Assembly (NCBI GenBank): GCA_963700285.1
Contig: CAVOXA010000001.1
Location: forward strand, 1 to 64,000
Length of the DNA stretch: 64,000 bases
Source of the DNA: an uncultured Chloroflexia bacterium
GTDB taxonomy: Bacteria > Chloroflexota > Anaerolineae > JAAYZQ01
Direction: 5' to 3'
The translations under genes and the position numbers were made by a program. Below the pieces are notes generated by a model. It was not told the origin of the DNA, searched no databases, and was given only the letters and a program-made list of their open reading frames with translations. This document shows, in pieces, positions 1 to 64,000 of this stretch. Positions within the stretch are counted from its first letter, which is position 1. The number at the start of each line of letters is the position of its first letter.

Positions 1-192
1 CATCTGGGCCAGCCGCCGCTGCCGGGTCTCGGGCCGTACCGCGCGCGTGATCCAGCCGATGTAGTCATTCTGCTGGTAGGGGGGGCGGCTGCAATAGGCG
101 GCCATCATGCCCTGATCCAGAAGGGCTTGCCGCACATCATCCGGCATATCGTAGCGAGGTCTCTTGAGGCCCGAGGCCTGTTTAGCGCTCAT
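1..192 (-). CDS. YdeI/OmpD-associated family protein (partial, runs off window start)
   Basis: Manual translation MSAKQASGLKRPRYDMPDDVRQALLDQGMMAAYCSRPPYQQNDYIGWITRAVRPETRQRRLAQM; PPYQQNDYIGWI..A.R.ETR..RL is typical of the family. Confidence 0.75.
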   Translation of the reverse strand, partial: MSAKQASGLKRPRYDMPDDVRQALLDQGMMAAYCSRPPYQQNDYIGWITRAVRPETRQRRLAQM

Positions 193-571
193 GCAAGGGT
201 GCCCCTTCGCTCGGATCCCTTGCAGCCCCCGTCGCAGGCACCGGCAGCCACTGCCAGCCCTTCTCCTCCTGTCTGACATGGCCCAGGCCGGGGAAGGGAA
301 AGTGGGCGCCAAAGATCAGGGCATCTTCCGAGGCAGCCTGGTCCAGAAGGCGCTTTTTGACGGCCAGGGCTTGATCGGGCACCGAGTCATAGGTTGAAGC
401 CCAGGCCGGCTGTGCCATAAAGAGAGGGTGAATCACGGCGTCGGCCAGGTGCAACAACTGTTGGCCCATGGACGAGATCTTGAGGACGGCGTGGTCGTGG
501 CGATGGCCAACGGCTGGCAAGATCTGCAATCCGGGCAGGAATTCCTGGCTGGCATCGACCAGTTCCCTCAT
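182..571 (-). pseudogene. C-terminal half of an MBL-fold metallo-hydrolase (N-terminal HxHxDH part missing)
   Basis: GHRHDH, LHLADAVIHP and GAHFPFPGLG motifs in only 129 aa; abuts the S8 stop codon. Confidence 0.6.
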
Positions 572-2541
572 GGACCCGCGGGGATGCCAAAGAGGATAAT
601 AATACTGTAACGGCCAGCGGCCAGGGCAAAGTTCTGGTTGGTAGCCTCTCTTGGCCTGACGACCACGCCCTCCGCCCGCTGCTCCTGATAGCCATCGGCC
701 CGGACGGTCACGCTGTAAACGCCAGCCGGCAGGGCCATGCTGTAGCCGCCTGTGGTGCCGCTTGTCGCTTCTGAGCCGGGACCTGGCAGGGAGCTTGGGC
801 TAGCGGTAACCTGTGCCCCAGCAATGGGCTCACCTGTACTAGTACGAGTGACAATGCCCTGCAGCGTACCGGTTGTGGCGCTCTCGACGGCAGCCAGGGC
901 ATCCAGGATGCCCCAGCCCCAAACGTTGTTGGGCGGTTCGGGGTCGCCACACTGGCCGTCAAGCCTGGGCTCGGCGCTGGCGGTCAGGGTCTGTTCGATG
1001 GCCTCCACCTGGCCGCGCAGGTCGGAGGCCGCCGACAGGAGCAGAGCCACGGCGCCGGTGACGTGGGGGGCGGCCATGCTGGTGCCCGAGTTGTAGCCAT
1101 AGCCGCCGCCGCGCGTGCTGGAACGGATGCTGACTCCCGGCGCGGCGATGTCGGGCTTGACGTAGGTCTTTCCGGCGTAGGAGACGGGCCCGCGGCTGGA
1201 AAAGCTGGCGATCTGGTTTGTGCTGTGGCTAAAGGCGCCGGTAGAAATGGCCCCCTGGTAGATGGCCGGTGGGCGGTCCACGCTGCCGCAGGCCGAGCCT
1301 GAATTGCCGGCCGAGACGACGACGGCGATGCCCGCCTGGCGCAGGGCGCTGACAGCGGCTTCCAGGGTACCGGCATCGCAACCCTCGCTGGGCGGGCAGC
1401 TCCAGGAGTTGTTGACGACGTCGGGGGCCAGGCTGGGGTTGCCCTGGGCCGGCGTGCCACCAACGGGGTAGGGGGCCAGGAAGAACTCGAAACACTCGAT
1501 GTAGGTGGCCGGAGTGCCGACGCCCTGGTCCATGTTGCGGCAGCCGATCCATTGGGCGCCGGGAGCCATGCCGATCTGATTTCGCCCGATGCTAGCGTCA
1601 TCGCTAGCATCGGCTCCATCGTCGCCGATGATGGTCCCCATGGTATGGGTGCCGTGGCCGTGGTCGTCGCAGGGCTGGGTCGAATCGGAGCCGCAGAGAC
1701 CGCCGCCGCTGTGGACCGCGTCGTGCCAGTTGTAGTCGTGGTCCGCCGCGGCGCCGTCCCAGCCCCGGTACTGGTTGACGAGGGCGGGATGGTCCCAGTC
1801 GTAGCCGGTGTCCTGGCCGGCCACGACGACGCCCTGGCCGGTATAGCCCAGGGCCCAGACGTCGTCGGCGTTGACGCGGACCAGGTTGGGCTCGATGCCT
1901 CCTGGGGCGGCAGCGGGCCCCGGGGGCAGGTCGGGGACGCCCTTCACCCGGGGGTTGGGCACGATGCGGTCGACCTCGGGTCTGGCGGCCAGGGACTGGA
2001 GCAGGTCGCTGTTGGCCCGGACCCTGATGGCGTTGACGATGTAGAAGCTCTGGTAGTCCAGGTCCCGGGCGTCGAGCATGGCGCGCAGGGCTTGCTGAGA
2101 TGTCCGGGCCACGGATCGGAGGGCCTGGTAGGCGTGGGCGGCGCGGGCCTCTCTTGTAGGCAGGGCGTTGGCGGCGCTGAGGTCAGCCTGGGCCCTGAGG
2201 ATGACCAGGACCTCAGCCTGGCCCTGGGCCTGGATGGTCTGCGCGACCAGGGGATGGACGGTGGCCTGCTGGAACAGCGGTTCAGCTGAGGCCGGGCCTG
2301 TGCCGCTGATGGTCAAGAGAGAGAGAAGCAGGAATAGGGCAGGCAGAAGGCGCAGCAGTGCGCTGGATGGCGGGGTACGTAGCAGGTGGGGGAAAAGCGC
2401 GCTGAAGCGCGCACTACGAACCGGACCAACTGGGGGTAGCACGAACGCGCCAAAGCACGGACGTTCTGGGGCACGATTTGGAACTGGACGACGTCTGCAT
2501 GGCAGTGCTGGCTTGGTGCCCATGGTTCGTCGCTCCGGCAT
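568..2541 (-). CDS. Secreted S8 (subtilisin/bacillopeptidase F-like) serine peptidase with C-terminal carboxypeptidase-regulatory-like domain; true start uncertain
   Basis: Triad motifs AGQDTG, HGHGTHTMG, GTSMAAP; hydrophobic signal-like segment; GTLQGIVT..PIAGAQV..GVYSVTVRADGY domain. Confidence 0.9.
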   Translation of the reverse strand: MPERRTMGTKPALPCRRRPVPNRAPERPCFGAFVLPPVGPVRSARFSALFPHLLRTPPSSALLRLLPALFLLLSLLTISGTGPASAEPLFQQATVHPLVAQTIQAQGQAEVLVILRAQADLSAANALPTREARAAHAYQALRSVARTSQQALRAMLDARDLDYQSFYIVNAIRVRANSDLLQSLAARPEVDRIVPNPRVKGVPDLPPGPAAAPGGIEPNLVRVNADDVWALGYTGQGVVVAGQDTGYDWDHPALVNQYRGWDGAAADHDYNWHDAVHSGGGLCGSDSTQPCDDHGHGTHTMGTIIGDDGADASDDASIGRNQIGMAPGAQWIGCRNMDQGVGTPATYIECFEFFLAPYPVGGTPAQGNPSLAPDVVNNSWSCPPSEGCDAGTLEAAVSALRQAGIAVVVSAGNSGSACGSVDRPPAIYQGAISTGAFSHSTNQIASFSSRGPVSYAGKTYVKPDIAAPGVSIRSSTRGGGYGYNSGTSMAAPHVTGAVALLLSAASDLRGQVEAIEQTLTASAEPRLDGQCGDPEPPNNVWGWGILDALAAVESATTGTLQGIVTRTSTGEPIAGAQVTASPSSLPGPGSEATSGTTGGYSMALPAGVYSVTVRADGYQEQRAEGVVVRPREATNQNFALAAGRYSIIILFGIPAGP

Positions 2542-2542
2542 C

Positions 2543-3745
2543 TTAGGGCTCCCAACCCTCCGTCAGGCCCAGCAACAGGCGCCGGAGGAAATCCAGGGAT
2601 GAGGCTGTGGTCCAGATGCGGGCGCGGCGGTCGCGCTCGCTGTAGCGCAGGCGGATGGCGTCGCTGCCGCTCTCGCTGGCCACGACGACCCAGGGCCCGT
2701 CTGGCTCGTCGCTGAGTACGGCCAGCCCGTGGGTTGCCCCCAGGCGCTGGCGCACAGTTTCGGCCAGGGCTACCGCGCCGGCCTTTCCGGCGGCGGAGCC
2801 GGCGGGCAGGTCGAGGAGCCGGGCCAACTGCCCGCCATCGTAGGCCACCAGGCCGCCGCAAAAGACGTCGGGCTCGCTGCTCAAGCGCTGGGTGATGTCG
2901 CCCAGGCTGTGGGTCTCGGCCACGGCCAGGGTGCAGCCGCGCTCGCGCAGCAGGCCGGCGACCACGGCCTCCAACGTCGCTTCGCCGGTGGCATAGATGG
3001 CCGCCCCAAGCCGCTCGCGGATCCTGGCTTCGAAATCGTCCAGCAGCGCCCCGGCCTCGGCTTCGGAGGAGGCTTTGGCCACGATGCGCACGTCGGTCTG
3101 GCCGCGATGGGCCGAGAGCCCCACCGTGGGATTGGTCGAGGTCTCTAGGTCGGCGATGGCCCGGTCGATGCGGCTCTCGCCCAGGGCCACGGTGCGCAGG
3201 ATGCGGGTGACCATGATGGATCGCGGGCCCAGTACCCCCAGCAGGTAGGGCACGACGGCATGCTCCATCAGGTAGCGCATCTCGTGGGGCACGCCGGGCA
3301 GGGTGATGATGGTACCGCGGTTATCTTCAACGATAAAGCCGGGGGCGGTGCCCACCGGGTTTTCGATGGGGATGCAGCCCTCGGGCAGGTAGGCCTGGCG
3401 CCGGTTGTTATCGGCCATGATGGTACCAAAGCGCCTGAAATGGCCCTGGATCTGCTTCAGCATCTCGTTGTCAAGGACCAGGGGCCGGTCGGTAGCCAGG
3501 GCCACGCCCTCGCGGGTCACGTCGTCCACGGTGGGACCCAGGCCGCCGGTGGTGATGATCAGGTCGGCGCGGTCCATGGCCAGCTTCAGGGCCTGGGCGA
3601 TGCGCACTTTGTTGTCGCCCACTGTGGTGCGGAAATAGATGTCGACGCCCAGGTTGCGCAACTGGCGGGCGAGAAAGGTGGCGTTGGTATCGTCGATCTG
3701 GCCGAGCAAGAGTTCAGTGCCGGTGGTCAGGATTTCCGCGCGCAT
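2543..3745 (-). CDS. cinA: CinA family competence/damage-inducible protein (MoCF-like domain plus PncC-like domain)
   Basis: MRAEILTTGTELLLGQIDDTNA, TGGLGPTVDDVT, NPVGTAPG, LPGVPHEM. Confidence 0.92.
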   Translation of the reverse strand: MRAEILTTGTELLLGQIDDTNATFLARQLRNLGVDIYFRTTVGDNKVRIAQALKLAMDRADLIITTGGLGPTVDDVTREGVALATDRPLVLDNEMLKQIQGHFRRFGTIMADNNRRQAYLPEGCIPIENPVGTAPGFIVEDNRGTIITLPGVPHEMRYLMEHAVVPYLLGVLGPRSIMVTRILRTVALGESRIDRAIADLETSTNPTVGLSAHRGQTDVRIVAKASSEAEAGALLDDFEARIRERLGAAIYATGEATLEAVVAGLLRERGCTLAVAETHSLGDITQRLSSEPDVFCGGLVAYDGGQLARLLDLPAGSAAGKAGAVALAETVRQRLGATHGLAVLSDEPDGPWVVVASESGSDAIRLRYSERDRRARIWTTASSLDFLRRLLLGLTEGWEP

Positions 3746-3987
3746 CGCGCCTCCTCAATGGGTGAATGCAAGCTATTGTACCATGGATAAGGGCAGGCGC
3801 CAACTCGACGGGGATGCGGTCAAAGAGAAAGAGAACGCGGATTGGCGGGATGGACGGATCTGGACATCAGGGCTTTAGAAAGAGCCCCGATGTCAGTTCC
3901 CAGCCCGAGGGTCAGATGTCTCGAATGTAGGCCTGCACCCGTCAGCGATGGGACTCCCCTGACAACGTACCATTGCACCTCAGGCGA

Positions 3988-4016
3988 TTGCCCTGATTTT
4001 CGTTGTAGCGTATAAT
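3988..4016 (+). promoter_or_regulatory. sigma70-type promoter for HAD gene
   Basis: TTGCCC-17 nt-TATAAT, 30 nt upstream of ATG 4046. Confidence 0.6.
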
Positions 4017-4045
4017 CGGGTCAACTGATGGGATGGGGAGGGGCT

Positions 4046-4705
4046 ATGGCCCGCGTCGCGGCGCTGTTTGACATGGACAAGACACTGCTGGATGCCAGTT
4101 CGGGCGTGCTTTACGGGCGCTATCTGTACCGTACCGGACAAATGGGCAGGCGGCAGATAGCGCAGGTGGCCTGGTGGGCAGCGATCAGCCGCCTGGGCAT
4201 GTTGGATGTGCAGAAGCTGGTGCCCCGGATGTTGGTCCAGGTGGCCGGCGAGGACGAGGCGGCGGTGCGGGAGATGAGCGACCGCTGGTTCGAGGAGGAC
4301 GTTGTGCCCCATATCACCCAGCGGGGACAAGAGCACGTGGCGGAGCACCGGGCCCAGGGGCACGTGGTGGCCATCGTCTCCGGGTCGACCCAGTACGCGG
4401 TGGGCCCGCTGTGCACCTATTTGGGCATCCCCGATCAGTACGTGTGTACCCATATCGAGAGCAACGGTGGACGGCTGACGGGCAGGGTTGTGCCGCCGGT
4501 GTGCTTTGGCAGTGGGAAGGTCGTCTGGGCCGAGCGATTTGCCGCCGAGTACGACGTGGATCTGGATGCCAGCTACTTTTATACCGACAGCATCAGCGAC
4601 TTGCCGCTCCTGGAGCGGGTGGGCCAGCCGGTGGCCGTCAATCCTGATGTGCGGCTGCGGCGCCTGGCGGGAAAGCGGGGCTGGCCGGTGGAGATGTTCT
4701 ACTAG
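4046..4705 (+). CDS. HAD-IB family hydrolase (SerB-like)
   Basis: FDMDKTL motif I, IVSGS motif II, YTDSISDLPLL..VNPD motif IV. Confidence 0.9.
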   Translation: MARVAALFDMDKTLLDASSGVLYGRYLYRTGQMGRRQIAQVAWWAAISRLGMLDVQKLVPRMLVQVAGEDEAAVREMSDRWFEEDVVPHITQRGQEHVAEHRAQGHVVAIVSGSTQYAVGPLCTYLGIPDQYVCTHIESNGGRLTGRVVPPVCFGSGKVVWAERFAAEYDVDLDASYFYTDSISDLPLLERVGQPVAVNPDVRLRRLAGKRGWPVEMFY

Positions 4706-4724
4706 CGGGAAACAGGGAGAGGGC

Positions 4725-5036
4725 ATGGGCAACGATCTGACGATTGAGAAGCACCAGGTGCGGATCACGGTGTTGAAGAAGCATTTCCACGGGGAGTTTG
4801 TGGCCAAGTATGCGGCGGATCCGGAGCGGTGGACAGAATGCAAGCATTTCGAGGTGGGCCAGCAGTTTGTCACCGCTCTGGATGCACCCTGGGAGATGCC
4901 GCCGGGCTTTTGCGGCTGGGCCTGGGCCGATATCCAAAAGCTGGTCTATGGTATGGCCAGAGGCGGCCAGGATGCCTTTGTGACCTGCTGTACCGATGGC
5001 TACCGGCCGGTGATCTTTGGTCTGGAGAAGATTTAG
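4725..5036 (+). CDS. TIGR04076 family protein
   Basis: RITVLKK..C.HFEVGQQF..MPPGFCGWAW.DI..CCTDGYRPVIFGLEKI; GGAGAGG RBS. Confidence 0.8.
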   Translation: MGNDLTIEKHQVRITVLKKHFHGEFVAKYAADPERWTECKHFEVGQQFVTALDAPWEMPPGFCGWAWADIQKLVYGMARGGQDAFVTCCTDGYRPVIFGLEKI

Positions 5037-5084
5037 GCTGAAACCGGCGGTGATTGACGGCGTCTACCCTTAAGCCGTGGTTCC

Positions 5085-5283
5085 GTCATTCTGAATGGAG
5101 CGCAGCGGAATGAAGCATGCCCTGAGGCACGAAGGGAATCTCGGTTAGGCACAGAAGAGATTCTTTGCTTCGCTACTAATGACACCAACCTTGTCACTGC
5201 GAGGCCCGCTGTCTGGGCCGAAGCAGTCTGCTCCTCGGTCGCAGGTGAGGATTGCTTCCTCGCTGCGCTCGTCGCAATGACAC
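5085..5283. repeat. Two adjacent REP-like palindromic elements (GTCATTCTGA..AATGAC and GTCACTGCGAG..GCAATGAC) between convergent genes
   Basis: Inverted termini visible; the first matches the reverse complement of 25806-25842. Confidence 0.75.
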
Positions 5284-5293
5284 AGTGGCGGCG

Positions 5294-5683
5294 TCATTCC
5301 GAGGCGACGACAAAGGCAATGGCGTGGTCGCGGCCGTGGGACAGGCTGATGGCCCAGGTTCGCAGGCCCTGTTCCTCGGCCAGGGCCTGGGCGCGACCTG
5401 AGAGCAAGAGGAGCGGCTTACCCAGGGGATCGGGCAGGACTTCTACCTCTTGAAAGCCGACGCCGTGGGAGCTGATGTGCTTCAAGCCAACCCCCAGGGC
5501 TTTGGAGACGGCCTCTTTGGCCGCAAAGCGGGCAGCCAATTCGGGCAGGCGCTGGCGGTAGCGCAAGATCTCCTGGGGCGTATAGACGCGGGCCAGGAAC
5601 CGCTCGCCGTGGCGTTCTACGGCCCGGCGGATGCGGTCCAGTTCGACCAGGTCAACGCCCGTGGACAGGGCTGGCATCGCCAC
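5294..5683 (-). CDS. acpS: Holo-[acyl-carrier-protein] synthase
   Basis: GVDLVELDRI, ARFAAKEAVSKALG, ISLSH. Confidence 0.93.
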   Translation of the reverse strand: MAMPALSTGVDLVELDRIRRAVERHGERFLARVYTPQEILRYRQRLPELAARFAAKEAVSKALGVGLKHISSHGVGFQEVEVLPDPLGKPLLLLSGRAQALAEEQGLRTWAISLSHGRDHAIAFVVASE

Positions 5684-6952
5684 TTAACCCTCGGGCCCGG
5701 CGACGGCCAGGGCATAGATGTCGGGGTCCAAGTACTTGAGGGCCATCTCCTGGACATCCTGCACGGTCACGGCGTTGACCAGCCCGGCGAAACGCTGCAA
5801 ATAGTCGTAGCCCAGGTCGTAGCGCTCAATGGCCAGCAGGGTGCCGCCGACGCCCTCGTTGGTCTCCAGCCTGAGGGGCATGGAACCGGTGAGATAGGCT
5901 TGGCTGTCGGCCAGTTCGTCCTCGGGGACCTTCTCGTCGCGCAGGCGGCGGATCTGGCGCAGGATGCCCTCGATGGCCCGCTCTACGTTAGCGGGATTGA
6001 CGCCAGCGATGGTTAGCCAGGGACCCGCACCCAAACCCGCTTCCAGGTGACTGTAGACATAATAGGCTAGACCCTGCTCGTCCCGAACGCTGTCGCCCAG
6101 GCGGCCCATCATGCCAAAGACGCCCAGCAGGGTGTTGGCCAGGTGAACCTTCATATAGTCGGGGTCCTTGCGAGCCAGACCAGGCCAGCCAAGCAGGATG
6201 TCCGACTGGGTCTTGCCAGGGATGGGTACCATCTGGCGCCGTGGTTCGGCCAAACTAACTCGGGGTGGGATGTCCAGGTTGGGTATCACACCGGGCGCCT
6301 GCCAGCCACCCAGCGCGGCCTGGACCTTGTCCGCGACCGCAGCGGCTGATACGGCGCCCACCACAGAGATGACCATGCCCTGGGGGGAATAGTGATCTTG
6401 GTAGTAGCTGACCAGATCGTCTCTACCAAAGCTGGAGACGGTTTCCTCGTAGCCCTGGAGACTGCGGCCGTAAGGGTGGTCGGGATAGAGCAGGGCGTCA
6501 AAGGTCAGGCGGGCCATGTGTCGCGTGTCGTCGGCGCGCCTCTGCAGGCTGGTGAGGATCTGGCCCCGAAGCTTTTCGCCCTCGTCCGCGGGAAACACCG
6601 GCTCTTGCAGGCTGTCGGCAAGGATATCGAGGAGCAGATCCAGGTCTTCGGCCAGGGCTTTGCCGCCAAAGCCAACGGTATGCATGCCACCGTGCAGGCC
6701 CAACTGGGCGCCCACTGACTCGAGTGCCTCGTTGATCTGGCCAAAGGTACGGTTTCGGGTGCCGCGCATCAGCATGCCGGCAGTAAAACTGGACAGGCCG
6801 TCCTTGCCCGGCGCCTCGCTCAGGGCGCCGGCCCACAGATAGCCGGCCAGGACCACCGAGGGGCTGGCATGGTTCTCATAGGCCAGGACGACGATGCCGT
6901 TGGGCAGTTCGACCCGGGTGACGGTCTTTGGGGATAAGGTTGATGAGGTCAT
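5684..6952 (-). CDS. M16 family peptidase, non-catalytic subunit
   Basis: M16 fold (GL..FTAGMLMRGT, RL..VRDEQGLAY) without HxxEH. Confidence 0.88.
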   Translation of the reverse strand: MTSSTLSPKTVTRVELPNGIVVLAYENHASPSVVLAGYLWAGALSEAPGKDGLSSFTAGMLMRGTRNRTFGQINEALESVGAQLGLHGGMHTVGFGGKALAEDLDLLLDILADSLQEPVFPADEGEKLRGQILTSLQRRADDTRHMARLTFDALLYPDHPYGRSLQGYEETVSSFGRDDLVSYYQDHYSPQGMVISVVGAVSAAAVADKVQAALGGWQAPGVIPNLDIPPRVSLAEPRRQMVPIPGKTQSDILLGWPGLARKDPDYMKVHLANTLLGVFGMMGRLGDSVRDEQGLAYYVYSHLEAGLGAGPWLTIAGVNPANVERAIEGILRQIRRLRDEKVPEDELADSQAYLTGSMPLRLETNEGVGGTLLAIERYDLGYDYLQRFAGLVNAVTVQDVQEMALKYLDPDIYALAVAGPEG

Positions 6953-6955
6953 GGG

Positions 6956-8284
6956 CTATGCCTCCTGGCCTGACAGAGATGCTTCCGCACCGGGTCCCTT
7001 GGCTTCGCTCGAGGGCAAGTCCTGCGGCAAATAGTGGCCCACGGTCCGGTTGCGCTGCGAGAGATAGGTCAGTGCCACCCGTTGGATGTCTTCCACGGTG
7101 ACGGCCGCCAGGCTGTCCACAAAAGACTCGAACCAGGCGATGTTGGCGACGATGGAGGACAAGCCAAGCCAGAAGCCCTGGTTGGTGACGCTTTCGCTGG
7201 AATAGGCGAACTGGGCCTTGGCCTGTTTGATGGCTGTCTCGAGCTCGCTGGCCAGAACCGGCTCCTGGATGACCCGCTCTATCTCGGCATCTAGGGCCGT
7301 CTCTATCTCATCCAGGCTGCGGCCCGCCCGCGCGGTGGCCGAAATCATATAGAGGAAGGGGTCGAGCATCGCCGACAGGGATCCGCCCACGCCTGCCGCC
7401 AGTTGGGTTTCGACCAGGGCCCTGTAGAGGCGGGAGCTGCGGTTGGGCGGCGATGGCGCAAAAAGGTTCATGCCACTGGCGCCGGTCAGGATGGCAGTCA
7501 GCACTGTCATGGGGAAGAAATCGGGATCGGTGGCCGCCGGCGCGTGGTAGACTGCCTGTAGGTAGGCCGTACTGTCCGGTCCCTCCAGAGTGACCCGGCG
7601 CTGGCCGCGTTGGGGTGGCTCGGGGCGGTTGATGGCGGGCGGCTCGGACCGGGCCGAAATTGGGCCGAACAGCTCCTCGATACGGGCCAGCATCTGCAGC
7701 GCGTCAAAATCACCCACGGCCACGGCGATGGCGTTGTTGGGGCCATAGTAGGTCTGGTAGTGGCGCCACAGGTCGGGGTGGCTGATGCTCTCCAGGTCGC
7801 ACATGTCCCCAATAGTCTCGTGGTGATAGGGATGCACGCGAAAAGCCGCGGCCACAACCTCCTCACTCAACTGAAAGGTTGGTTGGTTCTCGGCCCCCTG
7901 CCTTTCAGAGATGATGACCGTTCGTTCCAGAGAGACTTCGTCCGGATCAAAGAGGGCGTTCGCCATGCGGTCGGCCTCGATGCGCAGGGCCAGGTCGATG
8001 CGGTCTGAGGGCAGCGTCTCGAAAAACGTGGTAAAATCGAGCCAGGTCAGACCGTTCATCATGCCGCCATTGCGCGCGATCTGTTTGTCAATCTCGCCCT
8101 TGGGAAAGGCTTCCGAGCCTTTGAAGAGCATGTGCTCTGCCCAGTGGGCAATACCCGTGATGCCTGGTACCTCGTTCCGGCTGCCGACCCGGTACCAGAC
8201 CCAGAAGGTCGTCACGGGCGCGTGTCGGCTTTCCTTCAACAGCACGGTCAGTCCGTTGTCCAAAGTGTGTTTCTCGGTTCTCAT
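6956..8284 (-). CDS. M16 family zinc peptidase, catalytic subunit
   Basis: WYRVGSRNE..GIAHWAEHMLFKG (HxxEH), ERTVIISER. Confidence 0.92.
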   Translation of the reverse strand: MRTEKHTLDNGLTVLLKESRHAPVTTFWVWYRVGSRNEVPGITGIAHWAEHMLFKGSEAFPKGEIDKQIARNGGMMNGLTWLDFTTFFETLPSDRIDLALRIEADRMANALFDPDEVSLERTVIISERQGAENQPTFQLSEEVVAAAFRVHPYHHETIGDMCDLESISHPDLWRHYQTYYGPNNAIAVAVGDFDALQMLARIEELFGPISARSEPPAINRPEPPQRGQRRVTLEGPDSTAYLQAVYHAPAATDPDFFPMTVLTAILTGASGMNLFAPSPPNRSSRLYRALVETQLAAGVGGSLSAMLDPFLYMISATARAGRSLDEIETALDAEIERVIQEPVLASELETAIKQAKAQFAYSSESVTNQGFWLGLSSIVANIAWFESFVDSLAAVTVEDIQRVALTYLSQRNRTVGHYLPQDLPSSEAKGPGAEASLSGQEA

Positions 8285-8517
8285 GTTGCCTTTCTCGTTT
8301 CTCGTCTATGTTGCGCCAGGCTATGTTCCACGACCCGGTCCAGTGGAGGGAGGGTCATTCCTCACGCAAACAATCTATTGCTTTGGCCGGAAGCGCGATT
8401 CATTCACCGGGGGACCTGTCAGAGTCTCGATCACCCACCTTGGGCAAAGCGGCCCCACTATACCACAAAAGTAGAACTTTTCCAAATGGTCTGTCCAAAT
8501 GAGAAAGAGAAAAAGGC

Positions 8518-8546
8518 TTGACAATGGCCTGTCTTTGTGTTATGCT
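8518..8546 (+). promoter_or_regulatory. sigma70-type promoter
   Basis: TTGACA-17 nt-TATGCT upstream of ATG 8577. Confidence 0.65.
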
Positions 8547-8576
8547 GAGCCTCAGCCAATTACGTTGGGAGACAGT

Positions 8577-9419
8577 ATGCTACGCGAGCGCGTCACGGAA
8601 GATATGTTTGTGTTTATCAGCGATCTCTATGTGGAGGTCGCGGCGACGGTCATTATTACTCCCTTGGGTGCTGTGGTAATTGATACGTTGCCGTTTCCCA
8701 AAGAGACGCAGCAGGTCCGTGACTTTGCCCTGGGGCGCTGCCCGCAGGGGATCCGCTACGTCGTGAACACCCACCATCATGCCGATCACGTCTATGGCAG
8801 TTACCTGTTTCCCGAGGCCGAGTTGATTGCCCACAGGAACTGCCGCGAGATCTTGCTCGATGTGGGCCGGGAGAGCCTGGAGCAAGCCAAGGCCCAAACC
8901 CCTGCCCTGGCGCCGGTCCAGTTGCGGATCCCACAACTGGTCTTTGAGACCGAAATGTTGCTGCGCCTGGGCGAAAAGACGATCCATTTCATGCACGCCC
9001 CCGGCCACACCACCGATGGGATCATGGTTCACATCCGCGAAGACAAGGTCTTGATCGCCAGCGACGTGGTGACGCCGGTGCCTCTGATCACGCGCGGAGA
9101 TCCGGACGCATTGGCCCAATCGCTGAAGGGCATCAAAGGCCTGAACCTGGAAAATGTTGTTCAAGGCCATGGCGGTGTGCTTTTGCGGGGCGAGATCGAC
9201 GAGACTGTGGACAGCAACATCGGCTATCTCAAGGCCATCGATAGCAAGGTGCGGGCGGTAGTTGAAAAAGGCGAACCCCGTTCGTCCCTGGCCAAGATAG
9301 ACATTGAGACGTGCGGCAGGTCGCGCATCCCCCTTGGCGGCCTCGTGCAACGGTTGCACCAATCGAATATGGAATACCTCTACGACGGGATGATAGCCGA
9401 GCAGCAGAGTCGCAGGTAG
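8577..9419 (+). CDS. MBL-fold metallo-hydrolase (cyclase-like)
   Basis: NTHHHADHVYG, APGHTTD, ASD, QGHG. Confidence 0.88.
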   Translation: MLRERVTEDMFVFISDLYVEVAATVIITPLGAVVIDTLPFPKETQQVRDFALGRCPQGIRYVVNTHHHADHVYGSYLFPEAELIAHRNCREILLDVGRESLEQAKAQTPALAPVQLRIPQLVFETEMLLRLGEKTIHFMHAPGHTTDGIMVHIREDKVLIASDVVTPVPLITRGDPDALAQSLKGIKGLNLENVVQGHGGVLLRGEIDETVDSNIGYLKAIDSKVRAVVEKGEPRSSLAKIDIETCGRSRIPLGGLVQRLHQSNMEYLYDGMIAEQQSRR

Positions 9420-9436
9420 CGAGGACCGGGTCAGTG

Positions 9437-10031
9437 GTGGATAGGGTCAAGGAGATCGCTCGCGAGATCACCGCGCTGCCAGATGCAGAGAAAAGACGCC
9501 TTTTCAGGATCCTGGGTTTCCTCGGAAGACCTGCCTGAGGAAGCTGGCGATTCTATCCTGGCGCTCGACCGGTTAGAAGTGGTCCCATCGCCCTCCCAAC
9601 TCGCCCTGTCGCCAGACCTTGGCCCCTCGCCAGACTATATCCTGGTTTTTGATGGCGGCAGCAAGGGCAACCCGGGTTTGGGCTATGGCAGCTATGCCAT
9701 TACCCGGGTTCAAGACGGGGCGCAGCGGTTGGAGCGATTGCACTTTGGCGATGAATACACCAACAACGAGGCCGAGTACGATTCCCTGATCGCCGCCCTG
9801 CAGGATCTGCTGGATCGGATCAAGAGCGCCGGGCGCCACCCCCAGGAGTTCGCCCTGGAGATACGGGGCGACAGTGCCCTGGTCCTCAACCAGATACAGG
9901 GCAAGTGGAAGGCAGAAGAACCGCGCATGGTACGCAGGCGGGACCAGTGCCTGCGGCTGCTGCGCCGCTTTGGCCAGATCGAGTTCAAAGCCCAACCGCG
10001 ACAGGAGATTTTCCGCGTTCTGGGGCACTGA
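9437..10031 (+). CDS. Ribonuclease HI-family protein with N-terminal extension (probable frameshift near 9520)
   Basis: FDGGSKGNPGLGYG, TNNEAEY, IRGDSALVLNQI.GKWK; upstream frame encodes a helical N-terminus DRVKEIAREITALPDAEKRRLF. Confidence 0.8.
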
Positions 10032-10200
10032 CTCCGCTGTTCTGTTGGGCGCCGCTTGTCCCTGGGCCTATCAGTGGCGCCCAGAAGGTGCGCTGCCTGT
10101 GCATTCGTACAGGGAAAAGACTGTACGAATGGCTGATGCGCGCTGGCCAGAGCTGTGATACAATTGGATCAATCCATATCCAACCAAAGGAGAAACAGAA

Positions 10201-11025
10201 ATGTCAGAAGAAGGCAATGTCCAGGAAGAGTTGTTTGATGCAGCAGTCGATCTCGAATCCGCTGCGGTGGTGACCGGGCTGCAGGGCGTCGCTGACGTGG
10301 CCGAGGCTGCGGATACGTTGGAAGCGGCTGAAGAATTTGCCGCGATTTCCGCTGCCGCCGAGGCGGCCGGCGTCAGAGACCTGACCCGGGCCGTGGACGC
10401 TGAGATCGTGGCCGCGCGTGTGGGCGACCTCAGCAAGGTCGTGGCCGCCGCCGGCATTACCGATGTGGCCGAAGGGGCGGAGCTGCTGGCCGCCTCCGAC
10501 GACATCCGGGCCATGGGCGCTGTGGTTGGGCTCATGAGCGAGGATGACCTGGACTTTGGTTTGGAGCTGGCGCGTACCGCCGGTGAACTGTGGGCCGTGA
10601 GCGACGTAGTTGACCTGTTGGAAATGCCGGTGCTGTCGGCGTTCCTGGAGAGCCGGGGCGAGAGCTTGCAGGCCCTGGCCGTGGATGCCATCCTGCGCGC
10701 AGCCAGCACCCGGGCCTTGTCCCAGGTCCTGGGCGCTACTGGCGAAGGGGTGGCCGAACTGGGCGCCGGTGAAGTAGCCGAGGGCATCGTTCGCATGGCA
10801 GCGTCAGAGGCGATGACCGAGCGCAGCGACGAGCTGGCAGCGGCAGGCGTCGACCTGGCGGTCAAGGGCGCAGCCGAACTGACGGTGGCCGGGGCTGCGG
10901 CCGATGTGGCTGGCGAGCTGGCGGAGGAAGCCGTTGCCAAAGCCGCGCTGGGCGGTACGGAGTTGGGCGCCGCGAGTGCGATGGGCGATGTTGCCGGTGC
11001 CATGGCCGACGCGGCCGAAGCATAG
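10201..11025 (+). CDS. Ala/Glu/Asp-rich hypothetical protein
   Basis: 274-aa ORF with AAGGAG RBS and host-like codon use; no motif recognised. Confidence 0.75.
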   Translation: MSEEGNVQEELFDAAVDLESAAVVTGLQGVADVAEAADTLEAAEEFAAISAAAEAAGVRDLTRAVDAEIVAARVGDLSKVVAAAGITDVAEGAELLAASDDIRAMGAVVGLMSEDDLDFGLELARTAGELWAVSDVVDLLEMPVLSAFLESRGESLQALAVDAILRAASTRALSQVLGATGEGVAELGAGEVAEGIVRMAASEAMTERSDELAAAGVDLAVKGAAELTVAGAAADVAGELAEEAVAKAALGGTELGAASAMGDVAGAMADAAEA

Positions 11026-11106
11026 ACAAAACACAGATCTTTATCACGTAGGCAGTATGACCAGGAATCTGTTTGGGCCTGGTATCAAATTTAAGGGAGA
11101 AATGCA

Positions 11107-11637
11107 GTGAGTACTTTGATTGCAATTGTGTACGAGAAGGAGCAGACGGGCTTTGATGCCCTCAACGAACTTGGTGACCTGCAGAAACAGCAGCTCATCA
11201 CGCTCGCCGACGCGGCCGTGGCCACCAAGGACGAGAAGGGCAAGGTCAAGGTCAAGCAGACGCTGGAGAACCAGGTCAGCGGTACCGCCGCCATCTGGGG
11301 CGGTTTCTGGGGCCTGCTTATCGGCCTGTTGTTTCTGGCGCCCATCTTTTGGGGGCTGATAGGCGCGCTGCTGGGTTTCATTATGGGCAAGGCCGGCGAC
11401 GTTGGCATCGACGACAAGTTCATCAAGGAAGTAGGCGACTCGCTGGACATCGGCCAGTCGGCGCTGTTCATGCTCGTCGTTGAGGCCACGACGGACAAGG
11501 TTCTGGATGCCATGAGCAAGTTCGGTGGCAAGGTGTACCAGACCTCGCTCTCCAAGGATGACGAGGCAAAGCTCCAGAAGGCACTGGAGCACAAGAACGT
11601 GAGTGATGCCGCCGACGAGATGGTAGACCTGGATTAG
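11107..11637 (+). CDS. DUF1269 domain membrane protein
   Basis: LADAAV, GGFWGLLIGLLF, DVGIDDKFIKEVG, QTSLSKDDE. Confidence 0.85.
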   Translation: MSTLIAIVYEKEQTGFDALNELGDLQKQQLITLADAAVATKDEKGKVKVKQTLENQVSGTAAIWGGFWGLLIGLLFLAPIFWGLIGALLGFIMGKAGDVGIDDKFIKEVGDSLDIGQSALFMLVVEATTDKVLDAMSKFGGKVYQTSLSKDDEAKLQKALEHKNVSDAADEMVDLD

Positions 11638-11648
11638 ACTATAATCAT

Positions 11649-11696
11649 ACCTGCTAGTGCGGACGCTTTGCGTTCGTGCTGGCAGGTTTTTTCTTT
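11649..11696 (+). terminator. Rho-independent terminator
   Basis: ACCTGCTAGTGCGGACGC-TTT-GCGTTCGTGCTGGCAGGT followed by T tract. Confidence 0.7.
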
Positions 11697-11799
11697 GAGG
11701 CCCAGGACGAAAGGCGGGGGAAGCTGGTGACGAATGGGAATGCATCCCCTTGGGTCAATGTCTCACCTGTCTTTCGTCCTTTCTGATTCTGATATCCGA

Positions 11800-11905
11800 T
11801 CTCTGCCATCGTTCCATACCGATTCCCCCGCTGCCTGACCTAGGGCTGGTCCCCAAGCTCTTTGGCCCGGCCTGTGCTGTAGCCATCATCGGCCTGGCAA
11901 AGTCA
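11800..11905 (+). pseudogene. Possible remnant of a SulP-family anion transporter
   Basis: RSIPIPPLPDLGLVPKLFGPACAVAIIGL resembles the SulP 'P.LPDLSL.P.L...A.AIAIIGL' segment; short. Confidence 0.35.
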
Positions 11906-12079
11906 GACTTATTGCGTTTGGCAAAGTGTGGTACAATCGACAAAACATGGCCATAGCTCCAAGCCAGTTGGTGACCGGCGGTGGGTAGCCAGGAACTACC
12001 GGATTGCCGAGTTCACAGTGCTTGGTACCGGACAAACCGGCGTTATTGTCAAAAGATCTGGGAGAACGAGGAGGATAGT

Positions 12080-12709
12080 ATGAAGGACATTCCGGTCGAT
12101 GCGCGGGTCGAGTGCACGGACGGATCCTGTGGCAAGTCTCTGGGCGTGATCGGTGAGCGCGGGACGCGAATACTGACTCACTTTGTGGTGGAGGATGAAA
12201 CCCTCCCATATCCACCCTATCAGCGCCTGGTGCCAGTCGAGCATGTGGTAGAGACTACACGCGACCTCATCCGTCCGAGTTATACCAAGGAAGAAGTGGG
12301 CCACATGGAACCCTTTGTCAGAACACGATATATCCAGAAAAAGGAACACGACTACTCGCTTTTCGAGGGCGGCGAGGGGCCGTCTGACGACGCCTCCACA
12401 GTAGAGGTCTCCTACACCAAGAAGGAGGAAATGCTCATCCCCGAGGGCGAGGTGGGTGTATCGGTTGGCACCAGCGTCGAGGCCACAGATGGCCACATCG
12501 GCCACGTGGGCGAGTTGCTCATGGATGAGGATACTGGGCAGCTCACGCACATGGTCCTGGAAGAGGGCCATCTGTGGAGCAAGAAGGAAGTCACCCTCCC
12601 TGCCTCGGCAGTGGATCGCGTCGAAGGGGACACGATGTACCTGAACCTGGACAAGGCGGCCGTTCATAGCCTGCCGGCTGTCCCAGTGAAGCGTCGAGGA
12701 AAAGGATAG
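12080..12709 (+). CDS. PRC-barrel domain protein (two barrels)
   Basis: IPVDARVECTDG and VEATDGHIGHVGELLMD..LTHMVLEEGHLWSKKEV; GAGGAGG RBS. Confidence 0.82.
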   Translation: MKDIPVDARVECTDGSCGKSLGVIGERGTRILTHFVVEDETLPYPPYQRLVPVEHVVETTRDLIRPSYTKEEVGHMEPFVRTRYIQKKEHDYSLFEGGEGPSDDASTVEVSYTKKEEMLIPEGEVGVSVGTSVEATDGHIGHVGELLMDEDTGQLTHMVLEEGHLWSKKEVTLPASAVDRVEGDTMYLNLDKAAVHSLPAVPVKRRGKG

Positions 12710-12770
12710 CTGAGCTTTGGTCAGGTAGATTGTCAGATGGGCGAGTGCCGATTAAGTTGCGCACCTTCGC

Positions 12771-12799
12771 TTGCTATTTTTCAGTCTTTCGGTTATAAT
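12771..12799 (+). promoter_or_regulatory. sigma70-type promoter of the T-box leader
   Basis: TTGCTA-17 nt-TATAAT. Confidence 0.7.
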
Positions 12800-12861
12800 C
12801 AGGTAACATCGGGTGGGGCGCCTAATGCGCTGCTGCCCGTGAGTACAGTTGAATCGTACAC

Positions 12862-13190
12862 CGGCTGTGAAGGGAACGAGTAGGCGTGGCGGAACGTCCA
12901 GAGAGTCCGGCCGGCGTGGTGGAAGCCGGATACAGGAAACCCGCCGAATATCCTCCCAGAGCCGCCAACCCAAAGCTATCTGGTGATGCTGGCCGGGGAT
13001 ACCAACCGGCTGGTGTTCGGTAGCCAGTAGGCTTGGCCGGTTTCGCCCCCCGTTAGCGGGACGTGGGTATTGTCTGGATACTGTGTGAAGGACCGTACCT
13101 GGCTGAGTGAGCGGTAACGCTAGGAAGGGTGGTACCGCGGGAGTATCAAGTCATACGCTCTCGTCCCTTGGGGATGGAGCGTTTTATTGT
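12862..13190 (+). ncRNA. T-box riboswitch, Ile specifier (AUC), transcriptional attenuator
   Basis: Stem I GCTGTGAAGGGAACGAGTAG, AGAGAG bulge, GGTGGAA loop, GAAT-ATC specifier (12950-12952); T-box AAGGGTGGTACCGCGG (13125-13140); terminator GCTC..GAGC + TTTTATTGTT. Confidence 0.9.
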
Positions 13191-13247
13191 TCAAGGCGAC
13201 GCGTGTGGGCAGGAGCCAGTGATGCTCGACACGGAAGGAGCAAGACC

Positions 13248-14222
13248 GTGAAGTACATGGCTTATTCCAAGCTCGGTGGTGTGCCCAATGTTATTGTGGA
13301 CGGAGCAGCCCAGGAGGACACGGTACTAACTCTGAGCCACTGGCCCGGCAGTGGTTCGCCGGCAGAGTTTCGTGCTGACACCAGCACCGAGATCGTGCTG
13401 AACTATCTTGCTACGCCGGGCGCTCAGGAGCAGTATGCGCCCAAGATCTGTGTCGTGTCCAACAATCACTTTGACGAGGATGGTCTGTGCGCGGTCTGGG
13501 CCATGCTGAACCAAAAGCAGTCTCTGAAGGTGCGAGATCTGCTGGTGGATGTGGCCAGGGCCGGTGATTTCAGCACCTATCGGCGTCCACAAGCAGCCAA
13601 GGTGGTGTTCACGATCCGCAGCTACGCTGATCCTGACACCTCGCCCCTTTTCGACAAGCTCGTGGATGATGACGGCAGTGGCAGCCGCCGGTATCAGGCC
13701 CTTTTGCCATTGTTGGAAGACTTTATGGAAGAAACGGATCGGTACGGGCCATTTTGGGACGAGGAATGGTCGGCCATGCTCAGGAGCAAGACGTCAATGG
13801 TTATGGGTGATGTCGAATTGCGCGAGGTCCCTCACGTGGATCTGGCCGTGGCCGAGTCGCCAGAACCCTTGCACCCCATGGTACTCTTTAACAACACCGA
13901 ACGTTTGAGGGTGCTGACAGCGCTGCCTGGAGGCCTATTTCAGTTGCGCTACCGGTACGAGACGTGGGTTCAGTATGCCAGCCGGCCGGTAATGCCTCGC
14001 GTGGACCTCGACCCTCTGCTGCCTCGCCTGCAAGAGATTGAACAAGAGCCCGTCCAGTGGACTTTTGATGGCAATTCAGCCATTACCCCACTGCTTCGGC
14101 CAGTGGGGCCGGATGGTCAGCCAGCCCCCAGTAGCCTGAACCTGGGGGTCCTGCTCGACGAATTGGTGGCTTTCTATGAACGGGAGCAGGGCAATGCCGC
14201 ATTGCAGTGGAATCCATATTAG
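13248..14222 (+). CDS. DUF6687 family protein (DHH-phosphoesterase-like)
   Basis: IVDG..LTLSHWPG..ADTSTEI..NNHFDEDG..A.AGDF. Confidence 0.7.
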   Translation: MKYMAYSKLGGVPNVIVDGAAQEDTVLTLSHWPGSGSPAEFRADTSTEIVLNYLATPGAQEQYAPKICVVSNNHFDEDGLCAVWAMLNQKQSLKVRDLLVDVARAGDFSTYRRPQAAKVVFTIRSYADPDTSPLFDKLVDDDGSGSRRYQALLPLLEDFMEETDRYGPFWDEEWSAMLRSKTSMVMGDVELREVPHVDLAVAESPEPLHPMVLFNNTERLRVLTALPGGLFQLRYRYETWVQYASRPVMPRVDLDPLLPRLQEIEQEPVQWTFDGNSAITPLLRPVGPDGQPAPSSLNLGVLLDELVAFYEREQGNAALQWNPY

Positions 14223-14252
14223 ACACGAGTTCAAAGAGGGCGGGGGAAAGGT

Positions 14253-14975
14253 ATGACCGAGCAGTTGTATCAGACAGATAGCTATCTGCAAGCCTTCGAT
14301 GCCGTGGTGATGGCGGTGGATGGCCAGGTGGTGGCTTTGGATCGTACAGCCTTCTACCCTGGTGGAGGCGGCCAGCCCGCCGACGTGGGATCACTTGCTT
14401 GGGCTGGTGGCTCATCCCAAGTTGTCCAAGTGAAAAGGCGGGGCCCCGAAGTGTGGCACACCCTATCCGGCGAGGTACCAGGGGAAGGGACATCAGTGCA
14501 CGGGCAGTTGGATTGGCAGAGACGCTATCGTCTGATGCGTACCCACACTGCCCTCCATGTACTGTGCGGGGTTGTCTGGCGCGATTATGGTGCAGCGGTC
14601 ACTGGTGGGAACATGGAGCCTTTGAAGGGCCGCATGGACTTTGAATTCGAGACGATGCGCAGGGAGTTGGTAACCGAGATCGAGGCCAGTGTTAATGCCG
14701 AGGTAGCCAAGGACCACCTGGTGCGCATTGCCATCTTGCCCCGCGAGGAGGCATTTGAGATCCCGGATCTGATTCGTACCAAGATCAACCTGCTGCCGCC
14801 CCAGATTCAGGAGGTACGCACGGTAGAGATCGTGGACCTCGATCTGCAGGCGGATGGCGGTACGCACGTGGCCAACACCAGAGCGGTGGGACCGGTGCGC
14901 GTGGTGGACTATAAGAGCAAGGGCGCCATAAACAAGCGCATCTATGTTGAGCTGGATGCAGGGGAGAACGAATAG
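14253..14975 (+). CDS. alaX: AlaX-type stand-alone aminoacyl-tRNA editing protein
   Basis: LYQTDSYL, TAFYPGGGGQPAD, MRTHTALH (HxxxH), QADGGTHV. Confidence 0.9.
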   Translation: MTEQLYQTDSYLQAFDAVVMAVDGQVVALDRTAFYPGGGGQPADVGSLAWAGGSSQVVQVKRRGPEVWHTLSGEVPGEGTSVHGQLDWQRRYRLMRTHTALHVLCGVVWRDYGAAVTGGNMEPLKGRMDFEFETMRRELVTEIEASVNAEVAKDHLVRIAILPREEAFEIPDLIRTKINLLPPQIQEVRTVEIVDLDLQADGGTHVANTRAVGPVRVVDYKSKGAINKRIYVELDAGENE

Positions 14976-15174
14976 CGATGCCAGAGTACCGTGTAGGCCG
15001 GATGGCCGAGGCCGAATACAGGATTGTCTATGAATGTAGGAGGAAAGTTGTGGAGATGCCATGTCGCTGGTTGTCATCTCCATGTCTGATTGGTGACTCC
15101 GAAATCGGCGCCATAGCCTAGCTGGCAATGCCAGCACTCCAGACCCAAACCATACGACTTCGGAGGAAAAACCC

Positions 15175-18100
15175 ATGTTTGAGCCAGTGCCCAATCAAGT
15201 GGATTTTGTCAAGCAAGAGCACGAGGTGCTTGACTTTTGGCAGCGTACGGATGCTTTCAATAAACTGAGAGAAAAGAATAAGGGAAACGCGACCTTCTCT
15301 TTCATCGATGGGCCGATCACGGCCAACAACCCCATGGGTGCACATCATGCTTGGGGGAGGACCTACAAAGATCTGTTCCAGCGCTATAGGGCTATGCTTG
15401 GCCTTGACGAGCGCTGGCAGAACGGCTTTGATTGCCAGGGACTGTGGGTTGAGGTCGAAGTTGAGAAAGAGATGGGCTTTGAGACCAAGAAGGACATCGA
15501 ATCCCACGGTTTGGCCAGCTTTGTCAACCTCTGCAAGCAGCGTGTGTTAGAGTACTCAGCCGTGCAGACCCAGCAGTCCATACGGCTTGGCTATTGGGCC
15601 GATTGGAACGACATCGACCAACTGCGCCACCTCAAGGCCAAGATGGCGGAAGATCCGACGCAGGTCGTCACCGTGGAGGGCCCCCTGGGTCCGGTGACGG
15701 ACACGGTTGAGCAGATCGTTGGGCGACTGGGCTTGCCGGAGCTGGGCGGCAGCTACTATACTTTCAGCAACGAGAACAACTATAACATCTGGACCGCCTT
15801 GAGCAAGTGCCATCACAACGGCTGGATCTACAAGGGCACGGACGTGATGCCCTGGTGTGCTCGCTGCGGTACCGGAATCAGCCAGCACGAGATCGTGACC
15901 GAAGGGTATCAGGAACTGACACATCGCAGCGTTTTTCTCCGATTCCCCCTCCGGGAGCGGCCAGGTGAGGACCTGCTGGTGTGGACTACTACCCCGTGGA
16001 CGCTGACCAGCAACGTTGGCGCGGCAGTGCATCCCGAACTACCGTACGTCTTGGTCGAACAGGCGCCTGCCCAGAGCGAAGCCGAAGGGCCTGCCCTGAG
16101 CAAAGTCGAAGGGCCAAGGCGGTTCTGGTTGAGCAAGGGCGCCCTGGACAACGCCTTGCGCGGGGCATATACTGTGCTGGACGAGAAACTAGGCGCCGAG
16201 CTTGAGGGCTGGACCTACGACGGTCCCTTTGATGAGCTGCCTGCCCAGCAGGCAAGCGGGTCGGTAGCCGCTCACCAGGTTGTTCTTTGGGATGACGTTG
16301 GAGAGGTCGAGGGCACAGGCATTGTTCACATGGCCCCTGGTTGCGGTGCGGAGGACTTTGAACTCGGGAGAGAACTGGGTCTGCCGGCCATCGCGCCTTT
16401 GAACGACGGGGGTGTTTTTGTGGATGGTTTTGACTGGCTGACTGGAACGAGCGTCCATGAGTCCGCCCAGCCGATCTTTGAGAATCTGGAGGCAAAAGGC
16501 CTTCTTTACCGTCTGCAGAACTATACCCACCGCTACCCGGTATGCTGGCGCTGCCATGAGGAACTCGTCTTCCGGCTGGTGGATGAGTGGTTCATCCACA
16601 TGGGAGACCAATTGGAAAAGCCCTACGAGCAGGTCACAGAGGACGAAAAGTCATCCCGGCTGCGGTACCAGATCATGGAGGTGGTGCAGGACACACGCTG
16701 GATCCCCTCGTTTGGTTATGAACGGGAGATGGATTGGTTGCGCAACATGCATGATTGGATGATCTCCAAGAAGCGCTACTGGGGCCTGGCCCTGCCGATC
16801 TGGGAGTGCCAGGAGTGCGGCTGGTTTGATGTCATCGGTAGCCAAGAAGAGCTGAAGGAGAGAGCGGTCGCTGGTTGGGATGAGTTTGAGGGGCACCCGC
16901 CCCACCGGCCCTACGTGGATGCCGTACAAGTCCGCTGCGAGCAGTGTGGTGCGACGGCGAGCCGGATCTCGGATGTAGGCAATCCGTGGTTGGATGCTGG
17001 CATCGTCGCTTATTCTACCCTGCAGTACCGGACCGATCGGGACTACTGGCGCAAATGGTTCCCGGCGGACCTGATCACCGAGAGCTTTCCAGGCCAGTTT
17101 CGCAATTGGTTCTACAGCATGCTGGCCATGAGCACCATAATGGAGCGCGAGGCGCCCTTTAGGGCGGTGCAGACCTACGCAACCCTCTTTGCCGAGGACG
17201 GGCGGGCCATGCACAAAAGCTGGGGCAACTCTATCGAGTTCAATGACGCCGCGGACACGATGGGGGTGGATGTGATGCGCTGGATGTACTGCGCCCACAA
17301 GCCCGAAGCCAACCTGCTTTTCGGCTACCACCGCGCCGACGAGACCCGGCGCCGCTTCCTGATCCCGCTGTGGAACGTCTACTCTTTCTTTGTAACCTAC
17401 GCCAACCTGGATGGCTGGACACCAGAGGGAGCCCAGGCTACGGTGCAACAGGGACCCTTGTCTGAGCTGGATCGGTGGATGCTTGCCAGGTTGAATACGG
17501 TCGTAGCCCGGGCGACCGAGTGTATGGACAACTATGATCCATATGGGATGACGCTGGTTGTAGAGCCCCTCCTGGATGATCTTACCAATTGGTATGTACG
17601 CCGCAGCCGCCGTCGTTTCTGGAAGAGCGAGCAAGATGAGGACAAGGACGGGGCCTATGCCACGCTCTACCATGTCTTGCTGACCTTGAGCAGGCTACTG
17701 GCGCCCATCGTCCCCTTTGTGACTGAGGTAATGTACCAGAACCTGGCGCGTACCGTCGACAAGGGCGCGTGTGAGAGCGTGCACCATTGCGCTTGGCCGG
17801 AGACGGATGAAAGCTTGGAAGATCAGGGCTTGCTGGACCGCATGGCTTTGGCGATGCAGATCTCTGCCCTGGGCCGGTCGGCACGCAGCACCTCGGGCGT
17901 CAAGCTGCGGCAGCCACTTTCCCGGGCCAGGGTCTATGCCGGCAAGCGTGCTCCGGACCTCGGGGCCCTGACGGAACTGGTGACCGATGAACTCAATGTG
18001 AAGGCCATCGAGTTTGTGGACAAGGAAGCCGATCTGGTCGAGTATGAGATCGGCCTGTTGCCCAACGTCCTTGGCCCAAAGTACGGCAAGCGCTTTCCCT

Positions 18101-18579
18101 TGCTCCGCAAAGCCGTGGCAGGCGCGGATGCGGGTGCGCTGGCCGGGCGCTTCCAGGCCGGTCTCACGCTGAGCCTGGACCTGGATGACGGGGGGCCGGC
18201 GGCTGAGTTGCTGCCGGAAGAGGTAGAGATCCGTACCCATGGGCGCGAGGGCTATGCCGTAGCCGAGGAGAAGGGAATCATCGTCGCTGTGGACGTTGTC
18301 CTGACCCCTCAGTTGGCTCGCGAGGGTCTGGCCCGCGATCTTGTACGTCGCATCCAGACGCTTCGCAAGGATGCAGATCTGCAGCTTGACGATCGCATTA
18401 AAACCTACTATGATGGCCAAGGTGAATTGGACATCGTCGTGGCAGAATGGGCCAGCTACATCCAGGCCGAGACGCTCAGCCTGGAACTTGTCCCCGGCCC
18501 ACTGCCTGATGATCTGGTCCAACAGGGTGCCTTTGAAGTCGGCGGGCATGAGGTAGAGTTGGGCATCCGGAAAACCTAG
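15175..18579 (+). CDS. ileS: Isoleucine--tRNA ligase, type 2, GxHH signature variant
   Basis: DGPITANNPMGAHH, WTTTPWTL, GTGIVHMAPGCGAEDF, ISKKRYWG, AMHKSWGN, LTNWYVRRSRRRFW; Ile T-box upstream. Confidence 0.93.
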   Translation: MFEPVPNQVDFVKQEHEVLDFWQRTDAFNKLREKNKGNATFSFIDGPITANNPMGAHHAWGRTYKDLFQRYRAMLGLDERWQNGFDCQGLWVEVEVEKEMGFETKKDIESHGLASFVNLCKQRVLEYSAVQTQQSIRLGYWADWNDIDQLRHLKAKMAEDPTQVVTVEGPLGPVTDTVEQIVGRLGLPELGGSYYTFSNENNYNIWTALSKCHHNGWIYKGTDVMPWCARCGTGISQHEIVTEGYQELTHRSVFLRFPLRERPGEDLLVWTTTPWTLTSNVGAAVHPELPYVLVEQAPAQSEAEGPALSKVEGPRRFWLSKGALDNALRGAYTVLDEKLGAELEGWTYDGPFDELPAQQASGSVAAHQVVLWDDVGEVEGTGIVHMAPGCGAEDFELGRELGLPAIAPLNDGGVFVDGFDWLTGTSVHESAQPIFENLEAKGLLYRLQNYTHRYPVCWRCHEELVFRLVDEWFIHMGDQLEKPYEQVTEDEKSSRLRYQIMEVVQDTRWIPSFGYEREMDWLRNMHDWMISKKRYWGLALPIWECQECGWFDVIGSQEELKERAVAGWDEFEGHPPHRPYVDAVQVRCEQCGATASRISDVGNPWLDAGIVAYSTLQYRTDRDYWRKWFPADLITESFPGQFRNWFYSMLAMSTIMEREAPFRAVQTYATLFAEDGRAMHKSWGNSIEFNDAADTMGVDVMRWMYCAHKPEANLLFGYHRADETRRRFLIPLWNVYSFFVTYANLDGWTPEGAQATVQQGPLSELDRWMLARLNTVVARATECMDNYDPYGMTLVVEPLLDDLTNWYVRRSRRRFWKSEQDEDKDGAYATLYHVLLTLSRLLAPIVPFVTEVMYQNLARTVDKGACESVHHCAWPETDESLEDQGLLDRMALAMQISALGRSARSTSGVKLRQPLSRARVYAGKRAPDLGALTELVTDELNVKAIEFVDKEADLVEYEIGLLPNVLGPKYGKRFPLLRKAVAGADAGALAGRFQAGLTLSLDLDDGGPAAELLPEEVEIRTHGREGYAVAEEKGIIVAVDVVLTPQLAREGLARDLVRRIQTLRKDADLQLDDRIKTYYDGQGELDIVVAEWASYIQAETLSLELVPGPLPDDLVQQGAFEVGGHEVELGIRKT
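16065..16113 (+). repeat. Two tandem 24-bp mini-repeats inserted in frame in ileS
   Basis: GCCTGCCCAGAGCGAAGCCGAAGG / GCCTGCCCTGAGCAAAGTCGAAGG, encoding APAQSEAEGPALSKVEG. Confidence 0.8.
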
Positions 18580-18686
18580 ATGAGTTCCAGCCTTGCCTGT
18601 CCTCTGCAGGGCTGGAACCTTCCGGTGCTTGCTGACAGGGGCGTGGACGCAGAGTCCAGGGCTGTGTCCGCGGTCAGAGTGGTTTT

Positions 18687-21401
18687 ATGCTTGACGAAAT
18701 GGCGCTTGGTACAAGCTTCACGCGCATAGAGGAAGAGGTTCGGCGCTTCTGGCGCAGGCGGGAGGTGCCAGAATTAGGCCGCACCGCGCGTCGCGATGGG
18801 CAGCCCTATCTCATCTACCAGGAGCCGCTGGCAGTGGCGGGCCAGGCGTGGATCGACCAGGTGCGATTGTTTTCCACGACCGATCTGCTGGCCCGATATC
18901 GGGCCATGCGCGGCGATGCAGTGCGTCGCCAGATAGGCTGGCTCTGCCATGGTCTGCAAGTTGAGGTTGCCGTGGAACGCTCTCTGGCCGAGGCCGCCGC
19001 GGCTGACACCACGGCACAGCATCATGTACCAGCGACACAGAGCGCCGTCGCACATTTCAACGCTGCCTGTTGGAATGCCACTACCGAAGGGCTGCGCCAG
19101 GGAGAACGCTTGGCCGAGCGTCTAGGAGTATGGAGTGACCCGGCTGGTACCTGCACATCCTGCACAGCCCAGGCTATTGCGGCAGTTTGGGGAGCACTCC
19201 ACAGACTGTGGGGCGCGGGGCAGCTTATCGCTGAACAGGGCGTGGTACCTGTGTGCCCTCGTTGTGCTACTCCTCTTTCGACCTCCGAGTCAGAACTTTC
19301 TACAGTTCAAGTCGAGACCCGTTCCCTCTGGGTTCGTCTTCCTTGGGCAGGCGAACCTGGCGCATATCTGTTGGCTTGGAGCTCTTCCCCGTGGATGCTC
19401 GTTGGTATGGTGGCCCTGGCTGTCCATCCTGATGCCGACTATGCCTTGATTGAGCTTGTCGAGGAAGGTAACAGTCCTTCTGAACGATTGCTCCTTGCCG
19501 AGTATGCCCTCGCCAGTATGCCAACCGGGGGCTATCGGCTTTTGCGACGCCTTCGAGGTAGAACCCTACGCGATACGCAGTACCGTCCCCCTTTCACCTT
19601 CCTGCCTGCTGCTCAAGGTACTGGGCGTGTCATGCTGAGCAAGGATGTACCCCTGGATCGCGGTACCGGGCTGCAGATCTTGACACCTACTTTTGATACC
19701 TCATCGTTTGAGCTGGCCAAGGCCCAGGGCCTTCCCGTGCCTCGACTATTGGACGATGGCGGTATTCTGGACAGTACAGTGATGCGCTGGCGGGGCCTCT
19801 CACCTCTGGATGCCGAGCCCTTGCTCATCGAAGACCTGCGGGCGCGTGGATTGCTGTTCCAGGACACTCCCAGCTCACAGGTTCGCAGACTGTGTCCCTA
19901 CTGCGAGACGCCCCTGTTGCCTCTGGCCCGTGACGTGTGGCAGGTAGTCACGCCGGACGGCCCCTGGGTCATTGGCCGGGATAGGGCTTGGGGCGTTCCC
20001 CTGCCGGTCTGGGTCTGTGAAGACTGTTCGGAACAGGTCTGTGTAGCTGGCTTGGACGATCTGGCCCATCGGACGGGTCTAGATATCCAGCAGATTGACC
20101 TGCACCGCCCGGCGGTAGATGCTGTCACCTTCCCCTGCCCGAGCTGTCGCGGAACGATGCGGCGAGTAGAGCCTGTCGTTGATGCGAGATTTGAAGCATC
20201 TGTGCTCTCCCTTTCCTCATGGCCGTCCGGCAGTCTGATATCTCCTTCGACCGGCTCTTTCGATCCAGCTCGTGGTCAAGAACTCGGCCGGAGCTTGGCG
20301 GTCGGGGTTGGCAAACAAGGTTCTGGTTGGTTGGGCGACCTTGGTCGAACAGCGGTACTCCTGAAAGGACTGCCGATTGCCGATCGGACAGTGGCCCTGC
20401 CCGAGCTGGGCTCGATGGTGCCTTGGGAGCATGGCCGCAATGTCGTGCCAAACGCGCCGGCCGATGCGCTGCGTTGGGCGACCTACATGGGCACCACCCC
20501 GGAACAAGCTGAACAAGGGTTTCTGCTGCCTGTGTGGCAGTTGGCTGCAAACCTCCAGGCAGGTGATGCCCATCCCGTCGAGGAGGAAGTAAAAGATGCC
20601 ACGGATGACCTCCTTGGTCGTTGGTTGAAAGCTTTCTTGCACCAGGCCATCGAGACAATAACCGGAGCCCTGGACACCGGCGATACACACCAGGCGGCTG
20701 GAGTGCTCGCTGGGTTGGTGAATGATCTGTCTACCTGGTACGCGCTCCGTCAGCCTGGTGGCCAAAGGGCAGCAGTTTTGGTCTTGAGCCAGTTGCTCGC
20801 GCCCTTTCTACCTCATTTGGCTGAGGCCATCCATCGTCGGCTTCTCAAGTCAACAGGGGACAGCGTACATCTGGGCGCCTGGCCAGTTCCTGACCCAGCT
20901 TGGGCAGATCCGGAACTGGTAGCCCATATGTCAGAGGTCCAGCGGCTGGCCACCCTTGGAGAGACTGCCCGAGCGCAAGCAGGCATCGGGCCAGACCTTC
21001 CTTTGTGCCATGCGTTTGTTGGCTTGGGCAAGACCAAATCCAGCGGGTTAGAAGCCCTTGCCCCATTCAGAGATCTGCTAGCCGAGATGCTGGGTGTGGA
21101 TCAAGCGCACTTTGAGGGCGAGATGGCGGCGCCCCTGAGGTGGCAGCTCGATCTAGAGGCAGAGGCAGTCCAACGTGGCAATCTACCATCGACGATCCGG
21201 ACGGCTCTTGGTGGATTGAACCCCGAAAGGGCCGCAGAAATGGCTGCGCAGCTTGATGCGGGTCTGAGCGTGGGGCTCGAGATAGAGGAGCAGACTGTCA
21301 CACTGCTGCCTGACGAGGTGAGCATTTCGGTGCGGAGCGAGCCGGGCTGGATTGCCGCCGAAGGCTCTGGGCAGGTTGTCGCCCTGGAGCTCTCCCGTTA
21401 G
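18687..21401 (+). CDS. Divergent IleRS2 paralog lacking HIGH, KMSKS and editing motifs (putative pseudo-synthetase)
   Basis: Collinear with IleRS (GWLCHGLQVE, CPRC, CPYC, RAWGVPLPVWVCEDC, DLHRP.VD..CPSC, DALRW, DLSTWY, LLAPFLPHLAEAI); signature motifs absent. Confidence 0.85.
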   Translation: MLDEMALGTSFTRIEEEVRRFWRRREVPELGRTARRDGQPYLIYQEPLAVAGQAWIDQVRLFSTTDLLARYRAMRGDAVRRQIGWLCHGLQVEVAVERSLAEAAAADTTAQHHVPATQSAVAHFNAACWNATTEGLRQGERLAERLGVWSDPAGTCTSCTAQAIAAVWGALHRLWGAGQLIAEQGVVPVCPRCATPLSTSESELSTVQVETRSLWVRLPWAGEPGAYLLAWSSSPWMLVGMVALAVHPDADYALIELVEEGNSPSERLLLAEYALASMPTGGYRLLRRLRGRTLRDTQYRPPFTFLPAAQGTGRVMLSKDVPLDRGTGLQILTPTFDTSSFELAKAQGLPVPRLLDDGGILDSTVMRWRGLSPLDAEPLLIEDLRARGLLFQDTPSSQVRRLCPYCETPLLPLARDVWQVVTPDGPWVIGRDRAWGVPLPVWVCEDCSEQVCVAGLDDLAHRTGLDIQQIDLHRPAVDAVTFPCPSCRGTMRRVEPVVDARFEASVLSLSSWPSGSLISPSTGSFDPARGQELGRSLAVGVGKQGSGWLGDLGRTAVLLKGLPIADRTVALPELGSMVPWEHGRNVVPNAPADALRWATYMGTTPEQAEQGFLLPVWQLAANLQAGDAHPVEEEVKDATDDLLGRWLKAFLHQAIETITGALDTGDTHQAAGVLAGLVNDLSTWYALRQPGGQRAAVLVLSQLLAPFLPHLAEAIHRRLLKSTGDSVHLGAWPVPDPAWADPELVAHMSEVQRLATLGETARAQAGIGPDLPLCHAFVGLGKTKSSGLEALAPFRDLLAEMLGVDQAHFEGEMAAPLRWQLDLEAEAVQRGNLPSTIRTALGGLNPERAAEMAAQLDAGLSVGLEIEEQTVTLLPDEVSISVRSEPGWIAAEGSGQVVALELSR

Positions 21402-21572
21402 CCGGAGCGAAACTCACTTCAGTCCCCGGGGCCGTCTCGGGGGCCATCTAGCACCAGAAACCGGTCATATGCGATTGCCCTATCCCCAAAGCGAGGGCAA
21501 CTTGCTCATTTTGCCACCTTGCAGTAGAATGTAACCTACTGTTGGCTTGAATAGATTCTGGTAGGAGGTAGA

Positions 21573-21917
21573 ATGGTCGTAAGAAGTCCCGACATGCTCC
21601 GGTCGTTCTTGGAGGATGAGCGGGCGCGACTACGTAAAGTCATCTCCCAGATGGACGCCGAGGGCAAAGTGAACCTTGGTTACGGGAATCACATGGCCGA
21701 TGATGCCAGTGAGGCATTTGAGCAAGCCAAAGATCTGGCCTTGCGTCAAAATGCTGAACAGTTGCTGGAACAGGTTGACGACGCGCTCGTCCGCTTCGAT
21801 CAAGGAACCTTTGGAATCTGCGAACAATGCGGTACCGAGATCGATCCGGCGCGGCTCAAGGCGCTGCCCTATGTGACATATTGCCTTCACTGCCAGCAGC
21901 GGCTTGACGCCCAATAG
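21573..21917 (+). CDS. TraR/DksA C4-type zinc finger protein
   Basis: NHMADDAS, GTFGICEQCG.EI..ARLKALPY..YCLHC. Confidence 0.9.
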   Translation: MVVRSPDMLRSFLEDERARLRKVISQMDAEGKVNLGYGNHMADDASEAFEQAKDLALRQNAEQLLEQVDDALVRFDQGTFGICEQCGTEIDPARLKALPYVTYCLHCQQRLDAQ

Positions 21918-21929
21918 GCACGGGGCAAT

Positions 21930-22490
21930 TTGCGATCCAAACATCGAATTAGAAACTGGGCCGTGCTCGTTGGGCTGACCTTGCTCCTTTTGGCTTTGGA
22001 CCAGGGCAGCAAGTGGCTTGTCCGGCAGAACCTGGCATTTGGCGAGGCCTGGGCGCCGGTTCCTGCCCTCTCGAGGTTCTTTACAGTTACGCATGTGCAG
22101 AACACGGGGGTAGCCTTTGGTCAGATGCCTGGCCTGGGTTGGCTCTTCCTGCTCGTGAACGTGGGCGTGGCGGTCGGGATCTTGATCTACTATTCCCGTA
22201 TTCCCCAGGGACAGTGGCTTTTGCGCTTGGCCTCGGCCCTGATCCTCGCTGGGGCCCTGGGCAATATGATCGATCGTGTGCGGACGACGTACCTGGCCGC
22301 GCCTATCACGGGCAGCATCTGGAGCGCGTTGCCTCTGGCCTACGTTACCGATTTCGTGGATGTCAAGATCTGGCCTGTTTGGAATATCGCTGATATGTGC
22401 GTCGTGAGCGGGGTCGCGATCCTGGCCTGGACGTTGTGGCGGGGGGAGAGGGCCGCATTGGCCAAACAAGCAATGACCAATGACCAATGA
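21930..22490 (+). CDS. lspA: Lipoprotein signal peptidase II
   Basis: LDQGSK, NTGVAFG, GALGNMIDR, VTDF, WNIAD; downstream of ileS as is common. Confidence 0.93.
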   Translation: MRSKHRIRNWAVLVGLTLLLLALDQGSKWLVRQNLAFGEAWAPVPALSRFFTVTHVQNTGVAFGQMPGLGWLFLLVNVGVAVGILIYYSRIPQGQWLLRLASALILAGALGNMIDRVRTTYLAAPITGSIWSALPLAYVTDFVDVKIWPVWNIADMCVVSGVAILAWTLWRGERAALAKQAMTNDQ

Positions 22491-22561
22491 GCAGTGGCTG
22501 ACAGGATATGTCTGGCGAGGAGGTCTGAAACAACCGGGGTTATCACCCCGGTTTTTCGTGT

Positions 22562-23509
22562 ATGACTATGAGCTTGCGACAGATTGAACTGCAGGTCAGT
22601 ACCGGAGGAAGCCGGCTGGACCGGTTCCTGGCCGAACAAGTCCCGGAGCTTTCTCGCTCGGCAGCGCAACGGCTGATTGATGGTGGAAAAGTCGCTGTGA
22701 ACGGGGAACTGCTAAAGGCCAGCTACAAGGTCAAGCCGGGCGATCTGGTGGTGGCCTTTCTGCCTGGGATGGAAGAAACTGAGCTGCTGGCCGAACCCAT
22801 CCCACTCACTGTCGTCTATGAGGATGATGCCCTGATCGTAGTGGACAAGCCGCCGGGAATGGTGGTTCACCCTGCTCCGGGCCACACCGGTGGGACACTG
22901 GTCAATGCTTTGTTGGCCTATTGTCCTGAGCTGGCCGGTAGTGGCAACAGGCCAGGCATTGTCCATCGCCTGGACCAGGACACGTCCGGGTTAATCCTGG
23001 TGGCCAAGAGTGAGAAGGTCCGGCGAGGGCTACAACAGCAGTTCAAGGATCGGCAGGTGGAAAAGGCCTACCTGACTCTGCTGGATGGCCACCTGCAGCC
23101 GGCCTGGGGACGGATTGAGGCGCCCCTTGGCCGCGATCCACGCCACCGGCAGCGGATGTCCGTCCTCCCTGGCGGGCGCGAGGCTGAAACAGAGTACCAC
23201 GTGCTGGAGCAGTATGCTCACCAGACCGGAGTGGTGGCCGGTGACTATGCCCTGGTTGAAGCCGAGCCCAGGACAGGGCGTACCCACCAGATCCGTGTCC
23301 ATTTTGCCTCAATTGGCCATCCCGTGGTAGGGGATTCAGTATATGGCCGCCGTCGCCCACAACTGCCTGTACCCCGGCAGTTCCTCCATGCCTGGCGGCT
23401 GGGATTCAAGCACCCAACCACCGGGCGGCGTATAAACCTGGAGACGCCTCTGCCGCCAGATCTATCGCCGGTGCTGGAATTGTTGAGGAAGGGCATCCAG
23501 CCAATCTGA
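22562..23509 (+). CDS. RluA/RluD family pseudouridine synthase
   Basis: S4 domain RLDRFL, HRLDQDTSG, TGRTHQIRVH, QFLHA. Confidence 0.93.
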   Translation: MTMSLRQIELQVSTGGSRLDRFLAEQVPELSRSAAQRLIDGGKVAVNGELLKASYKVKPGDLVVAFLPGMEETELLAEPIPLTVVYEDDALIVVDKPPGMVVHPAPGHTGGTLVNALLAYCPELAGSGNRPGIVHRLDQDTSGLILVAKSEKVRRGLQQQFKDRQVEKAYLTLLDGHLQPAWGRIEAPLGRDPRHRQRMSVLPGGREAETEYHVLEQYAHQTGVVAGDYALVEAEPRTGRTHQIRVHFASIGHPVVGDSVYGRRRPQLPVPRQFLHAWRLGFKHPTTGRRINLETPLPPDLSPVLELLRKGIQPI

Positions 23510-23534
23510 TTCATCGCCCCCAGGAGCAAGCAGC

Positions 23535-23567
23535 AAAAGACCCCCGCCATCGCGGAGGTCTTTTTTT
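23535..23567. terminator. Bidirectional Rho-independent terminator
   Basis: AAAAGACCCCCG..CGGAGGTCTTTTTTT between convergent genes. Confidence 0.7.
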
Positions 23568-23595
23568 ATGCGCAGCTTATTCTGCATCCTAATGA

Positions 23596-24498
23596 CTATC
23601 CCTTGAGCGAGCCAGCCATCAGGCCCCGTACAAAGTACCGACCCAAGAGTATGTACACCACCAGGGTGGGAATGGCCGCGATCAAGGCCCCGGCCATCTG
23701 TACGTTCCACTCGACGATCATGCTGCCGGCCAGGTTGTTCAGGGCCACGGTGATAGGCTGAAGATCGGGATTGCCAATCACGGTGACGGCAAAGAGAAAA
23801 TCGTTCCAGATCTGGGTGAACTGCCAGATCATGACCACCACAAAGCCCGGCACCGATAGGGGAAAGAGCACGTACCAGTAGATGCCAAAGATATTGGCCC
23901 CGTCGATGCGCGAAGCTTCGATCAGTTCGGTTGGAACTGCGGCATAGTAGTTGCGAAAGATCAGTGTGGTGATAGAGATGCCATAGATGACGTGGCAGGC
24001 GATGAGGCCGGGCATGGTTCCCGACAGGCCAACGGCGCTCAACACCTGCATCAGGGGGATGAGGATGCTCTGGTAGGGGATGAACATGCCGAAAAGCAAA
24101 AAAATAAAAAGGATATCCGACCCCCGGAACTTCCACTTGGTCAGCAGGTAGCCGTTGATGGAGCCGATCATGGCCGAGATGATCGTGGCCGGGATGGTAA
24201 GCTATAGGCTGTTGACAAAGTTCTTGCCCAGGCCACCAAATGCTGCCAGCCCACCAAACCCCTCTGCCGCCTCGCCACCCGTCCAGGCTTTGACAAAACT
24301 GTCAAGGCTGATACTGGAGGGCAGGTTCCACATCGTGGACAGGCTGACCTCGTCAAAGCTCTTCAGTCCGGTGACGAGCAGAACATAGACGGGGATCAGA
24401 TAGAATACGGCAAAGCCAATGAGGACAAGATAGAGCAACACGCGGGTCCAGCGGATCCCTTTCAAGCCCCTGCCTAGCTGATCAATCTGAGCGCTCAT
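23596..24498 (-). CDS. Carbohydrate ABC transporter permease (MalG-like), frameshift near 24200
   Basis: [14 protein letters not shown] loop, [11 protein letters not shown]; N-terminus in ORF 24202-24498. Confidence 0.85.
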
Positions 24499-25488
24499 AG
24501 TTCGTCCTCCGTGGTGGTGGTGGTCCGTGCCAGGTAGGGTACGATGAGAACCGCGACCAGGACGAGCAAGACGATGGCGATGGCAGCGCCCCGGTTAAAG
24601 CGATTGCCCTCGAAAGGTCGTCTCCCACATAAAGTAGGCCGGTACATCGGTGGCAAAACCTGGGCCGGGCCCCGTCATGGCCACCACCAGGTCATAGATC
24701 TTGAGCGAGATGTGGCCCAGGATGATGACCGCGGCCAGCGTGACGGGCCGCAGCAGCGGCCAGATGACGTGGCGCGTGATCTGCCACTCTGTGGCGCCAT
24801 CCACCCGCGCGGCCTCGCGCAGCTCGTCGGGGATGGCCCGCAGGCCGGCCAGGTACATGGCCATGGTGTAGCCCGACATCTGCCAGGTCGCGGCCAGGAC
24901 GAGGGAGAGGATGGCCGCCGACATGCCAAAGTTGGGGTTGGCCAGCCCGCCAAGCCCTATACTCTGTAGAAACTGGCCCATGGCTGACCCGGGGCTGATA
25001 TGAAACACAGTAGGATCGGTGAACCAACCCCATTTCAAAAAACCCAGGCCAAGCTTCTCGAGGAGCAGGTTCACCCCCGTGGCGCCCCCCACAACTGTGC
25101 CCGGGTTCAGCAGCCAGCGCCAGGCAACACCAGTGACGATGAAGGAGATAGCCATTGGGAACAGATAGATGCCGCGGAAAATCCCCTCCCCGCGAATGCC
25201 CTGATCGAGCAGCATGGCCAGGAGGAAGCCGATCGAAAGACAGCCGCCCAGGAACAGGATCATGAAGGTGACGGTGTTGCGCATGTCGATCTGGAACCGG
25301 GGATGGGCAAAGAGCGACTGGTAGTTGCTCAGCCCCACATAGCTAAAGTCGGGCACCAGGGTCTTCCAGTTGCTGAGCGACGTGTAGCCGGTGAAGCCAA
25401 TAAAGGCGTAGATAAAGATTGCGACGGCAATGACGGAGGGGGCCAGCAGCAGGACTGCGACCGTCCGTTCCCAATTCCAGCGGGCCAT
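24495..25488 (-). CDS. Carbohydrate ABC transporter permease (MalF-like), frameshift near 24615
   Basis: [26 protein letters not shown]. Confidence 0.87.
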
Positions 25489-25765
25489 ATGTACCTCTCT
25501 ACAGAAACCCTGGGGTTGCAACCGACTGCGTCGTTGCGAATTCATCCATGGCGTGCAGCGCCACTCTTTGGAATGACGGCCGAATCTGTCAGCGCGCGGA
25601 GCGGCGGCGACCAGGTGGCTCCCATCTGATCAAGTGGAGATTGACTTTCCTCGATAGACTCGGGACTGGTGCTGAGGCTCGCAGGAACAGGATCGATGCT
25701 ACTAGAACTGATCCATGGCGCGGGACGCCAGTCTTCACGTCAGCAGATCGTCCCTAGAGAAGCTA

Positions 25766-25842
25766 TCATCCTGAGCACCAGCGAAGGATCTCGGCTGAGC
25801 AGGTGGAGATTCTTCACTCCGCTGCGCTCCGTTCAGAATGAC
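25766..25842. repeat. REP-like palindromic element
   Basis: TCATCCTGAGC..GAAGGATCTC / GAGATTCTTC..TCAGAATGAC; homologous to 5085-5183. Confidence 0.75.
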
Positions 25843-26003
25843 AATGCCTTGGTTCTCTCATAACATCAACGAAGCACCGCCACGAATACTCGCGGTAGGA
25901 ATCCCCAGGTGGATTAAGGAGGACTGGTGCATCGTACGCACATCGCGGTGCATTTCTCGAAACGGCGCAGCACGCAAGTGCTGGCAGCAACAGCCCAAGC
26001 GGA

Positions 26004-26033
26004 GGCGAGGCAACCCTTAGGGGCTGCCTCGCC
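26004..26033 (-). terminator. Stem-loop after substrate-binding gene (mRNA stabiliser or attenuator)
   Basis: GGCGAGGCAACCC-TTAG-GGGCTGCCTCGCC. Confidence 0.55.
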
Positions 26034-26050
26034 GGAACAAACCTAGTCCG

Positions 26051-27589
26051 TTACTGGCAGATCCCCGCGTCCACGCAGGACTGCTGCAGGGCTGTCTGGG
26101 TGCCGGCCACGTCGCCACTGGTCAGGAACAAGGTCACCAGATCCGTGATGTCAGTGACCCACGACTCGTAAGGCTGCCGCGCCGTGGGCCACGCTGGGCA
26201 CGATGGCGTCCTGGCCCCAGTCAACCATGGCCGACTGCAGGTAGGCGTTGAACAGCGCGGGATCGCAGTCGGTGCGGGCGCAGATGGAGCCCTTCTGCGG
26301 GTTGAAGGCTTCTTGACCCTCCAGCGAGCCGCAGACCTTGAGCCAGTTCTGGGCGTTCTCCGGGTTGGGCGCCTCTGTCGGCAGCGAGAAGCTGTCGGAC
26401 AGGGCGACAAAGATGCCCTCGGTGCCCGGAGACGGCGCCCAGCCATAGTCGGTGAAGCCCTTGGAGGTGAACCAGCCGTCGGTCCAGTCGCCCATGATCA
26501 ACATGGCCGCCTGTGCCGTCGACGAGGTTCTGGGCTGCGCCTGCCCAAGTCCAGAGCTGGATAGTCGGCGTTGGCATAGCTGACCATCATCTTAAAGTTC
26601 TCCAGCGCCAGCGGTCGACGCACTCGTCCGGTCCAGGGTACGGATCCGTCCCACAGGCCGCGGTACTTGTCAGCACCGCAGCGTGCCGGCCAGTACATCC
26701 TCCAGGGTATGTACGGCTTCCCAGGCATCCGCGTTGCCCAAGAGCGAAGGGCGCGATGCCCGCAGCCTTGAGTGCCTCTGACACGGTAGCAAACTCCTCA
26801 AAGGTGGTCGGCGGCTGTACGCCAGCCTTGTCCATGAGCGCTCTTGTTGTACCACAGCACGTTGGAGCGGTGGATGTTGACCGGGACGCCCCAGTAGTGG
26901 CCGCCGTAGGCCTTGAGCAGTGTCAGCAGGTCTGCCGGGAAGGCCTGCTCCAGCCCCTCGGAGGCATAGATGTCGTCGACGGGCGCCAGGTACTGCTCGG
27001 GGCTGTAGCCCTCGACCTCCAGGCCGGCGTGAAGCTGGAAGGTGTCAGCCGGATCGCCGGCGATGAGCCGGGTCTTGTTCACGGCCTTAAAGTTGCTGCC
27101 CGCGCCGCCAGCCACGGTGGCGTTCACGATCTCGACGTCCGGATACATTCTCTTCGTAGATCTTGAACATGCCGGCCAGGCCCTCGGCCTCGCCACCGGC
27201 CGTCCACCAACTGCCGACCACGAGCTGGCCTCCCTCGCCGCCCGCGAAAGAGCATCTCGGGCTTGCCAGGATCATAGTTGGCCAGGAAGGCTTCGCGCAT
27301 CCTCAGCCGACGGCACGCAGAGCGACCATGCCGACGACGATCAGGTCCGCGTTGTCGATCTTGTCATACTTGTCCGAGTCGGCCTGCGGCTGCTTTGTTG
27401 TTCCAGGCCATGATGGCCGGCCAGGACTGGACGTTGCCCAGATACTTGTCGGCGTACTTGGAGAGCCAGTCGTCCTTCTGTACCGTAACTTCCTCGGCGC
27501 AGACAACGCCCTCCTGGGCGCTGGCTAGCCAGGGGCACCAGGGCCAGGACCAGCAGTACGAGAATTGTAAGACCAAACACTTTCTTCAT
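26051..27589 (-). CDS. Sugar (glucose-type) ABC substrate-binding protein with N-terminal LysM-like domain; multiple frameshifts
   Basis: Fragments: signal MKKVFGLTILVLL, TVQKDDWLSKYADKYLG, SWWTAGGEAEGL, NATVAGGAG, DTFQLHAG, VPVNIHRSNVLWYNK, IMGDW, LSDSFSLP. Confidence 0.8.
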
Positions 27590-27758
27590 CGAGAATTCTC
27601 CCTTCCTTTTGTCTATGGATTGACTTCCTACCGCTCGACAGCAGACAGATCCCTCAGCACGTGGTTGCGATACCCTGCCTCCTTTCTCTTTGTTCCCGTG
27701 GCCTCTCAGCGCTTTCCCCAGCCCTCTTTCGTGCCGGGGATGGAGTTTGGAGAGTGGC

Positions 27759-28778
27759 CTATTTGGATCGGGCGCAGCGGAAGCCCAGGTCGTCGTTGAT
27801 CGTCTCGTCCGGGACGCCACAGTTGCGATTGAAGGTCGTGGCTTGTGGTTCGTCGTCGAACCAGCCCCCGCCGCGGGTCACCCGGCATTGTTCGCCATAG
27901 TAGCGGTCACCGGCCGTGTTGCCCGGGTAAGCCTGGTACCAATCGCCCGTCCACTCCCAGGCATTGCCCACCATGTCCTCCACCCCATAGGGGCTGGCGC
28001 CCGCGCCAAAACTCCCCACCACAGCCGTGCTGCGCAGGCCGGTCTCTTTGACGTTCGCTTTACCCGGATCCCACTCATTGCCCCACGGGTAGCGCAGGCC
28101 CTCCGCGCCCCGGGCTGCCTTCTCCCACTCGGCTTCGGTGGGCAGGCGCTTCCCGGCCCATTCGCAATAGGCAACCGCGTCGTTCCACGTCACCCTGACC
28201 ACCGGATGGGCTTCCCTTCCCTCCTTGAAAGCATCGCGCCAACTCTGCTTCCCCTGCTTCTCTCCGTCAGCCTGGTAGCCGGTGGCATCGACAAAGACGG
28301 CAAAGTCCGCGTTCGTTACCTCGAATTTGTCGATCTCGTAGGTGGGCAGATCGACTTCGTGCGCGGGCCGGTCTTCACGACCGCCATCGTCACTGCCCAT
28401 GACAAACGGACCTGCCGGAATCTCGATCATGGTATCCGTCACGGCCTGCAATGGAGGGCTCGTGGGCGATGGCACTTCTGTAGGCGGCTCTGTTGGTGCG
28501 CCTGCTGGCGCCTCCGTGGCGGTCGGCTCCGGCTCAGGGGTTTCTGTCGGCTCCGCAGTTGGTTGGGATGTCGGTGTAGGCGGAGGAGGCACCGGGGTGT
28601 TGGTCGGCAGTACCATCGCCTCCGCTGCCTGGGGCAAAGGGGTCTTGAACTCGACGGACTCCTGCTCCACCGCGGTTAGGGCCGTGTCTTCCGGCTTGTC
28701 CGCAGAGCCGCAAGCAGCCAGAAGCAGGGCCAGGATACACAAAAGAACAACCAGTTTTCTCATCTTCCTATCTCCCAT
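27759..28778 (-). CDS. FGE-sulfatase (SUMF1) domain lipoprotein with Pro/Thr linker
   Basis: Lipobox LAAC; FEVTNADF, HPVVRVTWNDAVAYC, RLPTEAEWEKAARG, GNAWEW, GFRC. Confidence 0.88.
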   Translation of the reverse strand: MGDRKMRKLVVLLCILALLLAACGSADKPEDTALTAVEQESVEFKTPLPQAAEAMVLPTNTPVPPPPTPTSQPTAEPTETPEPEPTATEAPAGAPTEPPTEVPSPTSPPLQAVTDTMIEIPAGPFVMGSDDGGREDRPAHEVDLPTYEIDKFEVTNADFAVFVDATGYQADGEKQGKQSWRDAFKEGREAHPVVRVTWNDAVAYCEWAGKRLPTEAEWEKAARGAEGLRYPWGNEWDPGKANVKETGLRSTAVVGSFGAGASPYGVEDMVGNAWEWTGDWYQAYPGNTAGDRYYGEQCRVTRGGGWFDDEPQATTFNRNCGVPDETINDDLGFRCARSK

Positions 28779-28800
28779 TACAGTTTGGTCAAGACCGAGA

Positions 28801-29652
28801 CTATTTCTTGTTCTTCTTTTCCTTGCCTTTCTTTCCTTTCCGTTTTGACTTCTTGTCTTTCTTCTTCTCTTTCATATCCTGGTCCTGTTCGGCCTTTTGT
28901 TTCACTCTGTCGGCTTTGGACAGGGGATTGGGAGGAACATAATCCAGTTCTTCGCTTAGCAAGTGCACCAGGGTTCGCAGGGTCTTTACCCTGGCGTACC
29001 ACTTGCAGTCGCCCTCGACGATGGTCCACGGGGCAGTGAGCGTGCTCGTCTTGAGGATCATGTCGCTGATCGCTTCTTCGTACAGATCCCACTTTTCACG
29101 GTTGCGCCAGTCCTCGTCGGTTAGTTTCCAGGCCTTGTAGGGTGTCTCGCTGCGGGCCTCAAAGCGACGCAATTGCTCCTCCTTGCTGATCTGTATCCAG
29201 AATTTTGCGAGGATGGTACCAAAATCGGCCAATTGGCGCTCGAATTCGTTGATCTCACGGTAGGCCCGCTTCCACTCTGCCTCGCTGCAAAACCCTTCCA
29301 GCCGTTCAACCATCACCCGGCCGTACCAACTGCGGTCAAAGAAAAGGACCTGCTTTTCGTCGGGCGCCTGGAGACGCCGCCAGAACCGCCATAGGTAGTG
29401 GTGTGTCTTGTCTTCACCTTGAGGTGCGGCGATGGGGTAGACCTCATAGCCCCGCGGATCTAGCTTCTCGGTGATGCGCTTGATGTTGCCGCCCTTGCCG
29501 CCCGCATCCCACCCCTCGTAGACGATCACCAGCGGCCGCTTCTGAACGTACAACTGATAGGCCAGGGCGCGTAGCTGCAGTTGGTAGCGGATCAAATCGC
29601 GAACGTACTCGTCTCTCGTCAGCGTCTTGCTCAGATCAACGGTCTCCAGCAT
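28801..29652 (-). CDS. Polyphosphate kinase 2 family protein with Lys-rich tail
   Basis: EGWDAGGKGG, LDPRG, FDRSWYGRV.VER, WKLTDEDW. Confidence 0.93.
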   Translation of the reverse strand: MLETVDLSKTLTRDEYVRDLIRYQLQLRALAYQLYVQKRPLVIVYEGWDAGGKGGNIKRITEKLDPRGYEVYPIAAPQGEDKTHHYLWRFWRRLQAPDEKQVLFFDRSWYGRVMVERLEGFCSEAEWKRAYREINEFERQLADFGTILAKFWIQISKEEQLRRFEARSETPYKAWKLTDEDWRNREKWDLYEEAISDMILKTSTLTAPWTIVEGDCKWYARVKTLRTLVHLLSEELDYVPPNPLSKADRVKQKAEQDQDMKEKKKDKKSKRKGKKGKEKKNKK

Positions 29653-29661
29653 GGCTCCCTC

Positions 29662-30546
29662 CTACTCCTCTCCCGCCTGCGCCTCTGCTTCGGCCGCTAG
29701 CTCTGCTTCCAGGTCTTCATCGTCATCCTCTTCCTCCGAGAATTGCTCATCCACGTATTCATGCTCCCCTGGCAGCTCGGGCGCCCGCTCCGTTTTGCGA
29801 TCGGGGCGGCGTCGCTCTTCTGGTAGTTCAAAGCCCCGCTCCTTCAATGCTTCCTCCAGGCGCTGGATGATGGTCTGAAAGATCTTGACCCGCGCCCAGC
29901 GTCGATCTGTGGCCTCGACGATGGTCCATGGTCCCCACTCGGTATCGGTTCGTTCCAGCATCTCCTCGATGGCCAGTACATATTCGTTATACTTGCGGTG
30001 GTGCTCCCAATCCTCCGGCTGCACGTGCCAGCTCTTGAGCGGGTCTTTCTCCAGTGTCTTGAAGCGGCGCTTTTGCTCCTGCTTGCTAATGTGCAGGAAG
30101 AACTTGATAATGATATAACCATCATCGGCGATGGTCCGCTCAAAGTCGTGGATGTCCCGATAGCCCCTCCGCCATTCCGACACCGGCGTCAGGCCCTCTA
30201 CCCGTTCTACCAGAAGGCGGCCATACCAGCTCCGGTCAAAGATGGCCATCTCGCCATAGTTGGGCAGCTTTAGCCAGAATCGCCACAGCCAGGGCAGGTG
30301 CGTCTCAAAGGTGCGCGCCCCCTGGATGGCGTAGAGTTTGAACCCGCGCGGATCAAGGCGCGAAGTCAGCAGGTTGATGGAGGTCCCTTTGCCGGCAGCA
30401 TCCCAGCCCTCAAAGACGATGATGCTGGGCAATTTTGCATCCCAGCAAGCCTTTTCCAGGTCGTAGAGACGCCGCTGAAGACGGGGAATCAGGACTCTGT
30501 ACTCCTCCTTCGATAGCTTGCGGTTGAGGTCGATTTTCTCCAGCAT
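29662..30546 (-). CDS. Polyphosphate kinase 2 family protein with acidic tail
   Basis: EGWDAAGKGT, LDPRG, FDRSWYGR..VER. Confidence 0.93.
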   Translation of the reverse strand: MLEKIDLNRKLSKEEYRVLIPRLQRRLYDLEKACWDAKLPSIIVFEGWDAAGKGTSINLLTSRLDPRGFKLYAIQGARTFETHLPWLWRFWLKLPNYGEMAIFDRSWYGRLLVERVEGLTPVSEWRRGYRDIHDFERTIADDGYIIIKFFLHISKQEQKRRFKTLEKDPLKSWHVQPEDWEHHRKYNEYVLAIEEMLERTDTEWGPWTIVEATDRRWARVKIFQTIIQRLEEALKERGFELPEERRRPDRKTERAPELPGEHEYVDEQFSEEEDDDEDLEAELAAEAEAQAGEE

Positions 30547-30571
30547 AGATGACGACTCCTTCCAGTCCTCG

Positions 30572-32355
30572 CTACAGAACCATGACTGCTTCTGCAATCA
30601 ACTGGCTGAAACCTGTTCCTGTAAGCTTCTGCCATGCCCCGGGAAATGTGTCCAATAGGCACTGCATCTCGCCTGCTGCGCCGTCAGGTAGGCGGTCACG
30701 CCTGGGGAGACGATCGCTTCCGCAGGGTCGGACAGCTGCGCTGGGATGGTTTGTTGCCCCCAAGTTCCCCGGCAAAGGTAGTCGCGCAAGATGCTGCTGG
30801 CCACAACGGTATCCTGCAGTGCGCCCAGGTGGTCTTGCATCGCGACTACCTCCTCGATGATGGTCCCGGTATCCGGCCCCAGCACCTCTTGGAAGAACTC
30901 CAACGTGTAGCGCAGCCGCTTGCACGCGATACGCAAGGCATGCAGCCGGGCCGGCGGCGGGTCGGGGATGCAGACCCACTCGTCGTAGGCGCGCACATTC
31001 GCCAGCCGCTGGTAAATAGTCACGGGCGCTACGTGGCGCACGCGGTAGGGCCGTGGGTCATTGCCGCCGGGGTCGGCGCCAAGACTGCCCATTCCAAAAG
31101 TCTCCACAAATGTTCCAAATTGATCGACAAAACACCGGTATTGATTCCCATCCAGGTGGGCGAGCATCTGGGCGCGGGCTGCATCGCGTTGTCTCTCAAG
31201 GAGGGCCAGGAGGTCATCCAGGCTGTCCCGCTGCGATTCAGGCAGGTTATCCAGATATGCCTGGACTGTGGCCCGAAATACGTCCAGGTCGCGTACTGCA
31301 CCCAGGGCCCGACCGGTCTGCTTTAGGCCCTCTAGATAGGGTGCGATCGCCTCGGCCTCGTAGTAAGGGCCAAAGATCCGGAAGGCAGCCCTCATGCGCC
31401 GCGTCGCGACCCGCATCTGGTGCAGAGCCTCAATGTCCGCCCCCAAGCGCGTACCGGGCTCGTTGTCAACCATCCGCTGGAAGTGGAAACGCAGGGTCTT
31501 GCGGCCAGCTTCGCCCATGGGATCTTTGGGCTCGATGCCTGGCTGCTCGACCAGTCGGATCTGCTCCAGGTGTGTCTGCCTGCCTTCAACACCGCTCACT
31601 TCGATGGTTATAGCCGATGCTCCCTCGGTCGAGCTTTCCCCAACGGTTGCTGGCATCCGGCCCACCGTCGAGTTCTCCATGGCCGGTGTGGGTGGCGCCT
31701 GACCGGCAAGCGGGACTTGGAAGACAGCTTCCGGCCCTGTAGTTCCTCCTTTGTGGAGGGCCAACCCCCGATCGTACTTGGACCGACTCTCCGGCGCCAA
31801 CTCCCATAGCTCCTGCAGCTCTGTGCTGATCTGTTCCAAATCCTCTTCACGGCCATCAGCAACCAGTTCTGCTTCGAGTTCCAGAAAGCTGGCAGCCATG
31901 TCTTCCCGGGAAATGCGCACACGGTCCAAACTCACTTCGGCAACCAGGCGGTCGCCGTCATAGAGGGGACGGCTGTACCGGGTCTGCTTGACCTCAAACA
32001 TGGCGGTCAGTTCCTCAGTATCGCATAGGCGCAGCATTGTGTCACGCGCGGCGCCGGAGGGCCATGCCTGAGGTGGCTGGGGCTCAGGTAGCTCAACCTG
32101 GTGTTCCGCCCTCCGATGGACGGCGCCTGAAACCCCTCCAAGGCCCTTGAGCGTGGCCAGCGTGATCCTGTCTGTTTGGCGTATTCGATAGGCATATCCC
32201 CCAGCACGGATGGCCCCATCCTTGGTATCCAGGTAGCGGTCATGCAGCTCAGCGATGGACACTTTGCCAAGGGTGAATCTGGCCAAGGTGCCAGTCTCCA
32301 GCAACCGCTGAAGTGCCTCTTCATCGGAAATCTGGAACTTGGCCTCAATCTCCAA
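30572..32355 (-). CDS. CYTH + CHAD domain protein (probable frameshift near 30670)
   Basis: MEIEAKF, DRYLDT, ELEAEL, SKYDRG (CYTH); LHQMRVATRRMRA, LGAVRDLDV, LHALRIACKRLRY, QDHLGALQD (CHAD). Confidence 0.9.
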
Positions 32356-32505
32356 AATGCCCCTGCTTCTTGTTCTCTATTCGTCCACACTCTCCGTGGG
32401 GGATCAGTTTGGAGACGATGGAAAACATCTCTGCTTTCTGTCTGGAGTACATTATACCATACACTCCCGTTCTTCGCAACCCACGGACACCCATCAAGGT
32501 CTGAT

Positions 32506-34282
32506 CTAGGCCAGTGTCTCCAATTCCTCGATCATCTCGGCGATCACGTCAAAGCCACCCTGCCAGAAAGCGGCTGAAGTCATGTCGATGCCCGCCTCGA
32601 CCAGGATTTCAGCCGGGCTCCTGGACCCGCCATAGGCCAGGATCTTGAGATACTTGGGGATAAAAGATCTCGCCTTCCTCTTTGTACTGCCGGTACAGGG
32701 CCAATACCAGCAGCTGGCCAAAGCTGTAGGCATAGCAGTAGAAGGGCGTGTGGTAGATGTGCGGGATGGATACCCATTCCCAGCGAAACTCGTCGCTGAT
32801 CTCCACAGCATCGCCAAATTGCTCCTGCAAATTGGCCAGGTAGCGTTCGGCCAGAAAGCCCGTTGTCCTGCCCTCTTGAACCAATTCATGGGCCTCACGC
32901 TCAAAGAGGACAAAGTACGCCTGTCGCATCACTGTGGCGTAGGCATTGTCCACAAAACGGGCCAGGATGTCCCGCCGTACGGTCGCATCAGCTTCCTCTC
33001 CCAGCAGGCGTTCGAGGAGCAGCATCTCGGAAAAGACAGAAGCTGTCTCGGCCAGGGGCAGGGACGAGTGGAAGGTCAAGGGCGTATGGCCCGCGGCCAT
33101 GAGCCCGTGGACGGCGTGACCCAGCTCGTGGGCCAGGGTCGAGACGTCGTTGGCTTTGCCATTGTAGTTGACCAGTACCCAGGGTGCAATGCCGGGCAGT
33201 ACGCTGGCACAGAACGCCCCCGAGTCCTTGCGGGGCCGAATCTCCGAGTCGAGATGCTCTTCGGCAAAGACGCGCTGAGCATGCTCCGCCAGGAGTGGCG
33301 AGAATCCGCCCAGGCTGTCTAGTACCATGTTGGCCGCTGTGTCGAAAGGATAGGTCTTGTCCGAGCTGCTCAGGGGGGCATAGATGTCATAGCGCCGCAA
33401 CTTGTCGAGACCCAGCCAGCCAGCCTTCAGCCGGAAGTAGCGCTGGAAGAGCTTGGCATTCTCCTGGCAGACCTCCAGGAGGGTATCCACGACTGTCGTC
33501 GGGAATGTCATTGCCCAGGTTGCGGACGGCGATGGGCGAGGGATACTTGCGCGAGCGAGAGTTGCTCGCTGGCCCAGTCTCGCACGACGTGTTGGTAGAT
33601 CTGGCCCAGCACGGTGCTCTGCTCGCCATAGACGCGGTACAGTTCCTGGTAGACGGCGGCGCGCACGTCGGGATGCGGATCACGGGCATAGACCATGAGT
33701 TCAGAACGGCCGAGTTCTTTGACCTCACCATCGATCTCTACTTTGAAGACAAAGGCGTTGGTCAGCATCTCGTACACGGTCACCAATGCCTGGACCCCAT
33801 TTACGTCCTTCAGGTTGATGACCTGTTCCTCCAGTTCTGACAGTGTATGGGGTTTGAAGCGGCGCAGCGACTCCAGGTAGTAGGCGTTGTCGCCGCTTGC
33901 GGCTAGCAATCGTTCGGCAGGCTCGTCGTCCAGCCCTTTCCACCACAAGGTGAAGAACAGTACCCGATTCTGAACGTCGGTCAGCAGTTGCTCCATCCTG
34001 CCCTCGAAAGGCCAGGGCATCCTGGTCCTGAGTATCCTCGGCGTACCACAGGTAAGCATAGGCCCCCATGCGCTTGGTAAAGGCCGCGAGCCTTTCCACT
34101 TGGCTCATAAGCTGAGAAAAGTCCGCCTCCGAGATATCCGGCGAGAGTTCTTCCCGGCTTGCTTCAAGTTGCAAAACGACACCTTCCAGTTCGGCCAGCA
34201 TCCCTTCGAACTCGGGGCTAGCTGTGCTTGGCAAAAGATCCTTCAGGGACCACCTTGTTTGTTCGAATGCTTCGTGGTTCAT
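32506..34282 (-). CDS. pepF: M3 family oligoendopeptidase F, several frameshifts
   Basis: WSLKDL, K.SGAFC, TLAHELGHAVH, AETASVFSE, IPHIY.TPFYCYAYSFG across four frame segments. Confidence 0.87.
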
Positions 34283-34399
34283 TTTGGTCCTTCCCTTTAC
34301 AGGTTGACTCGCCATCGCCGAGGGGGTTATTGAACGAGGCTGGTGCTACGGCAGGCACCAGCCTGCTGCGGTTGTCTTCCATGCAGGCGAGTTCTCGGC

Positions 34400-35798
34400 T
34401 CAGGTCAGCCCCCACACGTTCGATGACTCTTTTGGAAACAGCGCCTCAAGCAGGAGCTGCGCTTCGTCGTTCAAAGTCCAACAATCGGCAAAGGCGTATT
34501 TCAGTTCTCCCAGGGACCGGTAGCCAAACAACAGTTGTAGGAAGGTTAGCCCGGGAAAACCCACAGTACCATCCTCTGCGCCTATCGGCTGCCAGAAGTC
34601 CACGTCAACCAGCTTCCCCTGCTCGAACATCAGACGCAATCCGTCATGGTAGCGGCTGATCTCCATTTCTCCAGTGTGCCCCACCAGCACCGACTGGGCC
34701 AGCCGGTGTTCCAAAACCGGGGCTACTTTGCGGATGAACCCTGGCAGGTCGGGCACGCGCAAGTACCAGGCATAGGGGTTGGCGGTTTTCGGTAGCTGGG
34801 CGTCCATCGCTTCGTAGACCGGGTGCTCTGTGCCCAATAGAAAGGCAAACGTGGTCAGTGTTTGCCCCTCGTCTCGCCGCGCATACTCCTGGCCCTTGGC
34901 CCAGAGATAGCGTATCACCGTTGGGGTCACTGCCAGCCAGGAGACCCCTGCTTCAAGCTCATATGCGGTAGCCGTCGGATCTGCCCCGAGATAGTGCATC
35001 CCTGTGTACCAAAAAGCCCACCCGCTTGCCCGCCAGTGTCTCTACAATGCATAGTACACGCCGGCCGTCGCTTTTCTCACTTCTACCTGTTAGTTCATAT
35101 TGCCACAATGCCTCGTCGCGGACGCATGACACGAGGGAGCGCTGGCACCCTCGCTCATAAGCCTCAGCGATAAAAGGCAGGTCGGATCTCGTTGCCATGC
35201 GTACATGGTATGGTTCTGTCTCGCCATCCTGCAACTTGGGTACCTGGCAGCCGTAGCCCAGGCGCCCGCCACCCAGGTTCAGCGCCATCTCGTAGCCGAA
35301 CTGACGGTAGTACCAGGGGATGCCCGTGATGGCTTGCAGGCTCTCCCCTCGCCCGGCACTCCGCTGGTGGACTGTCTCGAATTGGGCGCGTACCAGGCCG
35401 CGCCTCCGGTAGTTGGGGTGCGTGCCCACCAACTCTGGCCGCCCAACGCCGATCTCAACGTCTCCAAAGGTCCAGGTCTGAGCGATCAAGCACATCGAGG
35501 ACACAATCGCGCCTGTATGCACGTCCTCTACCAGGCTAAAGTCACCTGCTCTGACGGTCGGGTGCCTGCCCGACAGCATGTCCCTGGTCGAGGCCACGAT
35601 CCCTTCGTCTGGGCCTTCAGTCTCTGGGGCGCGGTGCACCTCACCGTGAAAGGCCACCAGCGGGTCGGCGTCCGCTGGCGTTGCCTGGCGCAATCGCAGC
35701 CCATCTCCGAGGTCTGGGTTTAGGCTTCCGCCCTGTCCGCTGTCGACTCTTGCCCCTCTGGAGTCAAGATGAGAGCCTGGACTTGGCCGTCCTGACAC
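34400..35798 (-). CDS. GNAT N-acetyltransferase (Eis-like), frameshift near 34975
   Basis: GRPELVGTHPNYRRRGLVR, ITGIPWYYRQFGYE; C-terminal LQLLFGYRS..LFP. Confidence 0.8.
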
Positions 35799-37078
35799 TA
35801 TACAATCACCATTTGGGGACGTTCCGGCCCCACCGAGATAAAGCGGATCGGTGCACCAGCCAGTTCTTCGATGCGTCGCAGATAGGCGCGGGCAGCTTCC
35901 GGCAGGTCTCCCCAGATACGACAGCCGCTGGTGTCACTCTGCCAACCTGGCCAGGATTCGTATACCGGCTCGACCAAAGCTTGCGTAGCGGTGTCAGGTA
36001 CATAGTCCAGTACCTGATCGCCCAGCCGGTAGCCCACACAGATCTGGATGGTGTCGAAATAGTCCAATACGTCCAGCTTGGTCACGGCGATGCCCGTGAA
36101 GCCATTGATCCAGGCCGCATAGCCGATGGCCACACCGTCGAGCCAGCCGCAGCGTCGCGGGCGCCCGGTTGTCGCGCCATACTCCCGTCCGATCTCCTGG
36201 AGTTTAGCACCCAGCTCATCGTGCAACTCGGTAGGAAATGGCCCGCTTCCTACTGAAGTCGAATAGGCCTTGACCACACCCAATACCTCGTCGATGGCCC
36301 TGGGCGGGATGCCAGCGCCCATGCATGCCCCGCCCGCCGTTGGCGAGGAGGCGGTGGTGTAGGGATAGATCCCCCAGTTTATGTCCCGTCCAATACCAAG
36401 TTGCCCTTCCAGCAGGACTTGCTGGCCGCTCTGTACTGCATCGCGTACCCAGGGAAACGTATCTACGATGCTGTCGCCATGCCGTTCTCGCCAGGCAGCG
36501 GCCAGATCCATCAGTTCGTCCACGGTGAATTGCCTCAGACCGTAGAAGGCCAGCACTCGATTCTTGAGGGGCAGAACCAGTTCTAGGCGCTGCTGCAGCA
36601 GATCGGGATGGTGGAGATCGCCGGCGCGGATGCCGTTGTAGGAGTGCTTGTCCGCATAGACCGGGCCAATCCCCCGCCGGGTCGTGCCCATTTCCTCGGC
36701 GCCCTCAACATCCCGCTTGCGTCGTTCCTCTTCTGCGCCATCCAGCAAGCGGTGGTAGGGCCAGATGAGATGAGCCCGGATGTCGATCCACGAGTTGCCG
36801 GCTTCCACGCCGGCGGCTCGGAGCAGCGACTGTTCTTCGGCGACTGTGTCCAGGTTGACGACCGTCCCTGGGCCGAGCAGGCAGCGCACGTGAGGATAGA
36901 AAATGCCGCAAGGGATCAGGTGCAGGGCAAAGCGACCATAGTCGTTGACCACCGTGTGCCCGGCATTGTCGCCACCCTGGAAGCGGATCACCATGTCGGC
37001 CTGTGCTGCCATATAGTCCACCACACGCCCTTTGCCTTCGTCGCCCCATTGGGCTCCCACGACGATCGTCACGGTCAT
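35798..37078 (-). CDS. purA: Adenylosuccinate synthetase
   Basis: [42 protein letters not shown]. Confidence 0.97.
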
Positions 37079-37161
37079 TGCCTACCCCCTCGGTCGATTC
37101 GACAGCCTGGAATTCAACGGGTCAATCGGAAGTAATGGCTGGCACATCTCCAACCCCGGCC

Positions 37162-37923
37162 TCATACCAGCGGCCAGGGGACGACGCGTCCCGGCCCGGG
37201 CTTGGGGAGACGGCCTGCCTGGATCAGCGCTTGTACGCGACGGCGCAGCGCGCATACTTCGTCGTCGCTCAGCAAGCGACAGAGAGCCCGAGGCAGGGTC
37301 AAAGACTCGCCAAGAGCCTCCTGCAGGTCCTGGAGGCTGGTCACTACCTCCTCGGGTAGGGGCTGTTCCGCGAAATCCCAGATCACCGTTCGCAACTTGT
37401 ATTCTGCATGAAAGGTCAGTGCGTTGTCGATGGCCCACAAGTGCCCGTCGCGACCTACCAGGCAGTGACCAGACTTGCGGTCCGCGTTGTTGGCGATCAC
37501 ATCGAACACAGCCAGTCGCAGCAGGTCGTCCGCATAGGCGGCATCGTCTTGGATGGTGAAAAAGTGGGCATCTTTTTGAGCGTGGACAAAAAACTGTACC
37601 GAGCCCAGTCCGTAGGGACCCTGTCGCAGCACCGTTGGCGGAACCAAGTCCCAACCCAATGCCTCGCACACCAGGTAGGCGGCGACTTCCCGCTTGCCCA
37701 GGCTTCCAGCAGGAAAATCCCACAGAGGGCGTTCACCACGCTGCGGCTTGTAGATGCCCATCGTTGAGAACTCGTCGTCCCGAACGGTCACCAGTAGCGT
37801 GGCATTGGAACTCCACGGGATCAGACCTTCGATCTCGATCTCTCCCTCGGAGAGGAGCTGGAGGATGCGATCCGAGGTGAGGGCGATGATGGCATCCGTC
37901 CCCGCCTGCTCGCTGGTGTTCAC
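37162..37923 (-). CDS. SCO1664 family protein (PI3/4-kinase-like)
   Basis: SSNAT, IYKPQRGERPLWDF, REVAAY, NNADRKSGH, IDNALTF. Confidence 0.87.
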   Translation of the reverse strand: MNTSEQAGTDAIIALTSDRILQLLSEGEIEIEGLIPWSSNATLLVTVRDDEFSTMGIYKPQRGERPLWDFPAGSLGKREVAAYLVCEALGWDLVPPTVLRQGPYGLGSVQFFVHAQKDAHFFTIQDDAAYADDLLRLAVFDVIANNADRKSGHCLVGRDGHLWAIDNALTFHAEYKLRTVIWDFAEQPLPEEVVTSLQDLQEALGESLTLPRALCRLLSDDEVCALRRRVQALIQAGRLPKPGPGRVVPWPLV

Positions 37924-38444
37924 GTCCGGTTGCCGTTCCTGCGAGGGCAGAAGTGGCCTTCGGGATCTATGGCTTGGCCACACATGCTGCAAGTAGGGCG
38001 TCCCGATGCAACCACTTCCTGCCCATGGATACTGAGCGCGCGCATCTGAGCCTGTGTGGCCCAGAGGCGCGCCACCGATGGTACTGCTCTGTCGTCCTCA
38101 TCCAAAAGCTCGTAGGCGATCACCAGCAGCAACCCACTGACCTCGTCGTACCCGAGGTTCACCTGCCCTGTCCGAAAGGCCGGCTCCAGAGGATACTCCA
38201 GGTCCATCCTACCTTTCAGCGCAGGATCCGGCTCAACGACGGCGTCGACGTTGTCGTCGGCCAGCGAGAGCAGTACCTGGTCAGTAGCCATGGCCAGGGC
38301 CGCCACGTGCTCCTTTTCGCAGATCACCGTCACCAGTTGATTTCCCTTGCGAGCCTGAAGGTAGAATACCCTCTTTCCTGGCTCGCCAATGGCATCAGCG
38401 GTGATGCGATCGACCGGATTCAAATCAAAGACCTCATCGGGCAT
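37920..38444 (-). CDS. DUF3090 family protein
   Basis: DAIGEPGKRVFYLQA, CEKEH, GRPTCSMCGQAIDPEGHFCPRRNG. Confidence 0.87.
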   Translation of the reverse strand: MPDEVFDLNPVDRITADAIGEPGKRVFYLQARKGNQLVTVICEKEHVAALAMATDQVLLSLADDNVDAVVEPDPALKGRMDLEYPLEPAFRTGQVNLGYDEVSGLLLVIAYELLDEDDRAVPSVARLWATQAQMRALSIHGQEVVASGRPTCSMCGQAIDPEGHFCPRRNGNRT

Positions 38445-38446
38445 GG

Positions 38447-39100
38447 TCAGTGCTCCTCGTTTTCTGGTTGCATCGGATGCTCCTCAATCTCGAATGAAGG
38501 CAAGGTGGCAGTATGATTCAGACATAACAGCCGCGGGCCAAAGCGTGTGAAGGCAAAGGCCGTTACCGAAGCAGGACTGATGGTCAGCCTCTGGAAAAGA
38601 TCCAGCGGCACGCCGGTATAGAAGGCTGAAGCCATCTTGATCGGGTCCGAGTGTGAGAAAACAGCAGCTATCTGCTCAGCGTGTGCATCCCGGATGGCGT
38701 CCAGTTCGGCCACAATTCGTGCCTGGACCTCACGCATCGACTCGCCATCTGGAAACCGGGCTCCGGCGGGATAGACTTGGACCACTGGCCACAGCTCATC
38801 TTCCTTCAAGTCCTTGAGCTCCCGACCCGTCCAGCTGCCATACCCGGCCTCACCAAGTCCCTCGCGTACCTGTACGGTCAGGCCTTGAGCTTGGGCCAGT
38901 GGCTGGGCTGTCTCAAGGGTTCTTTCCAGTGGACTGCTGTAGATGGCCCGCAGGGGTGTGTCTGATAGCCGCTGGGCCAGGGCAGTGGCCTGCGCGCGGC
39001 CTTTGTCATTGAGGTGAACCCCTGGTGTCCAGCCTGCCAATCGCTCGCCTACCCAGTCGTTCTCTGCATGGCGGATCAACAACAAATACATCATCTTCAT
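38447..39100 (-). CDS. Histidine phosphatase (MSMEG_4193-type phosphomutase)
   Basis: LIRHA, LAGWTPGVHL, SSPLERT, SHSDPIK, DLFQRL.ISPAS. Confidence 0.87.
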   Translation of the reverse strand: MKMMYLLLIRHAENDWVGERLAGWTPGVHLNDKGRAQATALAQRLSDTPLRAIYSSPLERTLETAQPLAQAQGLTVQVREGLGEAGYGSWTGRELKDLKEDELWPVVQVYPAGARFPDGESMREVQARIVAELDAIRDAHAEQIAAVFSHSDPIKMASAFYTGVPLDLFQRLTISPASVTAFAFTRFGPRLLCLNHTATLPSFEIEEHPMQPENEEH

Positions 39101-39332
39101 TATATTATCTCCAGCCTATCATTATACCACAAAGCCGCTCTGACACGAAACGGAAAGCCTTCCCGCTTCCATGCAGGCAAACTTTCCAGCGGACGTGGGA
39201 CATCGGAAACCGTCACAGTCTAGCCGCCTGCCATGGCCTTCATTCAGTCAGAGCTGCGATCTCACAGTAGCCACTTGCCTGCGGGCAGTGGCTCTGATGC
39301 CATTGCTTCGCTACGCCGCGAGTGCTGAGGGA

Positions 39333-40088
39333 CTACAGAGGGTACCTATCGCCATCGTGGGCCAGGCTCACCGGGCCGGGGAATTCAGAAGCTGCCCGGC
39401 GCCAAGCCTCCAGATTCACATCCCGCACGGGATAATGGGTGAGAGCCAGCTTTTCCACACTCGCTGCACGGGCGACCTCTGCGGCTTGGGCCGGTGACGA
39501 GTGACCAGGGTACTCTCCAGATGCTTCGTGGATCAGTAGATCTGCACCAAAAGCCAGCCTGATCAGGGCTGGACAGGGCTCTGTATCCCCCGAGTAGACA
39601 ATGGCCCGTCCGGTCTCAGTGTTCTCGAAGCGAAATGCCAGCGCCTGCATGCCCCTGTGACGAACAGGCGTGGCGATAATCCGTACCCCCTCCACTTCCA
39701 GAACCCGCCGATGCTCGCGCAGGAGAACTGGCTGCCATTCCAGGGAAAACATGTCGGCGCGTTCGGCCAGGCTGAACATCTCCAGCAGGCTGCGAGCGAT
39801 GTCCAGGGCTTCTGTGGGACCGTAGATGGGCAGTGGATCCTCGCGCCCGCCAAGCCACAGGCCCTGGATGAGCAAGGGCAAGCCGTAAATGTGGTCAGCA
39901 TGATGGTGGGTCAGGACCACGGCTCGGATCGATGCCATCTCTACCCCAACTCGAGCGAGCTTGTAGAGGGGACTGCCTCCGCAGTCGATCAGAACTGCCC
40001 AGTCGGGTCCGCAGAGCACCTGGCCGACGGTATCATGTCCCGCGTCGGGGACAGAGGCTGCGGTGCCCAGAACGATCAGTTCAGGCAT
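39333..40088 (-). CDS. Ribonuclease Z-like MBL-fold protein
   Basis: LGTAAS, DCG, THHHADH, YSGDT, HEAS, HSS, LTHY. Confidence 0.82.
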   Translation of the reverse strand: MPELIVLGTAASVPDAGHDTVGQVLCGPDWAVLIDCGGSPLYKLARVGVEMASIRAVVLTHHHADHIYGLPLLIQGLWLGGREDPLPIYGPTEALDIARSLLEMFSLAERADMFSLEWQPVLLREHRRVLEVEGVRIIATPVRHRGMQALAFRFENTETGRAIVYSGDTEPCPALIRLAFGADLLIHEASGEYPGHSSPAQAAEVARAASVEKLALTHYPVRDVNLEAWRRAASEFPGPVSLAHDGDRYPL

Positions 40089-40111
40089 CGGTAGGCCTCC
40101 TGAGACAAGGG

Positions 40112-41077
40112 CTAAACTGCGAGACCCCGGTCATCCCAGTCAGCGAAAAGATCGGTTCGGATGTCCCGCGGAATGAGGACTGACAGGGCGCGCGGGACTA
40201 CCTCACATTCAAAGGGGGTCGAGCCGAATGGTTCGCCGTCCACGTGAATGGCCATGGGCTTGTCAGTCTCAACCCGGATCCTGCGACCCAGGTGCAGGCT
40301 ATGGCGGGGATCGCGGACGTGCAATCCCGTAATCACACCCAACGCGGTCCGCATCACAGAAACAAAACCTGTGCCGGCGAAAATATTCACATCCAGAAGG
40401 CCATCATCGAGCCTCGCATCTGTGGCGATGCGCACCAGCCCGCCATAGAGCTGGGAGTTACTGATGACTATCAATATGGACCGCCGGTTGATGCGTTCGT
40501 CGTCAATGGTGATGCGACTCCGTACGCCAGCCATGTTGGCCGCGATGGTCACACCGGCGACGATGTAGCCCAGGGTACCCAATCTCCGCTGGCGGCGTGT
40601 GCGGGGTTCCATGGCATAAGTCACCTCGGCGTCCAGCCCAAGCCCGGCCCATTGTAAGAAATAGTGCCCGCTATCGCCAACGATGATCTTACCCAGATCG
40701 ATGCGCCGGATGGTGCCTGGCAGCAAGGCCTTGACCGAGTCTACGAGGGGCAGCATGTGGCGCGGAGAACGGGTGGGCAAACCCAGTTCCTTGGCCCAAA
40801 CATTGCCCGTACCTCCTGGCAAGACGCCCAGGGCTACTGGTCCTTCGGCCAGTCCATTGATAACCTCGTTAATGGTGCCATCGCCGCCAACCACGAATAC
40901 AGCATCAAGGCCCTCGTCTCGAGCTTGCCAAGCCAGTTCGGTTGCTTCTCCGGCCCGACTGGTCAGATGCAGGCTGGCCTGCCAGTCATGGGCTTCCAGG
41001 TGGCTCAGGACAGCCGGTAACTCGCGCTGTATGTTCCACGGTCCGGATGTAGGGTTCACGATCAGCTTGGATCGCAT
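40112..41077 (-). CDS. Diacylglycerol/lipid kinase family (YegS/BmrU)
   Basis: IVNPTSG, GGDGTINEV, LPGGTGN, VDGE. Confidence 0.9.
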   Translation of the reverse strand: MRSKLIVNPTSGPWNIQRELPAVLSHLEAHDWQASLHLTSRAGEATELAWQARDEGLDAVFVVGGDGTINEVINGLAEGPVALGVLPGGTGNVWAKELGLPTRSPRHMLPLVDSVKALLPGTIRRIDLGKIIVGDSGHYFLQWAGLGLDAEVTYAMEPRTRRQRRLGTLGYIVAGVTIAANMAGVRSRITIDDERINRRSILIVISNSQLYGGLVRIATDARLDDGLLDVNIFAGTGFVSVMRTALGVITGLHVRDPRHSLHLGRRIRVETDKPMAIHVDGEPFGSTPFECEVVPRALSVLIPRDIRTDLFADWDDRGLAV

Positions 41078-41353
41078 ACTAGGCTCCATCCGTTTCGCCG
41101 TGGGAGAAACCACTGAGACGCCCTCGTTCCCCATGACATGTCGCCATTATACCAAAGCTTTGCACCCTGTACCAATCAACAGCAGTCTGCTGCCGCCTTG
41201 TCCAAAGATGCGACTTGGTGTACAATAGATTGTTGGGATAGGCCAAAGCTGCTTGGATGCGCAGGCAGGCGGGTTCCGGGTTTCGGAGTCTAGCTTACGG
41301 CTTTCAAGGCAAGCTGTGCTACACTGCGAGGGTGGTTATTTGGGAGGCTTGAA

Positions 41354-43159
41354 GTGAATGTAAACTGGAGAGGGGCACTTGTCTATGTACTTATTCTGGT
41401 CGCTGCCGGTGCCCTGATACTTGGGGTTTTCCCTACGAATGAGCGACTGGAGGAAATCCCACTTTCCCAATTGGTGGCTGACATCAACGATGGGAAAGTA
41501 GAGGCGGTCACGGTCAAGAATGAGGGCTTGGAGGTGACCTACAAGGATGAGAGCGCCGTTACATCTCGCAAAGAAGATGACATAGAACTCACCGATACTC
41601 TTGTGAGGATGGGTGTGGACCCCGCTGCGCTCGATCAGGTGGATATTCAGGTCGAGACGCCCAATCCCCTGGGGGAATGGGTGGCCATCCTGGGCAGTTT
41701 TCTCCCCTTTATTTTCCTGGCCGTGATTTTCTTCTTTCTAATGCGCCAGGCGCAGGGCAGCAACAACCAAGCTATGTCCTTTGGCAAGAGCCGGGCGCGG
41801 ATGTTCACCGGTCAGAAGCCGACAGTCACTTTTGATGATGTAGCGGGTGTTGACGAAGCCAAGCAAGAGTTGGTCGAGGTTGTAGAATTCCTCAAAGAAC
41901 CACAAAAGTTTATTGCCCTCGGGGCCCGTATCCCCAAGGGCGTCGTGCTGGTGGGTCCACCCGGCACGGGAAAAACTCTCCTGGCCAAGGCAGTGTCTGG
42001 CGAGGCAGGTGTCCCGTTCTTTTCAATCTCTGGTTCCGAATTTGTCGAGATGTTTGTGGGAGTGGGAGCCGCTCGGGTTCGCGATCTTTTCGACCAGGCC
42101 AAGCGCAACTCGCCGTGCATCATTTTTGTGGATGAGATTGATGCGGTGGGCCGCCATCGAGGTGCGGGGCTGGGGGGGTCGCACGACGAACGAGAGCAAA
42201 CCCTCAACCAGATCCTGGTCGAAATGGATGGCTTTGGAACGGATACCAACATCATTGTGGTTGCCGCCACCAACCGGCCCGACATCTTGGATCCGGCGCT
42301 GCTGCGCCCTGGGCGTTTTGACCGTCGCGTGGTCCTCGATCGACCCGACATTGAGGGCCGCAAGGGCATCCTCGAGGTTCATGTGCGGGGCAAGCCTCTG
42401 GCCAGGGAAGTGGATCTGGCAGTTCTAGCCCGCCAGACGCCTGGTTTCGTGGGAGCTGACATTGAGAATATGGTCAACGAGGCTGCCATCTTGGCTGCCC
42501 GCGGAAACAAGAAATCCATCGGCATGGAGGAACTGGAAGAGGCCGTGGTGCGAGTTGTTGCTGGACCGGAGCGCAGGAGCCGGATCATATCCGACGACGA
42601 GAAAAAGATCTTGGCCTATCACGAAGCTGGACACGCTCTGGTCCAGAACAAGCTGCCCAACTGCGATCCTGTCCACAAGGTTTCCATTGTAGCTCGAGGG
42701 ATGAACCTGGGTTACACGATGGCTTTGCCTGAAAAGGACCGCTATCTCTATACACAAGACAAGTTTGAAGATGAGATTGCTGGCATGCTGGCCGGACGCG
42801 TGGCGGAAGAGCTTGTCTACAGCGACAAATGGACAGGGGCTCAGGATGACCTAGAAAAGGCGACGAAAATGGCGCGCAGGATGGTCACGGCCTACGGTAT
42901 GAGCGAAAAGCTGGGCCCCTTGACCTTCGGTGACCGCGACGAGTTGGTCTTTTTGGGACGAGAGATCTCTGAGCAACGCAACTATAGCGAAGAGATAGCC
43001 GAGGAGATCGATTCAGAGATCCGACGGATCCTCGAAGACGCGTATAACAGAGCGCGAGATGTACTGACGGCCTATCGCCAAAAGCTGGATGACATCGCTC
43101 AGCGGCTGATAGAGATCGAGACCATAGACCGCGAAGAGTTCGAGATGCTGGTGGCCTAG
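41354..43159 (+). CDS. ftsH: ATP-dependent zinc metalloprotease FtsH
   Basis: [29 protein letters not shown]. Confidence 0.97.
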
Positions 43160-43245
43160 CTCCAGCGCCAGCCTGGCCCGCAAACGGCCATTAGCCGGAC
43201 AGCCGTCAAGGCGACCTCCCGACCATCTTGTTTCATCATCTGTGC

Positions 43246-43276
43246 AAGCCCCTTCCGTCTAAGGGAAGGGGCTTTT
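43246..43276 (+). terminator. Rho-independent terminator after ftsH
   Basis: AAGCCCCTTCC..GGAAGGGGCTTTT. Confidence 0.7.
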
Positions 43277-43338
43277 AGATCCCCTGATCTTGTTCGAGAG
43301 TAGACACTGGATAACGCTGGGGATAAATATAATAAGAA

Positions 43339-43367
43339 TTGACAATTTTTGGCTCTTGTGCTACAAT
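43339..43367 (+). promoter_or_regulatory. sigma70-type promoter
   Basis: TTGACA-17 nt-TACAAT. Confidence 0.7.
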
Positions 43368-43437
43368 TGCCTACAAGAAGATGAAGGGTCGATTGTCTCG
43401 CCAAAGTTACTCCGGCAATCCGTTGCAGCAGAAAGGA

Positions 43438-44070
43438 ATGGATACTATGCAAAGTACTCGCCAGGAGATCCTGGAAATTCTGAAGGAGGAGAGGGAAGCG
43501 ACTGTTGAGGACTTGGCCTCGCGCCTGGAACTTACGCCGATGACCATTCGCCACCATCTGAATGTTCTACAAGCCCAGAATCTCGTCATGGCCACCACAG
43601 TGCGGCGTTCACAAAAAGTAGGCCGGCCCCGTCTGGTCTATACCCTGACCGATGCTGCGGATGAACTCTTTCCGCAGGGCTATGGTGAACTGGCTCGACA
43701 TCTGGTCACTGAAATCAAAGAGACGATGGGGCCAGAGGAGACAGAGGCGATCTTTCGTCGTATTGGCGAGCGCATCGCAGCCGAGGCTCCGGCTCCCTAC
43801 GAAGGCCAAGATTTTGAGGATCGGCTGGATCAAGCTGCCAGCTTTCTGGAGGAGCTTGGATTTCTCTTCCGTTGGGAAAAGACCGATGAGGGCTACCTCC
43901 TCACCAACATCAACTGTCCCTATCGCCACGTAATTCGGGAGCATCCCGAGGTCTGCGTCATGGACACTGTGCTACTTGGCCGGCTGCTGCAAGTTGAGCC
44001 TCAGCGCCTGGACAGCCTTCGGACAGGGGCGCCTTCGTGTACTTGCCTCCTAGTACCGGAAGAGTTCTAG
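43438..44070 (+). CDS. ArsR/SufR-like HTH regulator with C-terminal Cys motif
   Basis: TRQEILE..TVEDLA..IRHHL..GRPR..Y.LT; NCPY..VC..CTC. Confidence 0.82.
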   Translation: MDTMQSTRQEILEILKEEREATVEDLASRLELTPMTIRHHLNVLQAQNLVMATTVRRSQKVGRPRLVYTLTDAADELFPQGYGELARHLVTEIKETMGPEETEAIFRRIGERIAAEAPAPYEGQDFEDRLDQAASFLEELGFLFRWEKTDEGYLLTNINCPYRHVIREHPEVCVMDTVLLGRLLQVEPQRLDSLRTGAPSCTCLLVPEEF

Positions 44071-44147
44071 AGAGGAGCCGAACGGTTCTTTGCGCCAAGG
44101 GATGCAGCAAGCCGGGGTTGTCTGACGAGATTGTGATGAGGAACAGA

Positions 44148-44177
44148 GGCCCGGCCTCTATCGAGGCCGGGCCCTTT
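44148..44177. terminator. Terminator hairpin between convergent genes
   Basis: GGCCCGGCCTC-TATC-GAGGCCGGGCC-CTTT. Confidence 0.6.
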
Positions 44178-44216
44178 GCTGCTGGAACCCAACGACGCGT
44201 GGATACGGTTCTCTCG

Positions 44217-44990
44217 CTACGGTCCCACAAACTCGACTTCGGTGACTTGGTTGGCCCCGTCCCCCTCACAATGCTCTGTGACTCTAAGGTTGCCGACGAG
44301 ATTAGAGATAACCTGGCAATTGCTGGCCGTTGCCCGTCCATCCTGCTGGCTGCAGGTCTCCAGCCTCACGACAGCCGCCCTGAACGTACCAGCGGGCAAG
44401 CCGGTCAAGGGAACTTCGTACTTGCCGTTGGGTTCTGACACGGAAACACGGCCCTCCCAGGCATCCGACCACACACCAACGGCGACTCCTTCAAATGGCG
44501 CCCCGTTGGCATGTTTGACGAGACCGGTCACGCCTGCATAGCCGCCACAGTGGGTATACCCCCTGACAATCTGGCCATTGAAGGGTGGGGCCGGCGTGTT
44601 GGTTGGCCTTGGCCGCGGCGTATCCGTTGGCTGTGATGTGGGGCGGGCAGTGGGCTCCTGGCTGGGAGCCGGTGTGCTGCTGGCCGTGGCCGTATTGGTC
44701 GGCAGCGGTGTCGCGGTATCGGTCGGTGTGGGTGGTATAGTCGGCGTGGCGGTTGGCAGTGCTGTATTGGTAGGCGTAGGTGTAGCAGTGGGCGTGTTCG
44801 TTGGAATCGGGGTTGGAGAAGGCGTCAGTGTATCGGTGGGTGTGGCCGTAGCGGTGAAAGTGGCTTTGGGAGTCCGTGTTGGGGTCGGGGAGATGCGGGC
44901 CACTCGCAGCGGCGAATAGTCGGATAGCAGCAGAGCAACGATTGCCCAGCCTGCGACGATAATGCCCAAGATGACTACACGTGCCCTCAT
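44217..44990 (-). CDS. Membrane-anchored Pro/Thr-rich protein with Cys-containing C-terminal domain
   Basis: N-terminal TM, long PT repeats, C-terminal domain [13 protein letters not shown]. Confidence 0.75.
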
Positions 44991-45033
44991 ATCACCCCCG
45001 TGTATCTCTTAGCGTTTGGTTCTGTGCTGCTGA

Positions 45034-46224
45034 TTATTTGTCCAGGAGTACTGCCACACCGGGCAGCGGTTTGCCTTCCAGGAATTCCAGGCTGGCCCCG
45101 CCGCCGGTGGAGATGTGGCTCATCTCGCTGGCAAGACCTGTCCGCTGTACCGCGGCGGCCGAGTCACCCCCACCGATGATGGTCGTCGCCTCGGGCAGGG
45201 CGGCCAGCATTCGGGCCACAGCCTCAGTCCCCGTGGCAAACTTGGGAAACTCAAAGACACCCATGGGGCCATTCCATACAACGGTTCGCGCACCCATCAA
45301 GCGCTCATGGAACATCTCCAGTGTACGGGGGCCGATGTCCAGGATGCGCCAGCCCGGGGGGACGTCATTCACCGTCACCACTTGTGAGAAAGCGCTGGCG
45401 TCAAAACGATCTGCCACCGTCACGTCAACCGGCAGGACCAGCTTGTTGCCAGCTCGTTCGATGAGGTCCTGGGCAGTCTCCAAGCTACTGTCCTCCACCA
45501 GTGACTCGGCCACCTCGTATCCGTCGGCTTTGAGGAAGGTATTCGCCATGCCGCCCCCGATGAGCAGGGCGTCAACCTGCCCCAGCAGGTTCTCGATGAC
45601 GCCAATCTTGTCCGAGATCTTGGCTCCGCCCAGGATGGCGACAAAGGGCCGTTGGGGGGAGGCCAAGGCGCCGCCCAGGAAGACCAGCTCCTTCTCCATC
45701 AGCAGCCCGGCGACGGCGGGCAGGTACTGGGCGACTCCCTCGGTCGAGGCATGGGCACGGTGCGCCGAGCCAAATGCATCGTTGACATACAGGTCTGCCA
45801 GCGCCGCTAGTTGCCGGGCAAAGGCAGGATCATTCATTGTCTCTTCCGGGTGGAACCGCGTATTCTCCAGCAGGAGAACATCGCCAGGCTCCGCCGCCGC
45901 GACGGCCGCTTCTACTTCTGGACCCACACAGTCGTCCAGTTTGAGCACGGGGCGGCCCAGAAGCTCCGACAGGCGTCGGGCCACAGGATCCATTTTCAGG
46001 TCGTCTACCACCTGGCCCTTGGGCCGGCCCAGGTGTGAGGTGAGGATCAGCGTCGCCTTCTTGTCCAGGAGATACTGGATGGTGGGCAATGCCGCCTGGA
46101 TGCGAGTGTCATCGGCTACCGTTGGGCCGGTGCTTGTCTCTCCGATCAGGGGCACGTTGAAATCGACGCGTACCAGGACTCGCTTGCCCTGACGATCGAC
46201 GTCACGAATTGTCTTCTTGTTCAC
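45034..46224 (-). CDS. pgk: Phosphoglycerate kinase
   Basis: [45 protein letters not shown]. Confidence 0.97.
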
Positions 46225-46252
46225 GGATCGTCCTCCGTATGGGGATACAGGG

Positions 46253-46288
46253 CCTGAGGGGCCTGATATGAATCTCAGACCCCTCAGG
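46253..46288. other. Intergenic stem-loop between gap and pgk
   Basis: CCTGAGGGGCCTGA..TCAGACCCCTCAGG. Confidence 0.5.
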
Positions 46289-46334
46289 TTCTACGTTAAG
46301 GGTGGATCAACCCCAGTTTGGCGGTCGCCCAAGC

Positions 46335-47366
<1,032 letters not shown>

Positions 47367-47404
47367 TTATTTTGGTTGTACCGGGGCTGGAACCCCGGTG
47401 TTCT

Positions 47405-47779
47405 CTACAATGCATGAAAAATATCGCTGCTGCTAACGATGCCAACCATCGTCTCACCGTCGAACACCAATGCGCGCCGGATATCGGCTCGGGCAAACAA
47501 GGCTGAACACTCTTGCAAGCTGATGTTCGGCGCTACTGTGATAACGGGCTTGCTCATGATCTCATGGACATGGACCTGGCCTGGTTCCAGTCCGACGGCC
47601 ACGACTTTTTCGATCACGTCCGTCTCGGTCATGAAACCCCAGGTGTGCATGCCTTCCCCAGGTCTGACCAGGAGGCTGGAGACTTTTTTCTCCTTCATCT
47701 TTTCAATCGCTTCGGCTACCCGGGCATTGGCATCAATATCGACAACCTGCCTGGTCATCACGTCTGCTGCTGATTGCAT
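47405..47779 (-). CDS. CBS domain protein
   Basis: DVMT..V..I..A..M....SSLLV, GFMTETD, IMSKPVITV, GIVSSSD. Confidence 0.88.
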   Translation of the reverse strand: MQSAADVMTRQVVDIDANARVAEAIEKMKEKKVSSLLVRPGEGMHTWGFMTETDVIEKVVAVGLEPGQVHVHEIMSKPVITVAPNISLQECSALFARADIRRALVFDGETMVGIVSSSDIFHAL

Positions 47780-47792
47780 CGTCCTCGCCTCC

Positions 47793-48818
47793 TCATCCGC
47801 TAGTGCTAGTTCTCCAATTGGCATAAAAGTCCATCATTCGGTCGGCAAGTTTCTTTGCGTCATGCCGCCAAGGGGCGGATCGATCAATCAGATCGGCCTC
47901 AATCACCCGGTATGCGCCATTGGCTGGATAGTGCAGTTCCACCAGTTGCAGGTGCGGATACTCTGGGCTTGGTATCAGGTTGTTATTTACCATGACGTAG
48001 GGAAACAACCCATACCCGGTGTGGTCATGCAGGGCGCTTACATGTTGCCCAACGTCGAGCCCATCGGTCTCACCCGGTTGGGTGGCGACGTTGCACACAT
48101 AGACCTTTAACGCCTGCGACGCTGCGACTGCTCTCCGAATGTCCTCGATGAGCAGATTGGGCAGGATGCTCGTAAACAAACTCCCCGGCCCGGCGATGAT
48201 GAGGTCGGCGTCGAGGATAGCCTTCACTGCCCCGGGATAGGCCCTCACTCGTTCAGGTCGCAAAAAGACGCGCTCGATCGGCTGTCCGGCCTTGGGAATT
48301 GCCGACTCCCCCCGGACTCGAGTAAGCCCTGATCGTGGAGCATCAACTTCCCCGCCAGGGGATGCGCCAGCAGAGCATCGAAGATCAGCTACCAGCGTCA
48401 CGTCTTCCAACGTGGCGGGCAGGATACACCCTTGTACGGCCAGAACGCGCCCCGTCTCCAAAATCGCTTGCTCAAAACTACCGGTTACTGCAGACAGAGC
48501 AGTAATGAATAGGTTGCCAAAGCTGTGGCCGTGTAGGCCGTGGCCCTGTCCAAAGCGATATTGGAAGAGTTGGGTGATCAATGCCTCATCGTCAGCCAGA
48601 GCAGCGATACAGTTTCGGAAATCGCCCGGGGGTAGTACCCCCAATTCACGGCGCAAACGGCCTGACGATCCTCCGTCATCGGCCACGGTGACGATGGCGG
48701 TGATGTGAGGGCTGTGCGCTTTCAGGCCTCGCAGGGACGTCGAAAGACCTGTTCCTCCACCAATGGCCACCACCTTTGGGGCCTGACCTGTTGGCTTATT
48801 CTTCCCAAGTGTGACCAT
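47793..48818 (-). CDS. yvcK: YvcK/GlmR family (UPF0052, CofD-like) protein
   Basis: IGGGTGLS, TVADDGGSSGRLR, PPGDFRNC, GHSFGNL, GPGSLFTS. Confidence 0.92.
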   Translation of the reverse strand: MVTLGKNKPTGQAPKVVAIGGGTGLSTSLRGLKAHSPHITAIVTVADDGGSSGRLRRELGVLPPGDFRNCIAALADDEALITQLFQYRFGQGHGLHGHSFGNLFITALSAVTGSFEQAILETGRVLAVQGCILPATLEDVTLVADLRCSAGASPGGEVDAPRSGLTRVRGESAIPKAGQPIERVFLRPERVRAYPGAVKAILDADLIIAGPGSLFTSILPNLLIEDIRRAVAASQALKVYVCNVATQPGETDGLDVGQHVSALHDHTGYGLFPYVMVNNNLIPSPEYPHLQLVELHYPANGAYRVIEADLIDRSAPWRHDAKKLADRMMDFYANWRTSTSG

Positions 48819-48846
48819 TCTTCATCCGACCGCGTTATATCCAAAT

Positions 48847-48875
48847 ATTATATCCCAGTTTTCGGGCCACGTCAA
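48847..48875 (-). promoter_or_regulatory. sigma70 promoter of yvcK-CBS-gap-pgk
   Basis: Minus strand TTGACG (48875-48870)-17 nt-TATAAT (48852-48847). Confidence 0.8.
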
Positions 48876-50196
48876 TGTTACTACATCTTGGGGTACGGCT
48901 GTTGCAAAGTCATCCCGGAGACCGTAGAACCAAGGCTACCGCATCTGGCAGATTGGCCGCGTAGTAGCGACGCGCATCCGGCAGGGTCTCAAAACTGACA
49001 TCCCGTAGCAAGCCCAACACCAGGTTATTGATAGCGGCCATCGCTTGTGCTCCTTGGCCCTTCAATCTGCAGCGATCCTCTTTTAGGGTATCATCGCGAC
49101 GGAAATGAAGCCCGTTTTCAATGCCCCAATGACCACGATTAAGCGCTAACAGTCGGTCCGCATTCGCCTCATCTCTTGTCAGGCTGCTTACGCCATACGA
49201 GACTTCCTGGAAGACCTTGTCATCCGAGGTGCGTACAAAATGGCGTTCTAGACGGAAGACCTGCTCACAATCAGGCCATTTTACATACTCCTTCAGCATG
49301 CTACTGCTGGTCAGGGTTCGTCGTTCCCGGCGGCCATGTCCTTTTCCATGCGTGATTGCCGTCTGGAAATCTTTGTGACACGGACTGAATCCACCGGTGC
49401 ACATTTCGGGCTCAAACAAGGTTTCGATGTCTCGTTTCAACTGCCCCTGATTGTCCTTCACCCTCCAGACATAGTCCCCACCATCTTCCACTATCGCCAT
49501 CGATAGCTCCCGCTGCGTCAACAATGCGTCGCCGGTCACTACTTTTCCTCGCAAATCAAGCTGTTTGATGGCTCGCATGGCGGCTGGAATCTCGTTTTCG
49601 TGGCTACCCACCTCGACCTGAAACGCGACCCAGCCCTCTTCCGGCAAATATGCGCTTAGTAGATGAACACCTCTAGTTTTACCCTCCGGGATCGTGGCCC
49701 GCATCGTCTTGCCATCCAGATTGATCAGAATGCTTTGCCCTGTCCCCGGCTGCTCCTGAAAGAAATCACGGACTACTTGTTCAAAGGCATCGATGTCTAT
49801 TGCCTTGTTCAGAACACGGCTGTACGTCGTGGCGTGTGGTGCTTGCGCCTTGGACAGCCCCAGGGCCTCGGCCAAAACCTCTTTGCGGAGTGCTACCCAC
49901 TGTGCAATCCCGCGTAGATGGTCTTCTCCACTCAGCTTGGCCAGGACGATGAATACCAATACGGTCACCAAGGTGAAGCGCAGCCCGCGCGCATCACGTC
50001 GATCCTGGAGCTCGGCCAAGGCGGCGAACAAACTGTCCAAATCAATGACGACTCCTTCGGGCCTCAGATTGACATCGAACGAAAGCGGAATATACTTCAT
50101 CTTGCCCCTCCTTGGTTCCTGGGTTGCTCATCACTCCCCAATACCAAGGTAGGGGCTTTTTTTTTCAGGCCACGTCAATGTTACGACATCTTGGAG
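48859..50196 (-). mobile_element. ISAs1-family insertion sequence flanked by ~35-bp imperfect direct repeats
   Basis: Transposase gene; CTTTGCAACAGCC end right after the stop; direct repeats 48859-48893 and 50162-50196. Confidence 0.85.
48910..50100 (-). CDS. ISAs1 family DDE transposase
   Basis: D.RDARG.RF.L, NLDGKTMR, HENEIPA, VVTGDALLTQR, VKDNQ, RGHWGIENGLHFRRD..LKED. Confidence 0.93.
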   Translation of the reverse strand: MKYIPLSFDVNLRPEGVVIDLDSLFAALAELQDRRDARGLRFTLVTVLVFIVLAKLSGEDHLRGIAQWVALRKEVLAEALGLSKAQAPHATTYSRVLNKAIDIDAFEQVVRDFFQEQPGTGQSILINLDGKTMRATIPEGKTRGVHLLSAYLPEEGWVAFQVEVGSHENEIPAAMRAIKQLDLRGKVVTGDALLTQRELSMAIVEDGGDYVWRVKDNQGQLKRDIETLFEPEMCTGGFSPCHKDFQTAITHGKGHGRRERRTLTSSSMLKEYVKWPDCEQVFRLERHFVRTSDDKVFQEVSYGVSSLTRDEANADRLLALNRGHWGIENGLHFRRDDTLKEDRCRLKGQGAQAMAAINNLVLGLLRDVSFETLPDARRYYAANLPDAVALVLRSPG

Positions 50197-50325
50197 GATC
50201 TGTCTCTGTCACAAACATAGCTGACCCATGCCAGGAACTGGAAAATGCTCCCCCGCTCCGTACCGTTGTTGGCCCCTTTGCGCGAACAGTGATACAATGG
50301 GACCGTGAACCTGGAGGAGCTGGCC

Positions 50326-52575
50326 ATGACCGACACGATAGAGATCTTGGCGGGATTGAATCCTGCCCAGCGCGACGCAGTCCAGGCAGTGGAGGGACCT
50401 GTTCTGGTCCTGGCTGGGCCTGGCAGCGGCAAGACTCGGGTACTGACCCACCGTGTGGCTTACCTGGTAAAGGAGTACGATGTACCGCCTTGGCAGATCA
50501 TGGCGGTTACTTTTACAAACAAGGCTGCTCGCGAGATGAGAGACCGCCTCTTCCGGTTGCTAGGTGAGGATTCTCGAAAGTCGACGATTGGAACCTTCCA
50601 CGCCATCTGTGCTCGCATCCTGCGCCAGGAAGCCGAGGCGATCGGTATCTCATCCCGGTACATTATCTATGATGCTAGCGATCAGGTCAGCCTGGTACGA
50701 AGAGCCATCCGGGATCTGGGCTTGGACGACAAGCTGTTCCGCCCCAATTCTATGCTCCGCGCCATCTCTAGTGCCAAGAACGAACTCATCGCTCCCGCCG
50801 AGATGCAGGCTGCTACCTACCGTGAGGAAGTTGTCAAACGGGTGTACGAGCGCTACCAGGCCCTGTTGGCAGAGAATGGGGCACTGGACTTTGATGACCT
50901 GCTGACAAAGACGGTACAACTATTCCGGAAAAATGTCGATATTCGAAACAAGTACCAGCACCGGTATCCATTCGTCCTGGTGGACGAGTGGCAGGATACC
51001 AACATGGCCCAGTACGAACTGGTCAAGCTCCTGGCCGGTCAGCGGGCCAACCTCTTTGTCGTGGGTGATGAAGACCAATCCATCTACCGTTTCCGCGGAG
51101 CTGACTATCGCAACGTGGCCCGCTTCCGGGAGGATTATCCCCATGCCCAAGTAATCCTTCTGGAGCGCAACTACCGGTCTACCCAGACCATCCTCGATGT
51201 CGCCAATGCCCTCATCGTGCGCAACCTGCATCGCCACCCGAAGCGGCTCTACACCGAGCAAACCGGCGGCCCACAACTCTCCATCATCGAGGCCTATGAT
51301 GAACAGGAAGAGGGCGACATGGTTGTCAGTGAGATTCTGCGCCTGGTGGCACGGGACCAGGCAAAGTTGGGCGACTGCGTGGCCATGTACCGCACCAACG
51401 CCCAGTCACGCCCCATCGAGGATGCCTTTGTACGGCGAGGGGTTCCCTACAAGCTGGTCGGTGCGACACGCTTCTACCAGCGCCAGGAGATCAAGGACAT
51501 CATGGCCTATCTGCGTCTCATCCATAATCCTTACGACGGAGTAGGCTTGGCGCGAATCATCAATGTGCCGCCACGCGGAATCGGCCAACGCACGATCCAA
51601 ATGCTTGTCCAGTGGGCAAATGGCATGGCTGTGCCGGCGTATGCTGCACTGCAGATCTTGGCCGAAGCGGAGGCGGAGGAGAATTCAGTCACAGAGATAC
51701 CCTTTGGCACGCGGGCCAGGAAGGCTCTGCTGGATTTTGTCGAGTTCCTCGAGGACTTGATCCGGTTGCGGGACCAGGTCAATCTGCTGGAGCTACTCGA
51801 TCTGTTGCTGGAGCGGAGTGGCTATGCACGATCTGTCCAGGATGGCAGCGACGAGGGGCAGGCCCGGTGGGAAAATATCATGGAGCTACGTACGGTCGCC
51901 CGCGACTATGCGGATCTGCCGGTAGAGACCGCGCTCACTACTTTCCTCGAGGAGGTCGCCCTGGTCTCGGACGTGGACAACCTGGATGCTGGGGTTGACG
52001 CGCCCACGCTGCTAACGTTGCACGCCGCCAAGGGACTGGAGTTTCCGGTGGTTTTCATTGTTGGCATGGAGGAAGGGCTTTTTCCTCACAGCCGATCGAT
52101 GGACGATCCGGAACAGATGGAGGAAGAGCGACGGCTTGCCTACGTGGGTGTGACTCGGGCCAAGCAGCGGCTTTACCTCCTCCGTACCTTTCGGCGGACG
52201 CTATACGGTGAAAGTGAGATCCGCGAGCCCTCGCGCTTTCTCCGTGACATCCCGGCCAAGCTCATCAAGGGGCGGGAGAAGGCACAGGCGGCGAAACAGC
52301 CAGCCCTTGATATAGGGGCAGGCCGGTTTCTGGGGCGGAGGTCTTTTACGCCCTTTTCATCACGCAGGGAGTCGAGTCCCACGAACCCGCGTCCGCAGCC
52401 AGTGGCTACCAGCTTTCACACCGGTGACCAGGTCCGGCACGAGGTGTTCGGCCAGGGGGTGGTGATCGAAAGCAAGCCCGTCGGGGGTGATGAGCAGGTG
52501 ACTGTCGCCTTTGCTGGGGCCGGGCTCAAACGGCTGATGGCCAGCCTGGCGCCGATGGAAAAACTGGAGAGCTAG
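50326..52575 (+). CDS. pcrA: ATP-dependent DNA helicase PcrA/UvrD
   Basis: LAGPGSGKT, TFTNKAA, VDEWQD, VGDEDQSIY, LHAAKGLEF, EERRLAYVGVTRA; C-terminal Tudor-like domain. Confidence 0.96.
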   Translation: MTDTIEILAGLNPAQRDAVQAVEGPVLVLAGPGSGKTRVLTHRVAYLVKEYDVPPWQIMAVTFTNKAAREMRDRLFRLLGEDSRKSTIGTFHAICARILRQEAEAIGISSRYIIYDASDQVSLVRRAIRDLGLDDKLFRPNSMLRAISSAKNELIAPAEMQAATYREEVVKRVYERYQALLAENGALDFDDLLTKTVQLFRKNVDIRNKYQHRYPFVLVDEWQDTNMAQYELVKLLAGQRANLFVVGDEDQSIYRFRGADYRNVARFREDYPHAQVILLERNYRSTQTILDVANALIVRNLHRHPKRLYTEQTGGPQLSIIEAYDEQEEGDMVVSEILRLVARDQAKLGDCVAMYRTNAQSRPIEDAFVRRGVPYKLVGATRFYQRQEIKDIMAYLRLIHNPYDGVGLARIINVPPRGIGQRTIQMLVQWANGMAVPAYAALQILAEAEAEENSVTEIPFGTRARKALLDFVEFLEDLIRLRDQVNLLELLDLLLERSGYARSVQDGSDEGQARWENIMELRTVARDYADLPVETALTTFLEEVALVSDVDNLDAGVDAPTLLTLHAAKGLEFPVVFIVGMEEGLFPHSRSMDDPEQMEEERRLAYVGVTRAKQRLYLLRTFRRTLYGESEIREPSRFLRDIPAKLIKGREKAQAAKQPALDIGAGRFLGRRSFTPFSSRRESSPTNPRPQPVATSFHTGDQVRHEVFGQGVVIESKPVGGDEQVTVAFAGAGLKRLMASLAPMEKLES

Positions 52576-52587
52576 AGCCGAGTACTT

Positions 52588-53061
52588 TTACGACAGCGGG
52601 GCAAAGCTTCTTGCCCGGTCGACCAGCCGCCGCCAGACAGGCCCCCCTACCATCGCGTCAGCTACGGCCAGAATGTCGCAGACTAGACCCAGAATGTCGC
52701 CGTTCCCCTCCCAGTGTTCGCGCACAACGGACGGATCGGTTGTCTCCAGCAGGTCATAGAGTACATAGGCCGCCAATGCCACGTCATCTACCAGGCCGGC
52801 TGGACCGAGGACAAGCTCAGGGACAAGATCCAGTGGATTGATGAAATAGGCCACCGCACCGCCTATCTTTGCTCTGTTGGTCCGGCTCACACGGTCATCG
52901 CGCGAGAGCCGGACCATGAGCATAAAGAGATCAGGACTGACCAGAATATAGTCAGCGTAGCGGTTGGCCCTGCTCTGATCCCCTCCTGCCCATATTCTCA
53001 CCGCCCGTCGCAGTCTGCGATAGTACTTGCTTTGCTCGGCACCTGCTGCCTCTTTTGCCAT
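52588..53061 (-). CDS. YkvA/DUF1232 family protein
   Basis: AVAYFINPLDLVPE..GLVDD. Confidence 0.85.
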   Translation of the reverse strand: MAKEAAGAEQSKYYRRLRRAVRIWAGGDQSRANRYADYILVSPDLFMLMVRLSRDDRVSRTNRAKIGGAVAYFINPLDLVPELVLGPAGLVDDVALAAYVLYDLLETTDPSVVREHWEGNGDILGLVCDILAVADAMVGGPVWRRLVDRARSFAPLS

Positions 53062-53292
53062 TGTTCCCTCCGCGCGCTGGCAGCACGACAGGCCCACCCC
53101 CAAGACACGGTTGGCACCAACCCCAATGCACAAGATTGTACCAGCTAGGTACAGAATTGTCAAGCAAGTCCTTGAAGCCTGGGGCACGGGGTGTATTTCA
53201 CCTCTCAGGGTGACTTGGGCGGAGATGCCGTCATTCTTGGCGGCCCATGATGCAGAAAGCCTCTCGATGTGCGAAAGCTCGCCCCGTAGACC

Positions 53293-53340
53293 GTCATCCT
53301 TCGACTACTCTCAGGACATGCTTTGAGCGAAGCGAAGAAG
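53293..53340. repeat. Mini-repeat nested in a degenerate REP-like arm
   Basis: GTCAT[CCTTCGACTACTCTCAGGACATGC]TTTGAGCGAAGCGAAGAA. Confidence 0.6.
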
Positions 53341-53502
53341 GACATGTCTCCGACTTTATGTCGTCCAGGAATCAGAAATACACCCTGGAGCACGTAGATC
53401 TGCGGTTGGCAGAGACCAGCGCTTGCTGAATTGACCCAGATCGGTTACAATCAGCCTCAATGCATTGCTGCCCGCCTGTCCCACGGGGAAAGGAGTTCCG
53501 TG

Positions 53503-55484
53503 ATGCCAAGCACATCAGATGTCAGCCGAACCTATCGCCGCGTCGTCAATGCCTGGTGCATGTACGACTGGGCCAACTCTGCTTTTGCAACGACGATCCT
53601 GGCCGCTGTATTGCCCATCTTCTACAGCCAGGTAGCTGGCGCCACGCTTCCCAGTGAGGCTGTGGCCACAGCCTACTGGAGCGTGGGCCTGAGCCTTTCA
53701 CTCCTCGTCGTAGCCGTTCTTTCCCCCTTGTTGGGCACCATCTCTGATGTGATGCGCGGCAAGAAACGTTTTCTGGCCATCTTTGCTGGATTGGGTATCG
53801 TGGGTACTGGCCTGTTGGTCCTGGTAAGTACCGGCGACTGGCTGCTGGCTTCCATTCTCTTTGTCCTGGGCCGGATCGGCTTCACCGGCGCCAATGTATT
53901 CTACGATGCGCTGTTGCCTCACGTGGCCAAGGAGGACGATCGGGACCGGGTATCCACCCGCGGTTTTGCCCTGGGTTACCTGGGTGGCGGCCTGCTCCTG
54001 GCCATTAACGTGGTGATGATCCAGTTGCTGCCTGGTACGTGGGGTCCCCGCCTCTCATTCCTGAGTGTCGCCATCTGGTGGGCTGTTTTTTCAATCCCGA
54101 TCCTGACCCGCGTGCCAGAACCACCCGCCGCCACGGCCAAGCTCGGTCCAGGCGAAAGCGTGATCGCGGTCAGTCTCAAGCGCCTGTGGGGGACCCTCAA
54201 GGACATCCGGCACTACCGGCAGTTGTTCAAGTACCTGATGGCTTTCTTGATCTATAACGATGGCATCGGCACCATCATCGGCGTGGCGGCCATCTATGGG
54301 GCGGAACTTGGCTTTGGCAGTGTGGAGTTGATTCTGGCTCTGTTGCTGGTGCAGTTTGTAGGCATCCCCTTCAGTTTGATCTTTGGGCGACTGCCCAGTG
54401 ACGCAGATAAGCGACGGCCGTTGTACTTGGCTTTTATCGCATTCAATCTTGTCGCCCTGCCACTGGTTGGCCTGGTTGGTGCCCGGGCTCTGCCGGGAGA
54501 GGTTTCAGGCGCGCCGCTGCCACCATACGCGGCTACGGCCACGGCCGTTGGTGAAGGTACCTATCTGGCTGGTGATAACGCTCTGAACTTCGAAGGTTCT
54601 TGGCAGATGGAAGCCATCCCGGCCGATGAGCTGGGTTCCGAAGAAGATGCGACCCATGCCGTGAGTGACGAGGCAGGTGCCCGCTACGAGCTGGCTTTCA
54701 ACGGGCAGGAGGTCGAGATTACCTACAGCACAGGACCCGCAGGCGCTATCTGGGCTGTGCAAGTGGACGGCCAGCCGGTCCTAGATGAGGACACAGGTGA
54801 CCCGCTGACGCTGGATGGCTACAATCCGACCGTACGCCACGGGGTACGCCACACCGTCAAGGCATTGGAGCCCGGAGAGCACGTTCTGGGCGTGGTTAAT
54901 ACCGGCGAACGCAATACCGACAGCCAGGGGACCGCCATGACCTGGCTCAGCTGGAGGTACTGGCCCCGATTCGCCAGAGCAGCCTGCCGATGATCATCGG
55001 CCTGATCGCGATTGTGGAGGTGGTCGGCGTTCTCTTTGCCCTGCTGCTGGGCCGTCCCCTCTTTTCGCGACTGGCCATGACCTTGGACACGCGCCGCAGC
55101 ATCATCCTGGCCTTGGTGTTCTATGCTGTGATCGCCATATGGGGCTTTGTCCTCGACTCAGTGGTCGAGTTCTGGTTCCTGGCCTGGATGGTAGCCGTTG
55201 TGCAGGGCGGCAGCCAGGCGCTCAGTCGCAGCCTGTATGCCAGCATGTCACCGGCGGCAAAGAGTGGCGAGTTCTTTGGCCTCTACGGCGTGATGGAGAA
55301 ATTTTCGGCCATCATTGGCCCCCTTCTCTTTGCCGCTGCTGCCACGATCTTTGACAGTAGCCGTCCCGCCGTCCTGAGTCTGATCGTGCTCTTTCTCGTT
55401 GGCATCTTTTTGCTGACACGGGTGGACGTTGAGGAGGGACGCCGCGTAGCCAAGGAGGAGGATGCAAGATCTGGCTTGATCTAG
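53503..55484 (+). CDS. MFS transporter (UMF1/ATG22-like) with inserted soluble domain; frameshift near 54950
   Basis: AWCMYDWANSAF, ANVFYDALLP, GFALGYLGG, YNDGIGT, GGSQALSRSLY, EFFGLY. Confidence 0.87.
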
Positions 55485-55709
55485 GCTCACTCGATCCCGA
55501 AAAGTGTAATTTGTGTCGCAATGTCAGTGCTGGACGTCACAACGAGACGATTTGTCATTCCGCCGAACTATGGTATAATGCCCCTCCCATGGAGGGGCTT
55601 TTGCTCGCCGCATCTGGTGAAGCGTATGGCCTAGTTGCTGCGCTGAGGGCGCAAGACGCCTCAGCGCATAACTGTGTCAGCCCGCTGGATGAACAGATTG
55701 GGAGGATCC

Positions 55710-56513
55710 ATGAATGGTATGAACAACCGAGTTTTTATTCTGATCGTGGTGGCGCTCCTGGCCGCAGTGTTATTGCTGTGTGGTGTTGTGGGTATCGTGG
55801 CCATTGGCAGGAGCACGCTCGTTGCCCGCCAGCCCGAACTCACCGCCACGCCGACCAAAACACCCAAACCTACCTTTACGGTGACCCTTACGCCGACCGA
55901 GACGCCGATCCCGACCAACACACCGATCCCGACCAACACGCCGCTGCCGACCAATACGCCGACGGACACTCCGGTGCCGCCGACGCTCACCTTTACGCCG
56001 CTGCCTACCGACACGCCGCTGCCACTGCCTACCGACACGCCGCTGCCACCGCCTACCAACACACCAAAACCCACGGCAAGGCCACAGCCCAGGCCTACAC
56101 AGATGCCTACACCCAAGCCGCAGCCGACTGCACCGCCAAAGCCCCAGTTCGCATGGCGAGGAGAGGTCACCAATACCTTTGTGAACTGCGGTGGTACACG
56201 ACTTTTCGGGTTCACGCTGGACAGCGGTGGTGGACTGGCCGGTGATATCTGGGTTCACTACTGGGCTGACGGTTGGAACGGAGCCTGGGCCAAGTCACTG
56301 TGGACCGACTTTGGGGCAGGAACTTCGTGGAAGGGCGATGAAGGGAATTGGGATGGGACGATTGACAACAAGATGCGCCAAGGAGTCTGGCACACCTGCA
56401 TCGTCCCGTCCGAAGGGAGCTGGGACTGTGTCTCGAATACGGTTGATGCGGCAACTGATTTCGATTGTGAATCCGGCGTCCAGATTGTCCATATCACGTT
56501 CACCAAGAACTAG
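55710..56513 (+). CDS. Membrane-anchored Pro/Thr-rich protein, related to 44217-44990
   Basis: TM, PTKTPKPTFT, PT repeats, C-terminal NCGG..HYWADGWNG..C..C..C. Confidence 0.75.
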   Translation: MNGMNNRVFILIVVALLAAVLLLCGVVGIVAIGRSTLVARQPELTATPTKTPKPTFTVTLTPTETPIPTNTPIPTNTPLPTNTPTDTPVPPTLTFTPLPTDTPLPLPTDTPLPPPTNTPKPTARPQPRPTQMPTPKPQPTAPPKPQFAWRGEVTNTFVNCGGTRLFGFTLDSGGGLAGDIWVHYWADGWNGAWAKSLWTDFGAGTSWKGDEGNWDGTIDNKMRQGVWHTCIVPSEGSWDCVSNTVDAATDFDCESGVQIVHITFTKN

Positions 56514-56532
56514 ATTCAATGCTGGGTTTGAG

Positions 56533-56560
56533 AAGGCCGGGCAGTCTTGTCCGGCCTTTT
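56533..56560 (+). terminator. Rho-independent terminator
   Basis: AAGGCCGGGCAG..TTGTCCGGCCTTTT. Confidence 0.65.
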
Positions 56561-56727
56561 GCGTTACTTTGACCATGAGCGACAACAACCCCTTTCGGGG
56601 GTGTGTGCGAGGCATCCGGACCTCCAGACTGACTGCCAGACTGCGAGCCACGCTACGTTGCTCCGCAACCCGCCTCCAGTTGTGAGTTGAGGGTAGAACG
56701 CTGAAAAGGAACCTGTTCCTCCCGATC

Positions 56728-59700
56728 GTGGTGGTACTGATGGCCGTTCTGGGTATTCCTGCTGCTGCCCAGGAATCGGCTTCTTTGACCATATACCTCC
56801 TCCATGATGGGCAGATCGCACCTGTGTCCAGGGACGTTATATTGAATGCTGATGTCCAGATTGATGCTGAGCTGCTGCTCACAGCCCTCCTGGCCGGGCC
56901 TCTGCCTGAAGAGCGAACGGATGGCCTAACCTCGCCATTGCCTCCGGACTCCGGTCTGGCCGCGGTCCGGGTCGCCGGGGATGAGGTCACGGTTGATCTC
57001 CAGCTGCCCTCGGGCTTTTTGCGGCATGAACTGGATCCCTACCTCAGCGACGCCATCGTCGAGCTTGTCGCCAAGACGCTCCACCCCCTCGGCCTCCACC
57101 ATATAAATGTCCGCGCACAAACCGAGGATGGGGCTTTTGCCCCTTTGTCCGATTTTCTCGCGCGCCCGCCCACCCTGATCTCTGGCATGCCGGCCAACGC
57201 AGATGCGGCTCCGGATCGCATGGGGCCGCTGCCTGAAGGCCCTGGTGCAACCCCAGATATTTCAGGCCAGCCACCGGTCTCTGGGCAGGGGCAGCCGCGG
57301 GGCGCGCTAACCGGCAAGACGGTCTGGCTCAGCGCCGGCCACGGCTGGTACTGGAGCAGCACCCTGAATCGGTGGACCACGCAGAGGGGCAACAATCATG
57401 GCCTTGTTGAGGACTTGACTAATGCTGAAGCCGTGAACTATTACCTGGCCCGCTATCTCTGGAACGCAGGCGCTGACGTCTGGCTCGTGCGCGGGCGGGC
57501 CATGACCGAGCATGAGATCATTGTGGACAATGATGGTGGCGCCCCCGCCTATGTGGAGACAGGTGACTGGCAAACCAGCGCCTCACCTGGCTATCAGGAA
57601 GGTACCTACCGCTGGGCCAGCACCTTTGAAACGCCCTCAGCAACGGCAACCTGGACACCAGACCTCCCCAGCGCGGGCTGGTACGCGGTTTGGGCCTGGT
57701 ACCGCCATGGCGCCAACCGTCCGGCGGAAGCCCGCTACGAGATCCATCATGCTGGTGGCACGACGGCGGTCAGCATTTCCCAGGAAGTCCATGGTTTGAC
57801 CTGGCGATACCTGGGCGACTATTACTTCCAAGCTGGCCGGGCCGGGCATGTCACCTTGCTCAACGGCTCCAGCGATCCGGAACAGGCCGTCGTTGCCGAT
57901 GCCATCCGCTTTGGCGGAGGCGTGGGTAGTGTGGCGGAGCCGGGTGGTGCCAGCGGCAAACCGCGTTGGGAGGAGGCGGCCAAGTATTGGGCCCGGTACC
58001 AGGGCGCCCCAGACGAGGTTACAGAATACGACGCAACATCTCGTCCCCTCTATGCCGAGTGGGAAATGGCCAAGGGCTATCCTGGTGATGCACAGAACAG
58101 CGTCTACATCTCCTGGCATACCAATGCCGGCGGTGGTACCGGTACTGAAAGCTATATTCACAACACCGAACCAACTGCCGGCAGTGCGGCCCTTCAGGAT
58201 TGGGTCCACGCTGAACTGATCCATGACCTCAGGGCGGCCTGGAACCCACAGTGGGTGGATCGCGGCCAGAAGCGGGCAGATTTCAGTGAGGTGCGGGAAC
58301 TATCCACCATTCCTGGCCTGTTGCTGGAAGTAGCATTCCACGATACAACCGACCCCGGCGATGCCGACGATCTTGCCGAGCCGATCTTTCGCCAGATCGC
58401 GGCCCGCGCCGTGTATCAGGGCATAGTCAAGTACTATGCCAACCGCGAAAGCGGGCCAGTTCGCCTGCTGCCAGAGCCTCCCCTTGGTCTATCCGCCCGG
58501 AGTACGGGATCTGGTCAGGTGACCCTGACCTGGTCCGCGCCGCCCTGCTGCGACGGCGTGGGTGGGGGTGCCGCCACATCCTTCAAGGTTTATCAGAGCA
58601 CCGATGGGCGGGCCTTTGACAACGGCACCCACGCGGCCAACCCCTCTCTCATCGTGAGCAACGTGCCACCTGGTACCCTCCGCTTCTTTCGCGTCACCGC
58701 CATCAACGAGGGCGGTGAGTCGTTTCCCACGCCGGTCGTCGCCGTGCGCACTCCTGAGACCGGCAAAGGTACCTCCTTTCTCATCGTGGACAGCTTTCAA
58801 CGGCTGGATCAGGCCGCCCTGGTCCCGCAATATGAAGCCTCGAACCTGGGCACTGATCGACGCATGTTCCTGGAGCGCATGAACCGCTACGACTATGCGG
58901 TCGAGCACGGGCAGGCCCTTGCTGCTTGTGGGCTCGCCTTCGATGGCGCGGCCAGCGAGGCGGTTGAGGCTGGTGATATCGCTCTGCGCGCTTATCCTGC
59001 CCTGGACTGGTTCGCCGGTGAGGATTCCGTTGCCGACGCTGCACTTGGTGACAGGGAGCAAAGCCTGTTGGCCACCTATCTCAACGGGGGTGGCAAGCTT
59101 CTCATTTCTGGCAGCAACATAGGCTACGACCTGGTGGGCCAGGGGCGGGCCCCGGCCTTTTACCGCGATTTCCTCCGGGCGGCGTACTTGGGTGATGACG
59201 CTGGTACCCATGACTTTGTAGGTGTGCCAGGCGGCCCCTTTGAGGGACTGGCCGGCAGCTTTGACGATGGTTCAGGCGGTATCTACGAGGTAGAGTCTGC
59301 CGACCGGCTCGCTCCCACCGCTGGCTCGGCCCAGGTGCTGACCTATACCGGCGGCGCTGGCGGTGGCGCCGCCGTTGCTTACCAGGGAGACTACGCTGTC
59401 CTCCACTTTGGCTTTCCGCTGGAGGCTATTAGCGATCCTCAGGTACGTTCTGTTCTCTTTTGCGCTGCAGCGGAGGAGCTGTTGGGCAATGCGATGCCGC
59501 CGGAGGGAACCTGCTCCCCGCGACTCATCAATCCTGGGTTTGAGGGCGGCAAGGACCAGGCATCCTGGACGATTGACTCCACCGGCGGAGGCCCGGTTCT
59601 CGCCCATCGTGACGACTTGCCGCCAACCGTGGAACCGCACAATGGTGACTGGCTGGCCTGGCTGGGCGGGCGCACGCCCGGGACCCGGGTTACCACAACC

Positions 59701-61452
59701 CTCACACAGGTCGTGGCGCTCCCGCCCGGCGAGCCGTCTGTCTCCTTGAGCTTGTCTTGGTCTGTCCACCTCGGAGCGGCCGGACCTGCTATGGACGATA
59801 CGCTGTCCATCGGCATCGCTGACCTCAACGGCAACCATCTGGCCGAGCTGTTGACCATCAGCGGACAATCTCAGTCCGGTACATGGCAGGCTTCCGAGTT
59901 CCATCTGGATGCCTTTGCCGGTCAGACGGTGCAACTTGTGATCCGCGCCGAAAGCAACCATACAGCCTTCTTTGTGGACGATACAAGCCTCACCACCTGT
60001 GGGCCACAGGGGCCGGACGAGTACCGTGCCCTGTGGGTGGATGCCTACCACGACGGGGCCAAGACTCCTCAGCAGATAGACGAGCTGATAGAGACTGCTC
60101 AAGCTGGCAACTTCAATACCCTTTTTGTCCAGGTCCGGCGACGTGGGGATACTTACTACCCTTCAGGGATCGATCCCTGGGCCCCCGATGCAAGATCTGG
60201 TTTTGACGCCCTGGAGTATCTCATCCAGCGGGCCCATGCAGCAGGTATCGAGGTTCACGCCTGGGTGACCGCTCTGGCTATTTGGGGCGGGGACACTCTG
60301 CCCACCGCGCCCGAACATGTCTTCAACCAGCACGGGTCAGGCGCCGAGGGTCGCGACAATTGGCTGATGACCAGCCACGGCCACGAGGACCGCCCGGATG
60401 ATGGGGTCTATTACTTGGACCCCGGTCACCCTGACGCCCTGGACTATACGGTGGCCATTAATGTCGAGCTGGCAAGTCGCTATGACCTCGACGGTTTGCA
60501 TCTGGATCGCATTCGTTATCCGTGGCAGAATTGGGGATACAATCCCACATCGCTGGCCCGCTTCCAAGCCCTTACGGGGCGCGACGACCGGCCCCAGCCC
60601 GACGATGCGCAGTGGCTGCAATGGCGGCGTGACCAGGTCACAGCCCTGGTGCGCAAGGTGTACCTGACCACGACGGCTGTCAATCCACGGCTGAGGGTTA
60701 GTGCGGCCCTTTCGGCTGCTGATGCATCGCCGGGTGAGACCACTCCCTGGGTCACCCGTACCCCGTACACCCACCACCTGCAAGACTGGCCGGCCTGGCT
60801 GCAGGAGGGTATCATCGATCTGGGTATGCCCATGATCTATCGCGACCAAGATACCGCGGCCGGCGACTTTGATGGGTGGATTGATTGGGCAAAGGACCAT
60901 CAATATGGTCGAGCGTTAGTGCTGGGCTCGGGGCTCTACCTCAATACTGTTGAAGACAGTATGGCCCAATGGCGCGAGATCCGCCAGCCCTCCAGAACTG
61001 GAAACCAGGCCCTCGGGATTGTCGGCTACAGCTATGCCACTCCCAGCAATGCTCAAACGTCGCACCGAGCCCTTGCGAACCTGGCAGCGACTCGAGTGTT
61101 CACCGAATCGGCCTTTGTACCAGACATCTCATGGAAAGACACCCCCTCGACGGGTCATCTGATGGGTATTCTCGGGCCAGCTCTGCCCTGCCGGCCTGCC
61201 CTGGACGGCCAGATCCTGACCCTCACGGGGCCGCAGGTCCGTACATTGCTGGCGGATGGCAGCGGCTGGTTCGGCGCTGTCGATCTCCTACCTGGCCGGT
61301 ACCGGCTCACCACAGAGATTGTGACCCCGAGCTGGGTGATAAACGTTCCGGTGACTGTGACCCCGGGGGCCGTTACGGAAAGGCAGATCGTCCTGCCCGA
61401 CTGCCGGCAGCCCCTGCAAAAGCTCTATCTACCGTTGATCCAGAGGCAATAG
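56728..61452 (+). CDS. Large secreted multidomain protein: GerMN-like, Amidase_3 (with golvesin-like insert), FN3, GHL10/DUF187 glycoside hydrolase, C-terminal LYLPLI
   Basis: LLAGP..EE..GL.S.LP; LSAGHG, VED, SWHTNA, LLEVAFHD; VTAINEGGES; EYRALWV, QVRRRGD, GIEVHAW, YDLDGLHLDRIRY. Confidence 0.82.
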   Translation: MVVLMAVLGIPAAAQESASLTIYLLHDGQIAPVSRDVILNADVQIDAELLLTALLAGPLPEERTDGLTSPLPPDSGLAAVRVAGDEVTVDLQLPSGFLRHELDPYLSDAIVELVAKTLHPLGLHHINVRAQTEDGAFAPLSDFLARPPTLISGMPANADAAPDRMGPLPEGPGATPDISGQPPVSGQGQPRGALTGKTVWLSAGHGWYWSSTLNRWTTQRGNNHGLVEDLTNAEAVNYYLARYLWNAGADVWLVRGRAMTEHEIIVDNDGGAPAYVETGDWQTSASPGYQEGTYRWASTFETPSATATWTPDLPSAGWYAVWAWYRHGANRPAEARYEIHHAGGTTAVSISQEVHGLTWRYLGDYYFQAGRAGHVTLLNGSSDPEQAVVADAIRFGGGVGSVAEPGGASGKPRWEEAAKYWARYQGAPDEVTEYDATSRPLYAEWEMAKGYPGDAQNSVYISWHTNAGGGTGTESYIHNTEPTAGSAALQDWVHAELIHDLRAAWNPQWVDRGQKRADFSEVRELSTIPGLLLEVAFHDTTDPGDADDLAEPIFRQIAARAVYQGIVKYYANRESGPVRLLPEPPLGLSARSTGSGQVTLTWSAPPCCDGVGGGAATSFKVYQSTDGRAFDNGTHAANPSLIVSNVPPGTLRFFRVTAINEGGESFPTPVVAVRTPETGKGTSFLIVDSFQRLDQAALVPQYEASNLGTDRRMFLERMNRYDYAVEHGQALAACGLAFDGAASEAVEAGDIALRAYPALDWFAGEDSVADAALGDREQSLLATYLNGGGKLLISGSNIGYDLVGQGRAPAFYRDFLRAAYLGDDAGTHDFVGVPGGPFEGLAGSFDDGSGGIYEVESADRLAPTAGSAQVLTYTGGAGGGAAVAYQGDYAVLHFGFPLEAISDPQVRSVLFCAAAEELLGNAMPPEGTCSPRLINPGFEGGKDQASWTIDSTGGGPVLAHRDDLPPTVEPHNGDWLAWLGGRTPGTRVTTTLTQVVALPPGEPSVSLSLSWSVHLGAAGPAMDDTLSIGIADLNGNHLAELLTISGQSQSGTWQASEFHLDAFAGQTVQLVIRAESNHTAFFVDDTSLTTCGPQGPDEYRALWVDAYHDGAKTPQQIDELIETAQAGNFNTLFVQVRRRGDTYYPSGIDPWAPDARSGFDALEYLIQRAHAAGIEVHAWVTALAIWGGDTLPTAPEHVFNQHGSGAEGRDNWLMTSHGHEDRPDDGVYYLDPGHPDALDYTVAINVELASRYDLDGLHLDRIRYPWQNWGYNPTSLARFQALTGRDDRPQPDDAQWLQWRRDQVTALVRKVYLTTTAVNPRLRVSAALSAADASPGETTPWVTRTPYTHHLQDWPAWLQEGIIDLGMPMIYRDQDTAAGDFDGWIDWAKDHQYGRALVLGSGLYLNTVEDSMAQWREIRQPSRTGNQALGIVGYSYATPSNAQTSHRALANLAATRVFTESAFVPDISWKDTPSTGHLMGILGPALPCRPALDGQILTLTGPQVRTLLADGSGWFGAVDLLPGRYRLTTEIVTPSWVINVPVTVTPGAVTERQIVLPDCRQPLQKLYLPLIQRQ

Positions 61453-61536
61453 GCCATTGCCTGGTTTGCGGACAAGACAACTCGTGTCAATGCTATTGGT
61501 GACCGCATGGGTTCGGTTGTTTCGAACCTTGACTTT

Positions 61537-61565
61537 TTGACCCTCCAGCCGGTTTTGGGTATAAT
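61537..61565 (+). promoter_or_regulatory. sigma70-type promoter
   Basis: TTGACC-17 nt-TATAAT. Confidence 0.65.
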
Positions 61566-61620
61566 GGCAGCATAGGTGCAAACATGCACGATCGCTTTTG
61601 GTGAGCAAGGGAGACGCCAT

Positions 61621-62614
61621 ATGGAACATGACCTGCGCTTGACGATCTTTTGGATCGTCCATCTGCTTCTGCTCGGCCTCTTTGCCCTTGAACTTGCCTT
61701 TGTCCTGTCCGTGTGGCTCAAGGCCAGGGTACCAGGGCTTCCAGCCGACGCCTCCCGGTGGCGCAAACTGGGCGCAGCATTGGGCTCTGGGTTCAGGCTG
61801 GTGTTCAGCCGGCGATCTGGACCCTGCTGAAGGCGCTGGTCGTGGACGGCATGGTCCACCGCCGGCTCTATCACATCGACCTGCGGCGCTGGGCTGTCCA
61901 CATCGCGGTTTTTGGCTCGTGGCTGGTGCTGGGTATTCTTTCGACCATCACCGGCGTTGTCGTCGAGATCCTACCCTTGCTGGGCATGAGCCCCTGGAGG
62001 CCGCCTCCCTGCCCATCATCGGCCCTCTGTACCACGCCGACGTGTGGTGGGTTGCTCTGCTCAATGAAGTGCTGGGACTGGTCGTGCTGGGCGGTATGAT
62101 TCTGGTGATCTATCGCCGCTATGTCCAGAAGGATCCTCAGCTGCGAACCATCCCCGCGGACAGTATCGTCATCACGTTCCTGACCCTCATCGCCTTTAGC
62201 GGTTTTCCGGCGGAGACCTTTCGATTGCTGGCCGACTATACGACACCCGCAGGGAGTCTTTGCTCCCAGCCCGATCCATGCTGCCCCCGGACAAACTTCC
62301 GCCTGTTCTGTACGATCGTCTGGGGGCCCCAGTGGGGGTTCGCCGGCTACCTGTCTCAGCCCTCGGTCTCGGAGCACTGCGGGTCAGCCCCGAGGTTTGG
62401 GACCTGTTCCACAACCTCTTCGTTCTGGCTGCATTTCGTCATTGTCACTGCCCTGCTGTTCCTCCTGCCCTTCAGCCGCTTCTTCCACGTGATCATGAGC
62501 CCCGTCATCGTCGCCTACAATACGGTGGCGGAGCAGGAGGCTCACGATGAGCGCCTGCGTCACCGCCGGAAGATGCCGCACATTGCTGCTGGGCCCCAGG
62601 CGCCAGCAGCGTAG
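61621..62614 (+). CDS. NarI/HdrE-like membrane cytochrome b subunit, several frameshifts
   Basis: RWAVHIAVFG, IYRRY, WLHFVI..LPFSRFFHVI.SP. Confidence 0.75.
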
Positions 62615-62626
62615 GGAGGAGAAGCA

Positions 62627-63857
62627 ATGGCCAGGGAGAACCGGAAAGTAGATCTGGCGAATTTCACCCTGCATCAGATGATGGAGATGGAGGCCTGCAC
62701 CCGCTGTGGTGAGTGTATCGAGAGCCTGCCCCACCTTTGCCGAGGCGCAGAGCGAAGAGATTCATCCCCTGCAAAAGATCACCCGGATCAAGAATTTCTG
62801 GAAGGCCGACCATCTGGGGTTCCTGGCGCGGCTGTTCGGCATCCGTCCGCCCACGGAGGACGAAAGGGCAGCCTTTGGCCGGGGGGTCTACCAGTGCACG
62901 CTCTGCGCCCGTTGCCACGTGGTCTGTCCGGTGCAGATCGATACCCGCCCGCTTTGGATCTCGATGCGCGAGCAGTTGGTCGAATGGGGCCTTTACCCTG
63001 AGGTCTTTGACACCCTGAGGGATCGCGTCACCAGCCAGTACAATATCTCGGGGGAGGACAATGCCAATCGCCTGGTCTGGACAGAGAACATGGACCAAGT
63101 CCCCGAGGGCCTGGAACGCAAAATAGGTGCGGACACCGTCTATTTCGTGGGTTGCGTCGGGTCCCTGTATCCCCGCGTGTATAGCGTGCCCCAGAGCTTT
63201 GTCCAGATCCTGGAACGCGCCGGTGAGGACTTTACCACGCTGGGTGGCGAGGAATGGTGCTGCGGCTTCCCGCTGCAGATTGCCGGAATGGGCAAATCGG
63301 CCCTGGATCTGGCTCGCCACAATGTCGAAGCGGTACAGGCCATCGGCGCCCGGCGGTTGGTAGCCACCTGCCCTTCCTGTTACCATACCTGGGTGCACGA
63401 GTATCCCCGCATTCTCGGAGAGCCGCTGGGGGTGGAAGTGCTCCATGCCACTGAACTACTAGGTGAGCTGATTGCTGAACGGAGGATCGAACTGCGCGGT
63501 TTCCCGCAACCGGTGACCTATCACGACCCCTGTGACCTGGGCCGTACCAGCGCCATCTATGATGAACCGCGCGAGATCATCCAGGCCATCCCCGGCATCC
63601 AGTTCACCGAAATGGCTGATAATCGGGAGATGGCCCTGTGCTGCGGTGGCGGGGGCGACGCCGAAATGGCCGATGCCCAGCTGACGGCCGCCGTCGCCAG
63701 GCGCCGCATCGAGCAGGTCCAGGAGACAGGCGCCAAGGTGGTGATCTCTGCCTGCCAGCAGTGCAACCGCACGCTGGCAGAGGCCGCCCGCAGAAATCGA
63801 ATCCGCGTCCGAGCCATGGATATTACCGAGGTGGTTTTGGCCGCGATGGAAGAATGA
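62627..63857 (+). CDS. HdrD/GlpC-like Fe-S oxidoreductase with two CCG domains (frameshift near 62722)
   Basis: CTRCGEC..CP, CTLCARC..VCP, YFVGC, EWCCG, CPSC, YHDPCDLGR, CCGGGG, ACQQC. Confidence 0.88.
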
Positions 63858-63889
63858 ATACCCAACCGGATAGAGGGAGGTAAGGAACC

Positions 63890-64000
63890 ATGAAGATCGA
63901 TCAATACGAGTTCCCCGACGATCTACTTTTCGATCTGGAGCACAATTGGGTCCGTATCGAGGGAGGCACGGCGACCATCGGCCTGAGTGACTTTGGGCAG
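63890..64000 (+). CDS. GcvH-like lipoyl-carrier protein (partial)
   Basis: MKIDQYEFPDDLLFDLEHNWVRIEGGTATIGLSDFGQ. Confidence 0.8.
   Translation, partial: MKIDQYEFPDDLLFDLEHNWVRIEGGTATIGLSDFGQ

What the first reader, a model, noticed from the sequence alone, without database searches (positions are those of the whole stretch)
18687..21401. Intact but catalytically stripped second IleRS directly behind ileS: candidate pseudo-synthetase
Seen: a 904-codon open frame collinear with IleRS2. The HIGH region reads EPLAVAGQAWIDQV and no KMSKS is recognisable. The editing motif TTTPWT is SSSPWM, and GTG..H.AP..G..D is GTGLQILTPTFDTSS, so the editing Asp is gone. It keeps four CxxC motifs (CPRC, CPYC, CEDC, CPSC), WGVPLPVW, DLHRP, the anticodon-binding helices and the C-terminal domain. 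Its GWLCHGLQVE and DLHRP residues match the common GWDxHGLPVE IleRS2 lineage rather than the neighbour's GFDCQGLWVE, so it does not look like a recent tandem copy. Known: motif-deficient aaRS paralogs with other roles exist (HisZ; the inactive LeuRS paralog of Sulfolobales). Inference: an unbroken frame despite heavy divergence suggests a retained non-catalytic role, such as tRNA-Ile binding, partnering IleRS, or regulation within an Ile T-box operon.
Basis: partly seen in the sequence, partly recalled or inferred. Interest (0 to 1): 0.82.

Follow-up and report, generated by a model that had tools for sequence, protein, structure and literature searches.

The report
Conserved dead isoleucyl-tRNA synthetase copy
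Behind its working-type isoleucine-loading enzyme, this bacterium keeps a second copy that lacks the sequence motifs for loading, proofreading and reading tRNA yet is held intact by selection, so it likely has a new, non-enzymatic binding job.

Summary
The 904-codon frame is an IleRS2-fold protein (pLDDT 88.7; TM 0.80 to 8C9D). Of 112 relatives examined, none has HIGH, KMSKS or the editing Asp, and all keep four CxxC pairs. It occurs in 14 of 23 genomes of one Anaerolineae family, behind the intact ileS of an Ile (AUC) T-box operon. dN/dS is 0.17-0.27, so it is not a neutrally decaying pseudogene.

One correction: the anticodon-reading Arg and the whole G34-reading ARD3 domain are gone, so specific tRNA-Ile binding is unlikely. 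It most likely descends from the 'short' Anaerolineae IleRS2 displaced by a second type, although AU tests do not reject a tandem-copy origin. The short type lost its motifs at least three more times; one family shows intact, half-decayed and missing states.

Best guess: a non-catalytic binder acting through the CP1/CP2/zinc arm, where dN/dS is lowest. No partner or ligand was found and transcription was not shown. I found no paper on it. This scan saw the same family in a sister genome (e1-1234132).

The parts
18687..21401 (+). Pseudo-IleRS2 gene, 904 aa; IleRS2 fold without HIGH, KMSKS, editing Asp, anticodon Arg or ARD3
18822..18863 (+). Former HIGH region (aa 46-59); only Pro47 invariant, motif positions drift
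   Evidence: P47 112/112, HIGH-like 0/112
19320..19880 (+). CP1 (editing) domain, aa 212-398, with remodelled but fixed pocket (Thr333, Asp/Glu337, Ser340 in place of the editing Asp)
   Evidence: omega 0.14
19254..19265 (+). CxxC 1 (C190/C193)
   Evidence: 112/112
19893..19904 (+). CxxC 2 (C403/C406)
   Evidence: 112/112
20016..20027 (+). CxxC 3 (C444/C447), CP2
   Evidence: 112/112
20136..20147 (+). CxxC 4 (C484/C487), CP2
   Evidence: 112/112
20592..20981 (+). ARD1 helical bundle (aa 636-765); anticodon helix shortened, R721-equivalent column mostly Pro
15175..18579 (+). Intact ileS, 'long' IleRS2 type, 1134 aa (GAHH, xMHKS, editing motifs, ARD3 present)
14253..14975 (+). AlaX-M-like trans-editing gene in the same operon
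   Evidence: NF040865 283.9 bits, cut-off 300
13107..14222 (+). DUF6687 gene (true start probably behind the T-box, near 13257)
12858..13188 (+). T-box leader, specifier ATC (Ile) at 12950-12952, terminator-like hairpin 13155-13188
   Evidence: same specifier in 4 of 4 relatives' loci shown
12771..12799 (+). Sigma-70-like promoter before the T-box
   Evidence: consensus match only
21502..21530 (+). Conserved sigma-70-like promoter in front of dksA-like/lspA/rluD
   Evidence: a match in 18 of 18 family loci that reach dksA, with or without the pseudo-gene
21573..21917 (+). DksA/TraR C4 zinc-finger gene, followed by lspA (21930-22490) and rluA/D (22562-23509): the conserved ileS slot of Anaerolineae

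Best explanation
The gene encodes a predicted folded, zinc-binding IleRS2-shaped protein that lacks the motifs for activating isoleucine, editing and reading the tRNA-Ile anticodon, is under purifying selection, and likely works as a non-catalytic binder through its CP1/CP2/zinc arm. Shown: motif loss across the family, fixed deletions, intact frames, dN/dS of 0.17-0.27, position at the end of the gene row behind an Ile T-box. Inferred: it descends from the resident short-type IleRS2; once a second, long-type IleRS2 took over charging, the old enzyme was kept for a side job (binding a protein partner or a small ligand) that the newcomer does not cover; it would be induced with ileS under isoleucine shortage. 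The partner or ligand is not identified, and the job is dispensable in some lineages.
For: 0 of 112 relatives have a HIGH-like motif, KMSK, the editing Asp or the ARD3 motif; 112 of 112 have all four CxxC. Fixed deletions of the KMSKS loop, 31 aa behind CP1, part of the anticodon helix and ARD3. AlphaFold pLDDT 88.7, pTM 0.86; TM 0.80 to P. megaterium IleRS2. Pairwise dN/dS 0.20 and 0.27; 0.17 against 0.06 for ileS in the same 10 genomes. Lowest by domain in CP core/Zn (0.08), CP2 (0.13) and CP1 (0.14), highest in ARD1, ARD2/INS and the Rossmann C-half (0.23-0.24). ARD2/INS is missing in 2 genomes and 2 database proteins. Downstream genes have their own conserved promoter-like site, so the frame is not needed as a spacer. 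Motif loss arose at least three further times inside the short type. In family f35, intact, early-decayed and far-decayed copies sit before dksA-lspA while a long-type enzyme lies elsewhere.
Against: No partner, ligand or activity was identified. The active ileS shows no detectable change after loss of the paralogue (17 sites against 14.6 expected, p 0.29). The gene is absent from the locus in 7 of 23 family genomes, needing at least 3 changes on the ileS tree. It evolves about three times faster than ileS and drifts to GC-rich codons (Lys 0.9% against 5.2%), as relaxed selection would. Most invariant residues are Trp, Pro, Gly and Cys shared with active enzymes, so structural. The domain dN/dS differences have no confidence intervals and CP1/CP2 may simply be more constrained folds. 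AU tests do not reject a tandem-copy origin.
Confidence: 0.45

Rival explanations
1. A slowly decaying relic. After displacement the old enzyme stays expressed in the operon and is selected only to stay folded and harmless until a clean deletion removes it.
For: Lost from the locus in 7 of 23 family genomes; shortened forms; graded decay in f35; GC-rich drift and mostly structural invariants; no signal in the partner gene.
Against: Orthologues only 44-55% identical stay full-length; dN/dS 0.08-0.24 in every domain; new residues fixed family-wide, such as Ser340 112/112 and Met241 108/112; a stop or loss of the start codon would be a cheaper exit.
Confidence: 0.18
2. A tRNA binder that ignores the anticodon. 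It would hold tRNA by shape or acceptor end and act as a buffer or chaperone, as LeuRS-I, LeuRS2 and SLIMP bind tRNA without charging it.
For: Whole synthetase shape kept; Arg-rich, 8.5%; Ile T-box operon; precedent in PMC9437257 (passages). Some other dead lineages keep the anticodon Arg run and ARD3.
Against: In this family the R721 column is Pro in 81 of 112, ARD3 is absent in 112 of 112, and the stem-contact segment is shortened. R721A and R964A each cut aminoacylation below 0.001 per s (10.64898/2026.02.03.703510, Results part 1). ARD1 and ARD2/INS are the least constrained parts.
Confidence: 0.15
3. A repurposed enzyme. The remodelled CP1 pocket would hydrolyse or transfer the amino acid of a mischarged tRNA in trans, beside AlaX-M in the same operon.
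For: Pocket fixed as Pro331, Thr333, Pro334, Phe336, Asp/Glu337 (109/112), Ser340 (112/112), like the TPxxD of the ValRS-type sequence seen; CP1 dN/dS 0.14; AlaX-M neighbour.
Against: The conserved editing Asp is Ser in 112 of 112 and the Thr-rich loop drifts. Asp337 sits at a helix start in the model and may be a cap. Other dead lineages do not share this pocket. SbzA, the known IleRS-like transferase, keeps HIGH and KMSKS (PMC6331615, passages).
Confidence: 0.12
4. A decoy that soaks up an inhibitor, toxin or phage protein aimed at IleRS.
For: Patchy distribution and faster evolution; IleRS is a known antibiotic target (10.1101/2023.01.31.526100, passages).
Against: The surfaces such agents bind (active site, KMSKS loop, tRNA cleft) are the ones lost; housekeeping context without defence or biosynthetic genes among the neighbours annotated.
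Confidence: 0.06
5. A divergent but still active synthetase.
For: Collinear fold; IleRS2 tolerates a swapped HIGH motif.
Against: HIGH, KMSKS, the amino-binding Asp column, the WFDSG and QTRGWF pocket motifs and the anticodon readers are all lost together; an intact ileS lies beside it in every locus that could be read.
Confidence: 0.02

Closest known systems
Type 2 isoleucyl-tRNA synthetase (P. megaterium 8C9D/8C8V, T. thermophilus 1ILE; TIGR00392)
   Same: Fold and domain order up to ARD2/INS (TM 0.80), CxxC pairs, ileS slot, Ile T-box.
   Different: No HIGH/GxHH, KMSKS loop deleted, editing Asp replaced, anticodon Arg and ARD3 lost; 240 bits against cut-off 621.
LeuRS-I of Sulfolobaceae and LeuRS2 of Halobacteria (from the review PMC9437257, passages; primary LeuRS-I paper not held)
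   Same: Near full-length class Ia duplicate kept beside the working enzyme, role unknown.
   Different: LeuRS-I binds tRNA-Leu and still forms leucyl-adenylate; LeuRS2 keeps tRNA affinity and low activity. This protein lacks the motifs for both.
SLIMP and HisZ (class II pseudo-synthetases; PMC9437257, passages)
   Same: Non-aminoacylating paralogues with partner or regulatory roles: the kind of job proposed here.
   Different: Class II folds with known partners; this is a class Ia fold, its parent is monomeric (recalled), and no partner is known.
SbzA, IleRS-like Ile transferase (PMC6331615, passages)
   Same: IleRS2-like paralogue with a non-canonical role.
   Different: SbzA keeps modified HIGH and KMSKS, uses Ile-tRNA and lies in a biosynthetic cluster; none applies here.

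Membership tests
Active IleRS2 | TIGR00392 score above 621.4 | tested here: not met
   239.9 bits
Active IleRS2 | HIGH or GxHH motif | tested here: not met
   0 of 112
Active IleRS2 | KMSKS loop | tested here: not met
   0 of 112; loop deleted
Active IleRS2 | CP1 editing site with Thr-rich loop, His and Asp | tested here: not met
   Asp to Ser 112/112, His to Pro 103/112
Active IleRS2 | Anticodon readers R721 (ARD1) and R964 (ARD3) | tested here: not met
   R721 column Pro 81/112 on ungapped mapping; ARD3 motif 0/112
Active IleRS2 | IleRS2 fold and zinc-site cysteines | tested here: met
   TM 0.80, E 1.7e-72; CxxC 112/112
Active IleRS2 | Aminoacylation activity | not testable with these tools
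   needs an assay
Decaying pseudogene | Stops or frameshifts in orthologues | tested here: not met
   Of 14 genomes: 11 full-length, 1 intact but shorter, 1 cut by contig ends, 1 frameshifted whose ileS is also frameshifted
Decaying pseudogene | dN/dS near 1 | tested here: not met
   0.17-0.27 overall, 0.08-0.24 by domain
tRNA-binding pseudo-synthetases (LeuRS-I, LeuRS2, SLIMP) | Retained cognate tRNA binding | tested here: inconclusive
   Identity-reading residues are lost by sequence; binding itself not measured
Partner-type pseudo-synthetases (SLIMP, HisZ) | Stable complex with an enzyme | not testable with these tools
   needs a pull-down
SbzA-type transferase | Near-intact HIGH/KMSKS and biosynthetic-cluster context | tested here: not met
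T-box leader RF00230 | Score at gathering threshold 93 | tested here: inconclusive
   79.1 bits, E 1.6e-17, full model; all six T-boxes of this genome are below threshold; one relative's locus passes at 94.7
T-box leader RF00230 | Specifier codon and UGGN antiterminator bulge | tested here: met
   AUC and UGGU in the window and in 4 of 4 relatives' loci shown

The most novel reading that the evidence does not exclude
Anaerolineae IleRS2 carries a hidden second job, so each time a second IleRS2 takes over charging the old enzyme turns into a pseudo-synthetase. In this family the rebuilt CP1 pocket has become a ligand site (an amino acid or the aminoacyl-tRNA 3' end) that reports or corrects isoleucine starvation without reading any anticodon: a bacterial amino-acid sensor or trans-editor built from a whole class Ia synthetase.
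Probability: 0.15. Interest if true: 0.85.

Novelty: new variant of a known kind. Interest (0 to 1): 0.62.

Why it matters
Known non-charging synthetase duplicates keep tRNA binding or adenylate formation. This family lacks the motifs for both and is still under selection, which points to a function of bacterial IleRS outside translation that is normally hidden by the essential activity. The natural series (intact, early decay, far decay, fixed pseudo-enzyme, lost) makes it testable which surfaces survive when an essential enzyme is made redundant. Databases label these proteins isoleucyl-tRNA synthetase, so they may also be counted among C-terminally remodelled IleRS in surveys that select by domain content (methods section read; whether they passed that survey's filters is not known).

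Tried and rejected
Complex prediction of ileS residues 1-620 with paralogue residues 150-515: no answer, score 0.00 against a mark of 0.32; it counts neither way. Transcription: near-identical RNA-library contigs lie on the gene in 4 of 4 sediment metatranscriptomes, but scattered contigs also lie on a control stretch, 40001-60000, which was not chosen as silent; depth is 2-5, so transcription is not shown. Co-evolution of ileS with presence of the paralogue: none. Internal promoter-like site at 18386-18414: not conserved. Spacer or anti-polarity role: made unlikely by the separate promoter-like site before dksA. FastTree grouped all long branches and was set aside for the mixture model, where the family's own position was unresolved. 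Contexts of the other dead proteins were not obtained: 0 of 71 genomes of f34 and 0 of 37 of f40 showed a second copy (by score and length, motifs not read), the metagenome scan gave 5 loci at 48-50% identity that I did not read, the genome-contig scan returned 1 family locus among 80, and cluster look-ups gave taxa for 2 of 20. Wide searches scored only 2 or 3 candidates per genome, so absence outside the family means not found in those searched. The ESM Atlas returned only IleRS/ValRS clusters. The primary LeuRS-I paper is not held.

Full report
Observation. The frame 18687-21401 is open for 904 codons, 107 nt behind a 1134-aa ileS. The neighbour passes TIGR00392 (650.9 against 621.4) and has GAHH, an MHKS loop and intact editing motifs; the second protein scores 239.9 and is 25% identical to it. 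Its best solved relatives are type 2 IleRS. AlphaFold2 with a 129-row alignment gives pLDDT 88.7, and Foldseek matches P. megaterium IleRS2 at TM 0.80.

A family. A protein search found 565 hits; the 119 best after the query are 44-87% identical, mostly 860-910 aa, and those with a taxon are named Anaerolineae. It is found in 14 of the 23 genomes held for this family: 11 full-length, one intact but ending after ARD1, one cut by contig ends, one frameshifted in an assembly whose ileS is also frameshifted. Of the 9 without, 2 have contigs ending at ileS and 7 lack it at the locus. No member was seen in 18 genomes of other families or, by score and frame length, in 300 further genomes of the phylum (3 candidates scored each).

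What is lost. I compared 112 members (those of at least 840 aa among 120) with 60 of 117 motif-intact Anaerolineae IleRS2. None of the 112 has a HIGH-like motif, KMSK, the editing Asp or the ARD3 motif; all have the four CxxC. Deletions are fixed: 31 aa behind CP1, the KMSKS loop, part of the stem-contact fold, part of the anticodon helix and all of ARD3. In P. megaterium IleRS2, R721 reads A35/U36 and R964 in ARD3 reads G34, and either mutation cuts the rate below 0.001 per s (10.64898/2026.02.03.703510, Results part 1 of 3 read; numbering checked on the alignment). The R721 column is Pro in 81 of 112 on an ungapped mapping; an Arg one column earlier is kept in 78. Specific tRNA-Ile recognition is therefore unlikely.

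What is kept. dN/dS is 0.20 and 0.27 in the two congeneric pairs available and 0.17 against 0.06 for ileS over the same 10 genomes. By domain it runs from 0.08 (CP core/Zn, 25 codons), 0.13 (CP2) and 0.14 (CP1) to 0.23-0.24 (Rossmann C-half, ARD1, ARD2/INS), without confidence intervals. The CP1 pocket is rebuilt and fixed: Thr333 96/112, Asp/Glu337 109/112, Ser340 112/112. Against over-reading this: most invariants are structural residue types shared with active enzymes, and composition has drifted to GC-rich codons.

Operon. A T-box with specifier AUC lies at 12858-13171 (79.1 bits, below gathering score), with the same specifier in 4 of 4 relatives' loci shown. The row is T-box, DUF6687, AlaX-M, ileS, paralogue; co-transcription is inferred. 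The dksA-like, lspA and rluD genes have their own promoter-like site in 18 of 18 family loci that reach dksA, so the frame is not needed to carry transcription onward. In two genomes an exo/endo/phosphatase gene lies between ileS and the paralogue.

Origin. The slot between AlaX-M and dksA-lspA is filled in Anaerolineae by either a short IleRS2 (about 1050 aa, KMSKS) or a long one (about 1130 aa, xMHKS). A profile of the family alone scores 14 short enzymes at 605-712 bits, 7 long ones at 278-451 and 8 outgroups at 393-501. Diagnostic columns side with short 22 times, long 5, neither 11, and the 46-aa insert of most long enzymes is absent (one long enzyme also lacks it). Trees put the family beside the short type (SH-aLRT 83 and 94), but AU tests do not reject family plus long (p 0.128, 0.407), and a 44-row tree left it unplaced. 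Descent from the displaced short type is likely, not proven.

Recurrence. Among 116 representatives placed in a tree, 27 outside this family also lack both motifs by my pattern; about six keep partial motifs and may be SbzA-like (not tested). Of 9 dead rows tested under a mixture model, 7 fall in three separate places inside the short type (support 99-100). Family f35 (7 genomes) shows the path: short intact in 3, split in 1, early decay with changed anticodon helix and cut ARD3 in 1, far decay in 1, not found in 1; a long enzyme was found in 6. Both types are intact in several f27 genomes.

Mechanism. Shown: a selected, predicted-folded, motif-dead protein. Inferred: it keeps a side job of the old enzyme or has gained one. 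Because the catalytic and anticodon ends are the loosest or missing parts and ARD2/INS can go, I place the job on the CP1/CP2/zinc arm as a binding site for a protein or small ligand (0.45). Rivals: a relic under selection only to fold (0.18), anticodon-blind tRNA binding (0.15), a trans-editor or transferase (0.12), a decoy (0.06), an active enzyme (0.02). No co-evolution signal was found in ileS.

Literature. Seven full-text searches (listings only unless named) returned no description of this family. I read passages of PMC9437257, PMC5388404, PMC6331615, the GxHH preprint 10.1101/2023.01.31.526100, passages and one section of PMC11685878, and abstract, Results part 1 and one methods section of the 2026 preprint. 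The review lists only SbzA as an IleRS paralogue. Subscription papers and the preprints' supplements were not visible and may mention motif-less sequences. The domain names HUP, CP, ARD and INS follow these papers; domain borders are my own from alignments.

Earlier notes of this scan. The same family was reported from a sister genome (e1-1234132, marked 'part of it fell'); my count of 14 of 23 agrees. Notes on dead IleRS in Anaerolineales, Poribacteria and Thermoplasmata fit the recurrence but were not tested, except that my tree also shows an Anaerolineales-related dead clade.

Verdict. Real, conserved and apparently undescribed; a new variant of the known kind 'non-charging synthetase paralogue', more stripped than the described ones. 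Interest 0.62.

Noticed in passing
window 15175-18579 and L036-L075, L156-L205: Two distinct IleRS2 types alternate in the same AlaX-M / dksA-lspA-rluD slot across Anaerolineae; the long type has xMHKS in place of KMSKS and usually a 46-aa insert. Some genomes (G048, G088, G140, G227, G242) carry both intact.
   Followed up: partly
L194:5997-9086 (G056), L239:6855-8147 (G267): Independent far-decayed and early-decayed short IleRS2 in family f35, still before dksA-lspA.
   Followed up: yes
proteins P0129-P0157, P0280, P0282: Many further motif-dead IleRS2 related to Anaerolineales enzymes; several keep ARD3. Contexts not obtained.
   Followed up: partly
proteins P0176, P0180, P0184, P0191, P0208, P0248: IleRS2-like proteins with partial motifs and very low Lys; possibly SbzA-like transferases.
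   Followed up: no
window 13107-14975: DUF6687 and AlaX-M genes lie behind an Ile T-box in this family; DUF6687 may belong to translation quality control.
   Followed up: no
L043:7457-8521, L038:5590-6333, L055:6051-7151: An exo/endo/phosphatase-family gene directly behind ileS in three genomes, two with and one without the paralogue.
   Followed up: partly
L246:4390-8682 (G308): A 1430-aa ORF with intact IleRS2 motifs, about 380 aa longer than usual; extra part not examined.
   Followed up: no
G000 whole genome: Six T-box leaders, all below Rfam's gathering score, so likely missed by standard annotation.
   Followed up: no
L243:6372-9248 (G394): An IleRS1-type gene before lspA in a genome that also has a long IleRS2.
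   Followed up: no
window 28801-30597 (-): Two tandem polyphosphate kinase 2 genes.
   Followed up: no
L036, L048: ileS is frameshifted several times in G001 and G020, probably assembly errors; the G001 paralogue is intact.
   Followed up: partly
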